DNA from: a virus
DNA length: 64,000 nucleotides
Reading direction: 5' to 3' (one strand)
UHGV virus genome: UHGV-0286546
A program made the translations under genes and the position numbers. This document shows, one piece after another, positions 1-64,000 of this stretch (positions are counted from its first letter, which is position 1; each line of letters starts with the position of its first letter). Below the pieces are notes generated by a model. It made no database searches and was not told where the DNA came from. It worked only from the letters and a program-made list of their open reading frames with translations.

Positions 1-329
1 AAATAGATGAAAAGGATATTGAATTCGCCTTTACAAAGCAGGTAGATCCAACAAAACCGAAAACACTTTATCCAAATGAAATTACAGCTTGGAGTAAAGG
101 ATATACTCAATTACAAAAAGATGCAAACAAAGGTAAAAATCAAGCTATTGAATTGACCAATGAAAACTCTTCTGTTTTTGAATCGTTGATATTGACTGAT
201 GAAGAAATCAATGAATTAAAAGAAGATACCAGAGAAAAATGTTTTTGTAGTGGCTCTGGGATATTAAGAATGGCTGCCTGTAGAGAACATTTGGGTTTAG
301 AACCTTATCCTTGTCTCAAAAAGCGGTAA
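1..329 (+). CDS. 3' end of a CDS entering from upstream of the window (hypothetical protein)
   Basis: Open frame (phase 3) from window edge to TAA at 327-329; no start codon in window; coding-like composition. Confidence 0.4.
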   Translation, partial: IDEKDIEFAFTKQVDPTKPKTLYPNEITAWSKGYTQLQKDANKGKNQAIELTNENSSVFESLILTDEEINELKEDTREKCFCSGSGILRMAACREHLGLEPYPCLKKR

Positions 330-345
330 TTTGAAAGTGTTTAAA

Positions 346-954
346 ATGTCAAGCTTTAGAGAAATAGTAAATACTATTTTGAAGTCAGCTTTACTTGGTA
401 AAAATCCTAATGTTGAATCATTAGCTATTATTACAGCTGAAGATTCCTTTGGTAAAAAAATTAACAGAAGAGACAATGCTACTCGATTGAAAGTTTTTAA
501 GATACAATTGAAGCTAGGAGGTCATCCTTATGAAAACATTGTTGATAAATATGGAAATAAAGAGCATTCTTTTGTAATTTTTAATTTATCAAGATCTGCT
601 GCTAAAAATTATGCAAAAGTATATGAGCAAGAATCGTTTATTTTTGGCATAAAGAATAAAGATGACATGTTATATGAATATTGGGAAACTGTAGATAATG
701 GTAAAACTTATAATTTATCTAAAACTACAGATTTTATAAGAAATGAGCCAGAATTAGAAGATTATTTTTCTAGATTACATGATTATAAATTTAATATAGG
801 CTTTGATTTTAATGAATCTATCGACGAAGAAACTGTAAGAAAATTAGAATCTATTACGACTCCAGAAGATAAGAAATGGATTAAAGAATATATTAATGAA
901 GAACGTGTAGGTATGGCTTCTTATTTACATTATAAAAAGTTGTATAAAAATTAA
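346..954 (+). CDS. hypothetical protein; N-terminus MSSFREIVNTIL resembles the shared MSxFRTIVEN leader family
   Basis: Listed ORF 331..954 begins with TTG; in-frame ATG at 346 gives MSSFREIV... matching leader family of 8351/9124/9775/10557/47718. Confidence 0.5.
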   Translation: MSSFREIVNTILKSALLGKNPNVESLAIITAEDSFGKKINRRDNATRLKVFKIQLKLGGHPYENIVDKYGNKEHSFVIFNLSRSAAKNYAKVYEQESFIFGIKNKDDMLYEYWETVDNGKTYNLSKTTDFIRNEPELEDYFSRLHDYKFNIGFDFNESIDEETVRKLESITTPEDKKWIKEYINEERVGMASYLHYKKLYKN

Positions 955-977
955 TGTCTTAAAAGGAGAGAATCAGT

Positions 978-1163
978 ATGACACAAGAAGAAAAACAGAA
1001 ACGCTTAGAAGAACAGCAGTTTAAGAAAAAATGGGCCAAACGTTTGAAACTTAGCCCTATGCCAAATAAGATATCTGCAAATGTTGGTAGAGCACCTCGT
1101 TGTAATAGTAATACCGCTAAAAAAGAAGTATCTTTGGCAGTAGCTTCGAAGAAAAAGAAATAA
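978..1163 (+). CDS. small lysine-rich basic protein
   Basis: ORF preceded by strong SD aaaggagag 6-8 nt upstream of ATG. Confidence 0.45.
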   Translation: MTQEEKQKRLEEQQFKKKWAKRLKLSPMPNKISANVGRAPRCNSNTAKKEVSLAVASKKKK

Positions 1164-1274
1164 TTTAATCCAATTGACTCCCTAAGCCTCTTAACAATGC
1201 GCAACTAGTCTCTGAATTAACAGTAGATGTATATATAAGCTGCAGTAATTATATATATAGGAGTCGTTTTCTGT

Positions 1275-1305
1275 TTTACAATACAATTAAAATACTGCAT
1301 ATAAT
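1275..1305 (+). promoter_or_regulatory. sigma70-like promoter GTTTTACA...TGcaTATAAT
   Basis: -35 TTTACA, extended -10 TGCATATAAT (spacer ~19). Confidence 0.4.
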
Positions 1306-1337
1306 GTATATATTAAATAAATTTGAAAGATAATTTT

Positions 1338-1595
1338 ATGAATTTACTTAATCAATGTCAAATCCGTTTATACGGTGAAAATGAGTGGAGTGAAATTAAA
1401 GAATTTTATCCGGTAGCTAAAAGTGTTTTGATTGAAACCTGGTTAGAAGATCATCCAGAATTTTATGAAAGATCGGTGTTAAGTGATGGATATAAAGAAT
1501 TGATTATTGAAACAAGACATAATGATTCTGAAGATTCTACAATACAAATTCATAAAGTAGATATTTCATATAAGTTTGATATAAAAGATTTATAA
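1338..1595 (+). CDS. hypothetical protein
   Basis: ORF; ATG at 1338 preceded by gaaaga; listed from TTG 1323. Confidence 0.5.
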   Translation: MNLLNQCQIRLYGENEWSEIKEFYPVAKSVLIETWLEDHPEFYERSVLSDGYKELIIETRHNDSEDSTIQIHKVDISYKFDIKDL

Positions 1596-1603
1596 ATTTT
1601 TAT

Positions 1604-1723
1604 GAGAGGGTAGCTCAGTCTGGTAGAGCAACGTAAAAAAGTATTTAGTATTTAAGTACGTTCAGCAACATATATTTTTGGTTGGTAACCCGTGTGTCGT
1701 AGGTTCAAATCCTACCCCTCTCA
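1604..1723 (+). ncRNA. tRNA-like RNA with intact acceptor/D/T arms but ~45-nt expansion of the anticodon region (intron-containing tRNA, pseudo-tRNA or Y-RNA-like)
   Basis: GAGAGGG..CCCTCTC acceptor pairing, D arm GCTCAGTCTGGTAGAGC, T arm GTAGGTTCAAATCCTAC; between them ACGTA-21nt-TACGT stem plus ~35 extra nt; no encoded CCA. Confidence 0.5.
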
Positions 1724-2021
1724 ACAAGTTTTGGTTTGTTAGTTTAGATAGGCTATAATTAAAGTAAGTAAGTTTGGAAGTTACGACACAGACCAAATAA
1801 CCTATCGTTTCCAAATTATCTTTATCGTTGTCGTGAAGGATAAAGAGTGAAAAACTAACGTTAAAGTGACAAAAAGTATACTTAATTATCCAAAGTATTG
1901 CCAATATCACTTGAATTTATGGGTGTCGTGTTTTCGAAAGAGCATGAAGGTCAGGGTCAATCCCAAAAGAGTCACGAACGTGGATTTCATATTTTACCTC
2001 CACCTGCCCATAATTTTTTAT
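1724..2021. other. ORF-free, GC-elevated spacer between tRNA-like elements; candidate structured ncRNA region
   Basis: No ORF >60 aa except one overlapping antisense ORF; local GC visibly higher than flanks; several short palindromes. Confidence 0.3.
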
Positions 2022-2113
2022 GCTCCGTCGTAGTCTTGGTGACCACTAGTTGAATGTCTATAGCTCCAGTCAATTAGTATGGGAATACTGTTCGAATCAG
2101 TTACGGGGTACCA
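2022..2113 (+). ncRNA. second tRNA-like element (acceptor GCTCCGT/ACGGGGT, canonical T arm TACTG-TTCGAAT-CAGTT, encoded CCA) with nonstandard ~40-nt anticodon/variable region
   Basis: 7-bp acceptor pairing incl. two G-U, D-like GTC-TTGGT-GAC, T-loop TTCGAAT, discriminator A + CCA at 2111-2113; core cannot be folded into a standard anticodon arm by eye. Confidence 0.4.
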
Positions 2114-2355
2114 ATTTTTATGAGTAGTTTATTAGTTCTTCTCGCCTTGGAAAATTGAACTAGTGAATAGTCATCTTGTAATGGTAAACATTCTTGACTG
2201 AAACTAAAGAAAAGTTTATATGTTTATTAGAGTAATATGGTAAGCCGCGGCTGAGACTTATAAGGGTAAGTAGATATATAGATGTAATGAAAGTTTTACC
2301 ACAGTATAAAGATTAGTAATATGAAGAAAGAATTAAATGACGCGAGGATAAAATA

Positions 2356-2541
2356 ATGAAAGCAAAGAAAATGACAATATCGATTAAAATACCTAAACCT
2401 AGAGATTTTAATCATTATACCTTACAATTAAAAGGATTGATGAGAACGAAAGTAATTAAAAATAAAAAGAAAGAAATCAAGAAATTCAATTGGAAAAAAG
2501 ATAGTACAGATTATTCAAACATTATATTAGCTAGTGCTTAA
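2356..2541 (+). CDS. small basic protein
   Basis: ORF with SD gaggataa; lysine-rich. Confidence 0.35.
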   Translation: MKAKKMTISIKIPKPRDFNHYTLQLKGLMRTKVIKNKKKEIKKFNWKKDSTDYSNIILASA

Positions 2542-2562
2542 ATAATTTGTATTGTCTTCATT

Positions 2563-2650
2563 GGAGGAATGGCAGAGTGGCTTAATGCAGCGGTTTACTA
2601 AACCGTCGTACCGAAAGGTGCCGTGGGTTCAAATCCTACTTCCTCCGCCA
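2563..2650 (+). tRNA. tRNA-Ser (class II, long variable arm, G73), anticodon reads ACU as hand-folded
   Basis: Acceptor GGAGGAA/TTCCTCC, discriminator G, encoded CCA, long variable arm CGTACCGAAAGGTGCCG, T arm GGGTTCAAATCC; anticodon loop TTACTAA. Confidence 0.8.
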
Positions 2651-2657
2651 ATTTATT

Positions 2658-2751
2658 AGGTCTGTCGTTCAATGGTTAGGACACTAGGCTTATACCCTAG
2701 CGAGCGTCTGATTAACGCGAAATCCCAGTTCGAGTCTGGGCGGACCTACCA
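2658..2751 (+). tRNA. class II tRNA (long 23-nt variable arm, A73) with anticodon loop CTTATAC = anticodon UAU as hand-folded (Leu-like body, Ile AUA anticodon)
   Basis: Acceptor AGGTCTG/CGGACCT, D stem GTTC/GGAC, anticodon stem CTAGG/CCTAG, T arm CCCAG-TTCGAGT-CTGGG, A + CCA. Confidence 0.7.
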
Positions 2752-2776
2752 GTTTTAAATAAGAAAGGAAGTATAA

Positions 2777-2971
2777 ATGAGCACACGTCAAGAATATAAT
2801 AAAAAAATTTTAGCACATATTTCTGAAAAAATAGACCAGTGTTCAGATATGCGTTTTGTACAAATTCTGTGGGCATTGAGAATTGATGATGGACAAGATA
2901 ATTTCTACGAAGAATCGAAAGAAACGTTAGAAAAAGTAGAAAACAATCTAAAGAAAATTAATAACGAATAA
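2777..2971 (+). CDS. hypothetical protein
   Basis: ORF with SD aaggaag. Confidence 0.5.
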   Translation: MSTRQEYNKKILAHISEKIDQCSDMRFVQILWALRIDDGQDNFYEESKETLEKVENNLKKINNE

Positions 2972-2984
2972 TATTATTTCCGGT

Positions 2985-3013
2985 TTTACAATATTTTTAA
3001 CAAGACATATATT
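2985..3013 (+). promoter_or_regulatory. sigma70-like promoter GTTTTACA-N17-TATATT
   Basis: -35 TTTACA 2985-2990, 17-nt spacer, -10 TATATT; upstream of vWA gene. Confidence 0.45.
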
Positions 3014-3046
3014 TGTTTATAGATTAACAGAAAAAAGGAAGTGGAT

Positions 3047-4531
3047 ATGTCTGATAATAAAACAATGACTGAAAAAGGTGCTATTACTAATCAATCTACA
3101 TTAGACAAAGTTGTAGATTGGTTTTATCATGGAGCCGCATTACGTAGAGAAAAAAACAAAGACCGTATTATAGCTTTGTTTGATGATGCTTTTAAACAGG
3201 ATAAAACCAAAGCATTGCGTATTTTATTTTATATTCGTGATATTCGTGGTGGTCAAGGTGAAAGACGCATTTTTAGAATTTGCTTAAATCATTTGGCAAA
3301 AATAGAATCTGCTTGGTTAAAAGACAATTTGGCATTAATTGCTGAATACGGCAGATATGATGATTATTTGTGCTTGCTTGATACAGAAATTAAAAGTGCT
3401 GTAATTGATTTCGTTAAAGCACAATTAGATAAAGATATTGCTGCAATAGATAGCAATACACCTATTTCATTGCTTGCCAAATGGATGCCTTCCGTTACAA
3501 CCAAGAATAAAGAAAAAAGAAGATATTTAAATGCTCTTTTGAATTCTGGTAAATTTGGCACAGTAAAAAATTATAGACAAACGTTATCTAAACTTCGTGA
3601 TAAATTAAATATTGTTGAAAAGAATCTTTGCAATAAAGCCTTTGCTGAAATTGAATATTCTAAAGTTTCTTCTAATGCAATGTCTAAGTATTCAAAAACT
3701 AGAATTTCATCTGGATTAGCTGGTACTTTTTGGCGCAATGACTTAGATAGATTTAAAATGTATTTAGACGCTGTTAAAAACGGTAAAACAATCGACGGCA
3801 AAGAAGTAAAAATAAATGCAAAAACCTTATATCCATATGATGTTATTACAAAATATATGAGTGGTTATAGTATAAGTCATCAAGAAGATCCTGCAGCGGA
3901 AGCTCAATGGAATGCTTTACCTGATTATGTACCAGAGATTAACGGCATTGTAATTTATGATACTTCGGGTTCAATGTATGGATTACCTATGGCTGTATCT
4001 TTGTCGTTGGCTATTTATATTGCTGAAAGAAATAAATCAGAAGTTTGGCGTAATTATGTTATTCCATTCTCATCTAATGCGACTTGGAAAAAAGTAAAGG
4101 GTAACAATTTAGTAGAAAAAATTGAATCTATTTATACTGGAGATTGTTCAAATACTAATTTACAAGCAGCCTTTGATCTTATTTTAGGTAAAGCTATATA
4201 TGCGCAAGTACCTAAAGAAGATATGCCAAAACAGCTGATTATTATTAGTGATATGGAATTTGATTCGGTTTCTTCTAATAACCAAACTAATTATGAAGCT
4301 ATAAAAAGCAAATATAAGAAAGCTGGTTATGACTTACCACAATTAATCTGGTGGAACGTTGAATCAAGAAGCAATCAAACACCGATTACAGTAAATGATA
4401 AAAATTGTTTATTGCTTTCTGGCTGTTCACCGGTAGTTATGCAAGTAGCTTTGGGTGGTTCATACGATTTTATGGAAGCAATCGATAAAATTATTAACCA
4501 AGAACGTTATAGTTGCATCAATTATAATTAG
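3047..4531 (+). CDS. vWA-domain protein with N-terminal alpha-helical domain; Ro60/TROVE-like (DUF2828-type) architecture
   Basis: MIDAS motif DTSGSM ~residue 300 followed by second acidic motif ISDMEFD; N-terminal ~300 aa helical with FYIRDIRGGQGERRIF segment; 494 aa like Rsr/Ro60; ATG 3047 6 nt after SD aaggaag (GTG at 3041 also possible). Confidence 0.8.
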   Translation: MSDNKTMTEKGAITNQSTLDKVVDWFYHGAALRREKNKDRIIALFDDAFKQDKTKALRILFYIRDIRGGQGERRIFRICLNHLAKIESAWLKDNLALIAEYGRYDDYLCLLDTEIKSAVIDFVKAQLDKDIAAIDSNTPISLLAKWMPSVTTKNKEKRRYLNALLNSGKFGTVKNYRQTLSKLRDKLNIVEKNLCNKAFAEIEYSKVSSNAMSKYSKTRISSGLAGTFWRNDLDRFKMYLDAVKNGKTIDGKEVKINAKTLYPYDVITKYMSGYSISHQEDPAAEAQWNALPDYVPEINGIVIYDTSGSMYGLPMAVSLSLAIYIAERNKSEVWRNYVIPFSSNATWKKVKGNNLVEKIESIYTGDCSNTNLQAAFDLILGKAIYAQVPKEDMPKQLIIISDMEFDSVSSNNQTNYEAIKSKYKKAGYDLPQLIWWNVESRSNQTPITVNDKNCLLLSGCSPVVMQVALGGSYDFMEAIDKIINQERYSCINYN

Positions 4532-4650
4532 TTCTTAATAACTATTAAAGACTGTGAAAAACGTACAGCAATCTATAAAATATTTTATATTGAAGACTTG
4601 CTGTGTTTTAACAGCATGATAAGGTATTAATTTCGGTTAATACCTGTTTA

Positions 4651-4716
4651 TAAGGAAGGGCCGAAACAAAAGTTTTTCGTTAAAAGACAGTCTTTACGGT
4701 CCTTCCTTTTTTTTAT
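4651..4716 (+). terminator. rho-independent terminator (branched hairpin + T8)
   Basis: aaggaagggccg...cggtccttcc followed by tttttttt; two further hairpins at 4556-4650. Confidence 0.6.
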
Positions 4717-4728
4717 CAAAGGATAGGA

Positions 4729-4977
4729 ATGTTTACAATGTTAGATTTGCATAAAAAGTCAATATATAATAAAGAAGAATTGGATAAAGCAGATTTATGT
4801 GGATGTTTCTATTGCTGCGAAGTATTTGATCCGAGTGAAATAAAAGAATACACTGATAACGGAAACACTGCACTTTGCCCATATTGTAAAGTTGATTCTG
4901 TAATACCTCTTAATAAAAACGATGAAGAGTCTAAAGAAATTTTACAAAAAATGTATGGATATTTCTTTAAAGATTAA
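4729..4977 (+). CDS. zinc-ribbon protein (CxC...CC...CPYC)
   Basis: ORF with SD aaagga; four Cys pairs. Confidence 0.6.
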   Translation: MFTMLDLHKKSIYNKEELDKADLCGCFYCCEVFDPSEIKEYTDNGNTALCPYCKVDSVIPLNKNDEESKEILQKMYGYFFKD

Positions 4978-5057
4978 AATTTTATTTATTTTTTGTTTTA
5001 CATTTATATTCTATATTATATAAATATATTGTTTTTAAGTCAATATAAAAATTTTAT

Positions 5058-5131
5058 TCGGGGGTCGTCTAGTGGCAGGACATGAGATTTTGGCTCTCAT
5101 AACGTTGGTTCGAATCCAGCCCCCCGAACCA
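5058..5131 (+). tRNA. tRNA-Gln (UUG)
   Basis: Acceptor TCGGGGG/CCCCCGA, D stem GTCT/GGAC, anticodon stem TGAGA/TCTCA loop TTTTGGC, T arm GTTGG-TTCGAAT-CCAGC, A+CCA. Confidence 0.85.
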
Positions 5132-5153
5132 AAAATTGAAAGGAAAAGAAAAA

Positions 5154-5380
5154 TGAAGTTATATGATAGTGGAATTATTTTAGGTAGTGTAATTGCATTT
5201 ATGATATATGGAATAGGGTATATTATAAATGGAAAAATTAATGAACAGCCTAAAGTAGACTATCAAGAACAAAGAATTCTAAACGAAGGTTATGTAAAAA
5301 CTAATTATACAGAAGATCAAATTTTCTACAGTGATTACCAAGAATGTGTAGAATATAAAGATCATTTTTATTGTTATTAA
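5154..5380 (+). CDS. small membrane protein
   Basis: ATG at 5154 after gaaaggaaaag; listed ORF 5072 starts inside tRNA-Gln and is N-terminally over-extended; one hydrophobic helix. Confidence 0.45.
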
Positions 5381-5394
5381 TTTAGGAAGTAAAG

Positions 5395-5643
5395 ATGAAA
5401 AAAGTATTGTTAGGCATTTTTATTGTTTTATTGTTAACTGCTTGTGCTCAAGAAAGAGTACCGTACGTTAAAACAGATTGTAGAAATTGTAATTCTCAAT
5501 ATACCGTAAGAAAACCTGTAGAAATTGTATACGAAGAGATTACTTATACTACTGTTTATGAACCAAGAACATATGCTAAGACAAAAAGAGTAACGGTTCC
5601 ATATAAAAATTGTGAAAAAACTTATAAAAAATACTGTCGTTAA
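5395..5643 (+). CDS. putative lipoprotein
   Basis: Signal peptide with lipobox LLTAC; SD ggaag. Confidence 0.6.
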   Translation: MKKVLLGIFIVLLLTACAQERVPYVKTDCRNCNSQYTVRKPVEIVYEEITYTTVYEPRTYAKTKRVTVPYKNCEKTYKKYCR

Positions 5644-5730
5644 TAAAAAATTGCTTTACAAATAAAAATTTTATGATAATATAAATATATAAATTAAAAA
5701 AGAAGGGTTCTATAAACTATGATGAAAATG
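5641..5730 (+). promoter_or_regulatory. conserved promoter cassette TTGCTTTACA-N16-TAATAT plus leader (copy 1 of 2)
   Basis: ~80% identical to 11101-11190; followed by 19-codon ORF and terminator. Confidence 0.45.
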
Positions 5731-5810
5731 ATGTTTAAATATATTAGATTTTATAAACAGCTCAATCGAGGTGTATAATTTTCTATTACGTTTTTATCAG
5801 ATAGAATTTA

Positions 5811-5848
5811 AAAGCCTCGAGAATAAGAATCGAGGCTTTATTATTATA
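5811..5848 (+). terminator. rho-independent terminator
   Basis: gcctcga-loop-tcgaggc followed by T-rich run. Confidence 0.55.
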
Positions 5849-5855
5849 AGTTTTT

Positions 5856-5940
5856 GGTTGGGTCGCATAGCGGCAATTGCTGGAGACTGTAAATCTCTTC
5901 TCTTCGGAGTTCGTAGGTTCGAGTCCTACCCCAACCACCA
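5856..5940 (+). tRNA. tRNA-Tyr (GUA)
   Basis: Acceptor GGTTGGG/CCCAACC, anticodon loop CTGTAAA, long variable arm CTCTTCGGAG, T arm GTAGG-TTCGAGT-CCTAC, A+CCA. Confidence 0.85.
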
Positions 5941-5945
5941 TTTAT

Positions 5946-6023
5946 AGAGAGGTAACTCAGTTGGTCTAGAGTATTCGCCTGATATGCGAAGAGTCGTGAG
6001 TTCGAGTCTCACCCTCTCTACCA
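5946..6023 (+). tRNA. tRNA-Ile (GAU)
   Basis: Acceptor AGAGAGG/CCTCTCT, D arm ACTC..GAGT, anticodon stem TTCGC/GCGAA loop CTGATAT, T arm GTGAG-TTCGAGT-CTCAC, A+CCA. Confidence 0.85.
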
Positions 6024-6042
6024 AATTATTTAGGGAGCATTT

Positions 6043-6600
6043 TTGTTGAGTTATAACAGATTAAAAAATTTTAGAAAATTACGAAAACTAGCTATATTAC
6101 AAGGATTTGGCGGAAAATGTCAATGTTGTGGTTATAACAAATGCGTTCAAGCTTTAGAATTTCATCATTTAAATTGTAATGATAAAGAATTTTCTATTAG
6201 TACCATTATGAATAAAAACTGGAACGAAATAAAAAATGAATTAAAAAAATGTATTTGTGTGTGTGCCAATTGTCATAGAGAAATACACAATAATTTATTA
6301 GAAATTGATGTTAATAAACAATATTTTGACGAAAACGCCGTACAAGATTATGAATGTGCTATAAATAAGGTAACAAAATATAGCAAATGTCCAATTTGCG
6401 GAGCATTAAAACCAGAATATAACAAATTTTGTTCTCGAAAATGTGCCGCGAAATCAAGAGATAGAGTAAATTGGGAACAATACGAAAGTTTAGTTTATAT
6501 TATTGATAATAAAATTGAATCTATTAATAGTATTGCTTCTAAATTAAATATTTCTTGGCAAGCTGTAAAGAAAAGATATAAAAAATTAAAATCGCAATAA
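6043..6600 (+). CDS. HNH homing endonuclease
   Basis: HNH motif EFHHL...CANCHREIH with flanking CxxC pairs; TTG start after SD tagggag; inserted between tRNA genes. Confidence 0.8.
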   Translation: MLSYNRLKNFRKLRKLAILQGFGGKCQCCGYNKCVQALEFHHLNCNDKEFSISTIMNKNWNEIKNELKKCICVCANCHREIHNNLLEIDVNKQYFDENAVQDYECAINKVTKYSKCPICGALKPEYNKFCSRKCAAKSRDRVNWEQYESLVYIIDNKIESINSIASKLNISWQAVKKRYKKLKSQ

Positions 6601-6617
6601 AGATTTGAATTATTTAT

Positions 6618-6693
6618 GGTCATGTAGCTCAGTTAGTAGAGCACCAGACTGAAAATCTGGGTGTCGTTGGGGCGGAACCAACCGTGACCACCA
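6618..6693 (+). tRNA. tRNA-Phe (GAA) with non-canonical T-loop GGCGGAA
   Basis: Acceptor GGTCATG/CGTGACC, D arm TAGCTCAGTTAGTAGAGCA, anticodon stem CCAGA/TCTGG loop CTGAAAA, T stem GTTGG/CCAAC, A+CCA. Confidence 0.75.
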
Positions 6694-6699
6694 TTTATT

Positions 6700-6775
6700 G
6701 GAAGTATAGCTCAGCCGGTAGAGCAACGAGCTTTTAACTCGTGGGTCATGGGTTCGAATCCCTTTGCTTCCACCA
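6700..6775 (+). tRNA. tRNA-Lys (UUU)
   Basis: Acceptor GGAAGTA/TGCTTCC, anticodon stem ACGAG/CTCGT loop CTTTTAA, T-loop TTCGAAT, A+CCA. Confidence 0.8.
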
Positions 6776-6783
6776 ATTTTTAT

Positions 6784-6860
6784 GGCGATGTAGTTCAGCC
6801 GGTTAGAACGTATCCCTCATAAGGATAAGGTCACTTGTTCGAGTCAAGTCATCGCTACCA
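6784..6860 (+). tRNA. tRNA-Met/Ile2 (CAU), elongator type
   Basis: Acceptor GGCGATG/CATCGCT, anticodon stem TATCC/GGATA loop CTCATAA, T arm ACTTG-TTCGAGT-CAAGT, A+CCA. Confidence 0.8.
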
Positions 6861-6913
6861 TCTTTTTAAATTTTAAGTTCTAAACATAAAATGATTATTA
6901 CGGAGAAATTTTT

Positions 6914-7390
6914 ATGCCTAGAATTATAAAACATACAGATAAAGTTTTAGTAGAACGCTGTGAAAGTTATTGGTTAAGTCTACGACATGTAAATAGTTAT
7001 TTACCAGGGATAGAAATTTTTAAAAATCCGTCAAAGTCTGATCTTTTAAAAATGTTAAGACAAACATCTACAATACGAGGATTTGCTGATCACGAAGATG
7101 TAATTGTATGGAATGGAGAAGAAGAAATTCATGGTACAATCGAAAAGGCAATACGACAAAAGTATGGTGATGATACTTTTTCAGACGGTAAGCATAGGAT
7201 AGCAAGATTTCAAGTATTTAGAGATAAAAATAACCTTTTAGGATTTGAAGACAATGAGGGTCCCGATACAGATGAGGTAACGAATGAGTTAAAACAAACA
7301 CTTTTGGGTAACCCAAATTTCACTAAACTCTTTTCGAAAGAAGAAATACTAAATGCACAATCTCATCACATTATAGACGATGAAGAATAA
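6914..7390 (+). CDS. hypothetical protein; paralog of 10557..11102 and 47718..48302 (NPSK...IRGFAD...DVIVWNG domain) lacking the shared N-terminal leader
   Basis: Shared motifs ERCES, NPSK, TIRGFADHEDVIVWNG, KQTLLGNPNFTKLFSKEEILNAQSH. Confidence 0.6.
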   Translation: MPRIIKHTDKVLVERCESYWLSLRHVNSYLPGIEIFKNPSKSDLLKMLRQTSTIRGFADHEDVIVWNGEEEIHGTIEKAIRQKYGDDTFSDGKHRIARFQVFRDKNNLLGFEDNEGPDTDEVTNELKQTLLGNPNFTKLFSKEEILNAQSHHIIDDEE

Positions 7391-7452
7391 ATAAAATTGT
7401 TTTACTTTTATTAAAAATAATATATATTTATTTTAAATAGCTTTGCATTAGA

Positions 7453-7529
7453 GGATTCTTAGCTCAATTGGATAGAGCAATAGCCTTCTAAGCTATGGGT
7501 TGCAAGTTCGAATCTTGCAGAATCCGCCA
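7453..7529 (+). tRNA. tRNA-Arg (UCU)
   Basis: Acceptor GGATTCT/AGAATCC, anticodon stem ATAGC/GCTAT loop CTTCTAA, T arm TGCAA-GTTCGAATC-TTGCA, G+CCA then T7 run. Confidence 0.85.
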
Positions 7530-7548
7530 TTTTTTTATTATTTTCTGT

Positions 7549-7580
7549 TTTACATTTTTTAATTATGGTGTATTTTATTA
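7549..7580 (+). promoter_or_regulatory. sigma70-like promoter GTTTTACA-N17-TATTTT
   Basis: -35 TTTACA at 7549; -10-like TATTTT. Confidence 0.35.
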
Positions 7581-7589
7581 ATATCTGTT

Positions 7590-7830
7590 ATGGCGGAAGT
7601 ATAGACGCTAGATGGAGTGTGGAGAGAGGAAGTGAATCCGGAATAGCTTACCTCGCAGATGAAAAGAATACGGCCGAAAGCGGTGAATAATCGCAATCGG
7701 AGAAACCGTAGAACGGAGGCTCAGACGGGATGCAAACTAACCAATTAAGTCACAATTCGCGAAGTGATGTCATCGAGCCCAAAACAAAGACCACACGTTC
7801 TAAAGGGTTGGTATTTTCTTAATAGTATAT
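7590..7830. ncRNA. candidate structured ncRNA (GC-rich ORF-free island)
   Basis: ~240 nt with GC clearly above genome background, no ORF, downstream of promoter-like element and tRNA-Arg; analogous position to T4 small stable RNAs. Confidence 0.3.
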
Positions 7831-7887
7831 CATGGCTTTAGATAACAGATATTAACAAAGTATATAGTGAAAGGAATGAATAAATAG

Positions 7888-8295
7888 ATGTTGGAAAAAA
7901 TAAAAGAAAAAATTAAAGATTGGTGGTTTTCTAGAGATAGTATTTTTAATTTTTATTTCTCAATATCTTCATCTGGTATTTTTATAAATTTTACTATATT
8001 AGATTACGGTATAGATTTAGATATCACTATTCCGTGTATTCTTCCTAGCTTCTATATTAAAACCTTTTATGAAAAAGAACAAGAAATCTTTACAAATAAA
8101 TTTTGGGGTGAACAGTTTACATTTGTTTCTGATTTGCGTACAGAATTTGGTACAGGTTGGTTTGTTAATCAAGATCATGCTGGTTTTAGTGCTCAAGCGT
8201 CAATTTTAGGTTTTAATTATAGTTATGAATTGAGAGATACAAGGCATTGGGATTACTTTAAAAATTGCTGGAAGAGCTGTTCAGAAGATAAATAA
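7888..8295 (+). CDS. hypothetical protein
   Basis: ORF with SD gaaaggaatg. Confidence 0.5.
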   Translation: MLEKIKEKIKDWWFSRDSIFNFYFSISSSGIFINFTILDYGIDLDITIPCILPSFYIKTFYEKEQEIFTNKFWGEQFTFVSDLRTEFGTGWFVNQDHAGFSAQASILGFNYSYELRDTRHWDYFKNCWKSCSEDK

Positions 8296-8350
8296 ATAAG
8301 ACATTCTAAAGTTCTAAGTATATATTTGGTATATTTAGGACTTTTTATTT

Positions 8351-9106
8351 ATGAGTAGATTCAGAACAATTGTAGAAAATATCATAAAAACTTTTACAGA
8401 AGACGCGTTCTCAGACAGAGATAGATATAAAGAGGCAATTGATGTATATCTTAATGTATTAGATAAAATGGAACCGTCTCTAAATACAGATAAAATTATT
8501 ACAGATAGCGCAGAATGTGTCAGTTTACAAGTAGATACACCTCATGGTCCTCTAATTGTTAGTGTTTCTCTAGATAAAGATGTACATAATGCCGGTGTAT
8601 ATTATCCAGAATACAACGCTATTGAACTTAACATACACGGTATAATGGATTTGAGTGATGAAACTATAAACATGACAGATCCGATTACCGGTGAAGAAAA
8701 TGTTACAGGTATAAATGCTAAATACTTATATAAAATTTTATCTTCTCGTGCCGTTCAAGATACATTTATTCACGAATATACCCATTTTATAGATGATAAA
8801 ACAAAGTACTCCATGAAAAAGCAAGCAGATACATATAAAAATATAGATTATTTCAATAAACCTTACGAAAGAAATGCGTTTTATATTGCTTGGTTAAATA
8901 AAATCGTTTCATATACCTATAAAAAATATGGTAAAATAATGAAAGAGTTGACACCAGATGAACGATTAAATTTTTTAAGAAATGCTTGGAAAGAAGACGA
9001 AGAATTTGTAGAATATTATAATAAACTTGAACCTGCTGCAAAGAAAAGATTTATGTCAAGATTATATAATTATTTTAGTACTGATTTCTGGTCGGATGCT
9101 GCATAA
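8351..9106 (+). CDS. leader-family protein 1 (MSRFRTIVEN...), putative zinc metallopeptidase (HEYTH)
   Basis: Conserved N-terminal leader; HExxH motif TFIHEYTHFID. Confidence 0.65.
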   Translation: MSRFRTIVENIIKTFTEDAFSDRDRYKEAIDVYLNVLDKMEPSLNTDKIITDSAECVSLQVDTPHGPLIVSVSLDKDVHNAGVYYPEYNAIELNIHGIMDLSDETINMTDPITGEENVTGINAKYLYKILSSRAVQDTFIHEYTHFIDDKTKYSMKKQADTYKNIDYFNKPYERNAFYIAWLNKIVSYTYKKYGKIMKELTPDERLNFLRNAWKEDEEFVEYYNKLEPAAKKRFMSRLYNYFSTDFWSDAA

Positions 9107-9123
9107 CAAAAGGTAGATTTAAA

Positions 9124-9708
9124 ATGAGTAAAATAAGAACAATTATTGAAAATATCCTTTATGAAGGTGATAAAAAAATATTTGATAAAGAATCTGGATA
9201 CAATAGCTCTAAAGATGAGTTATATATTTATGATTTACTTAAAAAGAAATGGCCAGATGTTAAAATGAGCTATACCAGAGATGATTTTATTAATCCAGAA
9301 ACTCATCGTCATTTTCAATTAGATTTTTACGTACCTTCTGAAAATATGGGAATACAGGTAAATAAACATTGGAAACACGGTAGAAGAGTATATGATCCAT
9401 CTGATCCAAATTGTCAAAAAGATGTTCGTTGGTTAAAAAATAAAGGTGGAGATTTTTATAACAAAGTTTTGCATACCTGGACCGAATTAGATCCTATTAA
9501 ACGAGAAGTTGCAAAGCAAATAGGTATGAAATACGTAGAAATCTTTAATTTAGACGAATTTAATACTTGGTACAATAATCCAGAATTAACATACGAAGAA
9601 TATAAACAGGCTCCAGATTCTTTACAATACGACAGTGATGAATATTTTGCTGCAAAAGCTAATAATCGTGATATTTATGGTAATGATTCCGATCCGTTAG
9701 GTGCATAA
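9124..9708 (+). CDS. leader-family protein 2 (MSKIRTIIEN...); possible Vsr/DUF559-like nuclease fold
   Basis: Leader; segment FQLDFYVPSENMGIQVN resembles DUF559 core. Confidence 0.55.
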   Translation: MSKIRTIIENILYEGDKKIFDKESGYNSSKDELYIYDLLKKKWPDVKMSYTRDDFINPETHRHFQLDFYVPSENMGIQVNKHWKHGRRVYDPSDPNCQKDVRWLKNKGGDFYNKVLHTWTELDPIKREVAKQIGMKYVEIFNLDEFNTWYNNPELTYEEYKQAPDSLQYDSDEYFAAKANNRDIYGNDSDPLGA

Positions 9709-9774
9709 TTACGGTTTTACTTTTATTTTAATATAAATTATTATATATAAAATTTAAAATAGATAGGTATAAGA

Positions 9775-10530
9775 ATGAGTAAGTTTAAAACCATCGTAGA
9801 AAATGCATTATATGAAGTTGGAGCATTGCCTTTTCCAAAAAATATTCAAGTATATGCTAAAAAAGAAAAAGTAAATTTATTTGAAATTAAATATTTACGA
9901 AAAGATGGTAAATTGGATGAACCAGGTGGAATTTGTTATGCTAAAACTGGAATTTGGAAAGATATCCGTGAAAATGAAAATGCTTTTATACGCACGCAAT
10001 TAGATGAAAAATTTAGACCAGATCAAGGCAATTTTAGTAAATATCGTGGTGGTATGATTGTATTTGCTCTGAGTGTCAATACTGTCATTGATAAATTGAA
10101 TTATAATCAATTAGTTGCAGAAATTAAAAAGATTTGGTATACCTTAATAAACAATACCTTTAAAAATAAAATGATTAAAGGTGTAGTTAATTCTATGAAA
10201 AATACTTATGCTAACATTGAAGATGCAGAGATCGGAGGTATTACAATAGGTAATAACTTTAAAGGCATGTATTTTGATGGTAATAAAGTATATAATGATA
10301 AATCAACGAGTTTAGAAATAAATGACATTTCTAGTGAGATGTTGTTATTACTAGCTATTGAAATTTGTAAAGCATTTCGTCAAGATAGCGTTTTAATCAA
10401 AGATTTCAATAAAAATAAATTCTTTTTGTGTGATTCTGAAGAAGTAGAAGGCGAAATTCCAGAAGAAAAAATAAAAAACGCTTCTAAAGACTTAGCAAAC
10501 TTAAAGAATGTAAATACAAAAACAAAATAA
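9775..10530 (+). CDS. leader-family protein 3 (MSKFKTIVEN...)
   Basis: Leader conserved at protein and nucleotide level. Confidence 0.6.
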   Translation: MSKFKTIVENALYEVGALPFPKNIQVYAKKEKVNLFEIKYLRKDGKLDEPGGICYAKTGIWKDIRENENAFIRTQLDEKFRPDQGNFSKYRGGMIVFALSVNTVIDKLNYNQLVAEIKKIWYTLINNTFKNKMIKGVVNSMKNTYANIEDAEIGGITIGNNFKGMYFDGNKVYNDKSTSLEINDISSEMLLLLAIEICKAFRQDSVLIKDFNKNKFFLCDSEEVEGEIPEEKIKNASKDLANLKNVNTKTK

Positions 10531-10556
10531 TGTATGATTTAGCAGAAAGTATAATT

Positions 10557-11102
10557 ATGAGTAGATTTAGAACAATTGTTGAAAATGCTATTGCCAAAGT
10601 AAATAAAAAACTTTTAAAAGAACGTTGTGAATCGCTTTTTATAGCACCAATGAGTCTACATAATGATGAGCGAGAAGTAGTAGAAGTACTTTATAATCCT
10701 TCGAAAGCAGAATTCAATAGAGCATTTAGAGAATGGGGTACTATACGAGGACTTGCTGACAATGAAGATGTAATTATTTGGGATGGATATAAAGCTGTTC
10801 ATGATTCAGTAAAAGAACAATTAGAAAAACAGTATGGTGCAACCTTTCCAACTAATTACGGGACATTATGCAGATTTGAAACAACACGCGAATATCCATT
10901 AATGCTCGAAGATGATACAAAACAGTATAGTCATGGTAAAGAATTAGATCCAGTAAAGCAAACCTTATTTAAAAATCCTAACTTTACACGATTATTTTCA
11001 GAAGAGGAAATACTAAATGCTGATTCTCATAATTTTGCTAATGGAGAATTCGGTGAGTTTCAAAATGATCCAGAAATATTAAAAAAGTTTGGATATGATT
11101 AA
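10557..11102 (+). CDS. leader-family protein 4 (MSRFRTIVEN...), NPSK/IRGLAD domain paralog of 6914..7390
   Basis: ATG 10557 after listed upstream extension; paralogy motifs. Confidence 0.6.
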   Translation: MSRFRTIVENAIAKVNKKLLKERCESLFIAPMSLHNDEREVVEVLYNPSKAEFNRAFREWGTIRGLADNEDVIIWDGYKAVHDSVKEQLEKQYGATFPTNYGTLCRFETTREYPLMLEDDTKQYSHGKELDPVKQTLFKNPNFTRLFSEEEILNADSHNFANGEFGEFQNDPEILKKFGYD

Positions 11103-11190
11103 AAATTGCTTTACAGATATAAAATTTTATGATATTGTATAAATATAAAATAAAAAAGAGAGTTCTATAAATTATGATTAATACGAATAT
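11101..11190 (+). promoter_or_regulatory. conserved promoter cassette TTGCTTTACA-N17-TATTGT plus leader (copy 2 of 2)
   Basis: ~80% identical to 5641-5730; followed by 21-codon ORF (11174-11239) and terminator. Confidence 0.45.
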
Positions 11191-11275
11191 TTTACATTGT
11201 TGGTGTCATCATTTACTTCACAGAGGTGTTGATGCTTAGTTATACGTGTTAATTCATAAAATTATTAGTTTCAAG

Positions 11276-11309
11276 CCTCTAGGATAATTACTTTCTAGAG
11301 GTTTTTTTA
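11276..11309 (+). terminator. rho-independent terminator
   Basis: cctctag-loop-ctagagg then T8. Confidence 0.6.
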
Positions 11310-11313
11310 TTAT

Positions 11314-11387
11314 GGACTGTTGGTAGAGTGGTTATACGTTAGTCTGCAAAACTAATTACACAAGTTCGAATCTTGTACAGTCCTCCA
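11314..11387 (+). tRNA. tRNA-Cys (GCA)
   Basis: Acceptor GGACTGT/ACAGTCC, anticodon stem TTAGT/ACTAA loop CTGCAAA, T arm ACAAG-TTCGAAT-CTTGT, T+CCA. Confidence 0.8.
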
Positions 11388-11430
11388 ATTTTACGCATAG
11401 AAGTATATATCAATAAAATGGTCTATTCTT

Positions 11431-11506
11431 GTGTGCGTAGCTTAATTGGTAAAGCGTCGGTTTGTGGTACCGAAGGATACGAGTTCGAATCTCGCTGCTC
11501 ACCCCA
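11431..11506 (+). tRNA. tRNA-His (GUG); no encoded G-1, one U-U mismatch in acceptor
   Basis: Anticodon stem TCGGT/ACCGA loop TTGTGGT, D arm GCTT-AATTGGTA-AAGC, discriminator C + CCA. Confidence 0.7.
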
Positions 11507-11512
11507 CTTTAT

Positions 11513-11586
11513 AGGGACTTAGTTTAATGGTAAAACACTAGTCTCCAAAACTAGATATAGGAGTTCGATTCTCTTAGTCCTTGCCA
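11513..11586 (+). tRNA. tRNA-Trp (CCA)
   Basis: Acceptor AGGGACT/AGTCCTT, D arm GTTT-AATGGTA-AAAC, anticodon stem CTAGT/ACTAG loop CTCCAAA, T-loop TTCGATT, G+CCA. Confidence 0.8.
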
Positions 11587-11589
11587 ATT

Positions 11590-11940
11590 CTAACGATATT
11601 TAAAGTATAATGTATCTGCTTCATATCTTATTCTGTTATAACGTATTATATTTTTTACATCTTCTATATCAGAGTCTGGAACAGTAAACCATTCACCACG
11701 CATTTTATAATTTTTACGACGTAATTCTCTATGTATTAATCTTTCGATTTTAAGTAAATGATTTCTTTCACATTCAAATTCTTCAGTAAACAATAACACC
11801 AAATCATTCGGATGTCCGGTTTGTAATTCTTTTATTCTTTTATTAGGATCTTTAGATATACCTACTTTTATATGACCGTTATTATCTCCAATCATATACA
11901 TATAATCTAAAGGTTGTATTTCATCATTTATTATTTGCAT
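11590..11940 (-). CDS. GIY-YIG-like (T5orf172/MUG113-type) nuclease
   Basis: GHIKVGISKDPNKRIKELQTG motif typical of T5orf172 GIY-YIG variant; adjacent to tRNA cluster. Confidence 0.65.
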   Translation of the reverse strand: MQIINDEIQPLDYMYMIGDNNGHIKVGISKDPNKRIKELQTGHPNDLVLLFTEEFECERNHLLKIERLIHRELRRKNYKMRGEWFTVPDSDIEDVKNIIRYNRIRYEADTLYFKYR

Positions 11941-11995
11941 ACTTATTAGAATACTTAATCTCTACAAAATAACAAAATAAATTTCAATTAACGGT

Positions 11996-12024
11996 TTTAC
12001 ATATATAGTCAACAATAGTAAAAT
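11996..12024 (+). promoter_or_regulatory. sigma70-like promoter TTTACA-N17-TAAAAT
   Basis: Upstream of J-domain gene. Confidence 0.45.
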
Positions 12025-12050
12025 GTAATTATAGATAAAAGGAAAATGTC

Positions 12051-12842
12051 ATGGTTAAAAACTATTACGAAATATTAGAAGTACATAAATTTGCTTCAGA
12101 TACTGAAATTAAGCGTGCTTTTTACAAGTTAGCTAAAAAGTATCATCCTGACATTAACCCTAAAACAGCAAACTTATTTAAAGAAATTAATGAAGCTTAT
12201 CATGTTTTAATTGATCCTAAACTAAGACGTGAATATAATAACAGCTTAAATACAGAAGTTCCGTTCACTTTAAACGAAGATATTTTTAAATCCTCTGAAA
12301 ACGATTCATTAGTAGATATTCTTAATAATGTAACCAAACAAACAGAAGACCTGAATAAAGAATTAGAAGAACTTATAAACTCTTTTGATTACTTTGAAGA
12401 TGGACAATACTACTATAATCCAGAAAAAGAAAGTATCTTTAGAATTATAGATGAATTTAAAACATTTAGATTTGAAAACGCTGTTGCTGCCATATGGAAT
12501 AGAAATGCAATTAGTATCTTCGGCGCGGCATTTGTTTTCCTGCTGAGTTTTATTTGTATTTTGTTTACTAAACCATTTAAACTCTATAAACATCTTACTT
12601 ATAAAAAACGTAACTTTGCTTGGTTAAATCATATTTCCAGATTAACTAAAGAAAATAAATTGTTTTTTACATTGTGCTGGACTATTATCTTAAATATTTT
12701 TAGCGTAAGTAGGCTAATTTATAATATTTTATATTCTACTGTATGGATTTTCAGTAAGATTTTAAAATACTTCTTGATTCCAGCCGCTATTATATTTGCT
12801 GCCACATTTAGAGTTGCTTTCTATAATCCAACAAGAAGATAG
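12051..12842 (+). CDS. J-domain (DnaJ-like) protein with C-terminal hydrophobic segments
   Basis: YYEILEV...[15 protein letters not shown] (HPD motif); C-terminal half with 2-3 predicted TM helices. Confidence 0.8.
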
Positions 12843-12856
12843 CAGAGAAGTTTAAA

Positions 12857-13189
12857 TTAATTTCTTTCCCAAATACCTAAAACAATCATTTGGCCAACTA
12901 AGACTTCAAAATCAACAGTTGGCTTTATTTTTATTTTCACTTTATATCCCAGATCAGAGGCTTCTATATGTGGTTTCAACATAGTCAGTTCCATTTCAAA
13001 TGAATCACACAAATCTGAATTAATTTGATTCATAATATCAACTAAAAGCTGTTGCTGACACATTATTTTAAAATTTAATGCTTCGTCTTCTAAATACGGT
13101 AATCGATCACAATAATACATATCGTGAAAGTAGGTATTCGTAATACATTTAAAAATCTTACTAATTAATAACTCTCTATTGAATTTCAT
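12857..13189 (-). CDS. hypothetical protein
   Basis: ORF in 3-gene minus-strand operon with overlapping start/stop. Confidence 0.5.
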   Translation of the reverse strand: MKFNRELLISKIFKCITNTYFHDMYYCDRLPYLEDEALNFKIMCQQQLLVDIMNQINSDLCDSFEMELTMLKPHIEASDLGYKVKIKIKPTVDFEVLVGQMIVLGIWERN

Positions 13190-13512
13190 AAAGCCATCTC
13201 ATATAGTCTATTGGTTATGCGTAATGTTGCAACTATTAATTCACTGTAGGTTTCGTCTAATACCTTTACATTTATACGAATATTAATTACTTTTGGACGT
13301 ACACGTACTAATGTATAATCAATTTGTAAGAACCCTTCGAATTCTTTTTTAATTTTCTTTATATTATCTAGAAAATCCGATTTATATGGACAAATAATAG
13401 TACATATACCTAATTCATTGTTAGAATTCATTGTCACTCGATAACCAGACATCTTAAAACACTTATGAACTAAGCTATAAAAAATTGCTCTATTATAATC
13501 TTCTATAACCAT
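13186..13512 (-). CDS. hypothetical protein
   Basis: ORF, overlaps neighbours by 4 and 10 nt. Confidence 0.5.
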   Translation of the reverse strand: MVIEDYNRAIFYSLVHKCFKMSGYRVTMNSNNELGICTIICPYKSDFLDNIKKIKKEFEGFLQIDYTLVRVRPKVINIRINVKVLDETYSELIVATLRITNRLYEMAL

Positions 13513-13961
13513 GTCTTCATCTCTTGTTCAAATTTTAAGATGTGTGTATTCTTATGATACCCTTTGATCTTTAACAGCGTCATGAAATCTTCTATTTCAT
13601 CAGTATACTCATCGCTAACGCATATCCATAATTCATTCCTTAGCTTTCCGGGCCACGTTGTAATCATATCCTGAGCATATATATGATATGGTTCTGTTTT
13701 TTTAGTAAAATAAAGATATTCGTGTAACAACTTATATTCTCGACTAAATTTATGAATCATATCAATTTCCTCAGAATCTATATTCCCTTGTAAATTAAAT
13801 AAAACATTACAATAAGTTACTCCATCTGTTATTGAATACTCTTGATTGATTAAATATATAGGCAAACCAATATGATTTTTTGCCATTTCTTTTGTCAAAA
13901 TATCAAATATAAAACCTAACTTTTCATCTATAATATCTCTACTATTCATACTGGACTCCAA
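13503..13961 (-). CDS. hypothetical protein
   Basis: ORF, first gene of minus-strand trio. Confidence 0.5.
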   Translation of the reverse strand: MESSMNSRDIIDEKLGFIFDILTKEMAKNHIGLPIYLINQEYSITDGVTYCNVLFNLQGNIDSEEIDMIHKFSREYKLLHEYLYFTKKTEPYHIYAQDMITTWPGKLRNELWICVSDEYTDEIEDFMTLLKIKGYHKNTHILKFEQEMKTWL

Positions 13962-14067
13962 AGATTATTATAATTATAAAGAATTGTACCATAGTCTTAA
14001 TAGAAAAGTAAAACATTATTATTCTATTATGTGATATTAATTTAAATAAACAAGGATATAACTCACA

Positions 14068-14370
14068 ATGATTAAAACATTAAATGAAGAAACTTATGAG
14101 TATGAAGATATATCATTGGAAGAATTACATTGGCGCGTACATAATAGCATGGACCGTTCAGATAACTTTAATTACGGTGAATATGAAGATTTAGAAAAAC
14201 CAACTAATGATTATGATATAGAAGATTTTACTGAAAATCCTTATGACTATGGATCACAAGAATATCTGACTACTATGGAAAAACTAAAGGCACAGCGAGA
14301 CAAATACAGAGAAAGTAAAGAAAACTCTAAAAATTTATACCTGCAAAATTGTAAAAAATATTCCAGATAA
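14068..14370 (+). CDS. hypothetical acidic protein
   Basis: ORF with SD caaggatataac. Confidence 0.5.
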   Translation: MIKTLNEETYEYEDISLEELHWRVHNSMDRSDNFNYGEYEDLEKPTNDYDIEDFTENPYDYGSQEYLTTMEKLKAQRDKYRESKENSKNLYLQNCKKYSR

Positions 14371-14376
14371 AAAGGT

Positions 14377-14408
14377 TTTACATTATACCATATATTAAAT
14401 ATAATAAA
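14377..14408 (+). promoter_or_regulatory. sigma70-like promoter GGTTTTACA-N17-TATAAT
   Basis: Consensus -35/-10. Confidence 0.45.
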
Positions 14409-14431
14409 CTCATGATAACAAAGGATATAAC

Positions 14432-14761
14432 ATGTATAACCAACAAAAAGTAAATAATTTTAAAACACTATTGAGAATAAAATACCCAACGCCTCTTGCT
14501 GATGGAAACGAAGCACAAAAGTTGGCCTGGCGTATCTTTAATCATTTAACTACAACATATAATCCTAAAATAGAAGCATTAGATACGTATGACTCTCCAA
14601 AAACGCATTATATATTATTTATAGGTAACAAACGTATAGATGTTGAATTATCCTCATCTGCTTTTTATGTTAAAGATGTACCACTTTGGACAGTAGATGA
14701 AAAAGAAACTTATCTAAACAGTACATTTATAAATTACTTGCTAAATGAAAATTTAATATAA
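14432..14761 (+). CDS. hypothetical protein
   Basis: ORF with SD aaaggatataac. Confidence 0.5.
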   Translation: MYNQQKVNNFKTLLRIKYPTPLADGNEAQKLAWRIFNHLTTTYNPKIEALDTYDSPKTHYILFIGNKRIDVELSSSAFYVKDVPLWTVDEKETYLNSTFINYLLNENLI

Positions 14762-14775
14762 AAGGAAGATAAATC

Positions 14776-15075
14776 ATGGGAACTAATTACTACTTACACA
14801 CTGACTTCTGTCCTTGCTGTGGAAAACCTAAAAAAGAAATTCACCTGGGTAAGTCTTCCTTCGGTTGGAAATTCTTAATTCATAAAACAAAGAAAACTTC
14901 TAATTATAAAGATTTTTGTAATTTTTTAAAAACAGGAATAATTAAAGACGAATACGGTGAAGAATGGACAACAGAAGATTTTCTAGATTTAGTAAACGCA
15001 CATCAAAACGATAAAACTGATAAAGACTGCGAAATTATTGACGGATATGCTTTTTTAGATTGTGATTTTACTTAA
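14776..15075 (+). CDS. hypothetical protein (CPCC motif)
   Basis: ORF with SD aaaggaag. Confidence 0.5.
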   Translation: MGTNYYLHTDFCPCCGKPKKEIHLGKSSFGWKFLIHKTKKTSNYKDFCNFLKTGIIKDEYGEEWTTEDFLDLVNAHQNDKTDKDCEIIDGYAFLDCDFT

Positions 15076-15087
15076 AGGAATAACGTA

Positions 15088-15540
15088 ATGAAAATATTTG
15101 GATACAACATTTTAAAAGATTCCGAACTTGAAAGAATTAAAAAAGACCATTGGGAAGATTTTAAAAAATATCTTAAAATAAAAAAGCTTTGGCATATTGA
15201 CTATCACTGGGAAAAGAAACCTAAGTGTTCTGCTTGTGATGAAAAAAGAAAACTAACCATACAAATGCCTGATGGTAGCACAACAAAAATTTCTTGCTCT
15301 TGTGATAAAACTATAACAATAATGGAAGTAGCCCCACTCGATAAGGAATTACCTATTATCGCTGTTAAAGGAGAAATCGTATATATGGCTGATGGGTTTA
15401 GTGAATGGAGTGTTAGTGGCAGAATTATATTCAAACAATCAGAATTATATACCACAGAAGAACATTTAGATAGATGTTTCTTTACTTCAAAGAAATTAGC
15501 TGAGCAGGCTTTAAAAATTATAAAGGAAAATGAAAAGTGA
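15088..15540 (+). CDS. hypothetical zinc-binding protein (CSAC...CSCD)
   Basis: ORF with SD aaaggaataac. Confidence 0.5.
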   Translation: MKIFGYNILKDSELERIKKDHWEDFKKYLKIKKLWHIDYHWEKKPKCSACDEKRKLTIQMPDGSTTKISCSCDKTITIMEVAPLDKELPIIAVKGEIVYMADGFSEWSVSGRIIFKQSELYTTEEHLDRCFFTSKKLAEQALKIIKENEK

Positions 15541-16223
15541 CTTTATTGATTGACAATACAGATAAACTAAAAGCTATAATGGAATTTAATCCATCATTAT
15601 CTTATTATAAATTTGTCTGTTTGATAAGAGAAAAAGATTATAAAGATAAAGAAATGCCTCTATCTAACAAAGAAAAACAAGAAATACTTGTAAAACAATG
15701 GCTTGTTGATTCCCAAGAATCATTAGATAAACAATTGCCTGATATGCTTAAAATGACAGATATGTTTAAATGTAGATTATATATGTGCTTAGATAGAAAA
15801 TCTACAATGAAAACATTAGTACAGATGAGAAATCAAATAAATAATTATCTTGATCCATTTTTGGGTAATGATAATCCTAGCTGTTCTATTAAAGCTATAA
15901 ACAAAGTCATTATATCAGCAAGTTCTGTTTCTGAATCTTCTGATAAAAAATTTAGAAGATGGTTATATGATTGTGATTCATTGTCTTCATCTTTGAAAGA
16001 ATATGTTAGAGATGATTGTGGACAATTTTATCTAGCAACATTTAAAACAAAAAACGGTTATCATGTTGTTGCTAAAAGAGAGTTTAATGGTACTAGTGTT
16101 ATATCTGAATTAGCTGATTATGCTTTTGAAAATGGGTTAACTAAAGAATTTTTAGATTCACAAAATAGACCACTAGTTGAACTAAAAGAAAATGCTATGG
16201 TATTGGTTGCTATGGGAGAGTAA
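15537..16223 (+). CDS. hypothetical protein
   Basis: GTG start overlapping upstream stop (GTGA). Confidence 0.5.
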   Translation: MTLLIDNTDKLKAIMEFNPSLSYYKFVCLIREKDYKDKEMPLSNKEKQEILVKQWLVDSQESLDKQLPDMLKMTDMFKCRLYMCLDRKSTMKTLVQMRNQINNYLDPFLGNDNPSCSIKAINKVIISASSVSESSDKKFRRWLYDCDSLSSSLKEYVRDDCGQFYLATFKTKNGYHVVAKREFNGTSVISELADYAFENGLTKEFLDSQNRPLVELKENAMVLVAMGE

Positions 16224-16225
16224 CA

Positions 16226-16528
16226 ATGGAAATTAAAGATAGCATACCAAAAATTCCAAGTAATAGATTTTTATTTGAAAATTGGAACTCAAGATTTTGT
16301 ATAAACTTTTATGATATGTATGAGAATAAGGAATTTATAAAAAGTAAAATCATAGGCTGGTGTGAATCATCAAAAGTTTTTGCGAGAAAAAGAAATGACG
16401 AGGAATCCATTGCTATTATGCTTGATGATAATACTTGGTGTCATTTTCCAACCTTTGCGATTGAGTGTTTAATAGGTAAAGATATGAGAAATTTTTGGAA
16501 TTTTGAAAAGTATGAGGTCAAAGAATGA
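16226..16528 (+). CDS. hypothetical protein
   Basis: ORF with SD gggagag. Confidence 0.5.
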   Translation: MEIKDSIPKIPSNRFLFENWNSRFCINFYDMYENKEFIKSKIIGWCESSKVFARKRNDEESIAIMLDDNTWCHFPTFAIECLIGKDMRNFWNFEKYEVKE

Positions 16529-16680
16529 TTAAAGTGGCAATTTATAATAGCTATTATTCTTGGGTAAATGATGAACCAGAGGCTGTATTAACCTTGAAAG
16601 AGTTTGAAGATGAGTTTAACAGCAGATTAGATAATAATTTAGACTTTGACCCTAGTCGTATCAGATTTATTGTTGAATAG
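16525..16680 (+). CDS. small hypothetical protein (51 aa)
   Basis: ATGA overlap with upstream stop; not in >60 aa track. Confidence 0.35.
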   Translation: MIKVAIYNSYYSWVNDEPEAVLTLKEFEDEFNSRLDNNLDFDPSRIRFIVE

Positions 16681-16688
16681 GAAATTAA

Positions 16689-16931
16689 GTGATGTTTGAA
16701 GTACCAGAAGAAATATTGATTTATGCTTTTAGATATGCATTAGGTAGATTATCTTCTTCCCCCTACGATGTTGCTATATTGTTGATTAAAAACAAAAATA
16801 AAATAAGTAAGCATTACAAAACTATGATTGTAAATGAAATAGACTTGTTTTTAAGTTTGAAAGAAGATCATCCTAAAGATTTGGTAGAATTATGGAAAAC
16901 TGTTAAAACCGAAATGGAAAGGACAAATTGA
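16689..16931 (+). CDS. hypothetical protein
   Basis: ORF. Confidence 0.5.
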   Translation: MMFEVPEEILIYAFRYALGRLSSSPYDVAILLIKNKNKISKHYKTMIVNEIDLFLSLKEDHPKDLVELWKTVKTEMERTN

Positions 16932-17203
16932 TGTCATATTATTCAGAAAAAGATGAAGTGATATTCTATAATAGTCCTACAAATGATGAAATTGAGCTTT
17001 ATCTTATGTTAAATTGGGAAGAACTGAAAAAGAACAATTATATTTGGGAAGATATTAATGGTAAGAGGTTTAAAGAAAATCAAATAGATAACAGATATCT
17101 AAAAAATATAATCCGTTATTGTAGACGAAATTTTAGACCGCAAGAACAAATAACAGCTTTAAACAATCTAGCTTTAAGAAGGGGTATCAAATGGCACGTT
17201 TAG
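16931..17203 (+). CDS. hypothetical protein
   Basis: ATG overlapping upstream TGA. Confidence 0.5.
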   Translation: MSYYSEKDEVIFYNSPTNDEIELYLMLNWEELKKNNYIWEDINGKRFKENQIDNRYLKNIIRYCRRNFRPQEQITALNNLALRRGIKWHV

Positions 17204-17595
17204 AAGAAGTTTTATCAGAGTTCAGAAAAGGAGCGAAAATTAGAGCTACTCATTGGGATAAAAACTCCTATATCGAAATCAAGAATGAAGAGATTGTTGA
17301 TTGTAAAGGAACTGATGTCGGTGATTTACCATTTTATAAAGTAATGAACAATGATTGGGAATTTTATCGAGAACTAGAACCAGACTGGGATTATATCATT
17401 AAGAATAAGTGTTTATGCTGGTTTTGGGATAAAAGAGAAGATCACAAAATAGCAGGAATTTTAGAAAAATATTGTAATTTAAACAATATAAGTAGATTTA
17501 TTGTGAATATTTATGGGGAAGAAGCAGGTTTTTTTCACTGTCGTCCTGTTTGTAAAAATGAGATAAACTTTTATGAGGATAGAAAAGATGAGTAG
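17191..17595 (+). CDS. hypothetical protein
   Basis: ORF. Confidence 0.5.
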   Translation: MARLEEVLSEFRKGAKIRATHWDKNSYIEIKNEEIVDCKGTDVGDLPFYKVMNNDWEFYRELEPDWDYIIKNKCLCWFWDKREDHKIAGILEKYCNLNNISRFIVNIYGEEAGFFHCRPVCKNEINFYEDRKDE

Positions 17596-17803
17596 ATACG
17601 ATTATATGGATAAAGAAATCCTAGCTAATTTGCTATATGAGAGAGATAAAGAAATTGAATCTCTAAAAGATGAATTACGCTCAGAACGTAGAAAAAAGGA
17701 AGATTTAATGTATGAAGTAACAAAATTAAAACCTTATGAACAACGAGCAAAAAACTCTTATGATAATTGGGTTACAAACGCTGAAAGAGAAATATATGAA
17801 TAA
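17587..17803 (+). CDS. hypothetical coiled-coil protein
   Basis: ATG after gatagaaaag. Confidence 0.45.
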
Positions 17804-17891
17804 AGAAATATTTAAGGTTCAAATAAGCGTGAATAAAAAGTGGGCATCTTGTTTATAATGAAAACCGAAGATTTTACAGAGGATAGAAAAG

Positions 17892-18074
17892 ATGGGATTT
17901 GAAGAAGCATTAAATTATATGAAAGAAGGTAAAAAAGTCTATATCAACGGTGATGATTACGCAATCATTGACGATGAAATAAGAGTTTTCCCAAATAAGT
18001 GGGATGATGATTTTCCAGCTTCGTTGGATAGTGATTTAATTTTATCTGATAATTGGAGCTTATGCGATGAGTAA
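17892..18074 (+). CDS. hypothetical protein
   Basis: ORF with SD gaggatagaaaag. Confidence 0.45.
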   Translation: MGFEEALNYMKEGKKVYINGDDYAIIDDEIRVFPNKWDDDFPASLDSDLILSDNWSLCDE

Positions 18075-18209
18075 AGAAAAGGTCTATATCTGTGTCGGTG
18101 AGGGCTACATAAACAACATCAGACAAGGCTTGTGCGGTGGCTATGGAACTGTTAGTAATATCATTCAATGGTTATTTAATCGTTCAAAAAAAGATTGTTT
18201 CCCTGAATA
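18066..18209 (+). CDS. small hypothetical protein (47 aa)
   Basis: ATG overlapping upstream stop; glycine/cysteine containing. Confidence 0.3.
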
Positions 18210-18313
18210 AACAGACAAGGAAATAATTAATTATTTTGCCAAGAATTACCGGAAAAGGTTTGAAGAAAAGAGCAACGAAAGCGGAGGTTGGAGTATTCAA
18301 AAGGAGAAATCAG

Positions 18314-18508
18314 ATGTGGCAGAAGATTAAAAAAATTTTAAATTTATACAAAAATTGGTTTTTATCAATATTGAAAATTTTATTTTTGATTTGTTTATTA
18401 ATAATGAGTTTAACTGTAATAATATTATCAGCCCCTTTTATTATTTCAACAAAAGTTCAAACGGTTTTACAAAATATGTTTGATAAGATTATAAGGTTTA
18501 TGTGGTGA
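18314..18508 (+). CDS. MWQKIK-family small membrane protein
   Basis: SD aaggag; shares 19-nt start region gatgtggcagaagattaaa with 18508 and 19122. Confidence 0.45.
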   Translation: MWQKIKKILNLYKNWFLSILKILFLICLLIMSLTVIILSAPFIISTKVQTVLQNMFDKIIRFMW

Positions 18509-18699
18509 TGTGGCAGAAGATTAAATGCTGGCTAAAACAACTATTTTGCAAGCACGAATGGAAGTGTTTAAATTATGACTGCAAATATCGTAAACCGAAT
18601 TGGTGTGGTGACGAGGGTTTAATTCATGGATTACCGTTATGTTGGGCTTGTTATTCTCGTCATGTAGTTTGTAAACATTGTGGAAAGATAAAAAAATGA
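18508..18699 (+). CDS. MWQKIK-family Cys-rich protein
   Basis: Shared start region; 10 Cys. Confidence 0.45.
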   Translation: MWQKIKCWLKQLFCKHEWKCLNYDCKYRKPNWCGDEGLIHGLPLCWACYSRHVVCKHCGKIKK

Positions 18700-19112
18700 G
18701 TGTACAAGCTTGTAGAATAAGAGGATTTGGTTATAAATTTGATTATGAATATCCATTGTTCTCTTTTATAAAAGGTGAAGATGAAGAAGAAATATTAGAC
18801 AACGAATATGACTTCATTGATGTTTTGGGATTGAATTTTAGTTATTATGATATGCATAACACCCCATCTGATAAAAATAAACGCAAATTAATGATTATTA
18901 CAGATGGAATGAATGGAAACTATAAAGCCGTTATGTTTGTAACTCAAGTTATTGATATGTATGATACTCATGGATTTTATGAGCAGGGTTGGGTAAGAGA
19001 TTTTAGAAATGACGACTGGTTGCGAAAATGTGCGAAAAGAGATATTGAAACGTTATTACAGCGAAAATTTGATGAAGAACCTATTGAATTAGATTTAGAA
19101 TATTATAGTTAG
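18696..19112 (+). CDS. hypothetical protein
   Basis: ORF; ATG overlapping upstream TGA. Confidence 0.5.
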   Translation: MSVQACRIRGFGYKFDYEYPLFSFIKGEDEEEILDNEYDFIDVLGLNFSYYDMHNTPSDKNKRKLMIITDGMNGNYKAVMFVTQVIDMYDTHGFYEQGWVRDFRNDDWLRKCAKRDIETLLQRKFDEEPIELDLEYYS

Positions 19113-19121
19113 GAGATTGTG

Positions 19122-19394
19122 ATGTGGCAGAAGATTAAACGCTGGTTTACTAGACCGTTACTTAAACCTAGAACAGTGTTAGCTAGAGCTGATATAGGCG
19201 GAGAATGGTTTAGATTTAAAGTTCATAAAGGTAACCAAATTTACCTATATTGGTTTGGTTATATGTTTCCCCTCGAGTTGCAAGAAGATGGTTCAACTAT
19301 TTGTAAAAAAGAGGGGATAAGAGGATACAATAAACCATATTATTGGCATTGGATAGGAGATGACGGTAGAGATTGTCGTCAGGCAACGTTGTAA
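19122..19394 (+). CDS. MWQKIK-family protein; 3' end is a frameshifted copy of the 3' end of 18508..18699
   Basis: Shared start region; ttgtaaatattgtggaaagatt vs ttgtaaacattgtggaaagata with 1-nt indel. Confidence 0.45.
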   Translation: MWQKIKRWFTRPLLKPRTVLARADIGGEWFRFKVHKGNQIYLYWFGYMFPLELQEDGSTICKKEGIRGYNKPYYWHWIGDDGRDCRQATL

Positions 19395-19436
19395 ATATTG
19401 TGGAAAGATTAAGTAATTTTTATAAGGATAGAAATG

Positions 19437-19874
19437 ATGAGTAAATCAAAACCAGAAGTCGGTGATATATGGGAAATATCTGATCCAAACGCTGGAACTT
19501 ACCGAGCTCTTGTCATTAATACAACCAACTTTAAACATCCCTATTGTATTACAGATGACCTAGAAGGATGTTTTTTATGGGGCTATTCAACTGAAACATA
19601 TATTGGTAACTCTAAAGGTTCAATTTCGGCTTTATTTGAGGTAAAAAACGATAATATTATAAAAGTAGGACAGATTTACGAATTACCAGAAACAAAGGGT
19701 AGAGTTGTTGTTATTAGAGCTCCTGAAACAAAATCTCCATTAGATTGGGTGTATTTTATTTTTGATAATGGATATACCAAAAGATTATGGCAGAAAACAG
19801 TTAAAGAGCTTAAACTCATCACAGAATACCCCACTTGGCAGGAGGCCGTTAATTCAAAGGAGTTTAAAAAATAA
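19437..19874 (+). CDS. hypothetical protein
   Basis: ORF. Confidence 0.5.
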   Translation: MSKSKPEVGDIWEISDPNAGTYRALVINTTNFKHPYCITDDLEGCFLWGYSTETYIGNSKGSISALFEVKNDNIIKVGQIYELPETKGRVVVIRAPETKSPLDWVYFIFDNGYTKRLWQKTVKELKLITEYPTWQEAVNSKEFKK

Positions 19875-19990
19875 TACAAATGGGGATGTGATAGTTTAGG
19901 CGTTTGAAATACTAGTTAGCCGATACGAAAGAGATTCCACCGGTGCGACTCTGGACATCCCCACTATTTTAACAAAGGAGTTTAAAAAAT
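19855..19990 (+). repeat. 18-bp direct repeat caaaggagtttaaaaaat flanking a ~100-nt GC-rich hairpin element
   Basis: Copies at 19855-19872 and 19973-19990; internal 9-bp stem tggggatgt/acatcccca. Confidence 0.6.
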
Positions 19991-20186
19991 GATTGATATT
20001 ATAAAAGCCTTCTGTGAAATGATAATAGATACTACTGTCATTACATTACTAGGTATCGTGTGTATTCTTCTATTTGTATGCGCCTTCTTATTTTTTCCAT
20101 TTAAAAGTATAAAAGCTTGGTTCGGTACACAAATATATAAAATCGCAGATACTATGGAATACTACTTAACAAAAACTGAATACTAA
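19989..20186 (+). CDS. small membrane protein
   Basis: ORF; hydrophobic core. Confidence 0.45.
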   Translation: MIDIIKAFCEMIIDTTVITLLGIVCILLFVCAFLFFPFKSIKAWFGTQIYKIADTMEYYLTKTEY

Positions 20187-20189
20187 AAC

Positions 20190-20930
20190 ATAACTACTAC
20201 TGAAAGATAAACAAATGAACACTACTGATAAAACATACCTCAAATCAAGAACTAAAACTGAATATAAACTCCTATCCTATATAACAAAAACACTAAACCT
20301 TAACTCAAAAGACTTTAAAATTAAAAAAGCCAAACGTAAAGATAAACCCTCTATGCTAATGTCTTCCATGCCAATTATAACTAACGTCTACAAATTTCTA
20401 AAAAATAATTATAACCTACCAGAACTTACTATATCTACATCATATTATTCAGATACAAAAAAACTACTAAGAAGATCTCATACTGAATATAATGTCCTAC
20501 ACCTCAAAATAAACAATACAGTACAAGATCCTCAAGACATACTAACCCTACTCCGTATTAAAAACTCTATATAACACACAATCTACCTATAGGGGCCATA
20601 CGTATATTACACAACCTACTACGTTAATAACTACGCTAATAGCTACACTAACTCCAACATGGCCCCTCTACATATCCCATAACCATACATACCACACAAC
20701 TTCACCTACAATACCTACAAGGGGCCTTACTTATACCTATACAACATAATACGGACCTACAACTATACTAGCCTATAAACTAACTTTACCTTTGGCCCCT
20801 CTACGAACTCTACGACTAATACTTCCCTTGCTACCTATGTACCCTGCCTTGCTACTTCTGCCTTTCTTTTATTTATCTTAACACTTCCAACGCTTCCCCT
20901 CCTACTGGATTTTATATTGAGCTTATTATT
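20190..20930 (+). repeat. G-depleted (A/C/T) strand-biased tract with four spaced GGGGCC/GGCCCC inverted motifs
   Basis: Top strand nearly G-free for ~750 nt; AGGGGCC at ~20591 and ~20721, GGCCCCTCTAC at ~20661 and ~20804. Confidence 0.6.
20215..20574 (+). CDS. LRIKGY-family small protein (ends ...DILTLLRIKNSI) encoded in G-depleted DNA
   Basis: C-terminal family motif; unusual A/C/T-only codon usage. Confidence 0.5.
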   Translation: MNTTDKTYLKSRTKTEYKLLSYITKTLNLNSKDFKIKKAKRKDKPSMLMSSMPIITNVYKFLKNNYNLPELTISTSYYSDTKKLLRRSHTEYNVLHLKINNTVQDPQDILTLLRIKNSI

Positions 20931-20939
20931 TATATACGT

Positions 20940-20970
20940 AAAGGCCCCATGGCGGGGGGCCCACCATGAG
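20940..20970. repeat. GC-rich palindrome aaggccccatggcggggggcccaccatg
   Basis: ggcccc/ggggcc hairpin with CCATGG; isolated GC island in AT-rich DNA. Confidence 0.5.
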
Positions 20971-20974
20971 ATAA

Positions 20975-21470
20975 TTAAAATATTTTCAATGGTGAATTTT
21001 TTTTATTTCAATGGTGAAAAAAATTTATTATTATAAATATATAATAAATAATAAAAAAGCTTAATTAAAAAAATTTTAATATAAATATAAAAAATACAAG
21101 GTTAAAATTTTTATTTTCAAGGCTAAAATTATTTATTATAATAAATTATAATTTAAAATAAAATTTTACAAAAGCTTTTTATTTTATATAATATGCAAGT
21201 TTGTAAATTTATTTTAAGAAGTAAATTAAAAGCTAATTAAATATAAAGAGCTTCAAGGCTAACTTTTTTGTTTTCAAGGCTTAAAAAATATAATATAATA
21301 AAAAAATTTTAATTAAAATAATAAAAAGCTTCAAGGTTGAAATTTTTGTTTTCAAGGTTCAAATTATTTATTATTATAAAAATATAATAAATAAAAAATT
21401 ATAAAAGCTTTTTATTTTAATAATAATATGCAAGTTTATAAGTTTATTTATTAAATATAAAAAAAGAATC
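20975..21470. repeat. AT-rich tandem/direct repeat region (ttttcaa(g/t)g(c/g)t.aa units; two ~130-nt higher-order repeats ending TATAATATGCAAGTTT)
   Basis: Repeated units visible at ~20985/21007, 21100-21230 and 21330-21460; no ORFs. Confidence 0.55.
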
Positions 21471-21623
21471 TAATCGTAATTTGTAAATATATAATACAAT
21501 TACAATTAGCCCTAGGAGAACAGTTGTCTCAGAGCTGTTGTGATTATACTATATATTTCGTTTTGACAGAGATGATATATATAGATTTTGTAAATTAACC
21601 AACCACTATGAAAGGAAAAAGCT

Positions 21624-21959
21624 ATGACAAAGGCTAAAAAAACCATGACTGTTGAAGAAGTACGTAAAGCAAGAGAAGAAAACATCCCGGTAGTATTTAA
21701 TATGATAGCTGCACTGAAGGCCATAGAAGATACGCCTGCCAAGGTTGTTAAAAGCGGTGCTCTTGGTGATTTCAGTAAGGATATTATGGAATTGTTTAGG
21801 CAGGCCGGTACCCCCTTGGCATTAAATCAGGTAAGAGCGGCACTTATAGCAGGGGGTAAGGAAGTTACAGCGAAGCAGGTTGCTGATAGATGCTGGTTGC
21901 TTGCGAAGCGTGGTCAGTTGAAGAAGGGTACTGATAAAGGTGTATATGAGTTAGCTTAA
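21624..21959 (+). CDS. hypothetical protein (possible small DNA-binding protein) in GC-richer island
   Basis: ORF preceded by TTAACCAACCAC motif and SD; codon usage much GC-richer than neighbours. Confidence 0.55.
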   Translation: MTKAKKTMTVEEVRKAREENIPVVFNMIAALKAIEDTPAKVVKSGALGDFSKDIMELFRQAGTPLALNQVRAALIAGGKEVTAKQVADRCWLLAKRGQLKKGTDKGVYELA

Positions 21960-22132
21960 GAGCGCCGCATGGTAATTGATATAAGGGGATGTCGTTAGTG
22001 ATGTCCCCTTTTGTTGTATATGAGTAGTATATATAAACGACGAAGATGAGTGAGCGTCGCTTATACATATTGCTTGATAGACAGAATTAAGTGATATGAA
22101 ACCCAACCGATATTAAATGAAAGGAAAATATT

Positions 22133-22327
22133 ATGAATAAAGTATTTAAGAACGTCGCTTATAATAGATCATTGAAGGTAGTGTCGTTAGGAAATGGCAA
22201 CTATGGTTTGTATGATCGTGAGTTTAAGTTTTGGGTAGCGCAAGGCAGCAAGACTGATATGTTAATGTTGTACAAAAAGATGACGGTTAATGCTTATTGT
22301 GATTCAAAGTTATTGATAGCACAGTGA
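22133..22327 (+). CDS. hypothetical protein
   Basis: ORF with SD gaaaggaaaat; followed by hairpin agagcga/tcgctct. Confidence 0.45.
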   Translation: MNKVFKNVAYNRSLKVVSLGNGNYGLYDREFKFWVAQGSKTDMLMLYKKMTVNAYCDSKLLIAQ

Positions 22328-22657
22328 CGTTGTAAGAGTAAGAGCGATGTTAGTAATTAGCGTCGCTCTTGTTTGTATTAACCTTTTATTAGGGAGTAAA
22401 CGATATGACAATATTAAAAAGTGTTGCTATCGCGTTGGTTGTAGTTAAACCAGGTAGTAAAAGTCAGCAAACGTTGTTAGTTGTTGATGAGAAAGTAAAA
22501 ACCTATTGATAAGGAACAAAGCAATGAACGATATAAAGGTTGATAAAGATCCTATAGGTTATTTGTGGCGTGTATGGTTATGTAACGTTATCATATTTGT
22601 AACTGATACACAAGCTCGTGCTGAAGAATTTGCTAAACTTTATAGAGGAGCAACACA

Positions 22658-22849
22658 GTGAGTAAAACCTTGAAAAACCTAGCGTATTTAATCCTAATGA
22701 TGAGTGCGCTTATTTTAATGACAATATGCTTGATGACGCCGGATAAAACGAACGATGGTTATTTTACGGATATTGTTCGTTATTGGACGGATAATCAGTA
22801 TTATTGTGATAATTTTAACCCTAACTACTGTAAAGGAATAAAACCATGA
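22658..22849 (+). CDS. small membrane/Cys-containing protein
   Basis: GTG start overlapping upstream 45-codon ORF. Confidence 0.4.
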   Translation: MSKTLKNLAYLILMMSALILMTICLMTPDKTNDGYFTDIVRYWTDNQYYCDNFNPNYCKGIKP

Positions 22850-23085
22850 GTGAGTTTATTACAGTAAACACGCTGGAGTTAAAACCAATAGATCCTAATA
22901 CGTTGGGACTTACTTATAAACTCACTGCGTGTGTGGATGTCAATAAAAGGATGGTTGAGTCATTTCGAACAATCAAAGATCCTTTTAATAAGAAGGCATA
23001 CGTTTTATTAACAATGACTTCTGGTAAAGAGTATGTCATTACTGAAGAATCTGAAACCTTACTTAGAGAGGAGATTGAACAATGA
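22846..23085 (+). CDS. hypothetical protein
   Basis: ATGA overlap. Confidence 0.5.
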   Translation: MSEFITVNTLELKPIDPNTLGLTYKLTACVDVNKRMVESFRTIKDPFNKKAYVLLTMTSGKEYVITEESETLLREEIEQ

Positions 23086-23294
23086 GTATCGTAAATAAAA
23101 CAGATAGAGATTGGAATTACACAATGCTTGTAAGTACAGTCGATACATTAAAATCTTCACAAGGATTTTATTCAAGATTAGCGGCAGAGCTTGCTGAAAT
23201 GTCTGAGGAAGAAAAAGAGCAGCTTAAAGAACAGTTAGCTAATCAACCTAAGTTTAACGACTCATTAGATGTTGTTATGTTTTTAGAAGGTTAA
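23082..23294 (+). CDS. hypothetical protein
   Basis: ATGA overlap. Confidence 0.5.
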   Translation: MSIVNKTDRDWNYTMLVSTVDTLKSSQGFYSRLAAELAEMSEEEKEQLKEQLANQPKFNDSLDVVMFLEG

Positions 23295-23308
23295 CAAAGG
23301 AGGCTACC

Positions 23309-23722
23309 GTGACAATACCTTATGTAACAGGTGACCAACTTAAAAATGCTGCAGACTATCTTGCTTCTACTAAAGAACAAGGTGGATGTTATCATTGGAA
23401 AGTTTGCAGTAAAGACGACAAAGATATTTCTGTTGTCTTAGGTTGGACAGATGGTTTTGATAAAGATGATCCTGATAAAGATAAATATCAAGATGATACT
23501 TGGAGACTTGCTGTTAAAGTAGGTTATCAACCGTCAAATAGTATGATGCAATGTGATTATGATGTAGACTTTAATCTTCCATACTGGCCAGAAAATGGTG
23601 ATGTTTTGGATGAATGTGAACGCGTCATCTATGAAACCACTGACTTTGGAATACTTGCTAAGGATATAAATAGCAATGTAAATTGGGTAATCGAGCATTG
23701 GAAGGAGTTAGGACATGATTAA
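23309..23722 (+). CDS. hypothetical protein
   Basis: SD aaggagg. Confidence 0.5.
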   Translation: MTIPYVTGDQLKNAADYLASTKEQGGCYHWKVCSKDDKDISVVLGWTDGFDKDDPDKDKYQDDTWRLAVKVGYQPSNSMMQCDYDVDFNLPYWPENGDVLDECERVIYETTDFGILAKDINSNVNWVIEHWKELGHD

Positions 23723-24065
23723 AACACTGTGTGATGTGGAAATAATTATATCTGAAGACAATGAAGTCTCATATAATTATAAAGGAGTACTCTATACCAA
23801 AGAAAAATTTGAAGAGAGATTCCTTCCTAAGTCCAAAAAGTTTGCGTTAATCTATACAGACTATGGTGATACCTGTGATGGTTTAGCTAGAGTGTCTGGG
23901 GTATATGATACATTCAGAGAAGCGCAGATTGAAATGAACAAAGATGTTGAACACTTTAAAAAAGTAAACAGTCAATATCCTGACGAAGCTTCTGATGATA
24001 ACTACATTGTATTAGGTGATACATTTGATGGTTGTCAATGGCAAATCTTAGAAATGGAAGTATGA
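23715..24065 (+). CDS. hypothetical protein
   Basis: ORF overlapping upstream by 8 nt. Confidence 0.5.
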   Translation: MIKTLCDVEIIISEDNEVSYNYKGVLYTKEKFEERFLPKSKKFALIYTDYGDTCDGLARVSGVYDTFREAQIEMNKDVEHFKKVNSQYPDEASDDNYIVLGDTFDGCQWQILEMEV

Positions 24066-24128
24066 AACAACTAAAAACTATGAATTATTATGTACTTTTA
24101 ACCTAACCACATTAAAGGAGAATAAATT

Positions 24129-24530
24129 ATGACTAATATGTGTAATGATGATGACCATGAATTTGTTGGCATGGACATGTGCATATATTGTGGTGAATGT
24201 AAACAATTGCTATTACAACCACATTTTTTCAAAGATGCAAATGGTGAAATGAAACCAAAAAGAGGTATTCGTAAATATCAATCAACGAGTCCTGAACCTT
24301 GTGACAAATGTAAAAAGAAGTTTGAAGAGGATGGAGTTGTACCTATGATTGAAGCAACTCGCGGTCATAAAGGTGAGCCTATCTTTGGTAAGAGATACAT
24401 CTTCATGAGAAGAGAAGCTATTCAGGGTCAAGAGTTTATTGACTTTATGAATAAACACGGATACTTAATCTGTGAACCTGAATTTATTGATACAGTGTTA
24501 GCTAAACATAAGGAACAAATGAATGTGTGA
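24129..24530 (+). CDS. hypothetical Cys-rich (zinc-binding) protein
   Basis: CIYCGEC...CDKCKKK; ACCTAACCAC motif + SD upstream. Confidence 0.55.
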   Translation: MTNMCNDDDHEFVGMDMCIYCGECKQLLLQPHFFKDANGEMKPKRGIRKYQSTSPEPCDKCKKKFEEDGVVPMIEATRGHKGEPIFGKRYIFMRREAIQGQEFIDFMNKHGYLICEPEFIDTVLAKHKEQMNV

Positions 24531-24750
24531 TGACATTAAAAAGTTAGAGGAAGAACTCAAGCAAGCTGAATATGATGAAACAGATGCATATGGAACGTAT
24601 ATGTATTATGAATGTGCAGACCGAGGATATGATTATGCAGCTGCCTCAAAAGCGTGTGATGATTATCATAAAGCAAGTCAACGAGTGAAAGACCTCAAAG
24701 AAAAACTTGAAAGCCTACGTAAAAAGGTTAATGGTATTAAAAATGAATGA
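24523..24750 (+). CDS. hypothetical protein
   Basis: ORF. Confidence 0.5.
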   Translation: MCDDIKKLEEELKQAEYDETDAYGTYMYYECADRGYDYAAASKACDDYHKASQRVKDLKEKLESLRKKVNGIKNE

Positions 24751-24805
24751 TACCATGTAAAACATATTATTATGAATCTTCTACACTAACTGAAAGGAGT
24801 GTGAC

Positions 24806-25090
24806 ATGTCTAAGAAACTAAAAGAAGTCTTTACGGTTGATTTAAATACACAGGATGAAGATAATCAAGGTCGTCCTGTATATGTTGTATCGACCAGAAA
24901 AGAAGCTGAAAGGAGAGTGCGAATCCTTAATGAGCAAGAAGCTTGGGGAGTTGAACTTACTGAGGATAAGTTGGATATTAGTGATTGTGATGAGAATTAC
25001 AGAGTAATCAGTTGTGGTCGTCCTCATAGATTTTATAACGTAGGATCATTTGAAGTAGATGGTCCTTTTTATGAAGAAGAAAGTGAATGA
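24806..25090 (+). CDS. hypothetical protein
   Basis: SD gaaaggag. Confidence 0.5.
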   Translation: MSKKLKEVFTVDLNTQDEDNQGRPVYVVSTRKEAERRVRILNEQEAWGVELTEDKLDISDCDENYRVISCGRPHRFYNVGSFEVDGPFYEEESE

Positions 25091-25091
25091 T

Positions 25092-25331
25092 ATGAATAAA
25101 GATTCAAAGCAAACTTTATATATGGTTGCTTATTGGTTTTTCTGTGATGTAGAAAGTATGGTTATTGAAGCTTTCGAAACTCAAGAAGAAGCAGACAAAT
25201 TTGAAGAACTTGTCTGGGATAAATGCCAAGATGCACATATTGAATGTGATGTTGTTACTTATATTGGCACAACAAATCGATATAATGATGCTTTAAGTAA
25301 CCTCAATAAGTTACTAAATGAAGAAAAATGA
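25092..25331 (+). CDS. hypothetical protein
   Basis: ATG just after upstream stop; listed ORF 25059 over-extended. Confidence 0.45.
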   Translation: MNKDSKQTLYMVAYWFFCDVESMVIEAFETQEEADKFEELVWDKCQDAHIECDVVTYIGTTNRYNDALSNLNKLLNEEK

Positions 25332-25349
25332 TAATAAGGAGTAAAAAAC

Positions 25350-26009
25350 ATGGGAAATCGTGCAGTAATCACAGATGCTGAAAAGAAAATCGGTGTATAT
25401 CTTCATTGGAACGGTGGACGAGATACAATCGAACCGCTTTTGGCATACTGTAAATTAAAAGGATACAGGGATGTAGAGAATGATCCTAGTTATGCCTTTG
25501 CGAGATTAACACAGGTTATTGCTAACTTTTTTGGTGGTAGTAATTCCCTTGGTGTTGGACTTTTCAGTGAGCTTGATACTGATAACATGGACAATGGTAC
25601 ATATGTTATTGGTAAAGATTGGAAGATTGTTGACAGACTGTTCTTTAAAGGTTTCGAACAAGATCATTATAAATTCTTACCTATGCTGCGTGCACTTAAT
25701 GATAGTCAACCAAAAAAAGAACAACTTGATAATATAGAGTTAGTCAAGTATTGTTTACAGAACGGTATATCCTTAGAAGATGACTGTGATCGTGAACATG
25801 TTATTGATGCCAATGGATTTGATGAAACAGTTGGATACATTATTAAAGATCTTAATATAGAGATTGATGTCACTCGGATTAAAACAATGTATCAAACCGA
25901 GTCAGACAATTTCGAATTAGAATTAGTCAACGGTCTCAAATATCCTATTAGCTCTAATGACGCCAACCTAATCATGGCTAAAATTGCAACCCTTAACAAT
26001 CCGGAGTAA
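25350..26009 (+). CDS. hypothetical protein
   Basis: SD aaggag. Confidence 0.55.
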   Translation: MGNRAVITDAEKKIGVYLHWNGGRDTIEPLLAYCKLKGYRDVENDPSYAFARLTQVIANFFGGSNSLGVGLFSELDTDNMDNGTYVIGKDWKIVDRLFFKGFEQDHYKFLPMLRALNDSQPKKEQLDNIELVKYCLQNGISLEDDCDREHVIDANGFDETVGYIIKDLNIEIDVTRIKTMYQTESDNFELELVNGLKYPISSNDANLIMAKIATLNNPE

Positions 26010-26013
26010 ATAA

Positions 26014-26211
26014 ATGGCAACACCTAAATCATTAAAACCTATTCCAGCAGATGAAGCACGAGCCTTGATTGAAAAACATCTTAAGGCAGGAACAGGTTTT
26101 TACGAATATCCTGATAATGTCGGTGATTTCGTATATCAAACAAAACGAGGAGTGTATCTAATCCGTGAAAACTTTGGAGGTAGATATGAAACCGGTAAAA
26201 TCAGCGACTAA
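26014..26211 (+). CDS. hypothetical protein
   Basis: ORF. Confidence 0.45.
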   Translation: MATPKSLKPIPADEARALIEKHLKAGTGFYEYPDNVGDFVYQTKRGVYLIRENFGGRYETGKISD

Positions 26212-26461
26212 TAATCTTTTGTTTGTAAACGTGAGAACCTATACACCAAATGTAAGGTTTGATACTGATGGTTTAAATGATGATGTGGAACTTGTAGAAG
26301 ATAACTGCATCAGATTAAACATTTTACAAATCTGTTATATCGAACCTTATAAACATCTAGGTTTCACATACTATAAATTGGTAATGACAAATGGACAATC
26401 CATAGTTACCGATAAGTTTTCATTTTCTTCTATTGATAAACTTATACAAGGAGGTGATTAA
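26186..26461 (+). CDS. hypothetical protein
   Basis: ATG after ggaggtagat. Confidence 0.45.
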   Translation: MKPVKSATNNLLFVNVRTYTPNVRFDTDGLNDDVELVEDNCIRLNILQICYIEPYKHLGFTYYKLVMTNGQSIVTDKFSFSSIDKLIQGGD

Positions 26462-26462
26462 A

Positions 26463-26915
26463 ATGACAAATAGACAGTGGCAAACATGTGAAAAATGTGG
26501 AAAACAATATATCGATGAAGAATCTGATATATGTCCACAGTGTCAAGATGAATTGTATTGTGAGCTTAATAATCTTGAAGACGTAACACCAAAATCTGAA
26601 AATGTTACTTGGTCTGCATCGGGTGTTGTTATTGGTAAAGACTTCTATGGTAATGCGGGAAGTTATCCTGCTTTAAACTACGCGAGTTTTGATACTAAAG
26701 AACACCTGCTTGAAAAGATAAATACGGACTTTGCAGACAACTGTCTTGATGCAGGTTTTGGTTTTGACCGTCTACTTGCTGCTAGGATGCATGTATGTAT
26801 GAAGCATACCATAGTAATTGATGGTAAAGATTATACACATGAAGAATGGCAGAATGTGGATATTGGTGACACAAGTCTTATTGATAAACTAACCAAGGAG
26901 AACGGCAATGAATGA
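26463..26915 (+). CDS. hypothetical zinc-ribbon protein
   Basis: CEKCG...CPQC; SD caaggaggtg. Confidence 0.5.
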   Translation: MTNRQWQTCEKCGKQYIDEESDICPQCQDELYCELNNLEDVTPKSENVTWSASGVVIGKDFYGNAGSYPALNYASFDTKEHLLEKINTDFADNCLDAGFGFDRLLAARMHVCMKHTIVIDGKDYTHEEWQNVDIGDTSLIDKLTKENGNE

Positions 26916-27177
26916 AGATATAGAAGTCGGTGATATTATTTCAAAGATGTATGGTTACAATATGACCTTATATAAATTTTATCGTGTTGAACGTATAACT
27001 GGTCGGAGTATGTTCCTTCAAGAGATTGGTAAGACAATTGTAGATGGAGATTATATGACTCCGAAAGTTATACCTAATCCAAAAGAGTTAAAAGGAGGTG
27101 TAATTCGTAAGAGTTTAAATACTTATGTAGGTAATAAATGGGATGGTAAGCCTTTACAAGAAGATCGTTGGGATTAA
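26908..27177 (+). CDS. hypothetical protein
   Basis: ORF. Confidence 0.5.
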   Translation: MNEDIEVGDIISKMYGYNMTLYKFYRVERITGRSMFLQEIGKTIVDGDYMTPKVIPNPKELKGGVIRKSLNTYVGNKWDGKPLQEDRWD

Positions 27178-27264
27178 TTTTTGTAAAAATTTTTTCAATT
27201 TATTAACTATTTTTTAGTAATTTTATGATATGTATTAACCAACCACAACGAAAGGAAACAAAAA

Positions 27265-27627
27265 ATGTATGTACTTAATACTGTCACTACCGAAGAACAG
27301 TTTAAAGAATTGTATGATGCATCTGCTTATACGATAACTGGTGCTGGTGGTGATTTAAGTGAATGGATGAAAGGTATTAACGATGGATTGCAGCAACGTA
27401 AAATCGGCTCAGTCTCTCAGTTTTATACCTTTAAGGGTGCAGATATGAACAGAGTCTATAACTTAAAAGGTGATGTGATGTATCAAGATGATTTGACATT
27501 CCTCGCCTTTAAGTTAGATGGCTTGAATGTTGGTAAGTTGTCAATGCTCAAGTTAGAAATGGGTGACAGATGGTTTGACGATATTGTAGATAATAACCGT
27601 CACTTCAATAAACGTTTGTTGAACTAA
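27265..27627 (+). CDS. hypothetical protein
   Basis: TTAACCAACCAC motif + SD upstream. Confidence 0.5.
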   Translation: MYVLNTVTTEEQFKELYDASAYTITGAGGDLSEWMKGINDGLQQRKIGSVSQFYTFKGADMNRVYNLKGDVMYQDDLTFLAFKLDGLNVGKLSMLKLEMGDRWFDDIVDNNRHFNKRLLN

Positions 27628-27637
27628 GGAGTGTGTG

Positions 27638-27832
27638 ATGACAGACAAACAACTGCGAAAACTGGCTAAAGAAGAATACCTTGATTGTCGTGAGTGTGGT
27701 CATTATCCTGAATTTATTACTGATTGCTGTGAGCTAAGTGATGAAGAAGAAAAAATGTATGCCTCTGAATATGATATGACTATCGAGGAATTCAGAAAGT
27801 ACAAAGCATATCTTGAAGAATTGTGTAACTAA
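27638..27832 (+). CDS. small Cys-containing protein
   Basis: SD ctaaggag. Confidence 0.45.
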   Translation: MTDKQLRKLAKEEYLDCRECGHYPEFITDCCELSDEEEKMYASEYDMTIEEFRKYKAYLEELCN

Positions 27833-27893
27833 ATAAATAAGTATTATTATGTTTTTTTGTTTAAACCCAACCGTAGAATGAAAGGAAAGTACA

Positions 27894-28523
27894 ATGGGAA
27901 AATCAAGTCGTATACAAATTGAAGATGAAGTTTTTGATAGCTTAAAAGATGCTGCAGACTTCCTCGGTATTAATGATTATGATCTATCTGGTAAGCTGGA
28001 TGATTGTGAAGAAAAAGTCATTAAAGGTTTTAAAGTTAGAAGATTGGATCCAAGAGTATCTCGTTTGTGTGGTGCAATCTATTGTAATAAAACCGGTAAA
28101 TTGTACAAGAATGCAGTTATCCTCGGTAAGTGTTTGAAAGTAAATCCTACGTATATCTCTAATGAATTACGTAAGAACAACAAGTATGTTGACCGGTTTA
28201 ATAATACATATCGTCGGGTACAGAATCCTGAAAACTTCGATATGTCTAAAGCGATTGATACCATCGAGCCAGTTACTTTACATGCTGTATCATTGGTTGA
28301 AACGCAGAAACCGGTTGTACAGAATGAACCGTCTACATATATCGAACCTGCACCGGTAGCTAAGCCTGAGGTAAAAGAATCGGTTGTTGAAGATGATAGT
28401 GACATCCTAAATGATTTGGAAAAACTTACCGTAAGATTCTTGAATAAAAGAGATTACAGTACAGTTGAAGGTCTTCTGGATGTTATGAAAAAGATTACTT
28501 CTGAAAAAACAAATCTAGCTTGA
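27894..28523 (+). CDS. DNA-binding protein with NUMOD1-like HTH motif(s)
   Basis: VFDSLKDAADFLGIN resembles NUMOD1/HTH; AACCCAACC motif upstream. Confidence 0.55.
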   Translation: MGKSSRIQIEDEVFDSLKDAADFLGINDYDLSGKLDDCEEKVIKGFKVRRLDPRVSRLCGAIYCNKTGKLYKNAVILGKCLKVNPTYISNELRKNNKYVDRFNNTYRRVQNPENFDMSKAIDTIEPVTLHAVSLVETQKPVVQNEPSTYIEPAPVAKPEVKESVVEDDSDILNDLEKLTVRFLNKRDYSTVEGLLDVMKKITSEKTNLA

Positions 28524-28537
28524 GGGAGAATAGAAAC

Positions 28538-29026
28538 ATGACTGACCAAACTGTAAAGAAAATTAAACGGAAAGATGATTATACCTTAGAAGAATTGCGG
28601 GCATTAATCGCTGAAATGGATGAGAGTATAGGTCGTCAGCATGGAAAATCCGGTAAAATCTTTGAAGACGAAGAAAAAGAAAAGAACAGACTTTGGAATA
28701 ACTATTGTTCAAGAAAGTCTCGTGAGCGTAGAAGAAAAGTTGAGAAAGACCAGGAAAAATCATTCATGGAAGCTCATGGTTTAAGCGCTGACGAAGACGA
28801 GTACGGAATAAGACCTGTTGATGAAAGGAGATATATACGATGCTTCCACTCTGGTTACATTGATGCTCCAGTCTATCGTAAATACGTACAACGAATGACT
28901 GGCTTAAGTCTTAAACAAATCTGTATCCTACAAAAGCGTACAGGTTTAATTCCAGTTCCTGCTGTCGGTGATGCTGAAGCTGAGAAAGACTGGAAAGAAA
29001 GATATGAGCGTGGCGATATTTATTAA
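28538..29026 (+). CDS. hypothetical protein
   Basis: ATG after gagggagaat. Confidence 0.5.
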   Translation: MTDQTVKKIKRKDDYTLEELRALIAEMDESIGRQHGKSGKIFEDEEKEKNRLWNNYCSRKSRERRRKVEKDQEKSFMEAHGLSADEDEYGIRPVDERRYIRCFHSGYIDAPVYRKYVQRMTGLSLKQICILQKRTGLIPVPAVGDAEAEKDWKERYERGDIY

Positions 29027-29461
29027 TGGTAAAAAAATAATTTTCCACGGCAACTAAAATGTGATATATATAATATTGTTTTATGAGCTAAACAATATTT
29101 AAATAACAATCGGAATTGGTCCGGTTGTATAACTGAAAGGCACTAAAATATAAAACGTAATTAAGGTTCAAGGCGACTATGATAATTCTACAGAGTAATC
29201 CTTTTTATGATATTCACTAACAACTAGTACACGATTACTTTGTATATCACGCTCGGCTGGTAAAATGTAAGTTGCGTTAAGATTTACAAACCTACAGAGT
29301 TTTCCCTTTTTCCTTGTGGTTGGGGAAAGAATCCTGGACATGATTATAAACTGTCTTTCTGTCGCGAAGAGGTATTTAATTATTGAGTACATTGTAGTTA
29401 GATACCTCTTCTTTTTATTCAACCCTATACTGTAAATGTATAACATCTAAGGAGATCAATT

Positions 29462-29779
29462 ATGACAAAACAGATTAAAACGTTAACTGACAAACAGATT
29501 GAAGAGTTGGTTAAAGCTTACGTAGAATATAAAAACGCTGAACAGAAATTTAAAGACCTTAAAGAAAAATATACCAAAGACTTGGTCGAAGGTAAATTTT
29601 CAGCTGAAGGCATTGGTGAAGTTATTAAAACCAAGTTTGTAAGGTCTTCCCTCAATTCCACAAGATTATCAGAAGAACACCCTGAAATCAACCTTGATGA
29701 ATATAAAGATTCCACTGAATCAACAAGTGTAACCATTAAAAATAAAATGGTTAACAATAAAGTTCTTGGTATATTCTAA
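29462..29779 (+). CDS. hypothetical protein
   Basis: SD ctaaggag. Confidence 0.5.
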   Translation: MTKQIKTLTDKQIEELVKAYVEYKNAEQKFKDLKEKYTKDLVEGKFSAEGIGEVIKTKFVRSSLNSTRLSEEHPEINLDEYKDSTESTSVTIKNKMVNNKVLGIF

Positions 29780-29790
29780 AGGAGAATGCC

Positions 29791-30810
29791 ATGAAGACAA
29801 TTGAAGAATGGTTTCAAGGTTTAACTGAGACCCAACAAGACTACATCAAAAGAACTGCTAACGGTTTTGATGTAAATGTTCCGGGTTATTTCGAATTCGA
29901 TAAAGACTTAGATGCAGATAAAATACTTAGTTTTATTGCGCGAGGTCGTTTAGATAGTGCAGGATCTACAAATACGGAACGTAAAGAAGCCAATTTGTTT
30001 CTAGTCTATAGTCTGAATAAATGTAACAAAGAGTTACTATCTGATGATATGTTCATAACTTACCTAGATAATACATATTATGATGCTTCTTACGTACGTA
30101 AATACCTATCTAAAGAAATTTATCTGAAATTTCTCGAAAGTAAATATAGCAGATATGGTGAAGGAATATATGACTTAGACCAATTGCTTATTAGTACTGA
30201 AGACTTTGATAATATCAATTGGAATAAACTCAAAAATTCTTCTGGTTTCTGTAACGAAGAACTGTTTGGTATCATGGGTAAAGAAAAAGCTAAGGAATGG
30301 TTAAAAGAACATCCTGCAGCTTTTGATATTTATCGTGATGAGGAACGTCCACTTATTGATGAACTCTTTGATGAGTTATTCTTTGGTGAAGATGGATGGT
30401 GTGAATCAGATAAAATGGTAGTAGTTAGAAGGTATGCTGCACATCAATATCGTTTTGATGATCTGTTAAAGCGAATTGTTTGTGTAGATAAAAAGTATTA
30501 CAAGTATATCTATCCATTCATTGAAAATCGCACAGCTATGGCAAATGAAATCTATACAGCAAAGAAATCGGAGGAAGAGCTAACCGGTAATGAAACGGTA
30601 GAACAAGTTTATAGATATTCGAAAGAAATACGTAAGCTTGCTCAAATCGCTGCATGCTGTGTCAGAGGAAATATCAGTAAAGCAATGACAGGTACACTTG
30701 CTGAAGTCGCAGGACTTATGAAGATATACCAATATGACTTCGATAAGATCTTTGCGTGTATGTATCCTGAAACAATTGAAGATGATGAGGAGGAATACCA
30801 GGAAGCTTAA
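29791..30810 (+). CDS. hypothetical protein
   Basis: SD aaggag. Confidence 0.55.
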   Translation: MKTIEEWFQGLTETQQDYIKRTANGFDVNVPGYFEFDKDLDADKILSFIARGRLDSAGSTNTERKEANLFLVYSLNKCNKELLSDDMFITYLDNTYYDASYVRKYLSKEIYLKFLESKYSRYGEGIYDLDQLLISTEDFDNINWNKLKNSSGFCNEELFGIMGKEKAKEWLKEHPAAFDIYRDEERPLIDELFDELFFGEDGWCESDKMVVVRRYAAHQYRFDDLLKRIVCVDKKYYKYIYPFIENRTAMANEIYTAKKSEEELTGNETVEQVYRYSKEIRKLAQIAACCVRGNISKAMTGTLAEVAGLMKIYQYDFDKIFACMYPETIEDDEEEYQEA

Positions 30811-30833
30811 GTAACTGATTTGGTTTAATTTTC

Positions 30834-30874
30834 AGGTAGTGAAACATGTATTTATTGAAGTAACTACCTTTTTT
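30834..30874 (+). terminator. rho-independent terminator
   Basis: aggtagt-loop-actacct + T5. Confidence 0.55.
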
Positions 30875-30975
30875 AATTACCATGTTAAAAAAATATATTT
30901 TCATGGTGAATCAATTGTAGTATATAAACAAACGTATTTTATAATATAACCCAACCAAAATTAGGAGAAAATGTT

Positions 30976-32208
30976 ATGGTTAAGAATGTACAAGATAAAT
31001 TGCTGATGCCGGAATTCACGATTGATACAGTTGTTAATGATAGTGGTATCGAAATTCCTGGTATCAAAAGAATGTATGATATTGCATTGGCTATTGGTGA
31101 TTCATTGATGCAGTGGGGTGGTCCAGGATGTGGTAAGTCTCAGTCAGTACAGCAGTGGAATGCAGATAAAGTTGCTGAGTATGAAAAACGTATGGCTGAA
31201 GGTGAAAAAGTAAAACCTTGGAATCCGGTCGTTTGTGATGTTCGTTTGTCTATGAAAGAGCCAGTTGATATGGTTGGTGTTCCTATTCCGACTAAAGATG
31301 AAAAAGGTAACATGACAACTGTTTGGGCAACTCCTTCGATGTGGCCTAAGAATGATGGTGAATTCGCTGGTGGTGTTATTCACTTGGATGAAATGAATCA
31401 GGGTCAAGCTGCTATTCTGAATGCTGCCTTCCAGTTGATTCAAGACCGTGCTTTGGGAGAATACAAAGTACCTGAAGGTTATATCATTATTGGTTCATCT
31501 AACCCGTCTGCATATAACTCTACTGTTACTGAGTTTTCTGTACCATTGTCAAACAGATTTAGTCACTTCAATGTTAAACCTGACTTCGATTCTTGGTTGA
31601 ACTACAGAATGAATAACGGTGGTAACTTGGATGTTATGACCTTCTTAAAGACACAGGGTATGAATATGTTGTTTGATAAAGAAGGTATGGAAGCCAAAGT
31701 TGGTAGTCTTGCCGATGCTATGTATACAGATATTGTTATCACTCCTCGCTCTTGGGAAGTAATTGAAAAAGTATTAGCGCTTCCTGATGGTAATAAAGCA
31801 ACTGGTGGATTTACAATAGATGAAAAACAAAGATATGCAACCGGTCGTTTAGGTCTTGCTATTGCTTCCAGACTGTTTACTTGGTTGAAAGATAAAGCTA
31901 AATATCAAGACTGGAGAGAAATCCTTATCGATGGTAAAGACTTTAAAGATGAAAACAGTGAACAATTCTGGGCTGTTCAGATGGCATGTATGAATGCAAT
32001 CATTAACCAGAAAGATGATGCGAAATGTCGTGAATATTGCTTGAACTTCGTAAAGGCTACAGAAAAACTTAAGACTGCAGCATTCAAAGTTATCAATATT
32101 ACACAGTTGATTAGATGTAAACGTGTTGAAGGTAATCTCAAAATCTTCAATTCGATGAGAGATGCACCTAACTTGATTCGTTTGATTTCAACAATCACTC
32201 GCAGATAA
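30976..32208 (+). CDS. MoxR-like AAA+ ATPase (AAA_5 type)
   Basis: Walker A GGPGCGKS, Walker B VIHLDEMNQ, sensor region; TAACCCAACC motif + SD upstream. Confidence 0.8.
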   Translation: MVKNVQDKLLMPEFTIDTVVNDSGIEIPGIKRMYDIALAIGDSLMQWGGPGCGKSQSVQQWNADKVAEYEKRMAEGEKVKPWNPVVCDVRLSMKEPVDMVGVPIPTKDEKGNMTTVWATPSMWPKNDGEFAGGVIHLDEMNQGQAAILNAAFQLIQDRALGEYKVPEGYIIIGSSNPSAYNSTVTEFSVPLSNRFSHFNVKPDFDSWLNYRMNNGGNLDVMTFLKTQGMNMLFDKEGMEAKVGSLADAMYTDIVITPRSWEVIEKVLALPDGNKATGGFTIDEKQRYATGRLGLAIASRLFTWLKDKAKYQDWREILIDGKDFKDENSEQFWAVQMACMNAIINQKDDAKCREYCLNFVKATEKLKTAAFKVINITQLIRCKRVEGNLKIFNSMRDAPNLIRLISTITRR

Positions 32209-32289
32209 TCTTAAGTAAAAACAAAGGGTTAGGTTATTAAGTTAGTCTAACCCTTTAACTTCTCAACCACAAAAAGAAAGGAAAGTAAA

Positions 32290-32694
32290 ATGTCTTATGT
32301 AGTAATGGATAAACAACGTAATGCCTTTGTTTTATTCGATAGGCATGTTAATAGTTCAACTCTAGAAATTATTACAACGGTTGAATTAGTCGGTTGTATA
32401 GAGATTGCTTCAGAATTTAGTTCACAAACGATTGCAGAAAAAATGATTGAGCAAGCCAGTGTAGCGTATGACACAACTGGTTATGAAGTAATCGATGTCG
32501 AAGCATATAAACAACAGAAAGAGGCTGAAGCGAAGGAGAATGCACAGAAATACCTAGCCGAAGAATGGAAGAAATTGTCACCTGAAGAAAAGAAAGAACA
32601 GATGAAAAAAGCTATCGATAATGGTAATATTGATGAGCTTAAAAAGTTTCTTGAATATGTTGGTGACGATGAATCTAAAGTCGACAACGATTAA
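32290..32694 (+). CDS. hypothetical acidic coiled-coil protein
   Basis: SD gaaaggaaagt. Confidence 0.5.
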   Translation: MSYVVMDKQRNAFVLFDRHVNSSTLEIITTVELVGCIEIASEFSSQTIAEKMIEQASVAYDTTGYEVIDVEAYKQQKEAEAKENAQKYLAEEWKKLSPEEKKEQMKKAIDNGNIDELKKFLEYVGDDESKVDND

Positions 32695-32740
32695 TCTAAA
32701 GTTGAAGAAGACTAAGTTATTGATTTGAAAGGATTTTAAT

Positions 32741-34117
32741 ATGACAGTTGATGTTAAAGAAATCTGGGAAGCTGCGATGGTTGAATTGGTCATTGAGTTT
32801 CCTATTTATGCACAACTTCTAACGAGAATAGGTACGACCTTTGTAAATGAACCTAATCGTAAGTTTGTAGCATGGACAGATGGTAGAACAATTTACGTTA
32901 ATGAGTCTATGATAAAAATGTTTAATGAAGATCCTATTGTTAAAGGTGATTCAGGAACACAGTATAACAGAGCCATTACAAAAAGAGAAATGATGTTCCT
33001 TCTGTGTCATGAGTTACTGCATCTTATTGGTTTAACTTACGATAGAGGTTCACAAAAAGGATTGTATCGTGGTGCAGTAAATGCTAACGATAGACACATG
33101 TGGGAATTATGGAATAAAGCCACTGACTATGAAATCAACAGCTTACTACATAATAATGAAAAGACTACAGACCGTGGCGATGTTGTACATAATGCTATCG
33201 GTAAAATGCCAGATTGGGTACTGTATGAAAGCGACTACCGTGACAAAACAGCAGAAGAAATCTTTGAAATCCTTAAGAAAGAGGATGAAAAGAATAATCA
33301 CGGCGGTGGTTCTGGTGGCTGTTCCGGTAAAGGTCAGTCAGCAGATGGAGGTCAAAGCTGTGGTAATAATGTAGATGGTCTTGATTTTAGTATTGATGAT
33401 CATATGCCAATACAGGATGATGCTACTAGAAACGAAGTACTTACTAAGATGTCAGAAGTATTCGGTTCAAGGACTAATGGTTTAGGTATGTCTTCAATCG
33501 ACAGAATGATTAATAACGTATATAAACCTCAACCCTTTAACTGGAGACGTGCACTTACTAGATATATTCGTGGCTGGATGAAAGATAACTATACTTGGAA
33601 CAGACCTTCTCGTGCTGGTATAGCGAATAACCTTATCCTTCCATCATCTGGTCGTACTCCTAAAATGCATATCGGAGTTGCAGTGGATACTTCTGGTTCA
33701 ATTCACGATACTGAGTTACATACTATGATGGATCACTTGTTTACCATTCTATCACAGTTTAAAGACTTTACTGTAGATGTTTGGTGTTGTGGTTCAAAAG
33801 TATATCCCGAAACGTTCCGAACATATACTGCATCGAATAAACGCGAACTACATAATTTCAAGTTTGCTTCTGATGGTGGTAATGATATGCGAGAGAATTT
33901 CAAGTTTATCAAAGAGAAATATAAACAGGATAAATTGGATGTCTTCATCTGTATGTCTGACTTCTATGATCCATTAGACGGTGATACAGAAACAGTAAGT
34001 CCTTGTCCTTGTATTTGGATGGTTCTTGATCACCCTTCATTCACACCACCGTCATTAATTAAAGCGGAAACCTATCCGTTTGTTGTTGAAGATAGTAAGA
34101 ACAATGCTGACTACTAA
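32741..34117 (+). CDS. vWA-domain protein with N-terminal DUF2201-like putative metallopeptidase domain (HExxH)
   Basis: LLCHELLHL motif; Gly-rich linker; MIDAS DTSGS at C-terminal vWA. Confidence 0.75.
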   Translation: MTVDVKEIWEAAMVELVIEFPIYAQLLTRIGTTFVNEPNRKFVAWTDGRTIYVNESMIKMFNEDPIVKGDSGTQYNRAITKREMMFLLCHELLHLIGLTYDRGSQKGLYRGAVNANDRHMWELWNKATDYEINSLLHNNEKTTDRGDVVHNAIGKMPDWVLYESDYRDKTAEEIFEILKKEDEKNNHGGGSGGCSGKGQSADGGQSCGNNVDGLDFSIDDHMPIQDDATRNEVLTKMSEVFGSRTNGLGMSSIDRMINNVYKPQPFNWRRALTRYIRGWMKDNYTWNRPSRAGIANNLILPSSGRTPKMHIGVAVDTSGSIHDTELHTMMDHLFTILSQFKDFTVDVWCCGSKVYPETFRTYTASNKRELHNFKFASDGGNDMRENFKFIKEKYKQDKLDVFICMSDFYDPLDGDTETVSPCPCIWMVLDHPSFTPPSLIKAETYPFVVEDSKNNADY

Positions 34118-34128
34118 TTGAAAGGAAA

Positions 34129-34230
34129 GTAAAATGGTATCTAAGAAAATAACCGTTCCTAAATGGAAATATTTACTTAATGTTTTAAAAGATAAGTTGA
34201 AGAAATATCTTGTCAAATTAAAGCAGAAGT
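34129..34230 (+). CDS. very small basic protein (33 aa)
   Basis: SD gaaaggaaagt + ATG; below ORF-track cutoff. Confidence 0.3.
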
Positions 34231-34309
34231 AAGTAATATGTAACAAAAACAAGGGGTTATCTGAAATACGGTAATCCCTTACTACTAACCCAACCAAGGA
34301 GAATGAAGT

Positions 34310-34522
34310 ATGTGGTTAATTGTATTTCTTGTATTTTTATTTAGTGATAGTCGTAAAGTGTTTGTTGTTGTCTTTGCGCTTGCTTGTTTAACGCAGTGTT
34401 ATAGTGAATATTTAAATCATAATCTTAGAGTAAGAAACCAAGAGACTATCGAAAAAATAACCACTCAAATAGGAGAAATTGCAAATGTCAAATCAGAAGA
34501 TATTACAAGCCTTACAGAATAG
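34310..34522 (+). CDS. small membrane protein
   Basis: TAACCCAACC motif + SD upstream. Confidence 0.45.
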   Translation: MWLIVFLVFLFSDSRKVFVVVFALACLTQCYSEYLNHNLRVRNQETIEKITTQIGEIANVKSEDITSLTE

Positions 34523-34877
34523 TGAATATAGTGATAATGCCAAAACGTTCACTAGTCAAATAAGCAACTGGGATAAGTCTGAAACATTTCCATATGAAGA
34601 CCTTAAACAATATCTTAAGTTACATCAATGGGAATATAACGACTTTAACTTTGAAAATGAGTTACTGATACAAGAATTCTTACCTGCATTTGTATTAGAT
34701 ATATTCTTTGCGATGAAGGAATTCCGAGATAATAGTAGAATGGAATTAACATCAGTACAGGAAACATATGCACGAATCTATGGTTATCCTCATAAGACCC
34801 AAGATGAAAAAGCATTTTGTTTGTATGAGTACTTGTTTAATCGCTACTATGAAAATAGTGAAATTAAAGGAGAATGA
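34479..34877 (+). CDS. hypothetical protein
   Basis: ORF. Confidence 0.5.
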   Translation: MQMSNQKILQALQNSEYSDNAKTFTSQISNWDKSETFPYEDLKQYLKLHQWEYNDFNFENELLIQEFLPAFVLDIFFAMKEFRDNSRMELTSVQETYARIYGYPHKTQDEKAFCLYEYLFNRYYENSEIKGE

Positions 34878-34880
34878 AAG

Positions 34881-36071
34881 ATGGATACCAAAGTAATAGA
34901 ATTTTTTCGTAAGTTAGATGAATACTACGATAGAGCAGCTGCTAAATATAACTTGCCCTATAACAAAAACCGTCTTAGTGGAATTGCAGGTATATTAACA
35001 ACTGCTAAAGATAATGGTGATTCTTATAAAATCTTATTAAAAGGAAACTATCTTAAAAACTGGAGTTCAGATTTACTCGGCACAGTTCTCGATGTTTTAC
35101 CGGAACTTACACAAGAAGATAAAGATAAGATTTTATCACATCCCAAATTCGCAGAATACATTTTAATTTCAGAAGACGGTGAAATCAGTCATTTGTTTGA
35201 ATCATCTGTTGTTAGAAAGATGATTAAAAGCTGTGAACAAACACTCGAAAAAAATGATTATAGTCGTAAATACCTTTATACCTATGATACTATTTTATCT
35301 AGTATGTCAGATCCTTTTAATCCTACAGATGAAGAAATCTATAATATATTCTTACATCATGATTTAGATTTCTTAGAAGTCTTTAGAGAAGTTTGGGGTG
35401 ATAGAGTATTAGATATTGCTATCAAAGCAATTGACTACAAGGTTAATGTTAAAAAAGACTTAGCAATGAAGAGTTCAGTACTCATAAGCGGTGATATTTT
35501 TAATGAATTAGCTGTGCGATGGAAAGGAGATATTAATGCTTTTAGCTTCGCATGGCTTGATTGTGTAAAAGTTGAATCTTTCTATAAACTGTGTACAAAA
35601 GATAAAAGATACTATAAAGCAATCCCTAAGTTTATTTCACATGATGAACATAAAGCTGTTCCAAATAATGTATTTAATGAAAAAGATACATTTGATGAAA
35701 CATTTAGACTTCTTATGCTTATTGCTAAGGTATGTCAAAACAGAGAGATACCTAAATATCAAGCTGCTAAATTAAAACAGTATGTAGCATTGATTAAGAT
35801 TCATGATTATAAATTTGAAACGATTGTCGATACATTGCTTGACTGTAAAGATAATCCTCCAGCTGAACTTCCTAAAGAACAGAAACCAGCTAAAACTAAA
35901 ATGTATATGCTTATTGGTTCAGATGGATCAGCAAGAGCATTTAATACACAGAGTGAAAGATTAAAGGCTCTAAACGAATTAACTGAAGAAAATCCAACAG
36001 TTAAATACTTTAAGTCAGTCGCTACACTTAAACCTGAAGACGAAGGAGAATTACAGAATGAGAACAACTGA
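34881..36071 (+). CDS. hypothetical protein
   Basis: SD aaaggagaatg. Confidence 0.55.
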   Translation: MDTKVIEFFRKLDEYYDRAAAKYNLPYNKNRLSGIAGILTTAKDNGDSYKILLKGNYLKNWSSDLLGTVLDVLPELTQEDKDKILSHPKFAEYILISEDGEISHLFESSVVRKMIKSCEQTLEKNDYSRKYLYTYDTILSSMSDPFNPTDEEIYNIFLHHDLDFLEVFREVWGDRVLDIAIKAIDYKVNVKKDLAMKSSVLISGDIFNELAVRWKGDINAFSFAWLDCVKVESFYKLCTKDKRYYKAIPKFISHDEHKAVPNNVFNEKDTFDETFRLLMLIAKVCQNREIPKYQAAKLKQYVALIKIHDYKFETIVDTLLDCKDNPPAELPKEQKPAKTKMYMLIGSDGSARAFNTQSERLKALNELTEENPTVKYFKSVATLKPEDEGELQNENN

Positions 36072-36360
36072 AGAACTTAAAACCATATTTCTGAAAAGTC
36101 ACAATCAGTTATTACAGAATATGCAGAGACAAGCTACCGAATTTGCTGAAGCTATGCTTAATAAAGATGAGTCAGTAGCTAAAGCAAGGTATGTTGAAGT
36201 TAAAAATGCTGCAGATAAAATATTAAAAGAAAATAATGTGACTGCAGAAGAATTAGAAATCATTAAAGCACATCAAAAAGAATGGGTAAAAGATGCCATG
36301 CAAGATGTACTTAGTGTATTAACCAACCAGATGAAAGGAAAAGACAATGAAAGCATATAA
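36058..36360 (+). CDS. hypothetical protein
   Basis: ORF. Confidence 0.5.
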   Translation: MRTTEELKTIFLKSHNQLLQNMQRQATEFAEAMLNKDESVAKARYVEVKNAADKILKENNVTAEELEIIKAHQKEWVKDAMQDVLSVLTNQMKGKDNESI

Positions 36361-36820
36361 AGTAGATACGATGCTAGTACGCGAAGAAGCACTTAAAGAA
36401 CTCGATGCTTTTGCTTGGCGTAATGGTTACGGTCGTATCAATAAAGAGGATATGAGTAGCTGGTGTCCTGAAGTTAAAAAAGAATGGAAGAATTGTTACT
36501 CACTTGTATATAGTAAATACAGAGGTATAGCGGCAAGGAAAGCAGCAAATCTCTGGACATCAGTACTTAATAACGGTAACTTAGAAAAGATATTTGCTAG
36601 TTATGGTTTTGTCTTAGCTGACGGTAGGGTATACGTTCATGACAATGCTTCAACTATCATTAAGGCTGTACTTAAAGCTGCAATTAACGAGATTGAAAAA
36701 GAGATTGGTATTAAAGGTATCAAGATAAGACCAAGAATTACAGCCGGTAGTCATAATCTACTTGATTGGTCAGATGCACATATCGAAGAAGAAGAGGAAC
36801 AAGAAGAAAAAGAAATTTAA
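36347..36820 (+). CDS. hypothetical protein
   Basis: ORF. Confidence 0.5.
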   Translation: MKAYKVDTMLVREEALKELDAFAWRNGYGRINKEDMSSWCPEVKKEWKNCYSLVYSKYRGIAARKAANLWTSVLNNGNLEKIFASYGFVLADGRVYVHDNASTIIKAVLKAAINEIEKEIGIKGIKIRPRITAGSHNLLDWSDAHIEEEEEQEEKEI

Positions 36821-36927
36821 TTCAGTAGAAATAACGGCTTTACATATTTATTATTTTGTAGTAATAATAAACCAATAATTAAATGTAATGGTGCATTTAA
36901 TAATTTTTTAATGAAAGGAAATCAACT

Positions 36928-37395
36928 ATGTTTACTGTATATCCAACTAAAATGAAATCTATGACCAACATGCATAAATCTTTTGAAACCGAAATGGAAG
37001 CAAAAGAATATGTAGCAAGCAGAAAAAACCCGGATAACTATACAATCGAGTTTAATGGTACAAAAACTGACCATACAGCAACAAATTCAGAAATTGCTAC
37101 TACGAATACTGAAAATAAACAGAATGCATCCACGGGTCAAAAAAAGGCTCCTAAAATTGAAATTAACTTTGAAGATGCAGTAAGAATCACGAGGGAGAAT
37201 GTACGCCACTTCTATGGTAAAGCTGGTTATATCCAAGTTGTCAATGAATCCGGTGAAGTATTACATATCGGAAAGACTAAGAATATGGGTAAAGTATTTA
37301 GTAACTATGTAAACTGTGCTCGATATAATCAGTCTTACGATTTTAACCTAGATGGTACTGACCAATTGTTCTTCAAAGAATGTTTAATTGACTAA
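36928..37395 (+). CDS. hypothetical protein
   Basis: SD gaaaggaaatc. Confidence 0.5.
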   Translation: MFTVYPTKMKSMTNMHKSFETEMEAKEYVASRKNPDNYTIEFNGTKTDHTATNSEIATTNTENKQNASTGQKKAPKIEINFEDAVRITRENVRHFYGKAGYIQVVNESGEVLHIGKTKNMGKVFSNYVNCARYNQSYDFNLDGTDQLFFKECLID

Positions 37396-37485
37396 GTAAT
37401 CCGTAATATTAATAAAAAAGGATGGTATAGAATAAACAATATATCATCCTTTCTTTTTCTTCAATCACAAAAAAGGAACAGACCA

Positions 37486-38223
37486 ATGAATATTACAGAA
37501 CAGCAATGTAAATACTTCATACGTCATAAAAGAAGTATGATTGTAAAGGAAGATAGCGATTATAATAAAGGCTACTACGTAAGTTGGACAAAGAATAGAC
37601 CGGTATGTACTCCTGATGAAGTATTATATGTTATAAACAAATGTTATATTGTAGCTTTTACCAAACAGGAAGCTCTTAACATAATCGGTAAAAATGAAAA
37701 TGAGTATAGAGATGACAGATATCGGTATTGTCAATATATAGAAATCATAAACTATGTAAAAGCACAGACCGGAAAAGCTCTTATAAGTATGGAAGGTAAA
37801 TATAAAACTGCTTTTTATGCATATAATGTATCCGAAGATGGTATTGCTGTCATACTGTTTGATGTAAAAGATATGATTAAGATTGTTACTAGAACCAAAA
37901 AAGAAGAAAAACTACAGCAAGAACTTGACGATAGGATGTCTAAGCGTAAACTTATTGATACTATCTTTAAAGCGGCTATCGATAACATTGCTGAAAAATA
38001 TGGTTTAGAATATCAATCTGAGTTTAATTGTTTAACTTTAAGCAACCCGAATAAATTGTACGATCTAATTGATTTAGTACTTAAAGAAGTAATTGCTAAA
38101 GACTTCGCACAAATTGGTTTACAGATTAATCCTAGAATGGAAAGATCTAAAAGTATTACTACAATGTCAAAAATAATTGATCTTGATGATGCAGAAATAG
38201 TGGAGGTAACAAATGAAGAATAA
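37486..38223 (+). CDS. hypothetical protein
   Basis: SD aaaaggaac. Confidence 0.55.
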   Translation: MNITEQQCKYFIRHKRSMIVKEDSDYNKGYYVSWTKNRPVCTPDEVLYVINKCYIVAFTKQEALNIIGKNENEYRDDRYRYCQYIEIINYVKAQTGKALISMEGKYKTAFYAYNVSEDGIAVILFDVKDMIKIVTRTKKEEKLQQELDDRMSKRKLIDTIFKAAIDNIAEKYGLEYQSEFNCLTLSNPNKLYDLIDLVLKEVIAKDFAQIGLQINPRMERSKSITTMSKIIDLDDAEIVEVTNEE

Positions 38224-38466
38224 AAAAGTTATATTATTGGCTTTACATGTGGAATAGCTTATTGTATGATGTATATATAAGATGCAATGAAGCATGTTAT
38301 ATTTTTATGAAAGGATAAATCATGACTAAATCTGGACTGCTACGTAAAATGGCTTCTAAGATTATTAAAAAGAAATAACTCTAAATAATCAATTAACCAT
38401 AGAGAAATAGGATTGTTATGTATATTAGCAGTCCTATTACTTTTTATAAATGAAAGGAATAAAACA

Positions 38467-38598
38467 ATGTGGTACGTAAAACTCAATGGAACAATCCTTC
38501 CTACTCCTTACTTGCATTACAGTGATTGTTTTGATGCTTGTAATAGACTTAAAGAAGAAATGATTGCGGTATGTACAGAACCTGTTTTTATAGAATAA
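38467..38598 (+). CDS. small hypothetical protein (43 aa)
   Basis: ATG after gaaaggaataaaac. Confidence 0.4.
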   Translation: MWYVKLNGTILPTPYLHYSDCFDACNRLKEEMIAVCTEPVFIE

Positions 38599-38611
38599 AG
38601 GAGAATATCTG

Positions 38612-38896
38612 ATGTTAGAGTTAATGCCAACTGTAATTAAACCGGCTAAAGACATACAAGATTACTTAGAAAGAAAGCTTACAGTTGCTCTTACAGTTGA
38701 ATTTGAAGATAAGAGAGTATGTTATAAAACTCTTTCATCCACAAGTAGCTTCAGTTGTCAAATAGCAGGTTATATACAGGACTTCTTTCAAGAAACTTTA
38801 AGGATAGGTATTTTTAAAGCCTACAGTAGAGTTTATATAAATAACGATGATGTAGAATTATTACATACGATTTTAAGACTAGAAGGAAAACTGTAA
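38612..38896 (+). CDS. LRIKGY-family small protein (array A)
   Basis: C-terminal ...LLHTILRLEGKL. Confidence 0.55.
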   Translation: MLELMPTVIKPAKDIQDYLERKLTVALTVEFEDKRVCYKTLSSTSSFSCQIAGYIQDFFQETLRIGIFKAYSRVYINNDDVELLHTILRLEGKL

Positions 38897-38912
38897 TGAA
38901 AGGAGGTTTAGA

Positions 38913-39212
38913 ATGATAGAATGTAATATATTATGGGAATTGCTTGCAAAAGGATGTAACTACCCCTATATTACAATTACTATACCAGAAGAAAATAAAA
39001 CACGCATCTACATTACTAAACCTTATGATAGATATAGACCTATATCTAATAACATAGTAAACCAAGTAGTTGATACTATAGTAAATACATTTAAACAAGA
39101 AGGCATAAACGTAATCAAAACAAATCTTTCCACTGATTTTCATGAATATATAGTGGATGCTGATATAAACTTTCTTATTGGATTAATTAAAGTAAAAGGA
39201 GTATGTTCATGA
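38913..39212 (+). CDS. LRIKGY-family small protein (array A)
   Basis: C-terminal ...LIGLIKVKGVCS. Confidence 0.55.
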   Translation: MIECNILWELLAKGCNYPYITITIPEENKTRIYITKPYDRYRPISNNIVNQVVDTIVNTFKQEGINVIKTNLSTDFHEYIVDADINFLIGLIKVKGVCS

Positions 39213-39499
39213 GGATAACTAGAGCATTTCAAAAGGAATTAAGACGCTTACTCCGAAGACATAACCTAGAAGCTTTCAGACTAAATGTAACAGACATAAC
39301 TGAAAACAATAAACCTAAAGTATATATCTACTTACTTATAGGTGATCTTCCTCACATTAGAATAAGTGATTATCTTTTATTACTAAGTGGAGTCTTTGAT
39401 AAATCAGGAGTTGAATACCAATATCTAAAGAATGTTTGTACCTTTAGTTTTAATCCAGAAGATATAGAAGTATTAACCGGATTTATTAGACTATATTAA
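39203..39499 (+). CDS. LRIKGY-family small protein (array A)
   Basis: C-terminal ...VLTGFIRLY. Confidence 0.5.
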   Translation: MFMRITRAFQKELRRLLRRHNLEAFRLNVTDITENNKPKVYIYLLIGDLPHIRISDYLLLLSGVFDKSGVEYQYLKNVCTFSFNPEDIEVLTGFIRLY

Positions 39500-39514
39500 A
39501 AGGAGATAAATACT

Positions 39515-39880
39515 ATGTCAGACTTTAAATTGGAATTAATTAAACAAGGAGTTGTACTGGATAATATACCCGAAGAAATGTATTGGGCTTATGAAACTGT
39601 ACGTCAATCTGGTATATACAATATGTTAGTATTTCATCCTATTATGGGAAGATATGCAGAATCTAATAAAGATGAAGTATTAAAAGTTATGGATGATATA
39701 TATGTAAAGTACTGTGCTTATACAAATGCTAACATAGAAGAAAGTAAATACGTACATATGACTGTAGACCATGTACGAGCTATCCAAGAATGTTATAACT
39801 TATGTAAAGATTACTTTAAACCTGTACCAGAAGGAGTTATTAATCTTAAACGTAAAGTAAGTATAGATATTGAGTTTTGA
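39515..39880 (+). CDS. hypothetical small protein in array A
   Basis: SD aaaggagataaatact. Confidence 0.5.
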   Translation: MSDFKLELIKQGVVLDNIPEEMYWAYETVRQSGIYNMLVFHPIMGRYAESNKDEVLKVMDDIYVKYCAYTNANIEESKYVHMTVDHVRAIQECYNLCKDYFKPVPEGVINLKRKVSIDIEF

Positions 39881-39897
39881 TTAAAGGAGAATACAAT

Positions 39898-40131
39898 ATG
39901 CTTGTTAAATGTGAAATTATAGACAAAAGAATTAAAGACGGTTTCTTTTCTACTAAATATATTGTTACTGTTAGACCTATAGAAAAACTTAAACCAAAAG
40001 CTATAGAAGTAAAATTCAGTATGGAAAGTTATCATTACTGTCATATAGGAGATATCATTACTTTAACATTTAATGAAGAAGACGATGGTTTATACTATAT
40101 AGATCATGATGCAGGATTCTCAAAAAACTAA
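39898..40131 (+). CDS. hypothetical small protein in array A
   Basis: ATG after aaaggagaatacaat. Confidence 0.45.
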   Translation: MLVKCEIIDKRIKDGFFSTKYIVTVRPIEKLKPKAIEVKFSMESYHYCHIGDIITLTFNEEDDGLYYIDHDAGFSKN

Positions 40132-40141
40132 GGAGGTTAAC

Positions 40142-40414
40142 ATGAATACTAATTACTTAGATGAATTAGTTAAAATGCTATACCGTTACACAAATAACAT
40201 TTTTAGATATAAAGTAAGTATTGAAATAGATCAGGTATATATTTATCCTCGAAGTATTAATTATAGTAAACATACACTAGAAGCTCTATCTAATGTTAAA
40301 GACTTATTTGAAAAAACATTAAATAAAGAAATTAAAAAAGTACAAAACCAACTAATACTTAATCTACAGGATGTTATAGATTTATATACTATACTTAGAA
40401 TACAAGGAGTATAA
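40142..40414 (+). CDS. LRIKGY-family small protein (array A)
   Basis: C-terminal ...DLYTILRIQGV; SD ctaaggaggtt. Confidence 0.5.
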   Translation: MNTNYLDELVKMLYRYTNNIFRYKVSIEIDQVYIYPRSINYSKHTLEALSNVKDLFEKTLNKEIKKVQNQLILNLQDVIDLYTILRIQGV

Positions 40415-40448
40415 ACATTATGACCAACCACAGTAAGGAGTACTACAT

Positions 40449-40757
40449 ATGGATAAAGAAATAATAGAAAACATATTAGACTTTGAAGTTATCACTATGA
40501 ACATATTTCAAAGTCATTTGTTTGTTTCAAATATAGAAAAACATGAAGGTATAGATCATGTATGTCTTGTTATTGACTATACCAAAGATAATGCTAAAGA
40601 AAAAATAGAAGGATTATTACAGAATGCAGGAGTACAGTATACCTATATAAAATCTGATTACTCTAATTTCTGCGGTAAAATACTATTTAAAGTATCTGAC
40701 CTAGAACTTTTAAATACTTATCTACGAATTAAATATGCAGACAGTTTAATATACTAA
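40449..40757 (+). CDS. LRIKGY-family small protein (array A)
   Basis: ...LLNTYLRIKYADSLIY; ACCAACCAC motif upstream. Confidence 0.55.
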   Translation: MDKEIIENILDFEVITMNIFQSHLFVSNIEKHEGIDHVCLVIDYTKDNAKEKIEGLLQNAGVQYTYIKSDYSNFCGKILFKVSDLELLNTYLRIKYADSLIY

Positions 40758-40776
40758 TATAAAGGAGGAATATACT

Positions 40777-41064
40777 ATGGCTATTTTACCACTATCAAAT
40801 TATATTAGAAGGTACTTAACACAAGGATCTCAATTGGCTTTTCATACTACTAAAGGAACTAAAATAATTGCTCCAGGTATGATATTTGGTTTACGTTTAT
40901 CTCATGATCGTAGAAAAATAAGATGTATTATAGAAGATGAAATCAATAAAGTCTTTACACTTACTAGAGAAGATTATCAATACTTATTAGATAATTCAAT
41001 TTCTATTCCTGAAGCAATCAAAGAAGGATACCTAACAGAAGATAAACTAACTATTTATGACTAA
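40777..41064 (+). CDS. hypothetical small protein in array A
   Basis: SD aaaggaggaatatact. Confidence 0.5.
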   Translation: MAILPLSNYIRRYLTQGSQLAFHTTKGTKIIAPGMIFGLRLSHDRRKIRCIIEDEINKVFTLTREDYQYLLDNSISIPEAIKEGYLTEDKLTIYD

Positions 41065-41351
41065 CCCTTTCTTTTCTTCTGTTTTTCGTTTTTCTTTTTA
41101 TATATTTTTTCTTTTAACTTTTATTATTCTTTTCTTTAATATTTATTATTATTAATTTTAAATTTTATTATTTTTTTATTTTAACTTTAAATTTTTATTT
41201 TCATTTAACATTTAATATTTTTTATTATTACTTTTTTTAATACCCTTACTTTATTTAAGAGAAGTGAAAGAAGAAAACAAAGAAGAAAGCGAGAGAAGAT
41301 GCAAACACAGTTTAGAACCAGGTACTACGTAAAACCCAAATTATAAATACC

Positions 41352-41395
41352 AAGTTACGCACAGCTTTTTGCAAGTTACGCACAGTTTTTTAATC
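41352..41395 (+). repeat. direct repeat caagttacgcacag(c)tttt x2
   Basis: Two adjacent near-identical 18-nt units. Confidence 0.5.
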
Positions 41396-41434
41396 TACTA
41401 ATAAAAAATATAAAAAATACTTAAAAAATTGCTT

Positions 41435-41475
41435 TACATTATCCATTTATTATGACATAGTATATTTGTTAGCTT
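41435..41475 (+). promoter_or_regulatory. TTGCTTTACA-type promoter (TTATGACATAGTAT -10 region)
   Basis: Same -35/-10 pattern as 5650, 11110 and 41930. Confidence 0.4.
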
Positions 41476-41704
41476 GAGTGAATCATGTTAATTACATTTA
41501 AGTTTAAATTTGATCTTTATATTCCGAATTAATAAAGAATTGGTAAACATGTAGCCAGTTGTTTTGTTGATTTGTTAGTTGCTCCTCCTTGTTGGTTACC
41601 TCTTATTAGCCAACGCAAAGAATGTTATAATGCTTCTTATATGGAAGTTAACCATCTGCAACTGTGGAATGATTAGATGGAATTATAACGATAAGAGTTT
41701 TGTC

Positions 41705-41795
41705 ATCTTTGGAAGTGTGTATTCGCATAATCTATCCTTTTATCCTTTTTTGGGCGCAAATAGATCTCAGAATACACACTTCTTTTTTATTTATC
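41705..41795 (+). repeat. hairpin element copy 1 (GTGTGTATTCGCATAATCT...AGATCTCAGAATACACAC + T-run)
   Basis: 13-bp stem enclosing conserved TTCGCATAATCT and AGATCTCAGAATA; second copy at 42241-42322 with different but complementary stem. Confidence 0.55.
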
Positions 41796-41929
41796 TCTCG
41801 TTTATTCTCCCTCGTCTTGTTTAAAGCTCATACAGTAGCATTTCCTATAAAAGATATACAAACTACCAGTAAAATAAATTAGACTATCCAGAAGTCAAAA
41901 AACAAGGTATTTAAAAAGGTATAAAAAAT

Positions 41930-41965
41930 GCTTTACAAATAAAATAAATCATGACATATATATAA
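41930..41965 (+). promoter_or_regulatory. TGCTTTACA-type promoter
   Basis: tttaca-N17-catatat; ATCATGACATA box. Confidence 0.35.
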
Positions 41966-42240
41966 TTGTTATTTTTCAGATAAATGAGCTCTTTGTATTC
42001 ATTAACTCGAAATAACAGCTTTCTTCAAGCATCGGCTACCGGTGTAATATATAATATCGATGAGTTATATATTATATCAGGAGGGGTTGCATAACCTTTC
42101 TTTGGTCGTTTATTTGTTTTAGGCCAAATAAAATAACGTTGTAATGCTCTAAATATAAAGAGTTAACAGTTCGCAACCTGAAATGTAAGGAACTGAATTA
42201 CAATAAAAACGAATAATTTACAATGTGTTATAATAACTAT

Positions 42241-42322
42241 AGGTATATATTCGCATAATCTTCTTAAACATGTTCGTTGGCCCGTTCTGTACTAGAAGAT
42301 CTCAGAATATATACCTTTTTTC
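42241..42322 (+). repeat. hairpin element copy 2 (GGTATATATTCGCATAATCT...AGATCTCAGAATATATACC + T6)
   Basis: 12-bp stem; abuts stop codon of minus-strand gene 42323..43300. Confidence 0.55.
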
Positions 42323-43300
42323 TTATCCTTTATAATACTGAATTCCATACTTCTTTATAAATAACCCACATCTATTAACATCTGTATTAACTTCTGGTCC
42401 TACAAATATATAATCAGGAGCTTTAACATGTTCTTTAATAAGCCCTACCCATTCTATAAAGTTATAATACATATTTTCTGGTGTACCTTTCCATCTTTCT
42501 GTATTAGGACCAAAGGGAGGACATACAAATACTGTCTTATCTGTTTCTACTACTTGTGCTAATACATCTCTCTGTACCCATCCATAATATTTACAAAAGA
42601 TTGGATTAATGTCATAAGCTTCTATTTCTGCATCTATATTGTTTTTCTTATAATACTTTCTTGCTCCTTCTATTATACCACCAAATCCTGCCATAGGACA
42701 ATATATGCCTTTAGAAATATCTTTACCACTTTCTTCTAATATCCTTTCAAAAGCAGAAGGCATAAGAGCAGTTACCTTTGGAGCAATCTTAGCGATAGTA
42801 AACCTATGTAATACTTCTTGTAATAAACCTATATCATTATCCTTAAATACTTTTTCAACCCTATTACAAAACTCTTCATACTTATTACCTTTTATACTAT
42901 CATTAATTATCTTAAATAAGTTGTTGATAGCTTTTATTAAATATTCCGGTTTATTCCACGCTTCTTTAGGTGATAACTTACCAGATACATAACAGTCCCA
43001 AATAGGATGATCTGCTGGCCATTTTTTAGTACCCGGAAAAGCACTTCTTAAACACTTATTTAGTATATATTCATCAGTTAATCCAAATAAACTATTAACC
43101 TTTTCTAATTTTATTCCTTTTGTTTTACCGGTATGACTATCTCTCATCTTTTGCTTTGTTAATTCAGATACTACATACTTACCTTGTTGTTTCCTATAAG
43201 CACTGACACACCGACATGAACAAAACTGTCTACCTTTTCTAGCAGGATGAAATAACTTACCACAATACTTACATTCTATATCTTCTTTCTTATTCATCAT
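42323..43300 (-). CDS. Zn-finger + NUMOD3 DNA-binding protein with C-terminal Rossmann/methyltransferase-like motifs
   Basis: N-terminal CKYCG...CSCRC; NUMOD3-like SELTKQKMRDSHTGK; C-terminal PMAGFGG (motif I-like), EIEAYDINP, VFVCPPFGP (motif IV-like); SD aaaggaga. Confidence 0.6.
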   Translation of the reverse strand: MMNKKEDIECKYCGKLFHPARKGRQFCSCRCVSAYRKQQGKYVVSELTKQKMRDSHTGKTKGIKLEKVNSLFGLTDEYILNKCLRSAFPGTKKWPADHPIWDCYVSGKLSPKEAWNKPEYLIKAINNLFKIINDSIKGNKYEEFCNRVEKVFKDNDIGLLQEVLHRFTIAKIAPKVTALMPSAFERILEESGKDISKGIYCPMAGFGGIIEGARKYYKKNNIDAEIEAYDINPIFCKYYGWVQRDVLAQVVETDKTVFVCPPFGPNTERWKGTPENMYYNFIEWVGLIKEHVKAPDYIFVGPEVNTDVNRCGLFIKKYGIQYYKG

Positions 43301-43985
43301 TGTCTCCTTTCATGTCAGATCCATCCCAAGGTCTACTTGCATTTATATATGAATCTAATGGTCTAAGATTTTCTAATGCCCAACACTTTTTAAAATCTTC
43401 ACAATATATGTCTGTAATATTAAAAGTATTTACTGGTCTAATATGATCTATTTGCCAAGTTTCTCTTAGTCCTTTAGCTGTTAAACCAAGATTATCCCAA
43501 CTCATCCAATCTTCAAACTGACTCTCTAAATGCTTTTCTAAATCTTGTATACTATATCCTAATATATTACGTATACTATCATCTTTTTTATTTATAAGCG
43601 ATCTTCGTACTGCCGTCGATATAATGCATCTTAATTTATATCCAATATCACTAGCATACCTTTCATTTTTCCATTTACGATTATACTCGGCTTTTATCTT
43701 TCTTTGCTCTTCAGTCCTATTCTTATGCCATTTTGAAGCTTCTTTCTTATGTGTTTGGTAATATTCCTTTTTATAATCAGGGTTATTCGTTCTAAACCTT
43801 TCATTTTCTTTTTTAATTTTTTCAGGATACTTCATACAATACCTTTTACGTGCAGCTAATACCTTTTCCCTATTTGCTCTCTTCCATCTACGATTCCTTT
43901 CATTCTTTATTAATCTAGCTCTTTCTAAAGGATCTTCTACACTAATAAACATCTCTTCTATACCTTTATATAAATCATCAGTCAT
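43290..43985 (-). CDS. HNH endonuclease
   Basis: WQIDHIRPV...ALENLRPLDSYIN motif; basic N-terminal half. Confidence 0.7.
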   Translation of the reverse strand: MTDDLYKGIEEMFISVEDPLERARLIKNERNRRWKRANREKVLAARKRYCMKYPEKIKKENERFRTNNPDYKKEYYQTHKKEASKWHKNRTEEQRKIKAEYNRKWKNERYASDIGYKLRCIISTAVRRSLINKKDDSIRNILGYSIQDLEKHLESQFEDWMSWDNLGLTAKGLRETWQIDHIRPVNTFNITDIYCEDFKKCWALENLRPLDSYINASRPWDGSDMKGDNDE

Positions 43986-44123
43986 TACAGCATCAATCCT
44001 TTAATCACTTCGTTAGTATATTAACATTATCTAGAATTACAACTTTGTCAGTATATTAACAAAAGAAATTTCAAAAGTAAATACCTAACTTTCCAAAAGT
44101 ATTAAAAAGATAAATATAAAAGA

Positions 44124-44152
44124 AATCCCCCAGATTTTACTCCAGGGGATTC
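44124..44152 (-). terminator. hairpin terminator downstream of capsid gene
   Basis: aatcccc-loop-ggggatt with T-rich run on minus strand. Confidence 0.5.
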
Positions 44153-44187
44153 TTGATTCTACAATAATATCTTGCTAAATCAACAAC

Positions 44188-45771
44188 TTAGGCGTGAGCT
44201 TGGTTGAAGTTAGCAATAGCACCACGTACCAAGTACTCAGGCTTATTGATGAACAAATCATAGAAAGACATAGCGCCTTTGTGATTCTTCAAATTAGGAG
44301 CTTGGAAAGTAGGTGTGAAATAGAGCGGGATCCACTCAGCTAAAACAATTGCCGAATCACCTAACTGGAATCCTTTGAAACCGAAGACAACCTGATCAAC
44401 CGGTAATGTCTTAGTATAAGGAACAGCGATAACAGCAATAGTACCGTCACGCAATGTACCAGCTAAGTAAGGTCCAATCGGTTTCTTAGCTTCAGGAGCT
44501 GCTTTGAAACCTTCGATTTGTTCTACGATTGTTAAACCTTGACGAGCAGAAACAATCATGAATTCAACTGTACCACGACCAGCAACTTCTTGGATAATAC
44601 CACGAGCACTAGAAATAGTAGTTGTATAAGCAGAATATCTCTGTTGTAAGGTTAAGTTAGCACCGTTTGCAGCACAATCAAATGTCAAATCAGCGTTCGG
44701 AGTAGCAGCAGCATATACACTGTGGATCAATGACAAATCACGTTCCCAACGAATAGTACCAGCAATTTGGTTAGCAATCAATTCATCAGTGTCAATTGCT
44801 AAGTGAGCGTTCATTACCAAACCAGCTGCAACACTGTAAGAACTCATTAACGGGTGCTGCTTAGCTAAAATAGGCTGATTAGGAATATCGAACTGAATCT
44901 TACGAATCAAATCAACATCTGTTTCAACATCAACAGCAGCTTCGAAACTCAGCATAGCATTCTCAGCAATAGCATCAGCATACATAGTAGCATCCAATTT
45001 CAATGTAGCTACACCAGTCTGAGCATTAACTGTACCAGAAACACCACGACCAATTACATTGTATGCACCACTGTTAACACCATCCAACTGCGCAGAACCA
45101 TTACCATAGTCACGTGCAATCTCTTTACCTGCTAAACGAACGATGAACGAACCAGCACGTACTTTAACTGTAGCATCAGAAGGCAATGCAGCAGACGGAT
45201 TAGCAGTTACATCAGCAGTAGCCTGAACATCTGTATACCCAATGAACTCAGAAGAATACGTACCATCTGTCGGATTCTCAAATACAATGTCACCAGCTTC
45301 AACACCAGCAGCGTCTTGAGAATAACGTGTTTTGATGATGAAGATTTGGCCAGACTGACGATCTAAAGCTTGAATATCAGCAATGTAGTTTGCTACCATT
45401 TGCGGATAAAATACATTAACGATATCAACGACTTTAGGAGTCAAGCTTGCAACACCAGGGCTGAGCAAAGAAACAGCAGAAGTAGAAGCGTTACCGCCAA
45501 AATCTTCGTGCAGGATATTGCGACCTGTGTAAGGAGTATCTGGCTGTTGAGCGATGTATTCAGCAGTATTTTCTAAGAGCTGAACCATAGTAGCGGCTTG
45601 GTATTTAGCTTCTTTAGAGTCAGATTCCAGAGCTTTTACGAGAGCCGGGCAGCGTTTGCCGAGAGTAGATTCACTGAGAACTTCTGCAGCGTGAGCGATA
45701 CCTTTATTGATTCTTTCGCTACGGGCTTTAGCAACCAGTGACTTATTTTCAACTTTGGTTAAGATAGACAT
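44188..45771 (-). CDS. major capsid protein, T4 gp23 family
   Basis: 527 aa; segment SGQIFIIKTRYSQDAAGVEAG and C-terminal GFKGFQ resemble T4 gp23 (from memory); Ala/Gly/Thr-rich, GC-richer codon usage; N-terminal LTKVEN putative protease site; SD aggaaa. Confidence 0.7.
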   Translation of the reverse strand: MSILTKVENKSLVAKARSERINKGIAHAAEVLSESTLGKRCPALVKALESDSKEAKYQAATMVQLLENTAEYIAQQPDTPYTGRNILHEDFGGNASTSAVSLLSPGVASLTPKVVDIVNVFYPQMVANYIADIQALDRQSGQIFIIKTRYSQDAAGVEAGDIVFENPTDGTYSSEFIGYTDVQATADVTANPSAALPSDATVKVRAGSFIVRLAGKEIARDYGNGSAQLDGVNSGAYNVIGRGVSGTVNAQTGVATLKLDATMYADAIAENAMLSFEAAVDVETDVDLIRKIQFDIPNQPILAKQHPLMSSYSVAAGLVMNAHLAIDTDELIANQIAGTIRWERDLSLIHSVYAAATPNADLTFDCAANGANLTLQQRYSAYTTTISSARGIIQEVAGRGTVEFMIVSARQGLTIVEQIEGFKAAPEAKKPIGPYLAGTLRDGTIAVIAVPYTKTLPVDQVVFGFKGFQLGDSAIVLAEWIPLYFTPTFQAPNLKNHKGAMSFYDLFINKPEYLVRGAIANFNQAHA

Positions 45772-45839
45772 AGTAGTTTAATTTCCTATATTAAGTTTTA
45801 AGTTAAACGTTTATATATTTTTAGTTTTTTGTATAGATA

Positions 45840-46620
45840 GTATGTATTTATATCTATGTCCAGAGTAGTGTAAAGATCCCGTAGGATGGGAAACTTAGTA
45901 TTAGTTATTTAATTAGAACAGTATATTTATGATAAAGTAGTGATTTGGAAGAATTTTTTTGTAAATTTTTTTATTTTAGTTGTATATGTAGGTATATATG
46001 TGGAGTATTTGGGTTAATGTAAGTATGTTATCGTATATATGAGTAGTGTAGTATATAGTAGATAAAAGGTAACGTGATGAGATTGTATGTAGTTATATGG
46101 TGTATGTGTATATATAGGTTGTAGGAATTTTTAGGAAATGTGTCGGCGTAGGTAGATTGTGATATATAGTGGGTATGTATGATTGTAGATAATTGGTTTT
46201 ACGTTTACTGTATTACATGGTATAGTAATGGTAATAATGAAATGAATGATATGAGAGGATGAGCTACGTATGCTGAAAAGAGAATATAGAGAGGTATTAG
46301 GTACAGTATTAAGGAATGATATAGCGGAAGCACTTGACTTATTTACTGGTATTTGGTCAAGTGGTATATATAGAGTTGGTGTAGATAAAGGTGTTGAAAA
46401 AAGATATAATATAGATATAGTATGTAGTAAAGACCAGTATAAAAGAGTTAGAGAGTATGTAGAAGAGGCATATAATTTTAATGAAGAGAAGTTAGTATTC
46501 GATGAAAGTTATTTTGATAGTGCGCATTATTGTTATTCAGTTAGTGAAGAGAAGTTAATGCAGATTTATAGTTTACTTAGAATTAAAGGATATACGATGA
46601 ATTAATCCTAATGTATGGTA
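45840..46620 (+). repeat. C-depleted (G/T/A) alternating purine-pyrimidine tract spanning divergent promoter region and gene 46270..46605
   Basis: Top strand almost C-free; runs of TG/TA alternation (gtatgtgtatatatagg etc.). Confidence 0.55.
46270..46605 (+). CDS. LRIKGY-family small protein (array B, first member) encoded in C-depleted DNA
   Basis: C-terminal ...LMQIYSLLRIKGYTMN. Confidence 0.55.
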   Translation: MLKREYREVLGTVLRNDIAEALDLFTGIWSSGIYRVGVDKGVEKRYNIDIVCSKDQYKRVREYVEEAYNFNEEKLVFDESYFDSAHYCYSVSEEKLMQIYSLLRIKGYTMN

Positions 46621-46704
46621 TATATTGTTTATTATAGATTCCTTTGATACTTAGTTGTATTGAAGGAATTTTTTTTACTATTTTGTTGTAATGGTAATAT
46701 TTGT

Positions 46705-46733
46705 TTTACATTTGAATAGTATTTTGGTATAAT
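46705..46733 (+). promoter_or_regulatory. sigma70-like promoter GTTTTACA-N17-TATAAT
   Basis: Exact consensus hexamers with 17-nt spacer. Confidence 0.55.
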
Positions 46734-46782
46734 ATATATAAAATGTAATGTTATAATGAAATAAAGAATTAGGAATGTATAT

Positions 46783-47526
46783 ATGAAAACAAGCATGTCA
46801 GTTTTTAGGCGTTTTGAAGTACTAGATAAATATTATACTGGTTATTCTACTTCTAAACAAATTATGAAGCACAAGGTTGAATTAGAAAGATTTAAGGGCT
46901 TATCTTTAGAAGAAAAATTGGGTAGTAAAATAAATGATTTGTTGTTACCTACTTGTGTATTAACTATTTTAGATTCCATTGGAGTATATTTATATTTAGA
47001 TCTTTATACAATTAATTTTGAAGTAAATGAATATAACTATCATAGATTAAAAACAAAAAAGATGGCATTGGGTATATTAAAAGCACATTTAGAAGCAATT
47101 GGATTAGGATTTGATATAGATGAAATAGATGATGAGATGATTAAGCGTATTCGTAATAAATATAATGATATGTATTCGAGTTTAAAGATATTAGAAAACT
47201 TTGGATTTGAAATTATTAAAAGTTGTAGATATGATGAATATGTTAATGCAGGATATAATACTAACTTATATAATTCTGTTGCAGCAGTTTTATTAAGTTA
47301 CCCTGCATTATTAGACTTTGTTGACTTAAAAGAAAGACAAGGAAAAAACGATAGTATATTTCCAGAATTAGTGGTTAAAAATACAGACGTTGATATGTTT
47401 ACTACTTTATGCAGGATTATGGATGTTAATTTCAAAGTTTGGTATGGCAGCAGAGGTAATAGAAAGTATCCACATAATACATATTTTGATGTGTTTTTAC
47501 CTAAGCGCTTAAAAAATGACATTTGA
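46783..47526 (+). CDS. hypothetical protein
   Basis: SD attaggaatgtatat. Confidence 0.55.
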   Translation: MKTSMSVFRRFEVLDKYYTGYSTSKQIMKHKVELERFKGLSLEEKLGSKINDLLLPTCVLTILDSIGVYLYLDLYTINFEVNEYNYHRLKTKKMALGILKAHLEAIGLGFDIDEIDDEMIKRIRNKYNDMYSSLKILENFGFEIIKSCRYDEYVNAGYNTNLYNSVAAVLLSYPALLDFVDLKERQGKNDSIFPELVVKNTDVDMFTTLCRIMDVNFKVWYGSRGNRKYPHNTYFDVFLPKRLKNDI

Positions 47527-47717
47527 GTAAAGATATATAAGATTAATTAATGTTATAACAATAGAAGGTATTTGAGTAGGTTATAGTAGATATCAGTAAT
47601 TGTAGCCCTTTACCTTTAGTAGAATAGAGGGTTATTTTTATATCTGGATAAAAACTATTTTGGTATATAAAAAGAAGGGAAGGATATATTATAATAACAC
47701 CGGTACTTTGGGATTTA

Positions 47718-48302
47718 TTAGGCAACATTTACTGATAATCCGGTTTTTCTTAACCAAGTATTAAAATCGTCTTTTTCATGAGGCGGTTTGTCATCGTAAC
47801 AGTATTTATCAGCTTGTTCTTTTGTTAAACCGTAATTTTTTATAGTCCATTCTCTAGGTTGATATTCACTACTACAACTCTGATATGCGTCATAAAAGTT
47901 TTGTATATCGAAGAAAGATAAATTATTTTGTGGAATCATTTCTTTATGTGCGTCTATTATTTCTTGTAAGCGTGCATTTGGTGTTCCTCTTACTTGTAGA
48001 TTTCCATTATTATCTTCATCAAACATTGTATGTACTTCACTATCGGTTAATTCACCATATTCTTCCAATGCACTTATCAAATTATCATGTAACCAAACAT
48101 CAGCATCAACAACATATATATTTTTATCAGTAGCAATTCCTCGTATTGAATTAAATCTTGTATTACTTTTAAATGAAAAATATTCATAAGGACTAGGATT
48201 TTTTAGTACAGTTAATATTTCATTTTCATCAAACCAAGTAGGTACTCTTAATATTTTAGTTTCTAACAATATACCTTCTACTATCTTTCTAAACTTTGAC
48301 AT
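47718..48302 (-). CDS. leader-family protein 5 (MSKFRKIVEG...), NPSP/IRGIAT domain paralog
   Basis: Leader and NPS..IRG..VVDA motifs shared with 6914 and 10557; only minus-strand gene in this region. Confidence 0.6.
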   Translation of the reverse strand: MSKFRKIVEGILLETKILRVPTWFDENEILTVLKNPSPYEYFSFKSNTRFNSIRGIATDKNIYVVDADVWLHDNLISALEEYGELTDSEVHTMFDEDNNGNLQVRGTPNARLQEIIDAHKEMIPQNNLSFFDIQNFYDAYQSCSSEYQPREWTIKNYGLTKEQADKYCYDDKPPHEKDDFNTWLRKTGLSVNVA

Positions 48303-48457
48303 AATACACGCCTTCTAGTAATAATTTTCACAATATTTATTAGAACCTATGTTAATATTTATCGAATAGACAATCTGTTTTACTTTATTTGTATTTGTGG
48401 TATAGTAAATAAAAATAAATACTTGTTTTGATATGTAAAAAAAAAGGAATGTGTATA

Positions 48458-49285
48458 ATGATGAATAAGATTTATAAAGTAGGTGATGTTATTAATGATT
48501 GGGTATTAATTGAAAAGAGTAATAAGACATATGCAAATGGTAATATTATTTATAAAGCAGTACACAATAAAACAGGTAAAATAACATTGGGAACACCTTA
48601 TTTATTTCGTACCAATAAAGTTAGTTCCGGAGCAGTAAGGAAAGGTAAGCATGATGGAGAAACAGTCAACGGGTGGTTATTAGAAGATACTGGTAAGCGA
48701 TATGGAAAAGGATACATTCGACAATATAAAGGTACTAATAAAATAAGTGGCAAAGTAGTATATGGTCCTTATGATTGTTTTAAAAATGGAAATCTTAAAG
48801 AAACTAATAAAGCCCTATATGATGGTCGTATAGTTAATGGATGGTTATTAGAAGACACAGGTGAAAAGACGAATATAAACCAGCATATTTATAAAGGAAT
48901 AGAAAAAGATACAGGTAGAATTGCATATGGAATAAGTACAAATTTTAAGAATAATACATTTAATAAGGTAAAGAAAAAGAATAAACATCATGGCGAAATT
49001 GTTAACGGATGGTTGTTAGAAGACATTGGTTTAAAAGTAGGTAATAGTCGTAATACTAAATATAAAGGCATACATCAAGAAACAGGTAAAGTTGGTTTCG
49101 GTGCATATAGAGAATTTAAATTAGGTAACGTATCCAATAAAGTTAAAGTAAAGGAACAACCTAAAAAGAAAAAGATTAACGTAAGTGATATAGTTGATAT
49201 TAAACAGACTTTAGAAGCACAATTGAATAAAATTGTTAATGTTGCTAAAACTAAAGGATATACAATTACATATATGATTGAATAA
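48458..49285 (+). CDS. tandem-repeat protein (4 x ~57-aa VNGWLLEDTG...YKG...TGK..G repeats)
   Basis: Internal repeats visible in translation; SD aaaaaggaatg. Confidence 0.55.
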   Translation: MMNKIYKVGDVINDWVLIEKSNKTYANGNIIYKAVHNKTGKITLGTPYLFRTNKVSSGAVRKGKHDGETVNGWLLEDTGKRYGKGYIRQYKGTNKISGKVVYGPYDCFKNGNLKETNKALYDGRIVNGWLLEDTGEKTNINQHIYKGIEKDTGRIAYGISTNFKNNTFNKVKKKNKHHGEIVNGWLLEDIGLKVGNSRNTKYKGIHQETGKVGFGAYREFKLGNVSNKVKVKEQPKKKKINVSDIVDIKQTLEAQLNKIVNVAKTKGYTITYMIE

Positions 49286-49309
49286 GACTCGTCGATAAAT
49301 GATTATATG

Positions 49310-49348
49310 AAGGTCCTTGGAGAAAAATCTTTGGACCTTTTATTTTAT
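49310..49348 (+). terminator. rho-independent terminator
   Basis: aaggtcc-loop-ggacctt + T-rich. Confidence 0.55.
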
Positions 49349-49388
49349 TGGTTTTACTTTATTTATAGTATAGTGTATATTATATATA

Positions 49389-49982
49389 ATGTTTAAAGAA
49401 ATAGAGGATTATACCATGCTTAGTAATGAAGAATATGATGAACGTTATCCAGATAGAGAGGATAAAAATCTTATTGTTAAATTAGCTGCTAATATCGTAC
49501 ATGAATTAGAGGTGCATTTAAATCCAAAATTAGAAGAATATGCAAACTGGAGGATAACATCAGATCCAAAAAACCATCGATTATACGCATTGAGTACTTA
49601 TTACCTTAAAAATAAAGATAAATTACTCATAATAAGTGAACCTTTTTGTTGGTTAAGTCTTGAAGGTATGGTATCACATCAAATGAAAGCAGTTAAGATG
49701 CGTATTGCTGAAATAAAGTTAGCTTTAGCGATAACAGGATTAGATAAAGCAGTAAAATTTGTTCCTGACGTTGTTCAGCATCCTAATGCCAAAATTCAAA
49801 AAAATAAATATTATGATGAAGTTAGCTTACCTTATAAATACTTTTCTAATAAATCAATTGAATTAAGATTTACTGTTGATTTGGAGTTATTGGATCCTTT
49901 ACGATATGGTTATTTTAAGACATTAGGCTTTCCTTTAACAAGATCAGAACTTTTACAAGATAATGACTATGTAATTGACTAA
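49389..49982 (+). CDS. hypothetical protein
   Basis: ORF (alternative ATG 49416 after agagga). Confidence 0.5.
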   Translation: MFKEIEDYTMLSNEEYDERYPDREDKNLIVKLAANIVHELEVHLNPKLEEYANWRITSDPKNHRLYALSTYYLKNKDKLLIISEPFCWLSLEGMVSHQMKAVKMRIAEIKLALAITGLDKAVKFVPDVVQHPNAKIQKNKYYDEVSLPYKYFSNKSIELRFTVDLELLDPLRYGYFKTLGFPLTRSELLQDNDYVID

Positions 49983-49997
49983 TAAAGGATATATGTA

Positions 49998-50303
49998 ATG
50001 AGCACAGATACATTTAGACTTAAGGATATTGCAGCAGGATTTGTAATGGATATTGGTATACAGTTTGAAACAAAAATTTATGCGTCAATATTTACAGAAG
50101 TACGAGATGCTCGTTATAGGTTAGAGATAATGATGCCGGTAGAATTAGAAAAAGAACTTGACAGGTTTTTAATAGAGAAGTATGAGTTAACATCGACATT
50201 ACGAATACATTGGAATGCCTTTTGGGTTAAAAAAGAGTATCGTATAAAAAAAGATATGTTAGACAACATTAAGGTTTTGATTAGATTGTTAGGATATATG
50301 TAA
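49998..50303 (+). CDS. LRIKGY-family small protein (array B)
   Basis: ...NIKVLIRLLGYM. Confidence 0.55.
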   Translation: MSTDTFRLKDIAAGFVMDIGIQFETKIYASIFTEVRDARYRLEIMMPVELEKELDRFLIEKYELTSTLRIHWNAFWVKKEYRIKKDMLDNIKVLIRLLGYM

Positions 50304-50304
50304 A

Positions 50305-50607
50305 ATGAATGAGATACATTATAACATTTGTAGGATGTTAGAAAAAGAGTTATATAATAAATTTGGAGATACTTATATATTTGCCTATATAGATTATTTT
50401 AATAAAGATAAATCAGTACTTAATATAACTTGTGAAGATAAAAAAGTGAATGAGATAAAAGCATATATAGATGAGATATATATGTTTAAATCTTTTCCTG
50501 AGGGTGTTAAAGTTTGGGATTCATTTAAAGACCGTATTTCATATTTAGTTAATGATGAAGATTTAGAAAAAATGGAAGTTATACTTATGATAAAGGGTTA
50601 CTTATAA
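50305..50607 (+). CDS. LRIKGY-family small protein (array B)
   Basis: ...MEVILMIKGYL. Confidence 0.55.
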   Translation: MNEIHYNICRMLEKELYNKFGDTYIFAYIDYFNKDKSVLNITCEDKKVNEIKAYIDEIYMFKSFPEGVKVWDSFKDRISYLVNDEDLEKMEVILMIKGYL

Positions 50608-51050
50608 TGACTAATGTATCAGATAAGCATAGTAAAATAATATGTATAGCTTGCGATTATGATTGGGGCGAAGGTGTAACGGTAAATCAAGAAATGGTAC
50701 GATTACAACTTTATATGTATATTGTTAATAAAGTCATAAAAAGCAAAGATGTTAGGATAGAAAGTCTTCCCAGTTTTTCTGAGCATGAGGTACACTATGA
50801 AATCAAGTTATATGAAGACGATTTAACACCGGATTACAATACATTATACAGAATTGATGAACGAGCTTTTACAAACGATATACTTGTAAATTGTATTGAA
50901 GAAAAGATGACTTTGTTTAGAAAAATAAAACTTAATCTATGGTATATGTATGTAACTACTCATGGAATGGTTTATGTATTTATACTTATCGCAATTGTTA
51001 TTTTATTGATATTTGGGTTAAGACTAAATTATTTGTGTAATTGTGGATAA
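50607..51050 (+). CDS. LRIKGY-family protein with C-terminal TM helix
   Basis: internal YNTLYRIDERAF motif. Confidence 0.5.
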   Translation: MTNVSDKHSKIICIACDYDWGEGVTVNQEMVRLQLYMYIVNKVIKSKDVRIESLPSFSEHEVHYEIKLYEDDLTPDYNTLYRIDERAFTNDILVNCIEEKMTLFRKIKLNLWYMYVTTHGMVYVFILIAIVILLIFGLRLNYLCNCG

Positions 51051-51092
51051 TATATCAGTCATAGATGTAAATATTGAAAGGTTGTAGTTAAT

Positions 51093-51407
51093 ATGCTGTC
51101 TGTTGATCTAAACGAGTTAAAGAGTGTAATAGAATCTGACATTGGTGCATTTTTCAAAAGTAATAACTTAGAAGCACCTTTACTTGTATTTTTAAATCAT
51201 GCTGATTCTGAAGATGTCTTATATTTTTCAGTGCTAATTGGAATAGCTGCCCGCAAACAACTCGATGAATATATACAAACTACTTACAGAGCATCTAAAA
51301 TATCAGACTTTAAAGGTGAACAAAATGTTCATTATGGTTCCTACGTTTTAACTAAAGATACAATAGAAGATATGATAACTATATTTAGGATAAAAGGTTA
51401 TTTGTAA
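51093..51407 (+). CDS. LRIKGY-family small protein (array B)
   Basis: ...DMITIFRIKGYL. Confidence 0.55.
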   Translation: MLSVDLNELKSVIESDIGAFFKSNNLEAPLLVFLNHADSEDVLYFSVLIGIAARKQLDEYIQTTYRASKISDFKGEQNVHYGSYVLTKDTIEDMITIFRIKGYL

Positions 51408-51539
51408 TACATAGAGAATTATAACTCTTATCGCTTAAAATAGGCTCGGTTATTATTCCAGACCTTTATTTATATCTGTTTTACACTATTTTATTTACAT
51501 AGTACAATAAATATATAAAATGAAAAAGGTAGTATGTAA

Positions 51540-51917
51540 ATGAATGAGAATGTTTTTGCGTATATTAATATTGATGATTATCGTTTAGATTTGTCTAGTA
51601 TTGAATTAGACAATGAAATAATAAGTATACCCGAATCAATAATAACTAGTAGTACATTTATTAATACTCTTCACAATAAGTTAAAGAGTTGTTTTAAGAA
51701 TGTTTATGCAGTGCGTGCGCTTCGAACTTTTCCTATACCACAAGGCCATGAACTGGCAATATATCCTAAGTTTCAATATGTGATAAATGTAAACTTTGAG
51801 TATAAGGATTTAAACGATGAATTGTTTACTTTATATAAGATTGATCGCAAATCTGCTTTAATTTTTTTACTTAATGAGGTAAAAAAGATTATTGAAGAGT
51901 TTGAAAATATTATATAA
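51540..51917 (+). CDS. LRIKGY-family small protein (TLYKIDRK subtype)
   Basis: ELFTLYKIDRKS near C-terminus. Confidence 0.5.
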   Translation: MNENVFAYINIDDYRLDLSSIELDNEIISIPESIITSSTFINTLHNKLKSCFKNVYAVRALRTFPIPQGHELAIYPKFQYVINVNFEYKDLNDELFTLYKIDRKSALIFLLNEVKKIIEEFENII

Positions 51918-51926
51918 AGGTTGGCA

Positions 51927-52274
51927 ATGCTAGAAAAGTTAAAAATTGGTATTCATGTATATCCTGCAGCTGATTTTGAAGTGTATAGTACTAAAATAAC
52001 TGTATATTTAGATTCTTTTTTGTCAAATTCAGAAGAACTAATAAAAGATAGCTTGATTGCTCAACTTGCAAAATATTATATAGGTGATGATTTTTCCGAT
52101 AATATAATTAGTTATATTTGGTTTAAAGGAAGTACATTTGATGTATCTTTTGACATAAAAGTAGTTGAGCATCAATTACTTGAAGAGTACAGAACCTTAT
52201 ATAGAATAAATAAAAAGACAGTCTGTGATTATTTTATTGACAGTATTAAAAAATTGGACAAGTGTACGTTATGA
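51927..52274 (+). CDS. LRIKGY-family small protein (TLYRINKK subtype)
   Basis: EYRTLYRINKKT. Confidence 0.5.
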   Translation: MLEKLKIGIHVYPAADFEVYSTKITVYLDSFLSNSEELIKDSLIAQLAKYYIGDDFSDNIISYIWFKGSTFDVSFDIKVVEHQLLEEYRTLYRINKKTVCDYFIDSIKKLDKCTL

Positions 52275-52621
52275 GTTTAATAATAAATGTAAAACTCTTT
52301 GATCGTGATACTGAAGCTGATTCGATATCTTCAAAACAGATATACGAAAACTCTTTTGTTGCTCCAGAAGAATTAATTTCAGATAGAAGTTTGGATACTA
52401 TTCGAGAGATAGTCAAAATCAAATTACAAGAATATTTCAAAGACTTTTGTTTTTCGTGGGTATATTGGATAAAAGATAAATATTGTGAAGACAATAGATA
52501 CAAGTATGAAGATCAAGTAATCTCAATTAGTCTTTCGATATATGGTGAACTTATTAAAGGTGATTATAATACATTATATAGGATTGACAAAAAAAAGTAT
52601 GTGTATCTATATAATGAATAA
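52262..52621 (+). CDS. LRIKGY-family small protein (TLYRIDKK subtype)
   Basis: DYNTLYRIDKKK. Confidence 0.5.
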   Translation: MYVMSLIINVKLFDRDTEADSISSKQIYENSFVAPEELISDRSLDTIREIVKIKLQEYFKDFCFSWVYWIKDKYCEDNRYKYEDQVISISLSIYGELIKGDYNTLYRIDKKKYVYLYNE

Positions 52622-52659
52622 ATTAAAAGAATTAGAATTAGTAAAAGGATGACAACGTA

Positions 52660-52998
52660 ATGTATACTCATACTACTAATATCTTTTTTAACCTTGTGAC
52701 AGAGCAGAATGAAATTATTAAATATAATGTCGTTTTATCTTTGCATAGTCGAACTCCAAAAATAAAATCTCAAAAGGTATTTGATTTGATTAAAAATAAA
52801 TTAAAGGCGTTTTTTATTAATATTCCTAATATGACAATTTATCATAAAAATGAATATTTAACGATTTCGGCTTTGGAACAAGAATGTGATATTTTAGTTA
52901 TAATTAAAGTCATTGCGATAGATTTAAAAGAACATTATAGGACTTTGTTGAGAATCAGTCCTAGATCTCTAACAGAATGTTTCGTAGCGGCGTTATAA
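52660..52998 (+). CDS. LRIKGY-family small protein
   Basis: HYRTLLRISPRS. Confidence 0.5.
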   Translation: MYTHTTNIFFNLVTEQNEIIKYNVVLSLHSRTPKIKSQKVFDLIKNKLKAFFINIPNMTIYHKNEYLTISALEQECDILVIIKVIAIDLKEHYRTLLRISPRSLTECFVAAL

Positions 52999-53043
52999 CA
53001 GAATGCAGTGAAAAATTTAGTACAATAAAGTGAAAGTAAAACA

Positions 53044-53388
53044 ATGAATCCTGAATACAAACTTTTTATCCAGTTAAATATGTATTGCACAAACACAGTC
53101 GAAGCAGTCATGAAAAATATAACAATGATTATACCTTATATGAATACGCGTACTTTAGCTATCAAAATTGAATCTATTATAAATAAATATTTTATAAGCC
53201 AAAGATTGAGTCAAATAAAATACACATATCATCCTTTTAAAACAGATATTGGAAATGAGATTATCGTTTATGTAAATATGCGTGAAAAAGATTTGTTAAA
53301 TGATTATAAAACTTTGCAGCGAATCAAAGAGGATTATGTATTATGTAACATTAAATCAGAAATAGAAGCGTGTTTAACTCTGTTTTAG
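53044..53388 (+). CDS. LRIKGY-family small protein
   Basis: DYKTLQRIKEDY. Confidence 0.5.
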   Translation: MNPEYKLFIQLNMYCTNTVEAVMKNITMIIPYMNTRTLAIKIESIINKYFISQRLSQIKYTYHPFKTDIGNEIIVYVNMREKDLLNDYKTLQRIKEDYVLCNIKSEIEACLTLF

Positions 53389-53470
53389 TATTTTATTAAC
53401 TATTTCTGTTTTACTTTTCTTATAAAATAGCATATACTTATAATATATAAAGAAGAAAAGGACAAAAACA

Positions 53471-53812
53471 ATGAATATGCTAAAACATTTTACAGATGCA
53501 ACAGCTCATGCAAAGGCGCTGAAGATTATATTGGGATTAGATTCGCCGGTACATATCTTTGGACAATACGATAGACAAGAGAAAAAAGAAATTTCTTATA
53601 TTATTTGTTTTGATTTGCCTTGTAATAAGTCTGAAGCACCTTATTTTAAGAATTATGTGTTGTCTAATTTAGTTCAATTCGGAATGACAGCGAAACGAGT
53701 ATTTTTTACAAAGAATAAATTAGTTTTAACTGTTCCTTTTGAAGCTTTACTTGAATTATCACAACACATAAAAATGATGGTAAATTCTACAAGCAATAGG
53801 GAATTTAAATGA
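53471..53812 (+). CDS. small protein in array B (weak family motif)
   Basis: ORF; SD aaaaggacaaaaacaatg. Confidence 0.5.
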   Translation: MNMLKHFTDATAHAKALKIILGLDSPVHIFGQYDRQEKKEISYIICFDLPCNKSEAPYFKNYVLSNLVQFGMTAKRVFFTKNKLVLTVPFEALLELSQHIKMMVNSTSNREFK

Positions 53813-54129
53813 TAGAAACTTGTGAAACGATTTCTGCCCTTTTACTCAAATACTTTTTAAACAATAATAGAGAATTGTATTTATTTAAGCCGGTATTTGA
53901 AATAAACCCAAAGGAGCTTTTGAATCACGCTAAAAAATTAATAAAAGAGTTGGGGCTAAATAATTATATAGATGTTTGCTTACACGAAGTTATTATTGAA
54001 CTATCTGGAATACAAATGGAAAAACAATCTACTGAAATGGTACATTTTAGTGTGAAAAAAGATAAGGAACATATGGCAGATACTATTTTAGGTTTACTCT
54101 ATATTAAATTAGGAAAACAGTATGATTGA
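53809..54129 (+). CDS. small protein in array B (weak motif ILGLLYIKLG)
   Basis: ATGA overlap. Confidence 0.5.
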   Translation: MIETCETISALLLKYFLNNNRELYLFKPVFEINPKELLNHAKKLIKELGLNNYIDVCLHEVIIELSGIQMEKQSTEMVHFSVKKDKEHMADTILGLLYIKLGKQYD

Positions 54130-54433
54130 CGAACGAGACATATTGGATTTTTGTCGGCTATATAACGAAAAACTTCATGACAATACTGGATTGAAGGTAA
54201 TGTGTTTTTGTGAAGAATCAGATGTTGTTCATGTTGGTTATTTTTTAGGTCATATCTTTAGTGATACTCCTATTGCAAAAGCTTTTTATAAAGAAATAGT
54301 AGAAGCAATGACAGTCAAATTAAAAGAATTGAATATTAATTATAAAATTGCTTTAGATGGTAAATTAATTGGTGTAATAATAAATGAAAATGCGTTTTAT
54401 GATTTTTTGACGTATCTTAAAATTCTTAACTGA
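54122..54433 (+). CDS. small protein in array B (weak motif FLTYLKILN)
   Basis: ORF. Confidence 0.5.
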   Translation: MIDERDILDFCRLYNEKLHDNTGLKVMCFCEESDVVHVGYFLGHIFSDTPIAKAFYKEIVEAMTVKLKELNINYKIALDGKLIGVIINENAFYDFLTYLKILN

Positions 54434-54443
54434 AGAGGTTTAA

Positions 54444-55022
54444 ATGTACAATTCACACCTAATCACATTTTGTGTTTATAGACGTAATTCTGTTGTTTTT
54501 AAATACACAACATCAGATCGTTTTATACTACCGATTGCTGATTTATTTGATAATAAGGGGATTGTACTTTACGATGATATTTATTTTAAATTGAGTGATT
54601 TAAATAAATGTTTTAAATTAAGCAGTGATAAAACAAATAACCAAACTATAAAAAATGAATTACTTTCACTATTTAAATCACGAATTAGACATGCAAAACA
54701 ATTTAGTAAGCAAGTTCAAGTACACCCAATAATCGATATTTGTTATGCGGACGATAAGGATATTATTTCATTTATACGTTATATCAAAAAATGTGATTTG
54801 AGAAAGTTTATAGCATACCTTGCATCTACGTTTAAACTAAATAAATATCAATCCTTTTCATTATACAAAGCAGGTTTAAATAAAAAACAAGTTACTTTGA
54901 GTTTACGTACATTATTTGATGATGATACTACGGAATTATATCGAGTGATTAATGAAAAAGATATTTATAAAATGATATATGACTCGGTAAAAGGATATAC
55001 AAAGGAAGAAAATGAATCGTAA
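54444..55022 (+). CDS. array B protein (TELYRVINEKD motif)
   Basis: ORF. Confidence 0.5.
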   Translation: MYNSHLITFCVYRRNSVVFKYTTSDRFILPIADLFDNKGIVLYDDIYFKLSDLNKCFKLSSDKTNNQTIKNELLSLFKSRIRHAKQFSKQVQVHPIIDICYADDKDIISFIRYIKKCDLRKFIAYLASTFKLNKYQSFSLYKAGLNKKQVTLSLRTLFDDDTTELYRVINEKDIYKMIYDSVKGYTKEENES

Positions 55023-55281
55023 TATACCTGAATATATAAAAGATATATTTGTAAAAACAATACATTATGAAAAGTCACAGTGTATATTTAAATACCGTCA
55101 TAAGCAAAAATTATTTTCTGTTGAATTTCCCGGTACCTTGTATACATTTGAATGGTTTTCTATTAAGCAGATGTTAGCGCTGACTGGGTATAAAGTAATG
55201 TATAGGTATAACACTGTTTATATTTATGACGTTGATGATTTTGAATTATTGCACGGAGTATTGAAATTACATGTTAGTTAG
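55012..55281 (+). CDS. LRIKGY-family small protein
   Basis: ...FELLHGVLKLHVS. Confidence 0.5.
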   Translation: MNRNIPEYIKDIFVKTIHYEKSQCIFKYRHKQKLFSVEFPGTLYTFEWFSIKQMLALTGYKVMYRYNTVYIYDVDDFELLHGVLKLHVS

Positions 55282-55576
55282 TTATAAAGAAAAAGTAGCT
55301 TATTACAATTATATAAAAGATAAATTATGCAAAGACCTCAACTTGGAGATAATAGAGTTTACATGTGTTCGGGGTGAAGTTTTAATATCTTCTCTTGATC
55401 CTAGTACTTATACTAATTATGAGATCAAAGACACAATTAGAAATAATATATATGAATTAAATCTTATTGGTTATATTGTGGTTTCTATGGGTTATGACAA
55501 TAGATATATTAGTGTTAAAGTTTATGATCCTGCTCCAGAATTTATCACACTTCTAAGAATAGAAGGATATTTGTGA
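55271..55576 (+). CDS. LRIKGY-family small protein
   Basis: ...EFITLLRIEGYL. Confidence 0.55.
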   Translation: MLVSYKEKVAYYNYIKDKLCKDLNLEIIEFTCVRGEVLISSLDPSTYTNYEIKDTIRNNIYELNLIGYIVVSMGYDNRYISVKVYDPAPEFITLLRIEGYL

Positions 55577-56065
55577 ATGTATAAGTTCAATGAAAAAATA
55601 TATCTTGCAGTTAGTGGAAATCATAGAAATAAGGTTTTACATTATTTAAAAAATAGAGCAGAAATGTATAAAATCTATGTTCACAGGGATTATTTTAAAG
55701 ATGAAGAAATAATTACAATTAAACCGTGGGGTAAATCTGGTAGTGGAATGCGTTATGGTTTATATCAGGATTTAGATAGATATTCATTTTTAGCTTTAAA
55801 GAAAATGATGAAGTATCAAGGAAAAAGAATCATAGAGATAGTTCTAAAACCAGAGATAGTAGTAGCTTTATATTTAAATTACGGGGTAAAAATACACACA
55901 GTAGAAGGAGCGTTAATTGAATATATAAAGCAGATTTTTAAAAAAGATGTTTATGTAACTCATTCTTGGGAAGTTTGTACGTATTCGATTCATGAAACAA
56001 AGTATATATGTACAGAAACAAACACATTAGAAAAAGTTGAAAAACAATATATTGAAATTTTATAA
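55577..56065 (+). CDS. hypothetical protein
   Basis: ORF. Confidence 0.5.
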   Translation: MYKFNEKIYLAVSGNHRNKVLHYLKNRAEMYKIYVHRDYFKDEEIITIKPWGKSGSGMRYGLYQDLDRYSFLALKKMMKYQGKRIIEIVLKPEIVVALYLNYGVKIHTVEGALIEYIKQIFKKDVYVTHSWEVCTYSIHETKYICTETNTLEKVEKQYIEIL

Positions 56066-56078
56066 AGGAAAAAGAAAA

Positions 56079-56432
56079 ATGATCTTAAATAAAGGAAAAT
56101 ATACAAACATTAAAGTTGCTTTGGCAAATACTAGTATTATTAATAAAGATCCTCAGATTACTCTTTATTCAGATGATGCAAAGACCATTATTGGTAAAGC
56201 TAAAGTCGTAGATGAAAATCCTTTAACCTTAGATATTGAAATCGAAAAGAATTTAGAATTTTCTACTCCATATTTTAGAATTGTACCTATGAATTATACT
56301 CAACAAAATGGCTATATTATTTCTATACAATCTCTTAAATTAGTAGCTGACATTTCAGAATATACTCCTTTTGTTTTGTCTATTGAAGATAGCTTTAAAG
56401 CAAAGAGAACTACTAGAAAAGCTAGCAAATAA
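56079..56432 (+). CDS. hypothetical protein
   Basis: ATG after aaaggaaaaagaaaa. Confidence 0.45.
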   Translation: MILNKGKYTNIKVALANTSIINKDPQITLYSDDAKTIIGKAKVVDENPLTLDIEIEKNLEFSTPYFRIVPMNYTQQNGYIISIQSLKLVADISEYTPFVLSIEDSFKAKRTTRKASK

Positions 56433-56435
56433 CTG

Positions 56436-56464
56436 TTTTACAAAATAGACAAAATATTGTAAAT
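56436..56464 (+). promoter_or_regulatory. sigma70-like promoter GTTTTACA-N17-TAAATT
   Basis: followed by hairpin cccca/tgggg. Confidence 0.4.
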
Positions 56465-56538
56465 TATAAATATAAAGTTAATTGACCCCAGATATTATTA
56501 TTTAGTATTTGGGGTATTTTATGCAAAGGAATCAAGAA

Positions 56539-57147
56539 ATGAAAAAATTACCCAGCGAATATTTATTTGTTGCAAAAGATGGTAAAACATATTATAAAGC
56601 ATATCAAAAACATAAAAAAGAAATTGAACTTAATGGATATATATTAGCTTCGATTCCGGTTGTATTTGATAAAGAGGCTACTACAGAAGTATTGTTTAAA
56701 ATCATAGAAGATAATCCGCACCTAAAAGATTCTATGTTTTATTTTGATGAGTTTAATAAAGAATTTAATCAAGAAAGCGAAGATACTTATAAAGGTAAAT
56801 TAAACTTTTATTGGTGGGGCATTGAAGTTGAAGATAAAGTTATTGATACAATGATTCCTAAAATGGAAGTAGATATGATTGACGAAACAGGCGAGCGTTA
56901 TAGTATTGAATTTTTATCTGTAAATAAATTGAAAAATCTTAAAATCAACGTTGATCCTACTTTCAATATTTATGACAAAGAAAATAAACCGGTATATACT
57001 CTTGTTAGTTATCCGACGCTGTTCCATATTTTGTATGGATTTTTCTGGGAAGTAAGTTTTTTCGGTAATCCAGAAGATAGAGAAAATAAATCAAATGAAT
57101 TACAAGAAGCGTTAAAAGGTATTAAGAAGGAATTCGACATTGAATAA
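56539..57147 (+). CDS. hypothetical protein
   Basis: ATG after aaggaatcaagaa; listed TTG start 56509 lies inside hairpin. Confidence 0.5.
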   Translation: MKKLPSEYLFVAKDGKTYYKAYQKHKKEIELNGYILASIPVVFDKEATTEVLFKIIEDNPHLKDSMFYFDEFNKEFNQESEDTYKGKLNFYWWGIEVEDKVIDTMIPKMEVDMIDETGERYSIEFLSVNKLKNLKINVDPTFNIYDKENKPVYTLVSYPTLFHILYGFFWEVSFFGNPEDRENKSNELQEALKGIKKEFDIE

Positions 57148-57526
57148 AAATAATGTATTATTAGTTGAAGATAATTTAAGTGTTGCAGCAATTTTTAAAA
57201 TATTAGCAAAAAGAATGGGTATTAACTTAGTCCATCAAACTTCGGCAGAGCGTACTTTAGAATTAGAAGATACTCCACATGCACCTATTTCTTTGGCAAA
57301 TCTTATTATATTGGATTTTGATTTAGTAGGTGAAAATACTCTACCTATTTTACAATATATTAAAGATAATAATATAAATACTCCTGTTATTATGAATAGT
57401 GCAAACCCTAGTATAAAGGATACTATTGATAAAAACGGTTTTACAGATATAATAAAAGAATATAAAGATAAAAATTGTTCATTACAAGAAACACAGGATA
57501 TAATTTTAAAATACCTCGAGGCATAA
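57140..57526 (+). CDS. stand-alone CheY-like receiver (REC) domain protein
   Basis: VLLVEDN acidic pocket, LIILDFDL phospho-acceptor Asp region, PVIMNS, ~128 aa. Confidence 0.55.
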   Translation: MNKNNVLLVEDNLSVAAIFKILAKRMGINLVHQTSAERTLELEDTPHAPISLANLIILDFDLVGENTLPILQYIKDNNINTPVIMNSANPSIKDTIDKNGFTDIIKEYKDKNCSLQETQDIILKYLEA

Positions 57527-57532
57527 GTTTAA

Positions 57533-57718
57533 ATGATTAGTAAAGAAATTGATGAGAGACAAGAAGCACAACAGCTTAATGACTTTTATAATCAAGATGC
57601 AGATTTTATTTTGACAAAAGAAGAAAAGATTGCTAGAATAAAAAAGAACAAAGAGAATTACTATAAAGAACGATTAGCTAAGATGGTATTTGATTCGAAA
57701 GGTAGACAAGGTAAATGA
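57533..57718 (+). CDS. small hypothetical protein
   Basis: ORF. Confidence 0.4.
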   Translation: MISKEIDERQEAQQLNDFYNQDADFILTKEEKIARIKKNKENYYKERLAKMVFDSKGRQGK

Positions 57719-57882
57719 CTACGGAATTAGAAGCTAAGTTAATAGACCAAAACGAAAAGTTAACTAAAACTTTATTACAAATCAAAACTATAATTCAAAA
57801 CGGTAATAGAATTGATTTGGAAATGCTTAAAAAAGAAATAACATTAATAATCGATCAAGAGTTGAAACTAGATGGTAAATAA
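57715..57882 (+). CDS. small hypothetical coiled-coil protein (55 aa)
   Basis: ATGA overlap; below track cutoff. Confidence 0.35.
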   Translation: MTTELEAKLIDQNEKLTKTLLQIKTIIQNGNRIDLEMLKKEITLIIDQELKLDGK

Positions 57883-58177
57883 TTTTGTAATCGAAATCGA
57901 AAAAGAATTAAAAAAACAAATAATATCTGAATTGATATTTAATACAGATAGACTTTTGGATAATGAACCTTTTTTTATGAAAGGTACTGATATCGAATTT
58001 GTAGATAATTCCTGCGTTTTTACTTTCTTTACGTTTTCTACAATAAAAAATATTGTCTTAGAGCTTTTTAAAAATAGACTTAAAAATGTAGAGATCAAAG
58101 ATAGTGCAAATACAATTACTCTTTGCGGTGTTTCTTCTTATGATGATTTAATAGGATTATTAACTATATGCAAATAA
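57872..58177 (+). CDS. small protein (weak LRIK-like C-terminus LIGLLTICK)
   Basis: ORF. Confidence 0.45.
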   Translation: MVNNFVIEIEKELKKQIISELIFNTDRLLDNEPFFMKGTDIEFVDNSCVFTFFTFSTIKNIVLELFKNRLKNVEIKDSANTITLCGVSSYDDLIGLLTICK

Positions 58178-58437
58178 GCAATAAACTTATTATGGAATTA
58201 TCTAAAACCGCTTTGAAATATGCCATACTCTTAGATATTTCATACAATAATAATATCTTAAGTTTTAAAATCAATTCAAAAAGTTATGATTGGGGAATAG
58301 GTAAGTTTTTATCTAGTTGTTTTACAGTTTTATCAAAATATTATAATATTACATATAATAAAGGTTGTTTTACAGTTAACGATCTTACAAATGAAACTCT
58401 ATTTATTAAAAGGCTGAAAAAAATTGACAATCGATGA
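58168..58437 (+). CDS. small protein (LFIKRLKKIDNR C-terminus)
   Basis: ORF. Confidence 0.45.
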   Translation: MQISNKLIMELSKTALKYAILLDISYNNNILSFKINSKSYDWGIGKFLSSCFTVLSKYYNITYNKGCFTVNDLTNETLFIKRLKKIDNR

Positions 58438-58750
58438 AGAAACATTTGAAACTGTGTTTAGAAAGTTTTGGTATCCTTTTTCACTCTATTTGTTGACTCT
58501 CACATTTAAAGAAACAACAAAAGCACTATTTATTATTTGTAAATTCGAAGATGAGCGTATTGAATCTTCTAGTATAAATACAATTCAAAAGGCTTTTCAT
58601 GTTGCAGTTTTAAAAGACCATTTAAATAAATATCCAGAATTAAAAGATCAAATAAGAATAATAAATGAGTATGTAAACAAGAATAGTAAAATTACATTTG
58701 AAATTAAAGATCCTGACTTATTTTATGCATATATGAGATTGAAAGTATAA
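58424..58750 (+). CDS. LRIKGY-family small protein
   Basis: ...DLFYAYMRLKV. Confidence 0.5.
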   Translation: MTIDEETFETVFRKFWYPFSLYLLTLTFKETTKALFIICKFEDERIESSSINTIQKAFHVAVLKDHLNKYPELKDQIRIINEYVNKNSKITFEIKDPDLFYAYMRLKV

Positions 58751-58752
58751 AT

Positions 58753-59145
58753 ATGATTTTTATAGCAGATGTTATCAGAGATAATAAGAAAGTTGAAGTA
58801 ACCGGTCCCTTTGAAAAAGTTATCAAACAATGCATGCCAGATGTAGATCCTAAAGAATATGTACGTGGATTTTTTATATTTTTAAATTACTTTAATATTA
58901 CGGAAAATTCGTCTGGGCATGCTTATTGGTATTGTAATGATTCAGGCAGAAGATATGTTACTTTAGATTTCAGTGACATTTATCATAATGCTTTATATGA
59001 AATTGCTAGTTTTAAATATTTTAAAGATGCCGGAATAAAACCACAGTATACTACAATCTATAATAAAACACGTTATAGTTTAACCATTCCGGTACAAGAA
59101 GATTGGGAAGTTTTTCTTGGATATATAAAGATTACAAACTATTAA
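58753..59145 (+). CDS. LRIKGY-family small protein
   Basis: ...VFLGYIKITNY. Confidence 0.5.
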   Translation: MIFIADVIRDNKKVEVTGPFEKVIKQCMPDVDPKEYVRGFFIFLNYFNITENSSGHAYWYCNDSGRRYVTLDFSDIYHNALYEIASFKYFKDAGIKPQYTTIYNKTRYSLTIPVQEDWEVFLGYIKITNY

Positions 59146-59154
59146 ATAAACTGT

Positions 59155-59185
59155 TTTACAAAAAATGTTATCGACGTTATACTAT
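59155..59185 (+). promoter_or_regulatory. sigma70-like promoter GTTTTACA-N17-TATACT
   Basis: consensus hexamers. Confidence 0.45.
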
Positions 59186-59215
59186 ATTTAATAACAATGA
59201 TTGAAAGGAAAATAA

Positions 59216-59836
59216 ATGAACAAACTAGTTAAAATAAAAGTAGACGGAATGATTTTTGATTCTTTAGTAAAAGCTGCGAAGTTTATTAAATGTAATGCTT
59301 ATTCGATTAGTAATAAGTTTACATCTGCTAAAAGCAATAAAATTGAATTTAAAGGTCATTCTGTTGAAAAAATCGAAGCAAATGATTTGATGATTAAATC
59401 GAATCGTGGTAGAAAAAGAGTTAAAGTAAAATGTGTTACTACCGGTGAAATTTTCAATTCTATTTCAGATGCAGCTAAAGCACTTGGTATCAACGCATGG
59501 ACTTTTGGTCTTAAAATGGAAACGAACGGTAAGTATGTTGATGCTCAAGGCAAAGAATATGTTCGTGAAACACCGATTAATAGAAGTAGTAATACTGAAT
59601 ATAAAAAGACTAAAAACGACACGATTATATCTAAGCCACGTCATGAAATGATTAAAGATACAATTATTGAAACTGTAGAAAATCTCGATGTAGAAAAAAC
59701 AGTTGAAAAAATGGTTGCATCAAAAACCGAAGAAATTCGTGATCTTGAAAAAGTTGCTACTAAATTGGCGGCAAAGAGCAAGTACAGTGAAGCAGCTATG
59801 ATTTATGAATTGCTGAATACTCTCACTACAAAATAA
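59216..59836 (+). CDS. DNA-binding protein with two NUMOD1-like HTH motifs
   Basis: IFDSLVKAAKFI and IFNSISDAAKALGIN repeats; similar to 27894..28523. Confidence 0.55.
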   Translation: MNKLVKIKVDGMIFDSLVKAAKFIKCNAYSISNKFTSAKSNKIEFKGHSVEKIEANDLMIKSNRGRKRVKVKCVTTGEIFNSISDAAKALGINAWTFGLKMETNGKYVDAQGKEYVRETPINRSSNTEYKKTKNDTIISKPRHEMIKDTIIETVENLDVEKTVEKMVASKTEEIRDLEKVATKLAAKSKYSEAAMIYELLNTLTTK

Positions 59837-59856
59837 TAAAGTTTATCCTTCAAATT

Positions 59857-59890
59857 GGACTCGGTTTTTAATGAATCGGGTCCTTTTTGT
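59857..59890 (+). terminator. rho-independent terminator
   Basis: ggactcg-loop-cgggtcc + T5GT4. Confidence 0.6.
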
Positions 59891-59920
59891 TTTACATATC
59901 AAATTAATTATGATAAATAT
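59891..59920 (+). promoter_or_regulatory. sigma70-like promoter GTTTTACA-N17-TAAATA
   Basis: immediately after terminator. Confidence 0.4.
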
Positions 59921-59954
59921 TAAATAATGTTAAACAAATGAAAGAGTTAGAAAA

Positions 59955-61184
59955 ATGACAAAAATTACAGTACTTGATAATGGTTTTAAGATTATTACCG
60001 AAAAAAGAAATTTCAACAATGTTTCTATGGGTGTTTTTGTAAAGGTCGGGCTTTTTAATGAAACAGATGAAATGAATGGTATATCTCACTTTCTTGAACA
60101 CATGGCATTTAAAGGTACCAAAACCAAAACAGCTCAAGAATTAGTAGATAGTATTGAAAAACTCGGTGGTAATTGTAATGCATTCACCAGTACTACACAT
60201 ACAGCATATTTAGTTAACCTTCTTCCTGAGCATTGGAAAGCAGGTGTAGATTTCCTTTCTGATATTATTAAAAACTCTACTTTCCCAAAAGAAGAAATCG
60301 AAAGAGAACGAAATGTAATCCTTCAAGAAATTGCTATGTATGAAGATAATATCAGTAGTGTTAGTTGGAATGAAATCATTAGTAATGCCTTTAAAGGACA
60401 AGCTCTAGGTAGAAAAGTAATCGGTACAGAAGAAAACGTAAAACGATTTACTAGAAATGATTTAATTAAATATATGACAGATGGATATGTTGCCAATAAA
60501 ATGACTTTTTCTATTTGTGGTAATGTTAAACACGAAGAAGTTGTAAAATACGTAAAAGCTGCTTTTTCTAATTTAAATACAGAATTTAAGTTACAGGAAT
60601 TTTCTTCTAAATACAAATCACCTAAAAAGAGAAAAGAAATTGAAACCAAGTTTGATCAGGCACATGTTTGTTTGACTGTTCCTGGACGTAAAATGTTCGA
60701 AAGAAGTAATTATGTTCATTCCATTTTTAATAATATTCTTGATGGTGGTATGTCAACACGGTTGTTTCAAGAAGTACGTGAACGTAATGGATTAGGATAT
60801 GCAACTTCTACTATTGCAGAAAGTGAACCTAATACCGGTATTTATGGCGTTTGGGCAGCAGTTGATAAAGAAGACATTGAAAAAACAGTAGAAGTCTTAG
60901 GAGCCACATTTAAATCAATGATGCAAAATATTGGTGACGATGAGTTTGAAAAAGCCAAGAATATCACTTTATATAATCTTACAAGTAAAGAAGATGATTG
61001 TTATTCAGTAATGGATGCTAATGCAGTTTGTGGTATATTTGATAAGAAACGTAAATCATTAAAGACTAAAAAAGCAATCATTAATAAAATTACAAAGCAA
61101 GATGTTATTGAATATGCTAAATCTTTGTGTGATAAAAAAATGGATATTGTAATTGTTAAACCTAAAGTCGAAGAAAGGATTTAA
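59955..61184 (+). CDS. M16-family (pitrilysin/insulinase-like) zinc peptidase
   Basis: Inverted zincin motif HFLEHMAFKG (HxxEH) near N-terminus; 409 aa; second-domain R/Y motifs. Confidence 0.75.
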   Translation: MTKITVLDNGFKIITEKRNFNNVSMGVFVKVGLFNETDEMNGISHFLEHMAFKGTKTKTAQELVDSIEKLGGNCNAFTSTTHTAYLVNLLPEHWKAGVDFLSDIIKNSTFPKEEIERERNVILQEIAMYEDNISSVSWNEIISNAFKGQALGRKVIGTEENVKRFTRNDLIKYMTDGYVANKMTFSICGNVKHEEVVKYVKAAFSNLNTEFKLQEFSSKYKSPKKRKEIETKFDQAHVCLTVPGRKMFERSNYVHSIFNNILDGGMSTRLFQEVRERNGLGYATSTIAESEPNTGIYGVWAAVDKEDIEKTVEVLGATFKSMMQNIGDDEFEKAKNITLYNLTSKEDDCYSVMDANAVCGIFDKKRKSLKTKKAIINKITKQDVIEYAKSLCDKKMDIVIVKPKVEERI

Positions 61185-61186
61185 AA

Positions 61187-61903
61187 ATGAAAAAGGAAAA
61201 AACTTTGGAACCTAATGAATATTTTCATGGATTAAAAGATAAGATTCAAAAGACTGATTTGGCTACAATTGAAGAAGATATTAAGATGGTAACAAATCTC
61301 ATCGAAGAAGCTAAAGAAATTGGTCAAAATGCTCTTGCTAAAAACTATGAAGATCTAGCAATTACTTATTTTAAAGAAAGAGTCATTTTTAAGCATGGAT
61401 ATTCTAAATATGTTAAAAAAGATGATATTGAAAAATATATTAGAAATGTTAAAGATCAAGTAGTTAAAATTTGTGAATTGGAATTGTTTCCGAGGACTTT
61501 GCCTAAAGAAGTATCGGATAAGATTAAAGAGTTGAAAAAACTTAAAATCTTTGATGATATGTGGGTTGTTTTTATTGACTATGAACAAAAAGAAAACCTT
61601 ACAAAAGAAGAAAAGGAAATGAGATCAAAGAATAGAGACCCTATCCTTTTTGCTACTTTTGAAGAATGTATGGATCGCTTTTATTTCATTGCAGATTGGG
61701 ATGACGATATTTGTGATTTAAGATTTGAAGATATGGTTACAGAATTAAAGAAACTTGATAAAAAATACGCTGTTAAAGAGATCATTAAAGACGGCGAAAA
61801 ATATATGCAAGAATTAATTAAAGAGCGTAATCATAAACCGGTGAAACTTTCAGATAAGATTAAAGCAACATGGAAAAGTCTGTTAGATATTTGGAAGGAA
61901 TAA
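61187..61903 (+). CDS. hypothetical protein
   Basis: ORF 3 nt after peptidase gene. Confidence 0.55.
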   Translation: MKKEKTLEPNEYFHGLKDKIQKTDLATIEEDIKMVTNLIEEAKEIGQNALAKNYEDLAITYFKERVIFKHGYSKYVKKDDIEKYIRNVKDQVVKICELELFPRTLPKEVSDKIKELKKLKIFDDMWVVFIDYEQKENLTKEEKEMRSKNRDPILFATFEECMDRFYFIADWDDDICDLRFEDMVTELKKLDKKYAVKEIIKDGEKYMQELIKERNHKPVKLSDKIKATWKSLLDIWKE

Positions 61904-62835
61904 GCTTTGCGCGTGTAAAGGAGCGTTTTAATGATTATCTTCGGTGCAAAGAAGAATTGAAAGACAACACTAGAATGCTCCATTGTCTTGTTAAGAATAC
62001 TGGACAAATCGATGCGTTACTTGTACCTCATAATAAAGAATTTGCATCTCTCACTAAACACTGGGAACGCCTACCAGTAAACATTGATCGTACTATCGAT
62101 AATGTTTTTAAGAAATTAATATATAAAAAGTCTAAAACAGATGATCTAACTGAGATAATACGCGCTAATATACAGTTTCATGAGGATCATATGGCGCAAC
62201 AACTATATAATAGGACTATAAACGATGCTAGAGAAGAACGTCGTCGAAATTTAGAAATACAATTAGAAAATCCTGGTACAGTTGGTGTTTACAATGACAA
62301 TGACGAATTAATAGACGTTGTTGACAGTGAAGAATATGCAGAATACTTAGAAGCACATAAGAATTTTCAACGCTTTGGTTATTCTCATATTGAATTATTA
62401 CGACGTAAACAACTAGAATATTCTATCGAAGAAGGATCAATGTATAGACCAGATTTTAGTTATGAACAAAATAAATATATAAATAAGGAATTGTCACGAG
62501 ATAGTAAATTTTGGCATAAATTTCTAAAGAAGACAAGCCTGAATCAAATGTATTGCAAAGAATGTGGTATGCCAATAGACGATTGTGAAAGACACGTTTG
62601 TGATACATATGATATACCAACAAAAGTAGAACAAATCTTTACTAGACTGTCTATAAAACATTTTGTACAACCTAAGATGTTTGGGGTAAAGCGTTACGAA
62701 CTTTTAAGAAAGAAAGTAACTAAAATCACAATACCAGAAAATTATGAAATACCAGAATATAAAAAAGAAATATTAGCAATGAATGACATAAGACGTGATA
62801 ATTATAATCCAGAAGAAAATTTTAATATAGTATAA
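61870..62835 (+). CDS. hypothetical protein
   Basis: ORF overlapping upstream by 34 nt (start uncertain). Confidence 0.5.
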   Translation: MEKSVRYLEGISFARVKERFNDYLRCKEELKDNTRMLHCLVKNTGQIDALLVPHNKEFASLTKHWERLPVNIDRTIDNVFKKLIYKKSKTDDLTEIIRANIQFHEDHMAQQLYNRTINDAREERRRNLEIQLENPGTVGVYNDNDELIDVVDSEEYAEYLEAHKNFQRFGYSHIELLRRKQLEYSIEEGSMYRPDFSYEQNKYINKELSRDSKFWHKFLKKTSLNQMYCKECGMPIDDCERHVCDTYDIPTKVEQIFTRLSIKHFVQPKMFGVKRYELLRKKVTKITIPENYEIPEYKKEILAMNDIRRDNYNPEENFNIV

Positions 62836-62903
62836 AATCGGTTTTATTTATTGATAATATAAGTTATAATAAAGATGTTTTAAAAATTAAGAAAGGGAAT
62901 AAA

Positions 62904-63470
62904 ATGTTCAAATCCAAGACTAGCGTTTTGCTTACAACAATTTTTGGGGTTTTGTTTATCGCAGGATTTTGGCTTGTAAGCACTTATGTTTCAACTGTAA
63001 ATAAAGAAGTTGATTTGTTTTCGATGATTACAGAAAAACAGAAAAGTAATCAACAGATTCATGATAAGATGTGGAAGATTATTCAGCAGAGTGGTAATAT
63101 TGCGGAAAAGGAAAAAGAGGCTTTTATGTCTGTAGTAACTGCATATATGGCACCACGTGAAGGAAATACACTTGATGGTCGTGGCTCTTTCATGAGTATG
63201 CTTAAGGAAGCTTATCCTAATACTTTGCCAGAATTAAACTATACAAATGTACTTAATGTAATGGAAGCAGGAAGAGCAGAATTTCAACGTAATATGACTG
63301 AGTTGTTTGATATTTGTAGAGAATATACTCGTTTGACCGAACGTATTCCTACCAAATGGTTTGTAAATGCTCGTCCAGAAAAAGCAGAACTTTGTAAAAC
63401 AGTTACATCTACTCGTACCGTTAAATCCTTTGATACGGGTGTAGACGATAACGTAGGTATTGATTGGTAA
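62904..63470 (+). CDS. N-terminally membrane-anchored protein (LemA-like topology)
   Basis: single N-terminal TM helix then soluble domain. Confidence 0.5.
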   Translation: MFKSKTSVLLTTIFGVLFIAGFWLVSTYVSTVNKEVDLFSMITEKQKSNQQIHDKMWKIIQQSGNIAEKEKEAFMSVVTAYMAPREGNTLDGRGSFMSMLKEAYPNTLPELNYTNVLNVMEAGRAEFQRNMTELFDICREYTRLTERIPTKWFVNARPEKAELCKTVTSTRTVKSFDTGVDDNVGIDW

Positions 63471-63491
63471 TTTAATTTTTCCATCAGGTTT

Positions 63492-63520
63492 GGCGGAACC
63501 TTAAAAACCGCCTTTTCTTT
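63492..63520 (+). terminator. rho-independent terminator
   Basis: ggcgg-loop-ccgcc + T-run. Confidence 0.55.
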
Positions 63521-63535
63521 TCAGAAAGGGATAGC

Positions 63536-64000
63536 ATGCAGTTTATTTGTTTATTAGCTTTTGCAAACTTAATTTTCGGGTTTGTATTCGCATATCGTTC
63601 AAGAAGAATTACATACGGCGAATTTTTTCTAGTTTCTGTTGTAGTATGGCTTTTGATGTCTTTAGTATATGGCATTTATTATAAGATTCGCATTAGTGAT
63701 AATAAATTCATAAACGATAGAGTGATTTCTATGAGATATGAAGGTCCGTGGGTATCACATTATACTTGTTGTAAACGTCATGCTACACGCTGTCATGGAT
63801 CGGGTAAACATAGAACGTGTACTACATATTGCGCATGGTGGGGAACTTGTTATAAATCAGAAGGTGATTATAGCGAATATACATTAGAAAAATACGGTAC
63901 ACATCGATTGCCTAATGAAAAATTACACGAGCTAAAAGATTTATACTTTAGTGGTCCAGAAGTAGTCAAAGGGTCTAGACCAAGTTATACGAGCGGTGAT
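63536..64000 (+). CDS. 5' part of a CDS running off the window end: membrane-anchored Cys/His-rich protein
   Basis: ATG after aaagggatagc; open to window end; not in ORF track because no stop. Confidence 0.5.
   Translation, partial: MQFICLLAFANLIFGFVFAYRSRRITYGEFFLVSVVVWLLMSLVYGIYYKIRISDNKFINDRVISMRYEGPWVSHYTCCKRHATRCHGSGKHRTCTTYCAWWGTCYKSEGDYSEYTLEKYGTHRLPNEKLHELKDLYFSGPEVVKGSRPSYTSGD

Follow-up and report, generated by a model that had tools for sequence, protein, structure and literature searches.

The 64-kb stretch of phage DNA analysed here (the window) carries six open reading frames that share the N-terminus M-S-(K/R)-F-(R/K)-x-(I/L)-(V/I)-E-N-(I/A)-(L/I), referred to below as the leader. 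They start at 346, 8351, 9124, 9775 and 10557 on the plus strand and at 48302 on the minus strand, as the initial annotation had reported. These genes, a leaderless paralogue and the surrounding tRNA genes are as follows.

346..954, plus strand: leader-variant gene, MSSFREIVNTIL (Asn at position 9, no Glu9) followed by a DUF3293 cargo
2563..11586, plus strand: array of 12 tRNA genes enclosing the leader-gene cluster
6914..7390, plus strand: leaderless NPSK..IRG paralogue with N-terminus MPRIIKHTDKVLV and a promoter-like motif upstream
8351..9106, plus strand: leader gene 1, MSRFRTIVENII followed by a 251-aa cargo with a conserved HExxH...E (H141, E142, H145, E173)
8351..8392, plus strand: leader-coding segment of 14 codons, with equivalents at the five other starts given above
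9124..9708, plus strand: leader gene 2, MSKIRTIIENIL followed by a PD-(D/E)xK/Vsr-like cargo, assigned by motif only
9775..10530, plus strand: leader gene 3, MSKFKTIVENAL followed by a 251-aa cargo with a weak, sub-threshold S-AdoMet_lyase match
10557..11102, plus strand: leader gene 4, MSRFRTIVENAI followed by a cargo of the NPSK..IRG family
47718..48302, minus strand: leader gene 5, MSKFRKIVEGIL followed by an NPSK..IRG paralogue, on the capsid-gene strand and 2 kb from the capsid gene

A six-frame search of the window with the leader as a regular expression gave six matches, every one at the start of an open reading frame, against 0.005 expected from 200 shuffles. The cargos behind the leader are unrelated by BLASTP, as had been claimed for the mature parts, except for the NPSK..IRG paralogues at 10557, 47718-48302 and 6914. 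Judging from the conserved HExxH and downstream Glu, the 8351 cargo is a putative zinc protease. Its orthologues at L016:4406, L132, L229:6872 (44% identity) and P0027 all bear the leader; a search of IMG/VR for close relatives of this protein and of the DUF2828 protein returned nothing useful. Orthologues of 9124 occur in L021/L140 (60% identity), L229 (71%) and L231 (47%), in the last immediately upstream of the protease gene. The nuclease-like domain of 9124 is found in Lak megaphages too, where the homologues were checked for the leader and do not have it. The 9775 cargo scores 21 bits against Pfam S-AdoMet_lyase, below the curated cut-off of 28; a 49% identical orthologue (L229:8282-8959) has no leader, and the adjoining gene in that relative (L229:7713-8285) matches S-AdoMet_lyase at 43 bits. 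For 346 the match to Pfam DUF3293 (27.1 bits) lies above the curated cut-off of 25, and its orthologue P0004/L031 begins MSRFREIVNT. An in-frame ATG at 10530, upstream of the 10557 start, is chosen by some gene callers (P0009), and P0012, a 64% identical homologue of 10557, starts at MSRFRT.

The paralogue at 6914 does lack the leader, but the modular acquisition that had been read into this is not polarised, and loss by 6914 is equally possible. An ADP-ribosyltransferase fold had also been named among those to look for in the mature parts; for the NPSK..IRG family an Alt-like identity was considered and rejected, as this family does not have the ART fold. Sequence searches of the PDB with four cargos gave no match, and DUF4116 was the sole match in a Pfam scan of 10 cargos from relatives.

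Among related phages, 50 distinct proteins carry the leader, always at residue 1 and whatever cargo follows, and their cargos fall into about 16 single-linkage groups. In this census a padded leader profile was used, and the proteins it returned were mostly N-terminal fragments; a search of the phage collection found no cultured member of the lineage. A near-identical contig is present in SRR31127831. The consensus across the lineage is M-S-(K/R/Q)-F-(R/K)-x-(I/L)-(V/I)-E-(N/S)-(I/A)-(L/I)-x-(E). In a logo of 36 leaders M1 is present in all, S2 in 32, F4 in 34, R/K5 and I/L7 in all, E9 in 33, L/I12 in 35 and E14 in 19. The leader had been put at about 10 residues; the shared start stands, but the conserved block extends over 12-14 residues, and conservation ends abruptly after residue 14. 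The claim that the leader ends in I-x-E, a pattern of the prohead-protease type, is borne out by 47 of the 50 leaders, which have [ILVM]-x-E at positions 7-9; in 49 of 50 such a site ends within positions 7-17. Glu9 is replaced in three (Asn in 346, Tyr in P0013, Lys in L016:8174). About 60% of the leaders (30/50) have a second site, (I/L)12-x-E14, at about positions 12-14. In AlphaFold2 (AF2) models of two different cargos the leader is a helix of low confidence lying outside the fold, with residues 1-21 of the 8351 protein at pLDDT<50; the helix is amphipathic and basic, with a hydrophobic moment of about 0.65-0.69.

The capsid gene and its predicted cleavage site lie in the window as follows.

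44188..45771, minus strand: major capsid protein of the Gp23 family (Pfam PF07068, 7e-23; PHROG 138, 4e-26)
45505..45516, minus strand: predicted prohead-protease site, codons I86-L-H-E89, at the end of the capsid delta-domain

A gp23-family capsid protein had been recognised earlier, and the Pfam match agrees. Its relatives are 56-85% identical, the best isolate is 34.5% identical, and an exact-protein look-up found no record of the sequence itself. The capsid N-terminus, MSILTKVEN, resembles the leader. Its LTKVE|N had been taken for a cleavage pattern, and is probably not where the protein matures; it is I-L-H-E89|D that is conserved, with (I/L)-L-(H/T)-E|(D/A) kept at the mature-domain boundary in 12 relatives and in QdP_Psa3. 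The delta-domain would be cleaved after I-L-H-E89.

The search for a gp21-like prohead protease, which had been suggested as a check, had a divided outcome: no such gene was found in the window, whether by tblastn from the protease of QdP_Psa3, by Pfam scanning of 104 window ORFs or with an S77 HMM, but one is present in leader-bearing relatives and on a contig with a capsid relative. The same kinds of search found none beside the capsid gene in relatives, and the collection searches gave only other lineages among the matches listed. The protease came to light in a scan of the loci that had been retrieved for the leader census. In L140, which is one phage with L021 and L228, it is a protein of 938 aa whose N-terminal domain resembles gp21, and it scores 6e-27 with the S77 HMM built here and 1.3e-15 with PHROG 207, 'head maturation protease'. 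This protein shares 42% identity with the protease of QdP_Psa3 and also matches 'prohead core scaffold and protease' genes of Campylobacter T4-like phages. A homologue lies on the 231-kb contig IMGVR_3300028591_000079, which also bears the capsid relative L014; its match to Pfam Peptidase_S77 (4e-4) is below the curated cut-off. From these relatives we infer that the window's own genome encodes a gp21-type protease.

Gene order ties the leader to the head genes as well. In L229, L228 and L231 the interval from the portal gene to the protease gene contains orthologues of 9124, 8351 and 9775, and in L129 three leader genes stand in tandem in this slot. Up to 10 kb away from the capsid gene, its strand is used by 14 of 15 leader genes as against 26 of 281 other genes, counts that are not independent, given related loci and tandem genes. 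The main cluster of the window, 8351-11102, lies on the strand opposite to the capsid gene, amid tRNA genes; in T4, ipI, ipII and ipIII flank the tRNA cluster.

Inspection of upstream regions together with k-mer enrichment revealed a promoter-like motif, GTTCTA followed by an AT-rich stretch, that stands ahead of leader genes and of the capsid and protease genes.

6877..6892, plus strand: promoter-like motif GTTCTAAACATAAAAT, upstream of 6914
8311..8326, plus strand: promoter-like motif GTTCTAAGTATATATT, 40 nt upstream of 8351
45904..45919, minus strand: promoter-like motif GTTCTAATTAAATAAC, about 148 nt upstream of the capsid gene
48331..48346, minus strand: promoter-like motif GTTCTAATAAATATTG, upstream of the 48302 gene

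In the form GTTCT(A/T) plus AT-rich sequence, the motif was found no more than 120 nt upstream of 10 of 18 leader genes and 31 of 470 other genes (p=1.6e-7), and most of the leader genes that do not have it occupy downstream positions in tandem clusters. It precedes the capsid gene in 9 of 10 loci, and in L228, L230 and L231 both the protease gene and the next gene, which encodes a 240-aa scaffold-like protein. We call it putatively late, solely by its association with capsid and protease genes; in the window it also stands upstream of two tRNA groups. A late promoter resembling that of T4 (TATAAATA or TATATAA) was considered and set aside as uninformative, being too common in DNA of 30% GC.

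We consider it probable, from the sequences compared here, that the leader is a capsid-targeting sequence (CTS) of the T4 type, in an uncultured, low-GC lineage of jumbo phages related to T4. This reading, already put forward in the initial annotation, agrees with the Gp23 capsid, the (I/L)-x-E leader, the protease of the lineage, the slot between portal and protease genes, and the shared motif and strand. We infer the following course of core binding, cleavage, presence in the virion, ejection and anti-defence action of the cargos. Leader genes would be transcribed along with the head genes, and the short amphipathic helix would dock on the prohead scaffolding core, either the scaffold or the protease, so that any protein fused to it is enclosed. 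A serine prohead protease of the gp21 type would then cleave after Glu9 in (I/L)7-x8-E9, with (I/L)12-x-E14 as a possible additional cut site. The mature cargo would be freed in the head and later ejected, together with the DNA, into the host, as are IPI-III and Alt of T4.

A short amphipathic basic helix that stands apart from the fold would also suit membrane or protein binding, and the leader could be a general N-terminal interaction or localisation tag unrelated to the capsid interior, for example a membrane-binding amphipathic helix, a degron, a chaperone-recognition peptide, or a tail or baseplate tag. We think this unlikely. A membrane helix leaves the conserved acidic residue of (I/L)-x-E unexplained, and a general tag does not account for leader genes placed between portal and prohead-protease genes, for the promoter motif and strand in common with the capsid gene, or for a capsid N-terminus that looks like the leader.

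The window also encodes two metallopeptidases that might remove a presequence.

32741-34117: DUF2201 metallopeptidase
59955-61184: M16 peptidase (Pfam 7e-42), HxxEH motif intact

Enzymes of the MPP type cut off basic amphipathic N-terminal presequences, and the leader might be such a presequence, cut by the M16 (insulinase/MPP-like) peptidase or the DUF2201 metallopeptidase for a process outside the head. This seems very improbable, since in no related locus was M16 seen to co-occur or link with leader genes, which are linked to an S77-type protease gene instead, and the Glu of (I/L)-x-E fits gp21-type proteases rather than the Arg-2/Arg-3 rules of MPP.

Equally improbable, in our judgement, is that the conserved 5' end acts as nucleic acid, either in translation initiation or as a regulatory RNA, or as a recombination patch for cassette exchange, with a functionless peptide. 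The conservation of CTS-coding DNA in T-even phages may help the shuffling of IP genes, and here the leader DNA of 8351 and 10557 is identical at 28 of 30 nt. Conservation at the nucleotide level, as first described, is indeed strong for this pair, but the remaining window pairs share only 15-26 of 30 nt, so the conservation is one of peptide. A 30-nt leader DNA pattern matched twice in the window (0 expected); a DNA pattern used in the census of relatives had no match. Ser2 is encoded by AGT or TCA in the window and also by TCT in relatives, and the Arg codons vary among AGA, CGG and AGG (the last two in relatives) while the amino acids are kept. A comparison of the DNA and ribosome-binding sites upstream of the leader genes found no likeness among them. 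Because the Ser codons differ and the upstream DNA is not conserved, selection acts on the leader peptide, not on its DNA, and the possibility raised at the outset that the leader is only a conserved 5' UTR/RBS context is very improbable. Recombination at the leader DNA may be an additional consequence; it would not explain the conservation. Least probable of all, although the window genes stand in tandem and two of them are paralogues, is a shared N-terminus left over from common descent or from recent duplication of the 5' end with no shared function, as the leader is kept on about 16 cargo groups, in contigs with capsids down to 56% identity, and its conservation stops sharply past residue 14.

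The nearest known system is that of T4, in which IPI, IPII, IPIII and Alt carry a CTS (Mullaney & Black 1996; reviewed in PMC9026906 and PMC3012670). Its targeting is set by residues 4 and 7 and its processing by residues 8 and 10, and gp21 cleaves after L/I-x-E (PMC9026906). The T4 leaders are MKTYQEFIAE in IPII and IPIII and MKTFKEF...ITE in IPI. As in T4, where the propeptide has 10-19 aa, a short N-terminal sequence is common to otherwise unrelated small proteins; residue 4 is aromatic and residue 7 hydrophobic (here F4 in 34/36 and I/L7 in 36/36), and the end is (L/I)-x-E, the gp21 cleavage motif. A Gp23-family capsid is present and a gp21-type protease occurs in the lineage, the genes adjoin a tRNA cluster containing homing-endonuclease-like genes, and the cargos are orphan and fast-evolving like the T4 internal proteins. 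The differences are equally clear. The predicted cut falls after residue 9 (possibly 14), whereas in T4 it falls after residue 10; T4 has 3-4 cargos, whereas the 64 kb studied here encode 6 and the lineage has about 16 groups; relatives have a second, interchangeable leader class, and the lineage protease bears a fused tail that is long, acidic and scaffold-like. Kinship with T4 is distant, as the capsid match to Pfam Gp23 of only 7e-23 and the 34.5% identity of the best isolate indicate, and the leader system described here is a predicted one. Compared by eye with the N-termini of ipI, ipII and ipIII, the leader and MKT(Y/F)(Q/K)EF share a pattern and no alignable identity; the leader is either an analogue of the T4 CTS or has diverged too far for homology to be recognised.

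In phiKZ and SPN3US, the proteases gp175 and gp245, diverged homologues of gp21, process multiple head-internal proteins after Glu, propeptides of phiKZ-like giant phages are inferred to direct proteins into the prohead, and SPN3US gp53 and gp54 have the same N-terminus (PMC5694885, PMC9026906). Unlike the leader, those propeptides are mostly of 80-130 residues, with the motif (S/A/G)-x-E, and no single short one is found on many unrelated cargos. The leader has another likeness in the cargo-loading peptides of encapsulins, where a short tag is enough for diverse cargo to be taken up by an HK97-fold shell. The encapsulin tag differs in being usually C-terminal, in binding the shell protein directly without removal by a protease, and in serving a non-viral compartment.

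To our knowledge, short capsid-targeting sequences have been experimentally established only in T4 and its close relatives, and the present leader looks independent of the T4 CTS, in a distant uncultured lineage. By analogy, the six leader proteins would most likely be injected into the host with the DNA. If the leader is a capsid-targeting sequence, tagging of arbitrary proteins for encapsidation and injection would be a general strategy of gp21/gp23-type phages, and the leader would serve as a sequence signature with which candidate injected effectors, likely for anti-defence or host takeover, could be mined from metagenomes. About 16 orphan protein families would be worth trying against restriction, BREX and similar systems, and a second portable tag would be at hand for loading foreign proteins into phage heads.

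More tentatively, as a possible extension, this rumen/gut lineage may have an effector-delivery system that is large and diversifies rapidly, with at least two interchangeable capsid-targeting leaders, a shared C-terminal module and a dozen or more unrelated head-loaded cargos that are co-injected, among them nuclease-like and SAM-lyase/DUF3293 proteins as well as the putative zinc protease. Such an injected anti-defence arsenal would far exceed the three IPs plus Alt of T4. Homologous cargo was found with either the present leader (L008:5542) or the second leader class (L006:5911). The linkers between the leader and the nuclease-like domain vary in length, and in P0017 and P0021 an additional 190-aa domain is inserted.

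Six ORFs in the window begin with a near-identical N-terminal peptide, as the initial annotation had proposed:

8351, plus strand, leader ORF, N-terminus MSRFRTIVENII
9124, plus strand, leader ORF, N-terminus MSKIRTIIENIL
9775, plus strand, leader ORF, N-terminus MSKFKTIVENAL
10557, plus strand, leader ORF, N-terminus MSRFRTIVENAI
48302, minus strand, leader ORF, N-terminus MSKFRKIVEGIL
346, plus strand, leader ORF, N-terminus MSSFREIVNTIL

In the six-frame translation of the window (30.4% GC), a degenerate leader regex gave six matches where shuffles give an expectation of 0.005, and 6/6 lie at ORF starts. Conservation had also been claimed at the nucleotide level, which holds for 8351 and 10557 (28/30 nt) and fails for the other pairs (15–26/30 nt); the 30-nt pattern given for it matches at these two genes only (0 expected). 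The Ser2 codon is AGT in four of the window genes and TCA in two, leader codons of relatives additionally include TCT, CGG and AGG, and the 60-nt regions upstream of the window genes are mutually unrelated. The mixed codons and unrelated upstream regions argue that conservation is imposed on the peptide and not on the DNA or 5' UTR, which removes the alternative of a conserved RBS context. BLASTP shows no relationship among the proteins past residue 15, as had been supposed, except for the NPSK..IRG paralogues 10557 and 47718–48302, to which the leaderless paralogue at 6914 is indeed related. For 10557, a gene caller chose an alternative in-frame ATG at 10530 (database protein P0009). This ATG shares bases with the stop codon of the preceding gene, and its use would add 9 residues (10530–10556) ahead of the leader. 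The 64%-identical homologue P0012 begins at MSRFRT and makes no use of such an ATG.

The leader was traced through the lineage by degenerate DNA scans of IMG/VR and a metagenome collection, by a profile search covering 1.84 billion representative proteins, and in loci fetched for other reasons. This census comprises 50 distinct leader proteins with ~16 cargo groups (single-linkage), and in several relatives leader-bearing ORFs adjoin the capsid gene. The leader logo (n=36) has M1 in 36/36, S2 in 32, F4 in 34, R/K5 in 36, I/L7 in 36, V/I/L8, E9 in 33, I/A11, L/I12 in 35 and E14 in 19, with no conservation past residue 14. The leader is a portable N-terminal module, because it is always at the extreme N-terminus regardless of cargo, its spacing varies, a homologous cargo has a second leader class instead, and AlphaFold2 models two different cargos with residues 1–21 and 1–24 as a helix of low confidence that stands apart from the fold. 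In the nuclease-like family, the leader directly abuts the domain in 9124, is separated from it by linkers of 5–20 residues in P0015, P0006, P0020 and the relative's locus L021, and is followed by an entire extra domain in P0017 and P0021.

A second leader class, not present in the window, is M-N-K-Y-I-x-x-F-(K/R)-E-A-x-x-K-L-E-E at L006:5911, whose cargo is homologous to that carrying the window-type leader in L008:5542; this homology indicates leader swapping. Relatives carry the consensus of this second class, M(x)NKY(I/V)(K/Q)xF(K/R)E(A/S)(V/C)xKL(E/N)E, on no fewer than 7 different cargos:

L005:9511, minus strand, second-leader gene
L006:5911, plus strand, second-leader gene
L006:1722, minus strand, second-leader gene
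L012:7154, plus strand, second-leader gene
L012:6109, minus strand, second-leader gene
L016:4190, minus strand, second-leader gene
L132:1344, plus strand, second-leader gene

A basic C-terminal module, QGNSW(V/T)NKGKEGTHGTFKTKKQADxQRKAMFANGYKG, is shared by the proteins of L016:6644–7276 and L006:5911–6573, whose cargo families differ.

In T4, gp21 cuts on the C-terminal side of L/I-x-E, the IP propeptides have a length of 10–19 residues, and mutagenesis assigned residues 4 and 7 to targeting and residues 8 and 10 to processing (PMC9026906, sections 2.5–2.6). The T4 leaders are MKTYQEFIAE (IPII, IPIII) and MKTFKEFTSTTTPVSTITE (IPI). The proposal that the leader ends in a prohead-protease pattern is borne out: [ILVM]-x-E lies at positions 7–9 in 47/50 leaders and ends by position 17 in 49/50, and leaders without Glu9 (P0013; the MSEIRNRIMKVLQES type in L129) keep L-x-E at 12–14. 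The best conserved side chains are F4 and I/L7. The leader thus resembles the T4 capsid-targeting sequence (CTS) in pattern and length, with no alignable sequence. Capsid targeting is the best supported reading of the leader, and we consider it fairly probable; the tagged proteins would then be encapsidated and cleaved. This would extend the CTS principle of T4 to a distant lineage of uncultured phages, in which the leader sequence is another one and the cargo repertoire far larger.

The gp23-family capsid protein reported for the window is there:

44188–45771, minus strand, major capsid protein, Gp23-family (Pfam 7e-23, PHROG 138 4e-26)

The closest cultured phage is Pseudomonas phage QdP_Psa3 (34.5% identity); none is close, and there is no DNA match to it or other cultured phages. 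IMG/VR holds 15 relatives whose capsid proteins are 56–85% identical; their contigs reach 231 kb and have 26–35% GC. In an alignment of 13 lineage capsid proteins with that of QdP_Psa3, a conserved (I/L)-L-(H/T)-E|(D/A) site terminates a variable delta-domain of ~90 residues, immediately before the conserved mature domain, which matches the arrangement of T4 gp23. In the window the site reads I86-L-H-E89, and maturation probably takes place there and not at the N-terminal LTKVE|N suggested initially; the capsid N-terminus, MSIL(T/K)K(I/V)E(N/D), is leader-like nonetheless. Upstream of the capsid gene lies a 499-nt gene-free spacer (45772–46270, minus strand), whose sense strand is very poor in G (20 G, 115 C, 208 A, 156 T); it may be a long unstructured 5' leader. 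After the capsid gene come conserved genes in the same orientation (window 42323–43985, minus strand; L006 11790–13497; L014 11682–13043) for a 231-aa HNH-like protein, probably the source of the NinG Pfam match, and a 325-aa Zn-ribbon protein; nearly all other neighbours of the capsid gene are on the opposite strand.

The prohead protease that had been sought was not found within the 64-kb window and was found in the lineage. QdP_Psa3 has, adjoining its capsid gene, a 'head maturation protease' of 705 aa whose N-terminal domain is gp21-like; the nearest database homologue of this protease has Pfam Peptidase_S77. An S77 HMM scan of the loci fetched for the leader census gave a match at 6e-27 in L140, from the same phage as IMG/VR contig 3300028591_005933 (L021, L228). 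This 938-aa protein has the motifs NQNGRIYS, ADEHPEG and GTSIRGVG, matches PHROG 207 'head maturation protease' (1.3e-15) and shares 42% identity with the protease domain of QdP_Psa3. It also matches the 'prohead core scaffold and protease' genes found in T4-like phages of Campylobacter; two genes upstream of the protease lies a leader-tagged 9124 orthologue (60% identity). The L231 protease (52% identical to that of L140; Peptidase_S77 4e-4, under the curated cut-off) is on the 231-kb contig 3300028591_000079 together with the capsid relative L014. By homology the window lineage has a gp21-type protease, and we infer one for the window's own genome from the lineage. In this lineage and QdP_Psa3 the gp21-like domain is fused to a 500–700-residue acidic, low-complexity C-terminal extension, probably making a protease-scaffold fusion:

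L140:2251–5067, protease with acidic extension
L231:9998–12433, protease with acidic extension
L001:12793–14910, protease with acidic extension

In L228, L229 and L231 the portal gene (PHROG 213) is followed by two small genes, then by large proteins and then by the leader genes; after these come a 264-aa gene, the protease/scaffold fusion, a coiled-coil-like gene of 240 aa and a muramidase. The leader slot of L229 holds leader-tagged orthologues of 9124 (71% identity) and 8351 (44%) and a leaderless orthologue of 9775 (49%), and L129 has three leader genes in tandem directly upstream of the 264-aa gene. Since leader genes and orthologues occupy this slot in relatives, the window cluster is the counterpart of a cassette array within the head-morphogenesis module. 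The window leader genes are interleaved with 12 tRNA genes (2563–11586), much as the T4 tRNA cluster is flanked by ip genes. The layout resembles that of T4, where ipI, ipII and ipIII flank a tRNA cluster containing segB; in the window, too, homing-endonuclease-like genes occur in this arrangement, at 6043–6600 (judged by eye) and 11590–11940, the latter probably bearing the T5orf172/MUG113 matches.

A promoter-like motif composed of GTTCT(A/T) and then an AT-rich 10-mer occurs in the 120 nt preceding 10/18 leader genes versus 31/470 other genes (Fisher p=1.6e-7); leader genes without it are mostly downstream members of tandem clusters. In 9/10 loci, window included (45904–45919, minus strand), it is also present no more than 300 nt upstream of the capsid gene, and it precedes the protease gene and the next, scaffold-like 240-aa gene in L228, L230 and L231, as well as second-leader genes. 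Window copies of GTTCTA with the AT-rich 10-mer are:

5707–5722, plus strand
6877–6892, plus strand
8311–8326, plus strand
11162–11177, plus strand
45904–45919, minus strand
48331–48346, minus strand

The motif is a candidate class-specific (late?) promoter of the lineage. Among genes no more than 10 kb from the capsid gene, 14/15 leader genes versus 26/281 other genes are on the capsid strand, counts that are not independent. We infer co-expression of leader and head genes because they share this motif and strand. Two window copies with extended identity, GTTCTATAAA(C/T)TATGA, also precede tRNA groups. The motif also lies upstream of L229:2475–4739, just after the portal gene, whose 754-aa product has a Pol-beta-type nucleotidyltransferase domain and is possibly another virion-packaged enzyme.

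Among the cargos, the 8351 family has HExxH and a Glu 28 residues downstream, invariant in all homologues aligned, with neither a database match nor a convincing fold match. The 9124 family has a D...E-x-K-like nuclease motif, which several members show in degenerate form, and homologous domains in Prevotella Lak megaphages, where the leader is absent; there are 4–7 copies per Lak genome at 28–29% identity (L260, Prevotella phage Lak-C1, and 14 other Lak genomes). The cargo of the leader variant 346 (346–954) matches DUF3293 just over the Pfam cut-off, and that of 9775 has a sub-threshold S-AdoMet_lyase match. L229:7713–8285, in the leader slot of that relative, belongs to the S-AdoMet lyase family (Pfam 5.5e-11) and matches DUF3293 too, a hint that one of the cargo activities may be SAM depletion. 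By analogy with T4 IPI*, an anti-defence role for the cargos would be plausible.

The window also encodes unusual auxiliary genes:

59955–61184, Peptidase M16 (HxxEH)
30976–32208, likely AAA-type ATPase, judged from sequence with no Pfam match, adjoining the DUF2201 protein
32741–34117, DUF2201 metallopeptidase/VWA protein
3041–4531, DUF2828/DUF7788 protein
12051–12842, DnaJ-domain protein

The region 38612–55576 encodes a large family of ~100-aa paralogues with the C-terminus ...L(R/K)I(K/E)GY(L/M), at least 9 copies by regex (for example at 38612, 38913, 40106, 40449, 46270, 49998, 50305, 51093 and 55271). A neighbouring sub-family at 51540–53388 has Y(R/K)TLYRI close to the C-terminus.

What the first reader, a model, noticed from the sequence alone, without database searches (positions are those of the whole stretch)
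19855..19990. 18-bp perfect direct repeats flanking a ~100-nt GC-rich hairpin element between two genes
caaaggagtttaaaaaat occurs at 19855-19872 (covering the stop of gene 19437..19874) and at 19973-19990 (providing the RBS+ATG of gene 19989..20186). Between them is a GC-rich segment with a 9-bp stem tggggatgt/acatcccca enclosing ~65 nt. It looks like an insertion with target-site duplication (a miniature mobile or homing element, or an inserted terminator or ncRNA) that duplicated the original stop/start junction.
Basis: seen in the sequence. Interest (0 to 1): 0.55.

Follow-up and report, generated by a model that had tools for sequence, protein, structure and literature searches.

The report
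tRNA-like relic inserted between phage genes
A 100-base fragment resembling the top half of a tRNA sits between two overlapping genes of an uncultured ~243-kb gut phage. It is flanked by an 18-base duplication of the gene junction that keeps both genes intact, and close relatives still carry the uninterrupted site, so this is a real, modestly interesting insertion footprint rather than an active mobile element.

Summary
CAAAGGAGTTTAAAAAAT occurs exactly at 19855-19872 and 19973-19990, flanking a 100-nt core of 44% GC in a 30% GC genome, with a 9-bp stem.

Among near-identical phage contigs (~243 kb genomes from gut metagenomes), 10 loci have the empty site: one 18-mer, with the 146-aa and 65-aa genes overlapping in ATGA. 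Twelve fetched loci besides the window (about eight distinct contigs) are filled, and 2 carry an unrelated microhomology deletion.

The right repeat is a non-coding copy of the upstream gene's conserved C-terminal codons (KEFKK), so the direction is empty to filled.

The core is tRNA-like. It has a 7-8 bp acceptor stem, an adjacent 4-bp stem with a 7-nt T-type loop, discriminator A, and CTA where the phage's tRNAs have CCA.
- A covariance model of the phage's own tRNAs ranks it 13th, after the 12 real tRNAs (17.9 bits, E 0.011).
- The reciprocal model retrieves tRNAs.
- The D and anticodon arms are not supported, and Rfam and default ARAGORN reject it.

No second copy was found anywhere, so there is no evidence of an active MITE.

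Best reading: a single insertion of a tRNA-derived fragment with junction duplication, now a presence/absence polymorphism. Its function, possibly an RNase P processing site, is unproven.

The parts
19434..19874 (+). Upstream 146-aa gene. Its conserved C-terminal codons (..EYPTWQEAVNSKEFKK) contain the Shine-Dalgarno sequence of the next gene. The stop here is TAA.
   Evidence: The C-terminal motif is invariant in 13 homologues with 37-51% overall identity. In L001 the motif is kept with synonymous differences, so it is conserved at the protein level.
19855..19872 (+). Left copy of the duplicated junction (coding). At position 19 of the extended repeat G has become A, turning the duplicated ATG into ATA and the TGA stop into TAA.
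19873..19972 (+). Inserted core of 100 nt (97 nt if the duplication was 21 bp). It is absent from the empty-site relatives.
   Evidence: filled versus empty alignment. GC is 0.44.
19882..19966 (+). tRNA-like unit. Acceptor-like stem GGGGATG(T) paired with (A)CATCCCC, discriminator A at 19963, and CTA (19964-19966) where the phage's tRNA genes have CCA. The interior, about 43-50 nt, has no supported D or anticodon arm.
   Evidence: The covariance model of the phage's own tRNAs gives 17.9 bits, E 0.011 over 64 kb, full length and in register. It is the only extra ARAGORN call at -ps90. The model built from the element retrieves tRNA-Cys, Met, Trp and Ile. D-stem pairing probability is about 0.
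19881..19889 (+). 5' arm of the 9-bp stem. The first T is deleted in L013-16 and L027, leaving 8 bp.
19940..19954 (+). T-arm-like hairpin CCGG-TGCGACT-CTGG, lying directly against the 3' arm of the terminal stem. In variant alleles the G.U pair becomes A-U (CCAG).
   Evidence: Pairing probability is 0.57. It has 13/15 identity to the T arm of an intron-containing tRNA in L028.
19955..19963 (+). 3' arm of the 9-bp stem, including the discriminator-like A.
19973..19990 (+). Right copy of the duplicated junction. It is now non-coding and supplies the Shine-Dalgarno AAGGAG and the ATG of the 65-aa gene.
19989..20186 (+). Downstream 65-aa gene, a predicted small hydrophobic protein. In empty-site relatives it overlaps the upstream gene in ATGA.

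Best explanation
A fragment of about 97-100 bp, derived from a tRNA gene of the kind this phage lineage carries, was inserted once into the ATGA-overlapping junction of two small early genes. It keeps a short A/T leader, an acceptor stem, a T arm, a discriminator base, a decayed CCA and a T-rich trailer.

The event duplicated the 18-21 bp that contain both the stop codon of the upstream gene and the ribosome-binding site and start codon of the downstream gene. Both genes therefore stayed functional. A later G-to-A change in the left copy removed the duplicated start codon while keeping a stop.

The allele now segregates with the ancestral empty allele in a recombining phage population. It can probably be lost again by recombination between the two repeats.

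Shown here: the insertion, the duplication, the direction of the event, the single copy number, and the resemblance to the acceptor/T-arm half of a tRNA.

Inferred:
- The insertion was made by illegitimate recombination or by fill-in of a staggered break, with selection for intact genes setting the minimum length of the duplication, rather than by a transposase.
- The RNA, co-transcribed with the flanking genes, folds into a tRNA-like minihelix that RNase P and 3' processing enzymes could cut. That would separate the two messages and end their translational coupling.
For: Insertion and duplication:
- Filled and empty alleles differ by exactly core plus one repeat.
- A more diverged lineage (L023-25; AGTAAGGAG instead of TCAAAGGAG, about 6-7% different in the last 150 nt) is empty.

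Direction of the event:
- The repeat encodes K-E-F-K-K of the invariant family motif EYPTWQEAVNSKEF.
- The non-coding right copy must therefore be copied from the coding end of the upstream gene.

tRNA likeness:
- A model of 9 of the phage's own tRNAs ranks the element directly after the 12 true tRNAs, at 17.9 bits and E 0.011. The unrelated background is at or below 9 bits.
- A model of the element finds tRNA-Cys (23.6 bits) and tRNA-Met (23.1 bits) next after itself.
- ARAGORN at 90% threshold adds only this locus in the whole window.
- Global alignment to tRNA-Cys gives z = 6.3 and to tRNA-Met z = 4.3, within the range seen between real tRNAs.
- The flanks (..AAAT|G... and ...A CTA TTTT) resemble those of the phage's tRNA genes (..TTAT|G... 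and ...N CCA (A)TTT).
- The one substitution inside a stem converts G.U to A-U.

Not a transposon:
- It is single copy everywhere searched.

Short-repeat recombination is common in this neighbourhood:
- The ~700-bp indel 18690-19388 is bounded by a 29-nt repeat.
- The L017/L026 deletion lies between two TAAAAAA runs.
- L009 has a deletion between similar Shine-Dalgarno regions.
Against: - Rfam's tRNA model does not reach E 10, and default ARAGORN does not call the element.
- The D and anticodon arms have no thermodynamic support, and the covariance model score comes only from the acceptor stem, T arm and tail.
- The T loop has G where U55 is nearly universal (from general knowledge of tRNA).
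- No parent tRNA was found among the 18 tRNAs seen in the window and in L028.
- There are only four sequence variants, so covariation cannot test the fold.
- Core divergence (0-3%) is similar to that of the flanks, so there is no evidence of purifying selection on the RNA.
- A 28-nt exact match to a bacterial PBP4 gene hints at another possible origin.
- No expression data are available. The mechanism that produced the duplication is not observable from sequence.
Confidence: 0.6

Rival explanations
1. The element is a non-autonomous DNA transposon (MITE-like). It has inverted repeats TGGGGATGT/ACATCCCCA, is mobilised in trans by a transposase, and that enzyme makes an 18-bp staggered cut which produces the target-site duplication.
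For: - Its anatomy is a direct repeat, a short spacer, an inverted repeat, a core, an inverted repeat, a spacer and a direct repeat.
- The empty site is precise.
- Related genomes can carry transposase genes: L029 has an IS1595-family gene.
Against: - It is single copy in the window, in all fetched loci and in three public collections.
- The inverted repeats lie 8-9 nt inside the ends.
- As far as I know, 18-21 bp is outside the duplication lengths of the common bacterial IS families; IS1595 makes about 8 bp (recalled from memory, not tested).
- The duplication spans almost exactly the Shine-Dalgarno-to-stop unit. Selection on an arbitrary break explains this without any enzyme.
Confidence: 0.1
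2. The core is filler DNA with no tRNA ancestry, for example a captured piece of bacterial DNA. The stem plus hairpin resembles a tRNA only by accident, and the insert has no function.
For: - There is a 28-nt exact match (TCCACCAGTGCGACTCTGGACATCCCCA, the CCAG variant) inside a Peptidase_S13/PBP4 gene of a Rhodobacteraceae MAG. Extension of a chance 20-mer hit to 28 nt has a probability of roughly 3e-4 by my estimate.
- The fold is not more stable than shuffled sequence.
- Rfam does not recognise a tRNA.
Against: - Similarity to the PBP4 gene stops abruptly at the 28 nt, and the translated core does not match the Pfam profile.
- The donor would be a marine alphaproteobacterium, whereas this is a gut phage.
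- Two independent tRNA detectors place this locus first among non-tRNAs.
- Its flanks resemble the flanks of the phage's tRNA genes.
Confidence: 0.15
3. The insert is a regulatory module. It acts either as a transcription terminator or attenuator (a stable stem followed by CUAUUUU), or as an RNA element selected to uncouple translation of the 65-aa gene from the upstream gene.
For: - The stem has pairing probability 1.0 and is followed by a T-rich run 1-2 nt downstream.
- The insertion converts an ATGA-coupled gene pair into two genes 114 nt apart with a free ribosome-binding site.
Against: - The terminator scan makes no + strand call, because the loop is 65 nt.
- Both alleles are common, so the element is dispensable.
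- There is no promoter-like site in the core on the + strand.
Confidence: 0.07
4. The filled arrangement is ancestral, and the empty sites are all secondary precise deletions between the repeats.
For: - Deletions between short repeats do occur here (L017 and L026).
- No SNP in the flanks is perfectly linked to either state, so states may have changed more than once.
Against: - An 18-21 nt identity between the coding end of one gene and the leader of the next must itself have arisen by duplication.
- The duplicated stretch encodes the family's invariant KEFK motif.
- The most diverged lineage is empty.
- Individual empty alleles may still be revertants.
Confidence: 0.05
5. The element is a functional but aberrant tRNA, for example one with an 8-nt anticodon loop as in ARAGORN's relaxed call with anticodon 'gccg'.
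For: ARAGORN at -ps80 and -ps90 draws a cloverleaf with a 4-base anticodon.
Against: - That drawing shifts the acceptor stem out of its perfect register and contains mismatches.
- There is no CCA, whereas all 12 phage tRNAs in the window encode it.
- There is no supported D or anticodon stem.
- Rfam gives no hit.
Confidence: 0.03

Closest known systems
PeSL-mediated modular shuffling and mini-circles in T4-type phages (Arbiol et al. 2010, PMC2839356; Comeau et al. 2014, PMC4122927)
   Same: - Small cassettes in the variable early-gene region of a large myovirus-type phage (the capsid protein here matches Pfam Gp23) are gained and lost between near-identical genomes.
- The indels are bounded by short direct repeats that include the Shine-Dalgarno/ATG region.
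- The process is reversible in principle, through excision as a circle.
   Different: - Here the repeats are not reiterated promoter plus stem-loop cassettes. They are a one-off duplication of a single coding junction (no other copy).
- The cargo is a tRNA-like non-coding fragment rather than an ORFan.
- The repeats are only 18-21 bp.
MITEs and other non-autonomous bacterial transposons with target-site duplications
   Same: About 100 bp, non-coding, with inverted repeats, flanked by a direct duplication, and with a precise empty site in relatives.
   Different: - Single copy.
- The inverted repeats are sub-terminal.
- The duplication is much longer than is usual for IS families, and it coincides with a functional unit (ribosome-binding site to stop codon).
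tRNA pseudogenes and tRNA-like stable RNAs of large phages (for example the T4 tRNA region with its two extra stable RNAs; recalled from memory)
   Same: It sits in a phage rich in tRNA genes (12 in the window, at least 18 in the lineage). It keeps an acceptor stem and a T arm, and its flanks resemble those of the phage's tRNA genes.
   Different: - It lies 8 kb outside the tRNA clusters, between two protein-coding genes.
- It lacks CCA and the lower half of the cloverleaf.
- It carries a visible insertion footprint.
tRNA-like processing signals inside mRNAs (plant mitochondrial t-elements, the mitochondrial tRNA punctuation model, mascRNA; recalled from memory)
   Same: An acceptor/T-arm minihelix embedded in a polycistronic transcript between two coding regions. 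This is the minimal kind of substrate that RNase P recognises.
   Different: Cleavage has not been shown here. The element is polymorphic and therefore dispensable.
tRNA-derived SINEs (eukaryotic retroposons)
   Same: A tRNA-related head and a flanking duplication in the 7-21 bp range.
   Different: - No A-rich tail.
- It carries gene-like leader and trailer sequence rather than mature tRNA ends.
- No reverse transcriptase was identified.
- Single copy.

Membership tests
tRNA (Rfam RF00005 / ARAGORN) | Score at or above the family threshold (29 bits in Rfam; default ARAGORN call) | tested here: not met
   No tRNA hit even at E <= 10 on 19780-20060. Not among the 12 default ARAGORN calls. It appears only at -ps90 and -ps80.
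tRNA (Rfam RF00005 / ARAGORN) | A 7-bp acceptor stem with a discriminator base, stacked on a T arm with a 7-nt loop | tested here: met
   GGGGATG/CATCCCC plus A, with CCGG-TGCGACT-CTGG directly adjacent. The T stem has 4 rather than 5 pairs, and the loop has G at position 55.
tRNA (Rfam RF00005 / ARAGORN) | A D arm and an anticodon arm with a 7-nt loop | tested here: not met
   D-stem pairing probability is about 0. The homology-drawn cloverleaf scores -10.8 against an MFE of -21.4 kcal/mol. The covariance model treats the interior 43 nt as an unaligned insert.
tRNA (Rfam RF00005 / ARAGORN) | An encoded 3' CCA, as in all tRNA genes of this phage | tested here: not met
   CTA is at 19964-19966, whereas all 12 tRNAs in the window end in CCA.
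MITE / non-autonomous transposon | Multiple copies at different sites, each with its own target duplication | tested here: not met
   No second copy was found by blastn-short or covariance model in the window and loci, nor by exact seeds in IMG/VR, JGI metagenomes and GTDB genomes. The rest of the 243-kb genome could not be read.
MITE / non-autonomous transposon | Terminal inverted repeats at the element ends | tested here: not met
   The inverted repeats start 8-9 nt inside the boundaries defined by the empty site.
MITE / non-autonomous transposon | Flanking direct duplication and a precise empty site | tested here: met
PeSL-type cassette shuffling (T4-type phages) | Flanking repeats are reiterated early-promoter plus stem-loop cassettes present at many intergenic sites | tested here: not met
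   The 18-mer occurs only at these two places, even with up to 3 mismatches. It contains no sigma-70-like promoter. Promoter-bearing 78-nt repeats do exist nearby, at 21000-21400.
PeSL-type cassette shuffling (T4-type phages) | An indel between near-identical genomes, bounded by direct repeats covering the Shine-Dalgarno/ATG region | tested here: met
   compared with the description in PMC2839356.
Intrinsic terminator | A GC-rich hairpin with a short loop (3-8 nt) immediately followed by a T run | tested here: not met
   No + strand call in 18000-22000, and the loop of the terminal stem is 65 nt.
Group I intron / homing element | A catalytic intron fold, or an endonuclease gene | tested here: not met
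   No Rfam intron hit in 19780-20060. There is no ORF in the core. The core has no similarity to the group I intron found in the relatives' tRNA-Gln.
RNase P substrate (tRNA-like processing signal) | Cleavage at the 5' end of the acceptor stem in vivo or in vitro | not testable with these tools
   This requires RNA end-mapping or an enzymatic assay.

The most novel reading that the evidence does not exclude
The locus may be a fresh footprint of the still unknown process by which large phages acquire and scatter tRNA genes. In that reading, a tRNA-gene unit (or its transcript) is inserted at a staggered break, for instance a pair of nicks made by the HNH or GIY-YIG nucleases that are abundant in this lineage. 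Fill-in of the break produces an 18-21 bp target duplication. This would amount to a tRNA-derived mobile unit in a phage, analogous to SINE insertion.
Probability: 0.1. Interest if true: 0.7.

Novelty: new variant of a known kind. Interest (0 to 1): 0.4.

Why it matters
Gain and loss of small cassettes in the variable regions of large phages is well known. It is rare to see both alleles, with the direction of the event fixed and the junction intact.

Here the duplicated 18-21 bp is almost exactly the smallest unit that keeps an overlapping gene pair functional: ribosome-binding site, stop codon and start codon. This illustrates how selection can shape a 'target-site duplication' without any transposase.

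The cargo is tRNA-like, in a phage lineage whose tRNA genes are themselves in flux. Relatives carry a polymorphic group I intron in tRNA-Gln, and the window holds further unusual tRNA-like genes. If the RNA is processed like a tRNA, the locus would be a natural experiment on uncoupling two translationally coupled genes. If not, it is a neutral relic. In either case the direct biological consequence is probably small.

Tried and rejected
- Known RNA families: Rfam at gathering thresholds and at E <= 10 gave nothing credible for the core.
- Known phages: megablast, blastn and tblastn against INPHARED found no relative of the region. The capsid protein is at most 39% identical to any known phage.
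- Other copies: five exact seeds in IMG/VR, two in JGI metagenomes and one in GTDB genomes gave only the 28-nt PBP4 match. I treat that match as unexplained. The peptide encoded on the minus strand does not match Peptidase_S13.
- Parent tRNA: the 12 tRNAs of the window, six more in L028 and two intron-containing ones were compared. None is close.
- Alternative origin: I considered that the 65-aa gene with its leader once lay directly behind the tRNA-like unit, so that only one illegitimate join was needed. I rejected this because the leader encodes the upstream protein family's invariant KEFK motif.
- Covariation: only four variants exist, so no test was possible.
- Flanking-SNP phylogeny: the flanks are mosaic and no SNP tracks the filled or empty state.
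- Protein annotation: Pfam and PHROGs gave nothing for the neighbouring small proteins.
- Ro60 link: a link between the DUF2828/DUF7788 protein and Ro60/Y RNA was not supported at the sequence level in the PDB.
- One look-up failed because the ORF start I guessed is not on record.

Full report
**Observation.**
- The 18-mer CAAAGGAGTTTAAAAAAT is present exactly at 19855-19872 and 19973-19990. The identity extends to 21 nt with one mismatch.
- The left copy is the end of ORF 19434..19874 (…S K E F K K stop). The right copy carries AAGGAG and the ATG of ORF 19989..20186.
- The 100 nt between them are 44% GC in a window of about 30% GC.
- The core contains the 9-bp stem TGGGGATGT/ACATCCCCA (19881-19889 and 19955-19963) around 65 nt.
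- The 18-mer has no other match in the window, even with three mismatches.
- In 100 Markov-simulated windows, no exact repeat within 300 nt exceeded 16 nt.

**Relatives with and without the insert.**
- The window belongs to an uncultured phage with genomes of about 240-245 kb, assembled many times from metagenomes. One fragment was binned with a Succinivibrionaceae MAG.
- The major capsid protein matches Pfam Gp23 but is at most 39% identical to any phage in INPHARED. The region itself has no match there.
- Looking up contigs that encode the exact flanking proteins and their cluster variants gave 24 informative loci. Some of them are overlapping fetches from the same contig.
- Twelve loci, from about eight distinct contigs, are filled like the window: L002, L003, L005-L008, L013-L016 and L027.
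- Ten loci are empty: L004, L009, L010, L018-L020 and L022-L025. They read …GTTAATTCAAAGGAGTTTAAAAAATGATTG…, with a single 18-mer and the two genes overlapping in ATGA.
- Two loci (L017, L026) carry an independent deletion from about 19649 to 19982, between two TAAAAAA runs.

**Direction of the event.**
- The C-terminal half of the 146-aa protein belongs to a family of proteins of about 80 aa. Their last residues, EYPTWQEAVNSKEF, are invariant although overall identity is only 37-51%.
- A distant homologue (L001) keeps the motif with synonymous differences, so the conservation is at the protein level.
- The Shine-Dalgarno sequence of the downstream gene is formed by the K-E codons of this motif.
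- In filled alleles the right repeat copy is non-coding yet still spells these codons. It must therefore be a copy of the upstream gene's end.
- The most diverged lineage sampled (L023-25, junction AGTAAGGAG…) is empty.
- Empty is ancestral and filled is derived.
- The one difference between the copies, G to A in the left copy, turns the duplicated ATG into ATA and the TGA stop into TAA. It removes a spurious start codon and keeps a stop.
- Whether the original duplication was 18 or 21 bp cannot be decided.

**Age and population behaviour.**
- Filled alleles differ by 0-3 substitutions and one 1-nt deletion in the core. The adjacent genes differ by 1-4% overall, and by 4-8% at third codon positions of the upstream gene.
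- In some lineages both repeat copies have mutated.
- No flanking SNP is perfectly linked to the filled or empty state.
- The insertion is therefore not very recent, and the alleles sit on mosaic backgrounds. This is expected for a recombining phage population, or for occasional precise loss through the repeats.

**What the core is.**
- Default ARAGORN and Rfam do not recognise the core. As a whole it folds no better than shuffled sequence (z about -1).
- Its ends nevertheless have the layout of the top half of a tRNA:
  - GGGGATG pairs with CATCCCC.
  - A 4-bp stem with the 7-nt loop TGCGACT lies directly against the 3' strand of that stem.
  - An A follows as discriminator, then CTA where every tRNA gene of this phage has CCA, then a T-rich trailer.
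- I tested this resemblance in four ways:
  - A covariance model built from the element with only these two helices finds, after itself, the phage's tRNA-Cys (23.6 bits), tRNA-Met (23.1), tRNA-Trp and tRNA-Ile, full length and in register.
  - A model built from nine of the phage's own tRNAs finds the 12 tRNAs and then 19882-19966 as the 13th hit (17.9 bits, E 0.011 for the 64-kb window). The next three hits are other tRNA-related sequences near 1600-2100. Apart from antisense matches over real tRNA genes (up to 12.8 bits), the remaining background is at or below about 9 bits.
  - ARAGORN at a 90% threshold adds exactly one call in the window, and it is this locus.
  - Global alignment scores to tRNA-Cys (z = 6.3) and tRNA-Met (z = 4.3) are within the range seen between real tRNAs.
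- The limits are clear:
  - The model score comes from the acceptor stem, T arm and tail only.
  - The D and anticodon stems have pairing probabilities near zero.
  - ARAGORN's relaxed cloverleaf is out of register.
  - No parent tRNA was found among 18 tRNAs of the lineage.
- The only substitution inside a helix changes G.U to A-U. With four variants this proves nothing.
- I conclude that the core is most likely a decayed tRNA-gene fragment. It is not a member of the tRNA family.

**Mobility.**
- No second copy exists in the window, in about 250 kb of related loci, or in the public collections that could be scanned.
- The inverted repeats are not terminal.
- The duplication spans almost exactly the unit from two bases before the Shine-Dalgarno sequence to the stop/start codon. 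This is what selection would leave after any insertion into an ATGA-coupled pair.
- Neighbouring indels in this variable region are also bounded by short repeats. This resembles the recombination-driven cassette shuffling described for T4-type phages (PMC2839356), although here the repeat is a unique duplicated junction rather than a reiterated promoter cassette.
- I therefore favour a single illegitimate event, either fill-in of a staggered break or bridging of two broken sister genomes, over transposition. The mechanism is inferred, not shown.

**Function.**
- All genes from about 14 to 38 kb are on the + strand, so the element is presumably co-transcribed with them.
- A tRNA-like minihelix is the kind of structure RNase P recognises (general knowledge). 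Processing would separate the two messages, and the insertion in any case ends their ATGA coupling.
- Both alleles are common, so the element is dispensable. I give the processing idea about one chance in four.

**Unexplained.**
- The 20-mer seed found one hit in GTDB genomes. It extends to a 28-nt exact match with the CCAG variant, inside a Peptidase_S13 (PBP4) gene of a marine Rhodobacteraceae MAG.
- By my estimate such an extension has a probability of about 3e-4.
- Similarity stops abruptly, and the translated core does not fit the protein family. I record it as a probable coincidence that I cannot fully dismiss.

**Verdict.**
- The insertion-with-duplication reading is confirmed.
- 'Mobile element', 'homing element' and 'terminator' are not supported.
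- The cargo is a tRNA-like relic.
- Interest is moderate.

Noticed in passing
window 5058-5131; L029 7925-8235 (intron hit 7950-8139); also L031 and L033: tRNA-Gln is intact in the window and in L028. In L029 and L031 the sequence shows an insertion of about 220 nt in the anticodon loop. In L033 ARAGORN simply fails to call tRNA-Gln, which I take to be the same state. The insertion matches Rfam Intron_gpI (36.5 bits, E 8e-8, below the gathering score). This is a polymorphic group I intron in a phage tRNA gene. L028 ~150-434 looks like a second intron-bearing tRNA that shares GGTAGTGAAAACTATAGT.
   Followed up: partly
window 1603-1725: With introns allowed, ARAGORN calls a tRNA-Lys(ttt) with a 39-nt insertion. 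It has acceptor stem GAGAGGG/CCCTCTC, normal D and T arms, and a 3' ACA instead of CCA. Default ARAGORN and Rfam miss it.
   Followed up: partly
window 2022-2113: A 92-nt tRNA-like sequence with acceptor stem GCTCCGT/ACGGGGT, D stem TAGT/ACTA, T arm TTCGAAT and an encoded CCA. ARAGORN and Rfam do not call it, and the phage-tRNA model gives 12.3 bits. It may be another interrupted or atypical tRNA.
   Followed up: partly
window 3041-4531: A 496-aa protein with DUF2828 and DUF7788 domains lies inside the tRNA cluster. I wondered about a Ro60/TROVE-like protein with a tRNA-like RNA partner, as reported for some jumbo phages (PMC7824862), but there is no sequence match to Ro60 in the PDB.
   Followed up: partly
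window 20600-21600: An AT-rich stretch with no ORFs contains 3-4 copies of a 56-78 nt repeat (TTTTCAAGG…). Each copy carries a sigma-70-like promoter (TTTTCA-17-TATAAT; TTTACA-16-TATAAT). The repeats are reminiscent of the PeSL regulatory cassettes of T4-type phages.
   Followed up: no
window 18311-19417: Three small genes start with the same 19-21 nt (…ATGTGGCAGAAGATTAAA, giving MWQKIK…). A ~700-bp segment (18690-19388, two genes) is bounded by a 29-nt 86% repeat (TTGTAAA(C/T)ATTGTGGAAAGAT…) and is absent from L004, L010, L017 and L018. This is cassette gain or loss between paralogous gene ends. ORF 19119..19394 appears frameshifted relative to the CKxCGKIK end of its paralogue.
   Followed up: partly
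L017 and L026 (corresponding to window ~19649-19982): A deletion between two TAAAAAA runs removes the C-terminal domain of the 146-aa gene and the insertion site. The remaining N-terminal part of that gene is joined directly to the downstream ATG.
   Followed up: yes
L021 4007-4034 (Rhodobacteraceae MAG JAKVCP010000028.1): A 28-nt exact match to the 3' part of the element (CCAG variant) lies inside a Peptidase_S13/PBP4 gene (…TTLGMSRVALVDHSGLG…). It is probably chance, but the estimated probability is about 3e-4.
   Followed up: partly
L029 1080-1994: A gene for an IS1595-family transposase (Zn_ribbon_IS1595 plus DDE_Tnp_IS1595) sits inside one relative's phage genome next to the tRNA region. 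It is absent from L028 at the same place.
   Followed up: no
window 19647-19874 and proteins P0006-P0030: A widespread family of phage proteins of about 80 aa has an invariant C-terminal motif, EYPTWQEAVNSKEF. Its K-E codons double as the Shine-Dalgarno sequence of whatever gene follows. In several relatives the 146-aa gene is split into genes of 73 and 75 aa.
   Followed up: partly
window 2563-2650 and 2658-2751: There are two unusual tRNA calls: tRNA-Ser with anticodon ACT, and a 94-nt tRNA-Ile with anticodon TAT and a long extra arm.
   Followed up: no
window 17575/17879 and 32276/34120: There are two further exact repeats of a Shine-Dalgarno-to-ATG leader: GAGGATAGAAAAGATG, 304 nt apart, and GAAAGGAAAGTAAAATG, 1844 nt apart. 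They could be junction duplications of the same kind, or simply near-consensus ribosome-binding sites.
   Followed up: no

What the first reader, a model, noticed from the sequence alone, without database searches (positions are those of the whole stretch)
20190..20970. ~750-nt G-depleted tract with four spaced, alternately oriented GGGGCC/GGCCCC motifs, ending in a GC palindrome
From the small intergenic region before gene 20215 to ~20930 the top strand is almost G-free, including the coding sequence of 20215..20574. The only G clusters are AGGGGCC (~20591, ~20721) and GGCCCCTCTAC (~20661, ~20804). These are mutual reverse complements, so each pair can close a ~60-75-nt G-less loop. The tract ends with aaggccccatggcggggggcccaccatg (20940-20970). 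In a ~30% GC genome this is highly non-random. Possibilities are a structured RNA, binding sites for a protein recognising GGGGCC, an element related to replication or packaging initiation, or sequence shaped by avoidance of a G-containing restriction or modification target.
Basis: seen in the sequence. Interest (0 to 1): 0.7.

Follow-up and report, generated by a model that had tools for sequence, protein, structure and literature searches.

The report
G-poor, C-rich operon-end tract in a jumbo phage
A conserved ~0.75-kb stretch at the end of a phage operon has almost no G but extra C on the transcribed-sense strand, even inside a gene, and most plausibly acts as a structure-free, Rho-type transcription stop in front of a battery of strong promoters; this is inferred from sequence only.

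Summary
Over 20215-20939 the + strand has 7.4% G and 26% C, against 17.6% G and 12.8% C in the rest of the window. All six GGGGCC/GGCCCC copies in the 64 kb lie within 20592-20961. Five related contigs keep the same composition, the hairpin clamps and the terminal GC hairpin.

The tract is not only G-poor. C is enriched even at synonymous sites: 16 of 16 Leu codons in ORF 20215-20574 are CTN, and TTA is never used.

It is the longest and strongest sense-strand C>G "bubble" in the window (869 nt). Its + sense RNA is the least structured in the window for its G+C content. It closes a 14.4-20.6 kb rightward operon that has no intrinsic terminator. It sits directly in front of a tandem promoter array for gene 21624.

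A mirror-image, C-depleted tract lies just upstream of the major capsid gene.

Best reading (confidence 0.35): a Rho-type (rut-like) termination and insulation zone punctuated by GC-clamped hairpins. Rivals are an R-loop or single-strand-exposure footprint, and a protein-binding RNA.

There is no Rfam match, no covariation and no unusual folding energy. Iteron-type origin, packaging and restriction-avoidance readings are poorly supported.

The parts
20106..20974 (+). Uninterrupted C>G 'bubble' (78-nt windows). It is the longest (869 nt) and strongest (C-G up to 37%) on the + strand, and the only one lying in the sense of + strand genes.
   Evidence: composition
20215..20574 (+). ORF of 119 aa with G 6.1% and GC skew -0.56. 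All 16 Leu codons are CTN, all 11 Ser are TCN and all 18 Lys are AAA. The Shine-Dalgarno-like sequence is weak (GAAAGATAAACAAATG). It is probably a real gene, but recoded by the local composition.
   Evidence: (pN/pS 0.29-0.57, in-frame indel); homologues at 85-95% identity
20591..20667 (+). Long-loop hairpin unit 1: arms AGGGGCCAT / ATGGCCCCT, 59-nt G-poor loop. It is absent from L028 and L030.
20720..20800 (+). Long-loop hairpin unit 2: arms AGGGGCC / GGCCCCT, 67-nt G-poor loop. It is a paralogue of unit 1 (~130-nt tandem duplication).
   Evidence: (D10, D15)
20801..20892 (+). C/T-rich, G-poor tail. Its length varies among relatives (up to ~200 nt longer in L027 and L028) while its composition is kept.
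20893..20939 (+). Conserved box CCCCTCCTACTGGATTTTATATTGAGC...TATATACGTAAA. The core CCTCCTACTGG is kept even in the distant relative L035. It resembles the element upstream of the capsid gene (CCCATCCTACGGGATCTTTA; L011 CCTCCTACTATTCTGGATTATA).
20943..20961 (.). GC hairpin GGCCCC-ATGGCGG-GGGGCC with no U-run on the + strand. Close relatives keep it. L035 has a different GC palindrome (CCCCCGGGGG) at the same place.
20971..21500 (+). 12%-GC region with four doublets of (T)TCAAGGYT / CAATGGTG spaced 21-22 nt apart. Three doublets are followed by TATAAT or TATTAT at promoter spacing (TTTTCA-17-TATAAT twice, TTTTCA-17-TATTAT once), and TTTACA-16-TATAAT lies between doublets. This is a tandem promoter array for gene 21624.
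21624..22010 (+). Gene for a 111-aa protein (no family match), followed by a canonical intrinsic terminator at 21983-22010. It forms a one-gene unit driven by the promoter array.
45772..46782 (+). Mirror-image tract: C 4.5% and G 22% on the + strand. It has a GTAG-rich non-coding part (45772-46269) and ORF 46270-46605 (skew +0.63, the most positive of 123 ORFs). It lies immediately upstream of the capsid gene (44188-45771, - strand), so the capsid-sense strand is the G-poor one.

Best explanation
The tract is the 3' end of a rightward operon that starts near 14.4 kb. That operon has no hairpin-plus-U terminator.

Proposed mechanism. Its transcript becomes C-rich, G-poor and essentially free of secondary structure. 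This runs through the last small gene, two 130-nt repeat units and a C/T-rich tail. RNA of this kind loads the host termination factor Rho. I propose that Rho, or a functionally similar factor, loads here and releases RNA polymerase around the conserved box and GC hairpin. Read-through would then not run into the tandem promoters of gene 21624.

Role of the GC clamps. They are the only stable pairings possible in this RNA. They may hold 60-70-nt single-stranded loops, pause the polymerase, or protect the 3' end after termination.

The same logic applies at the capsid gene. The capsid-sense strand is G-poor and C-rich for about 1 kb upstream, which would stop stray transcription into that gene.

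Shown versus inferred. Shown: composition, lack of structure, position, conservation and the codon-level pressure. Inferred: Rho dependence and the insulating role.
For: - The tract is the longest (869 nt) and strongest (C-G 37%) C>G bubble on the + strand, and the only one in the sense of + genes. YC density is 0.13 per nt against 0.058 for the window. A chain of six YC dimers with 9-13-nt linkers is present. These are the published descriptors of Rho-dependent terminators (PMC6144790).
- The + sense RNA is the least structured in the window for its G+C content (residual z +3 to +4; -4 to -19 kcal/mol per 200 nt, against a median of -32).
- Position fits an operon end. A promoter-like site lies at 14377-14405. 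All ORFs from 14432 to 20574 are on the + strand. No convincing + strand intrinsic terminator follows: the only hit is a 5-pair stem inside an ORF at 17989-18004, and none lies at the operon end. Neighbouring units do have canonical terminators: gene 21624 at 21983-22010, ORF 46270 at 46636-46671, and the capsid gene at 44152-44123.
- The tract is followed at once by a conserved promoter array.
- Composition is conserved rather than sequence. Five relatives have tracts of 676-895 nt with G 6.2-7.4% and C 26-30%. Insertions in the tail are also G-poor and C-rich.
- The pressure acts at the nucleotide level. Sixteen of 16 Leu codons are CTN and none is TTA, although TTA is also G-free and is the genome's favourite at 43%.
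- The ORF has a weak ribosome-binding site, so its RNA may be poorly covered by ribosomes.
- The mirror tract upstream of the capsid gene follows the same orientation rule. Extreme skew recurs at that position in L001, L002 and L013.
- L035, a distant relative, keeps a pyrimidine-rich C>G 3' region, the box and a GC palindrome.
Against: - All evidence is compositional or positional. There is no transcript or termination data.
- Half of the tract is a probably translated ORF (pN/pS 0.3-0.5). Ribosomes there would block Rho loading.
- A rut site needs about 80 nt, not 750.
- UC, one of the two YC dimers Rho prefers, is under-represented (odds ratio 0.41).
- The CTAC enrichment and the invariant GGGGCC clamps are not explained by Rho binding.
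- The host is unknown. The only hint is that one related contig was binned into a Succinivibrionaceae MAG.
- At the capsid gene the G-poor strand is antisense to real genes, so the transcripts to be stopped there are hypothetical.
- In L035 the depletion is much weaker (G 15%), and an ordinary intrinsic terminator lies before the promoter array.
Confidence: 0.35

Rival explanations
1. This is a footprint, or a functional zone, of one-strand exposure. Leftward transcription or priming would start near 20935-20960 and form R-loops or leave the - strand single-stranded. Deamination of the exposed - strand (C to U, A to hypoxanthine) would appear on the + strand as G to A and T to C. Alternatively, selection for a G-rich RNA on a C-rich template could produce the skew. 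The tract would then mark an R-loop-type origin or a very active antisense promoter.
For: - Both predicted directions of change are seen: G loss with A gain, and TTA to CTA with C gain at synonymous and replacement sites.
- The effect ignores coding orientation. ORF 20215 and ORF 46270 are both on the + strand but have opposite extreme skews.
- The skew is polar. It is strongest next to the hairpin and decays leftward. Tract 2 decays rightward from about 45920.
- The + strand non-coding composition (A 30, C 31, G 9, T 31) resembles the vertebrate mtDNA light strand, the classic single-strand-exposure signature (my own knowledge).
- A TATAAATA box lies on the - strand at 20934.
- An AT-rich, easily melted region is adjacent.
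Against: - No leftward gene and no convincing leftward promoter exists. The best - strand match is 9 of 12.
- TATAAATA occurs at the chance rate in this window: 13 on the - strand against 11.5 expected.
- All genes from 14.4 to 20.6 kb are rightward, so ordinary transcription predicts the opposite skew.
- T is not enriched on the supposedly exposed strand in the non-coding part.
- G density on the - strand (about 31%) and only two G clusters fall short of the usual R-loop-forming criteria (my own knowledge).
- The AT-rich repeats behave as promoters, not iterons.
Confidence: 0.2
2. This is a cis-acting or sponge RNA (or single-stranded DNA). The GC clamps would display 60-70-nt unstructured loops carrying repeated CUAC/CCUAC motifs for a sequence-specific single-strand-binding protein. 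Candidates are a phage regulator, an SSB-type protein or a host RNA-binding protein.
For: - CTAC occurs 13 times in 361 nt (3.2 expected from local composition). GTAG occurs 13 times in the mirror tract (3.4 expected). These are the only dense spots in the 64 kb.
- Dinucleotide order is strongly biased: TA 1.72, AC 1.52, CT 1.37, TC 0.41.
- The clamps and the loop-proximal sequence GGGGCC-W-TAC-N-TATA are invariant in 7 units.
- Units are duplicated or lost as wholes.
Against: - Loop sequences and lengths differ widely between relatives.
- There is no covariation and no Rfam family.
- Unit number (1 or 2) is not fixed.
- L035 has no units at all.
- No candidate binding protein was identified.
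Confidence: 0.15
3. The tract has no function of its own. It would be a locally decaying paralogue plus a low-complexity (CTA)n-like expansion. The composition would drift under a local mutational bias, and the hairpins would be remnants such as eroded tRNA-sized elements.
For: - Selection on the ORF is relaxed (pN/pS up to 0.57).
- L030 fuses the ORF to downstream sequence by a deletion.
- Tail length is variable.
- The units are tRNA-sized with a 7-bp acceptor-like stem. A degenerate tRNA-like element lies nearby at 19884-19964.
Against: - The composition and the clamps are kept in five genomes that differ by about 20% at synonymous sites.
- The box and the GC palindrome persist to 55% protein identity.
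- Drift would erode the G clusters first.
- ARAGORN at 75% of its thresholds and Rfam find no tRNA in the units.
Confidence: 0.12
4. The composition was shaped by avoidance of a G-containing restriction or modification target, or the tract is a packaging (pac) or terminus site recognised through GGGGCC.
For: - A strand without G carries no G/C-containing palindromes.
- Contigs L028 and L030 end within about 250-520 nt after the tract.
Against: - Avoiding a target would not enrich C or convert TTA to CTA, and it would act genome-wide.
- Contig breaks fall in the 12%-GC repeat array, a typical assembly failure point. The tract is internal in the 480-kb scaffold.
- No terminase gene was identified next to the tract; the neighbouring ORFs that were scanned gave no such match.
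- Variable spacing of the motifs argues against a fixed protein-DNA architecture.
Confidence: 0.04

Closest known systems
Rho-dependent terminators with C>G 'bubbles' (E. coli/Salmonella; phage lambda tR1 with rutA-boxB-rutB)
   Same: C-rich, G-poor, unstructured non-template strand of at least 78 nt. It is rich in YC, CA, CT, ACA and CAC, lies in untranslated RNA at a unit end, and has hairpins embedded between single-stranded segments (as boxB is in tR1). Descriptors are taken from PMC6144790.
   Different: About ten times longer than a rut site. It extends through a coding gene whose codons and amino acids have been reshaped. UC is under-represented. It carries invariant GGGGCC clamps with 60-70-nt loops. 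No evidence of Rho dependence exists.
R-loop-primed origins (T4 oriF/oriG, ColE1 RNA II) and GC-skewed R-loop zones
   Same: Strand-asymmetric G/C content next to an easily melted AT-rich region and promoters, with G clusters at one edge (my own knowledge of these systems).
   Different: No promoter was shown to read into the tract in the direction that would give G-rich RNA. No MotA-type box is present. G density is below the usual thresholds. The AT-rich repeats behave as rightward promoters.
Vertebrate mitochondrial light-strand composition (single-strand deamination asymmetry)
   Same: Near-identical base composition (A and C about 30%, G about 9-13%). Leu is encoded almost only by CTN, mostly CTA (my own knowledge, compared).
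   Different: A local 0.75-kb island in a double-stranded DNA phage rather than a genome-wide replication-driven gradient. It has sharp edges and conserved G clusters.
Unstructured operator of T4 gene 32 mRNA, and G-less viral leaders such as TMV omega
   Same: RNA kept free of secondary structure next to a stable nucleating fold (my own knowledge).
   Different: Those are short 5' leaders that control translation of the downstream gene. This one is a 3' region followed by a hairpin and new promoters.

Membership tests
Rho-dependent terminator (rut region) | Uninterrupted C>G bubble (78-nt windows) on the non-template strand | tested here: met
   20106-20974, 869 nt, maximum C-G 37%. It is the longest and strongest on the + strand.
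Rho-dependent terminator (rut region) | Regularly spaced YC dimers, (YC)N9-13, spanning six Rho subunits | tested here: inconclusive
   A chain of 6 exists and YC density is 2.2 times the window mean. However, UC is depleted (odds ratio 0.41).
Rho-dependent terminator (rut region) | Little RNA secondary structure | tested here: met
   The + sense RNA gives the most positive MFE residuals in the window (z +3 to +4).
Rho-dependent terminator (rut region) | Ribosome-free RNA at or after the end of the last gene | tested here: inconclusive
   361 nt lie after the stop codon. But 360 nt are an ORF with pN/pS 0.3-0.5 and a weak ribosome-binding site.
Rho-dependent terminator (rut region) | Termination depends on Rho (bicyclomycin-sensitive), and the host encodes Rho | not testable with these tools
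   The host is unknown. One related contig was binned with a Succinivibrionaceae MAG.
Intrinsic terminator | GC-rich hairpin followed directly by a U-run | tested here: not met
   No + strand hit in 19400-21800. The hairpin at 20943-20961 is followed by CACCATGAG.
R-loop-type origin (T4 oriF/oriG-like) | Promoter reading into the zone so that the RNA is the G-rich strand | tested here: not met
   The best leftward promoter-like site scores 9 of 12. The TATAAATA at 20934(-) occurs at the chance frequency. There is no AAGCA (MotA-box) sequence.
R-loop-type origin (T4 oriF/oriG-like) | Persistent RNA-DNA hybrid and replication start | not testable with these tools
   Needs DRIP or replication-intermediate mapping.
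Iteron-type replication origin | Repeated initiator-binding sites conserved among relatives, next to an initiator gene | tested here: not met
   Close relatives keep the CAAGGYT doublets. L035 instead has TTGACC...TATAAT repeats with promoter geometry. The neighbouring 111-aa protein has no family match.
Structured non-coding RNA (any Rfam family) | Match to a covariance model, a stable fold, and covariation | tested here: not met
   No Rfam hit at gathering score or at E<=5. z-scores are -0.22 and -0.94. Seven of the 9 clamp pairs never vary and there are 0 compensatory changes.
tRNA or tRNA-like element | Cloverleaf detected by ARAGORN or Rfam | tested here: not met
   The units are 67-87 nt with a 7-bp clamp. 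ARAGORN at 75% of its thresholds finds nothing in them.
MITE-like mobile element | Terminal inverted repeats, with further copies elsewhere in the genome | tested here: not met
   All GGGGCC/GGCCCC copies in the window and in each related locus lie inside the tract.

The most novel reading that the evidence does not exclude
These phages may keep one strand free of G for 0.7-1.8 kb immediately upstream of their strongest promoters, the capsid gene and the 21624 promoter array. The constraint is strong enough to recode resident genes. The product could be a dedicated structure-free nucleic acid. One possibility is a decoy RNA whose GC-clamped 60-70-nt C-rich loops (about the size of the Rho RNA-binding footprint) trap Rho or an SSB-type protein. 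Another is a purpose-built priming or R-loop zone. Either would be a new class of composition-encoded, rather than sequence-encoded, phage regulatory element.
Probability: 0.15. Interest if true: 0.8.

Novelty: new variant of a known kind. Interest (0 to 1): 0.5.

Why it matters
If the tract is a factor-dependent terminator and insulator, it would be an unusually clear natural example of function carried by base composition alone. The constraint would be strong enough to override codon choice and amino-acid content of an embedded gene (16 of 16 Leu as CTN; Glu, Asp, Gly, Ala and Val almost absent).

It would also give a simple computable signature for operon boundaries in uncultivated jumbo phages: a sense-strand C>G island in front of a strong promoter.

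If the R-loop or decoy readings are right instead, it would point to an undescribed way in which large phages organise replication or disarm host termination.

In every case the paired, oppositely skewed tracts form a testable rule. The G-poor strand is the sense strand of the strong promoter that follows.

Tried and rejected
- Megablast of the region and of 12 kb around it against INPHARED phages: no match.
- Exact-pattern scans for the clamp pair in IMG/VR: only unrelated high-GC chance hits.
- Scan for the terminal palindrome in IMG/VR: nothing.
- Scan for the unit pattern in JGI metagenomes: nothing. The same pattern in GTDB genomes gave one related contig, L030.
- The search for related loci with ORF 20215 and with gene 21624 in IMG/VR: nothing.
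- Pfam and PHROGs on ORF 20215, ORF 46270, ORF 40449 and gene 21624: no families.
- Hidden gene on the C-poor strand read with TAG reassigned: rejected. TAA and TGA stops remain in all frames, and TAG is frequent in all three frames.
- T4 late promoter idea: TATAAATA is not enriched in this window (17 and 13 found, 15.6 and 11.5 expected).
- Homology of ORF 20215 to the ORF 46270 / 'LLRIKGY' small-protein family. The similarity is suggestive: a shared ...LLRIK C-terminus, and VYKFLKNNYNL against VREYVEEAYNF, a difference that G-to-A pressure would produce. It is not significant (BLASTP E 0.024, hhalign E 0.044 with probability 1%).
- Trinucleotide or helical periodicity: only weak peaks.
- Purine-pyrimidine alternation (Z-DNA-like): elevated mainly in tract 2, not distinctive for tract 1.
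- A partner site complementary to the CCTCCTACTGG box: none found. The search instead revealed the similar box by the capsid gene.
- Literature searches for G-poor, C-rich phage tracts or Rho insulators: nothing specific to such an element.
Full report
**Context**

The window is part of a large, distantly T4-like phage.
- The major capsid protein (44188-45771, - strand) matches Pfam Gp23 at 7e-23.
- Twelve tRNA genes lie at 2.5-11.6 kb.
- G+C is 30%.
- The sequence is on a 480,241-bp ENA metagenome scaffold. Related contigs are 235-243 kb.
- There is no near match in INPHARED.

Over 20187-20935 the + strand has 7.3% G and 26% C. The window means are 17.5% G and 13% C.

ORF 20215-20574 has the most negative coding-strand GC skew of 123 ORFs (-0.56). 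Only two 400-nt segments of the window reach |skew| >= 0.55, this tract and a mirror-image one at 45751-46800.

All six GGGGCC/GGCCCC copies in the 64 kb lie at 20592-20961. Shuffles give a mean of 1.87 for the whole window.

They form three stems:
- AGGGGCCAT/ATGGCCCCT, with a 59-nt loop.
- AGGGGCC/GGCCCCT, with a 67-nt loop.
- GGCCCC-7 nt-GGGGCC, the terminal hairpin.

"Almost G-free" is too strong. Fifty-five G remain, and the loops hold 3-4 G each.

1. C is enriched, not merely retained. It reaches 31% in the non-coding part.

2. The pressure acts on nucleotides, not on the protein. In ORF 20215 all 16 Leu codons are CTN (10 are CTA). None is TTA, although TTA has no G and is the genome's favourite Leu codon at 43%. 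All 11 Ser are TCN and all 18 Lys are AAA. G falls to 3-4% at codon positions 2 and 3.

3. The ORF is nevertheless probably real. Five homologues at 85-95% identity exist. pN/pS is 0.29-0.57, position 2 changes least, and an indel is in frame.

4. The two long-loop hairpins are copies of a ~130-nt tandem unit. The conserved parts are TACCTA-N-AGGGGCC-W-TAC-N-TATA ... GGCCCCTCTAC.

5. CTAC occurs 13 times in 361 nt, against 3.2 expected from local composition. The dinucleotide order is strongly biased: TA 1.72, AC 1.52, CT 1.37, TC 0.41.

6. A C/T-rich tail follows. After it comes a conserved box (CCCCTCCTACTGGATTTTATA...), and then the GC hairpin.

7. Directly after 20970 lies a 530-bp region of 12% G+C.
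   - It holds four doublets of (T)TCAAGGYT or CAATGGTG, spaced 21-22 nt apart.
   - TTTTCA-17-TATAAT occurs twice and TTTTCA-17-TATTAT once on doublets. TTTACA-16-TATAAT lies between doublets.

8. Gene 21624 follows and ends in a canonical intrinsic terminator at 21983-22010.

**Relatives**

Five related contigs carry the tract: L027, L028 and L029 from Logan assemblies, L030 from a Succinivibrionaceae MAG, and L037 (which covers only the tail onward).

Their tracts are 676-895 nt long, with G 6.2-7.4%, C 26-30% and skew -0.56 to -0.65. In each locus every GGGGCC/GGCCCC lies inside the tract.

L028 and L030 have only one long-loop unit. Their deletion end-points differ. In L030 the deletion runs between CTCTA repeats and also removes the ORF stop codon.

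Loops and tail differ by many indels, but inserted sequence is again G-poor and C-rich.

The seven clamp pairs never vary in seven units, so there is no covariation evidence for or against the stem. Arm spacing of 61-81 nt without helical phasing fits a hairpin in a single strand better than paired sites on duplex DNA.

A more distant relative, L035, has a 21624-type protein at 55% identity.
- It lacks the units.
- Its depletion is only mild: G 15%, C 25%, T 44% in the non-coding part.
- It keeps the CCTCCTACTGG box, a different GC palindrome (CCCCCGGGGG) and a promoter array.
- Its promoter repeats are TTGACC-18-TATAAT.

L035 therefore shows two things. The AT-rich repeats are promoters rather than iterons. 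The deeply conserved parts are a pyrimidine-rich C>G 3' region, the box and the GC hairpin. The extreme G depletion and the GGGGCC units are elaborations of one lineage.

**The mirror tract**

Region 45772-46782 has C 4.5% and G 22% on the + strand.
- It has a GTAG-rich non-coding part: 13 GTAG against 3.4 expected.
- It contains ORF 46270-46605, whose skew of +0.63 is the most positive of all ORFs.
- It lies directly upstream of the capsid gene, so the capsid-sense strand is the G-poor, C-rich, CTAC-rich one.
- Close relatives keep it at 92% identity, and a 22-nt insertion in one of them contains no C.
- Extreme skew at this position recurs in L001, L002 and L013, over different resident genes.
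- A box similar to the one ending tract 1 sits there as well: CCCATCCTACGGGATCTTTA.

A common rule follows. For 0.7-1.8 kb upstream of a very strong promoter, the strand with that promoter's sense is depleted of G and enriched in C, whatever is encoded there.

**What it most likely does**

On the + strand the tract is the longest (869 nt) and strongest (C-G up to 37%) C>G bubble. It is the only one that lies in the sense of + strand genes. YC density is 2.2 times the window mean.

Its RNA is the least structured in the window for its G+C content. These are the published hallmarks of Rho-utilisation regions (PMC6144790).

The rightward operon begins near the promoter-like site at 14377-14405. 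It has no convincing intrinsic terminator: the only + strand hit is a 5-pair stem inside an ORF at 17989-18004, and there is none at the operon end. The three neighbouring units do have canonical terminators.

I therefore favour a factor-dependent (Rho-type) termination and insulation zone that keeps read-through out of the promoter array. At the capsid gene it would keep stray transcription out of a late gene. Confidence is 0.35.

Several points count against this reading:
- Half of the tract is an ORF.
- The tract is about ten times longer than a rut site.
- UC is under-represented.
- The clamps and the CTAC motif are left unexplained.
- The host is unknown.

**Rivals**

*R-loop or single-strand-exposure origin of the skew (0.2).* It explains the G-to-A and T-to-C directions, the indifference to coding orientation, the polarity and the mtDNA-like composition. 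It needs a leftward transcript, and there is no gene and no convincing promoter for one.

*Protein-binding or sponge RNA (0.15).* It explains the CUAC enrichment and the clamps. However, loops vary freely, unit number is not fixed, and no Rfam family or covariation supports a defined RNA.

*Functionless decay (0.12).* Conservation of composition, clamps, box and hairpin argues against it.

*Restriction avoidance or packaging (0.04).* These cannot explain the synonymous C enrichment. The contig ends near the tract fall in the AT-rich repeats.

**Verdict**

This is a real, conserved and strongly non-random feature. It is best filed as an unusual, composition-encoded variant of a factor-dependent terminator or insulator. 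Its mechanism is unproven and several features remain unexplained.

Noticed in passing
window 45772-46782: Mirror-image tract: C 4.5% and G 22% on the + strand, with a GTAG-rich 498-nt non-coding part and ORF 46270-46605 (skew +0.63). It lies immediately upstream of the capsid gene. Close relatives conserve it at 92%. Extreme skew at the same position occurs in L001, L002 and L013.
   Followed up: partly
window 41065-41290: The intergenic region after gene 40777-41064 has T 66% and G 1%. A polypyrimidine arm (CTTTCTTTTCTTCTGTTTTTCG...) faces a polypurine arm (AAGAAGAAAACAAAGAAGAAAG) about 170-190 nt away. This could form a large hairpin or a triplex at another operon boundary.
   Followed up: partly
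window 19881-19963: Perfect 9-nt clamp TGGGGATGT / ACATCCCCA with 65 nt between the arms. ARAGORN at 85% of its thresholds calls an 81-nt tRNA-like element with an aberrant anticodon loop at 19884-19964. Its 3' part (ACTCTGGACAT) matches the motif upstream of the capsid gene. It is absent from L028 and L029.
   Followed up: partly
window 20971-21500 (also L027 2168-2820, L029 1754-2400, L035 790-1290): Tandem promoter array in a 12%-GC region, with doublets of TTCAAGGYT 21 nt apart and TATAAT at promoter spacing. L035 has TTGACCAACCTAA repeats instead. The array drives a one-gene unit (111-aa protein with no family match) that ends in a strong terminator at 21983-22010.
   Followed up: partly
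window 45840-45925 (- strand) and L001-L015 upstream of the capsid gene: Two motifs are conserved upstream of the capsid gene in most relatives: GTTCTAWWAAATA and, 27-70 nt downstream, CTAYTCTGGA. They are likely late promoter or leader elements. The T4 late box TATAAATA is not enriched in this window.
   Followed up: partly
window 46270-46605 and 40449-40757; L002, L009, L010 upstream of the capsid gene: A family of ~110-120-aa proteins with no Pfam or PHROG match ends in ...L(L/Y)(R/K)(I/M)KGY. They often occur in tandem next to the capsid gene. ORF 20215 (...LLRIKNSI) may be a member recoded by G-to-A pressure, but the statistics do not support this.
   Followed up: partly
window 2563-2751: ARAGORN calls a tRNA-Ser with anticodon ACT (88 nt) and a 94-nt tRNA-Ile with anticodon TAT. 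Both the anticodon and the lengths are unusual and worth checking for introns or miscalls.
   Followed up: no
L027 10739-11589 versus window 30976-32208: In relative L027 the gene at the position of the window's 410-aa ATPase encodes a 576-aa product with intein (Intein_splicing, PT-HINT) hits. The window has no intein there but carries a 458-aa HNH endonuclease gene nearby at 32741-34117.
   Followed up: no
L030 (JBJFGR010000154.1), 26.8-kb contig: A contig of this phage clade is binned in a Succinivibrionaceae MAG. This is a weak host hint or a binning artefact. The contig ends inside the AT-rich promoter array, as L028 does.
   Followed up: no
ENA ERZ28658812 scaffold_5: The window's scaffold is 480,241 bp, about twice the 235-243 kb of related contigs. 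It may be a concatemeric or duplicated assembly.
   Followed up: no
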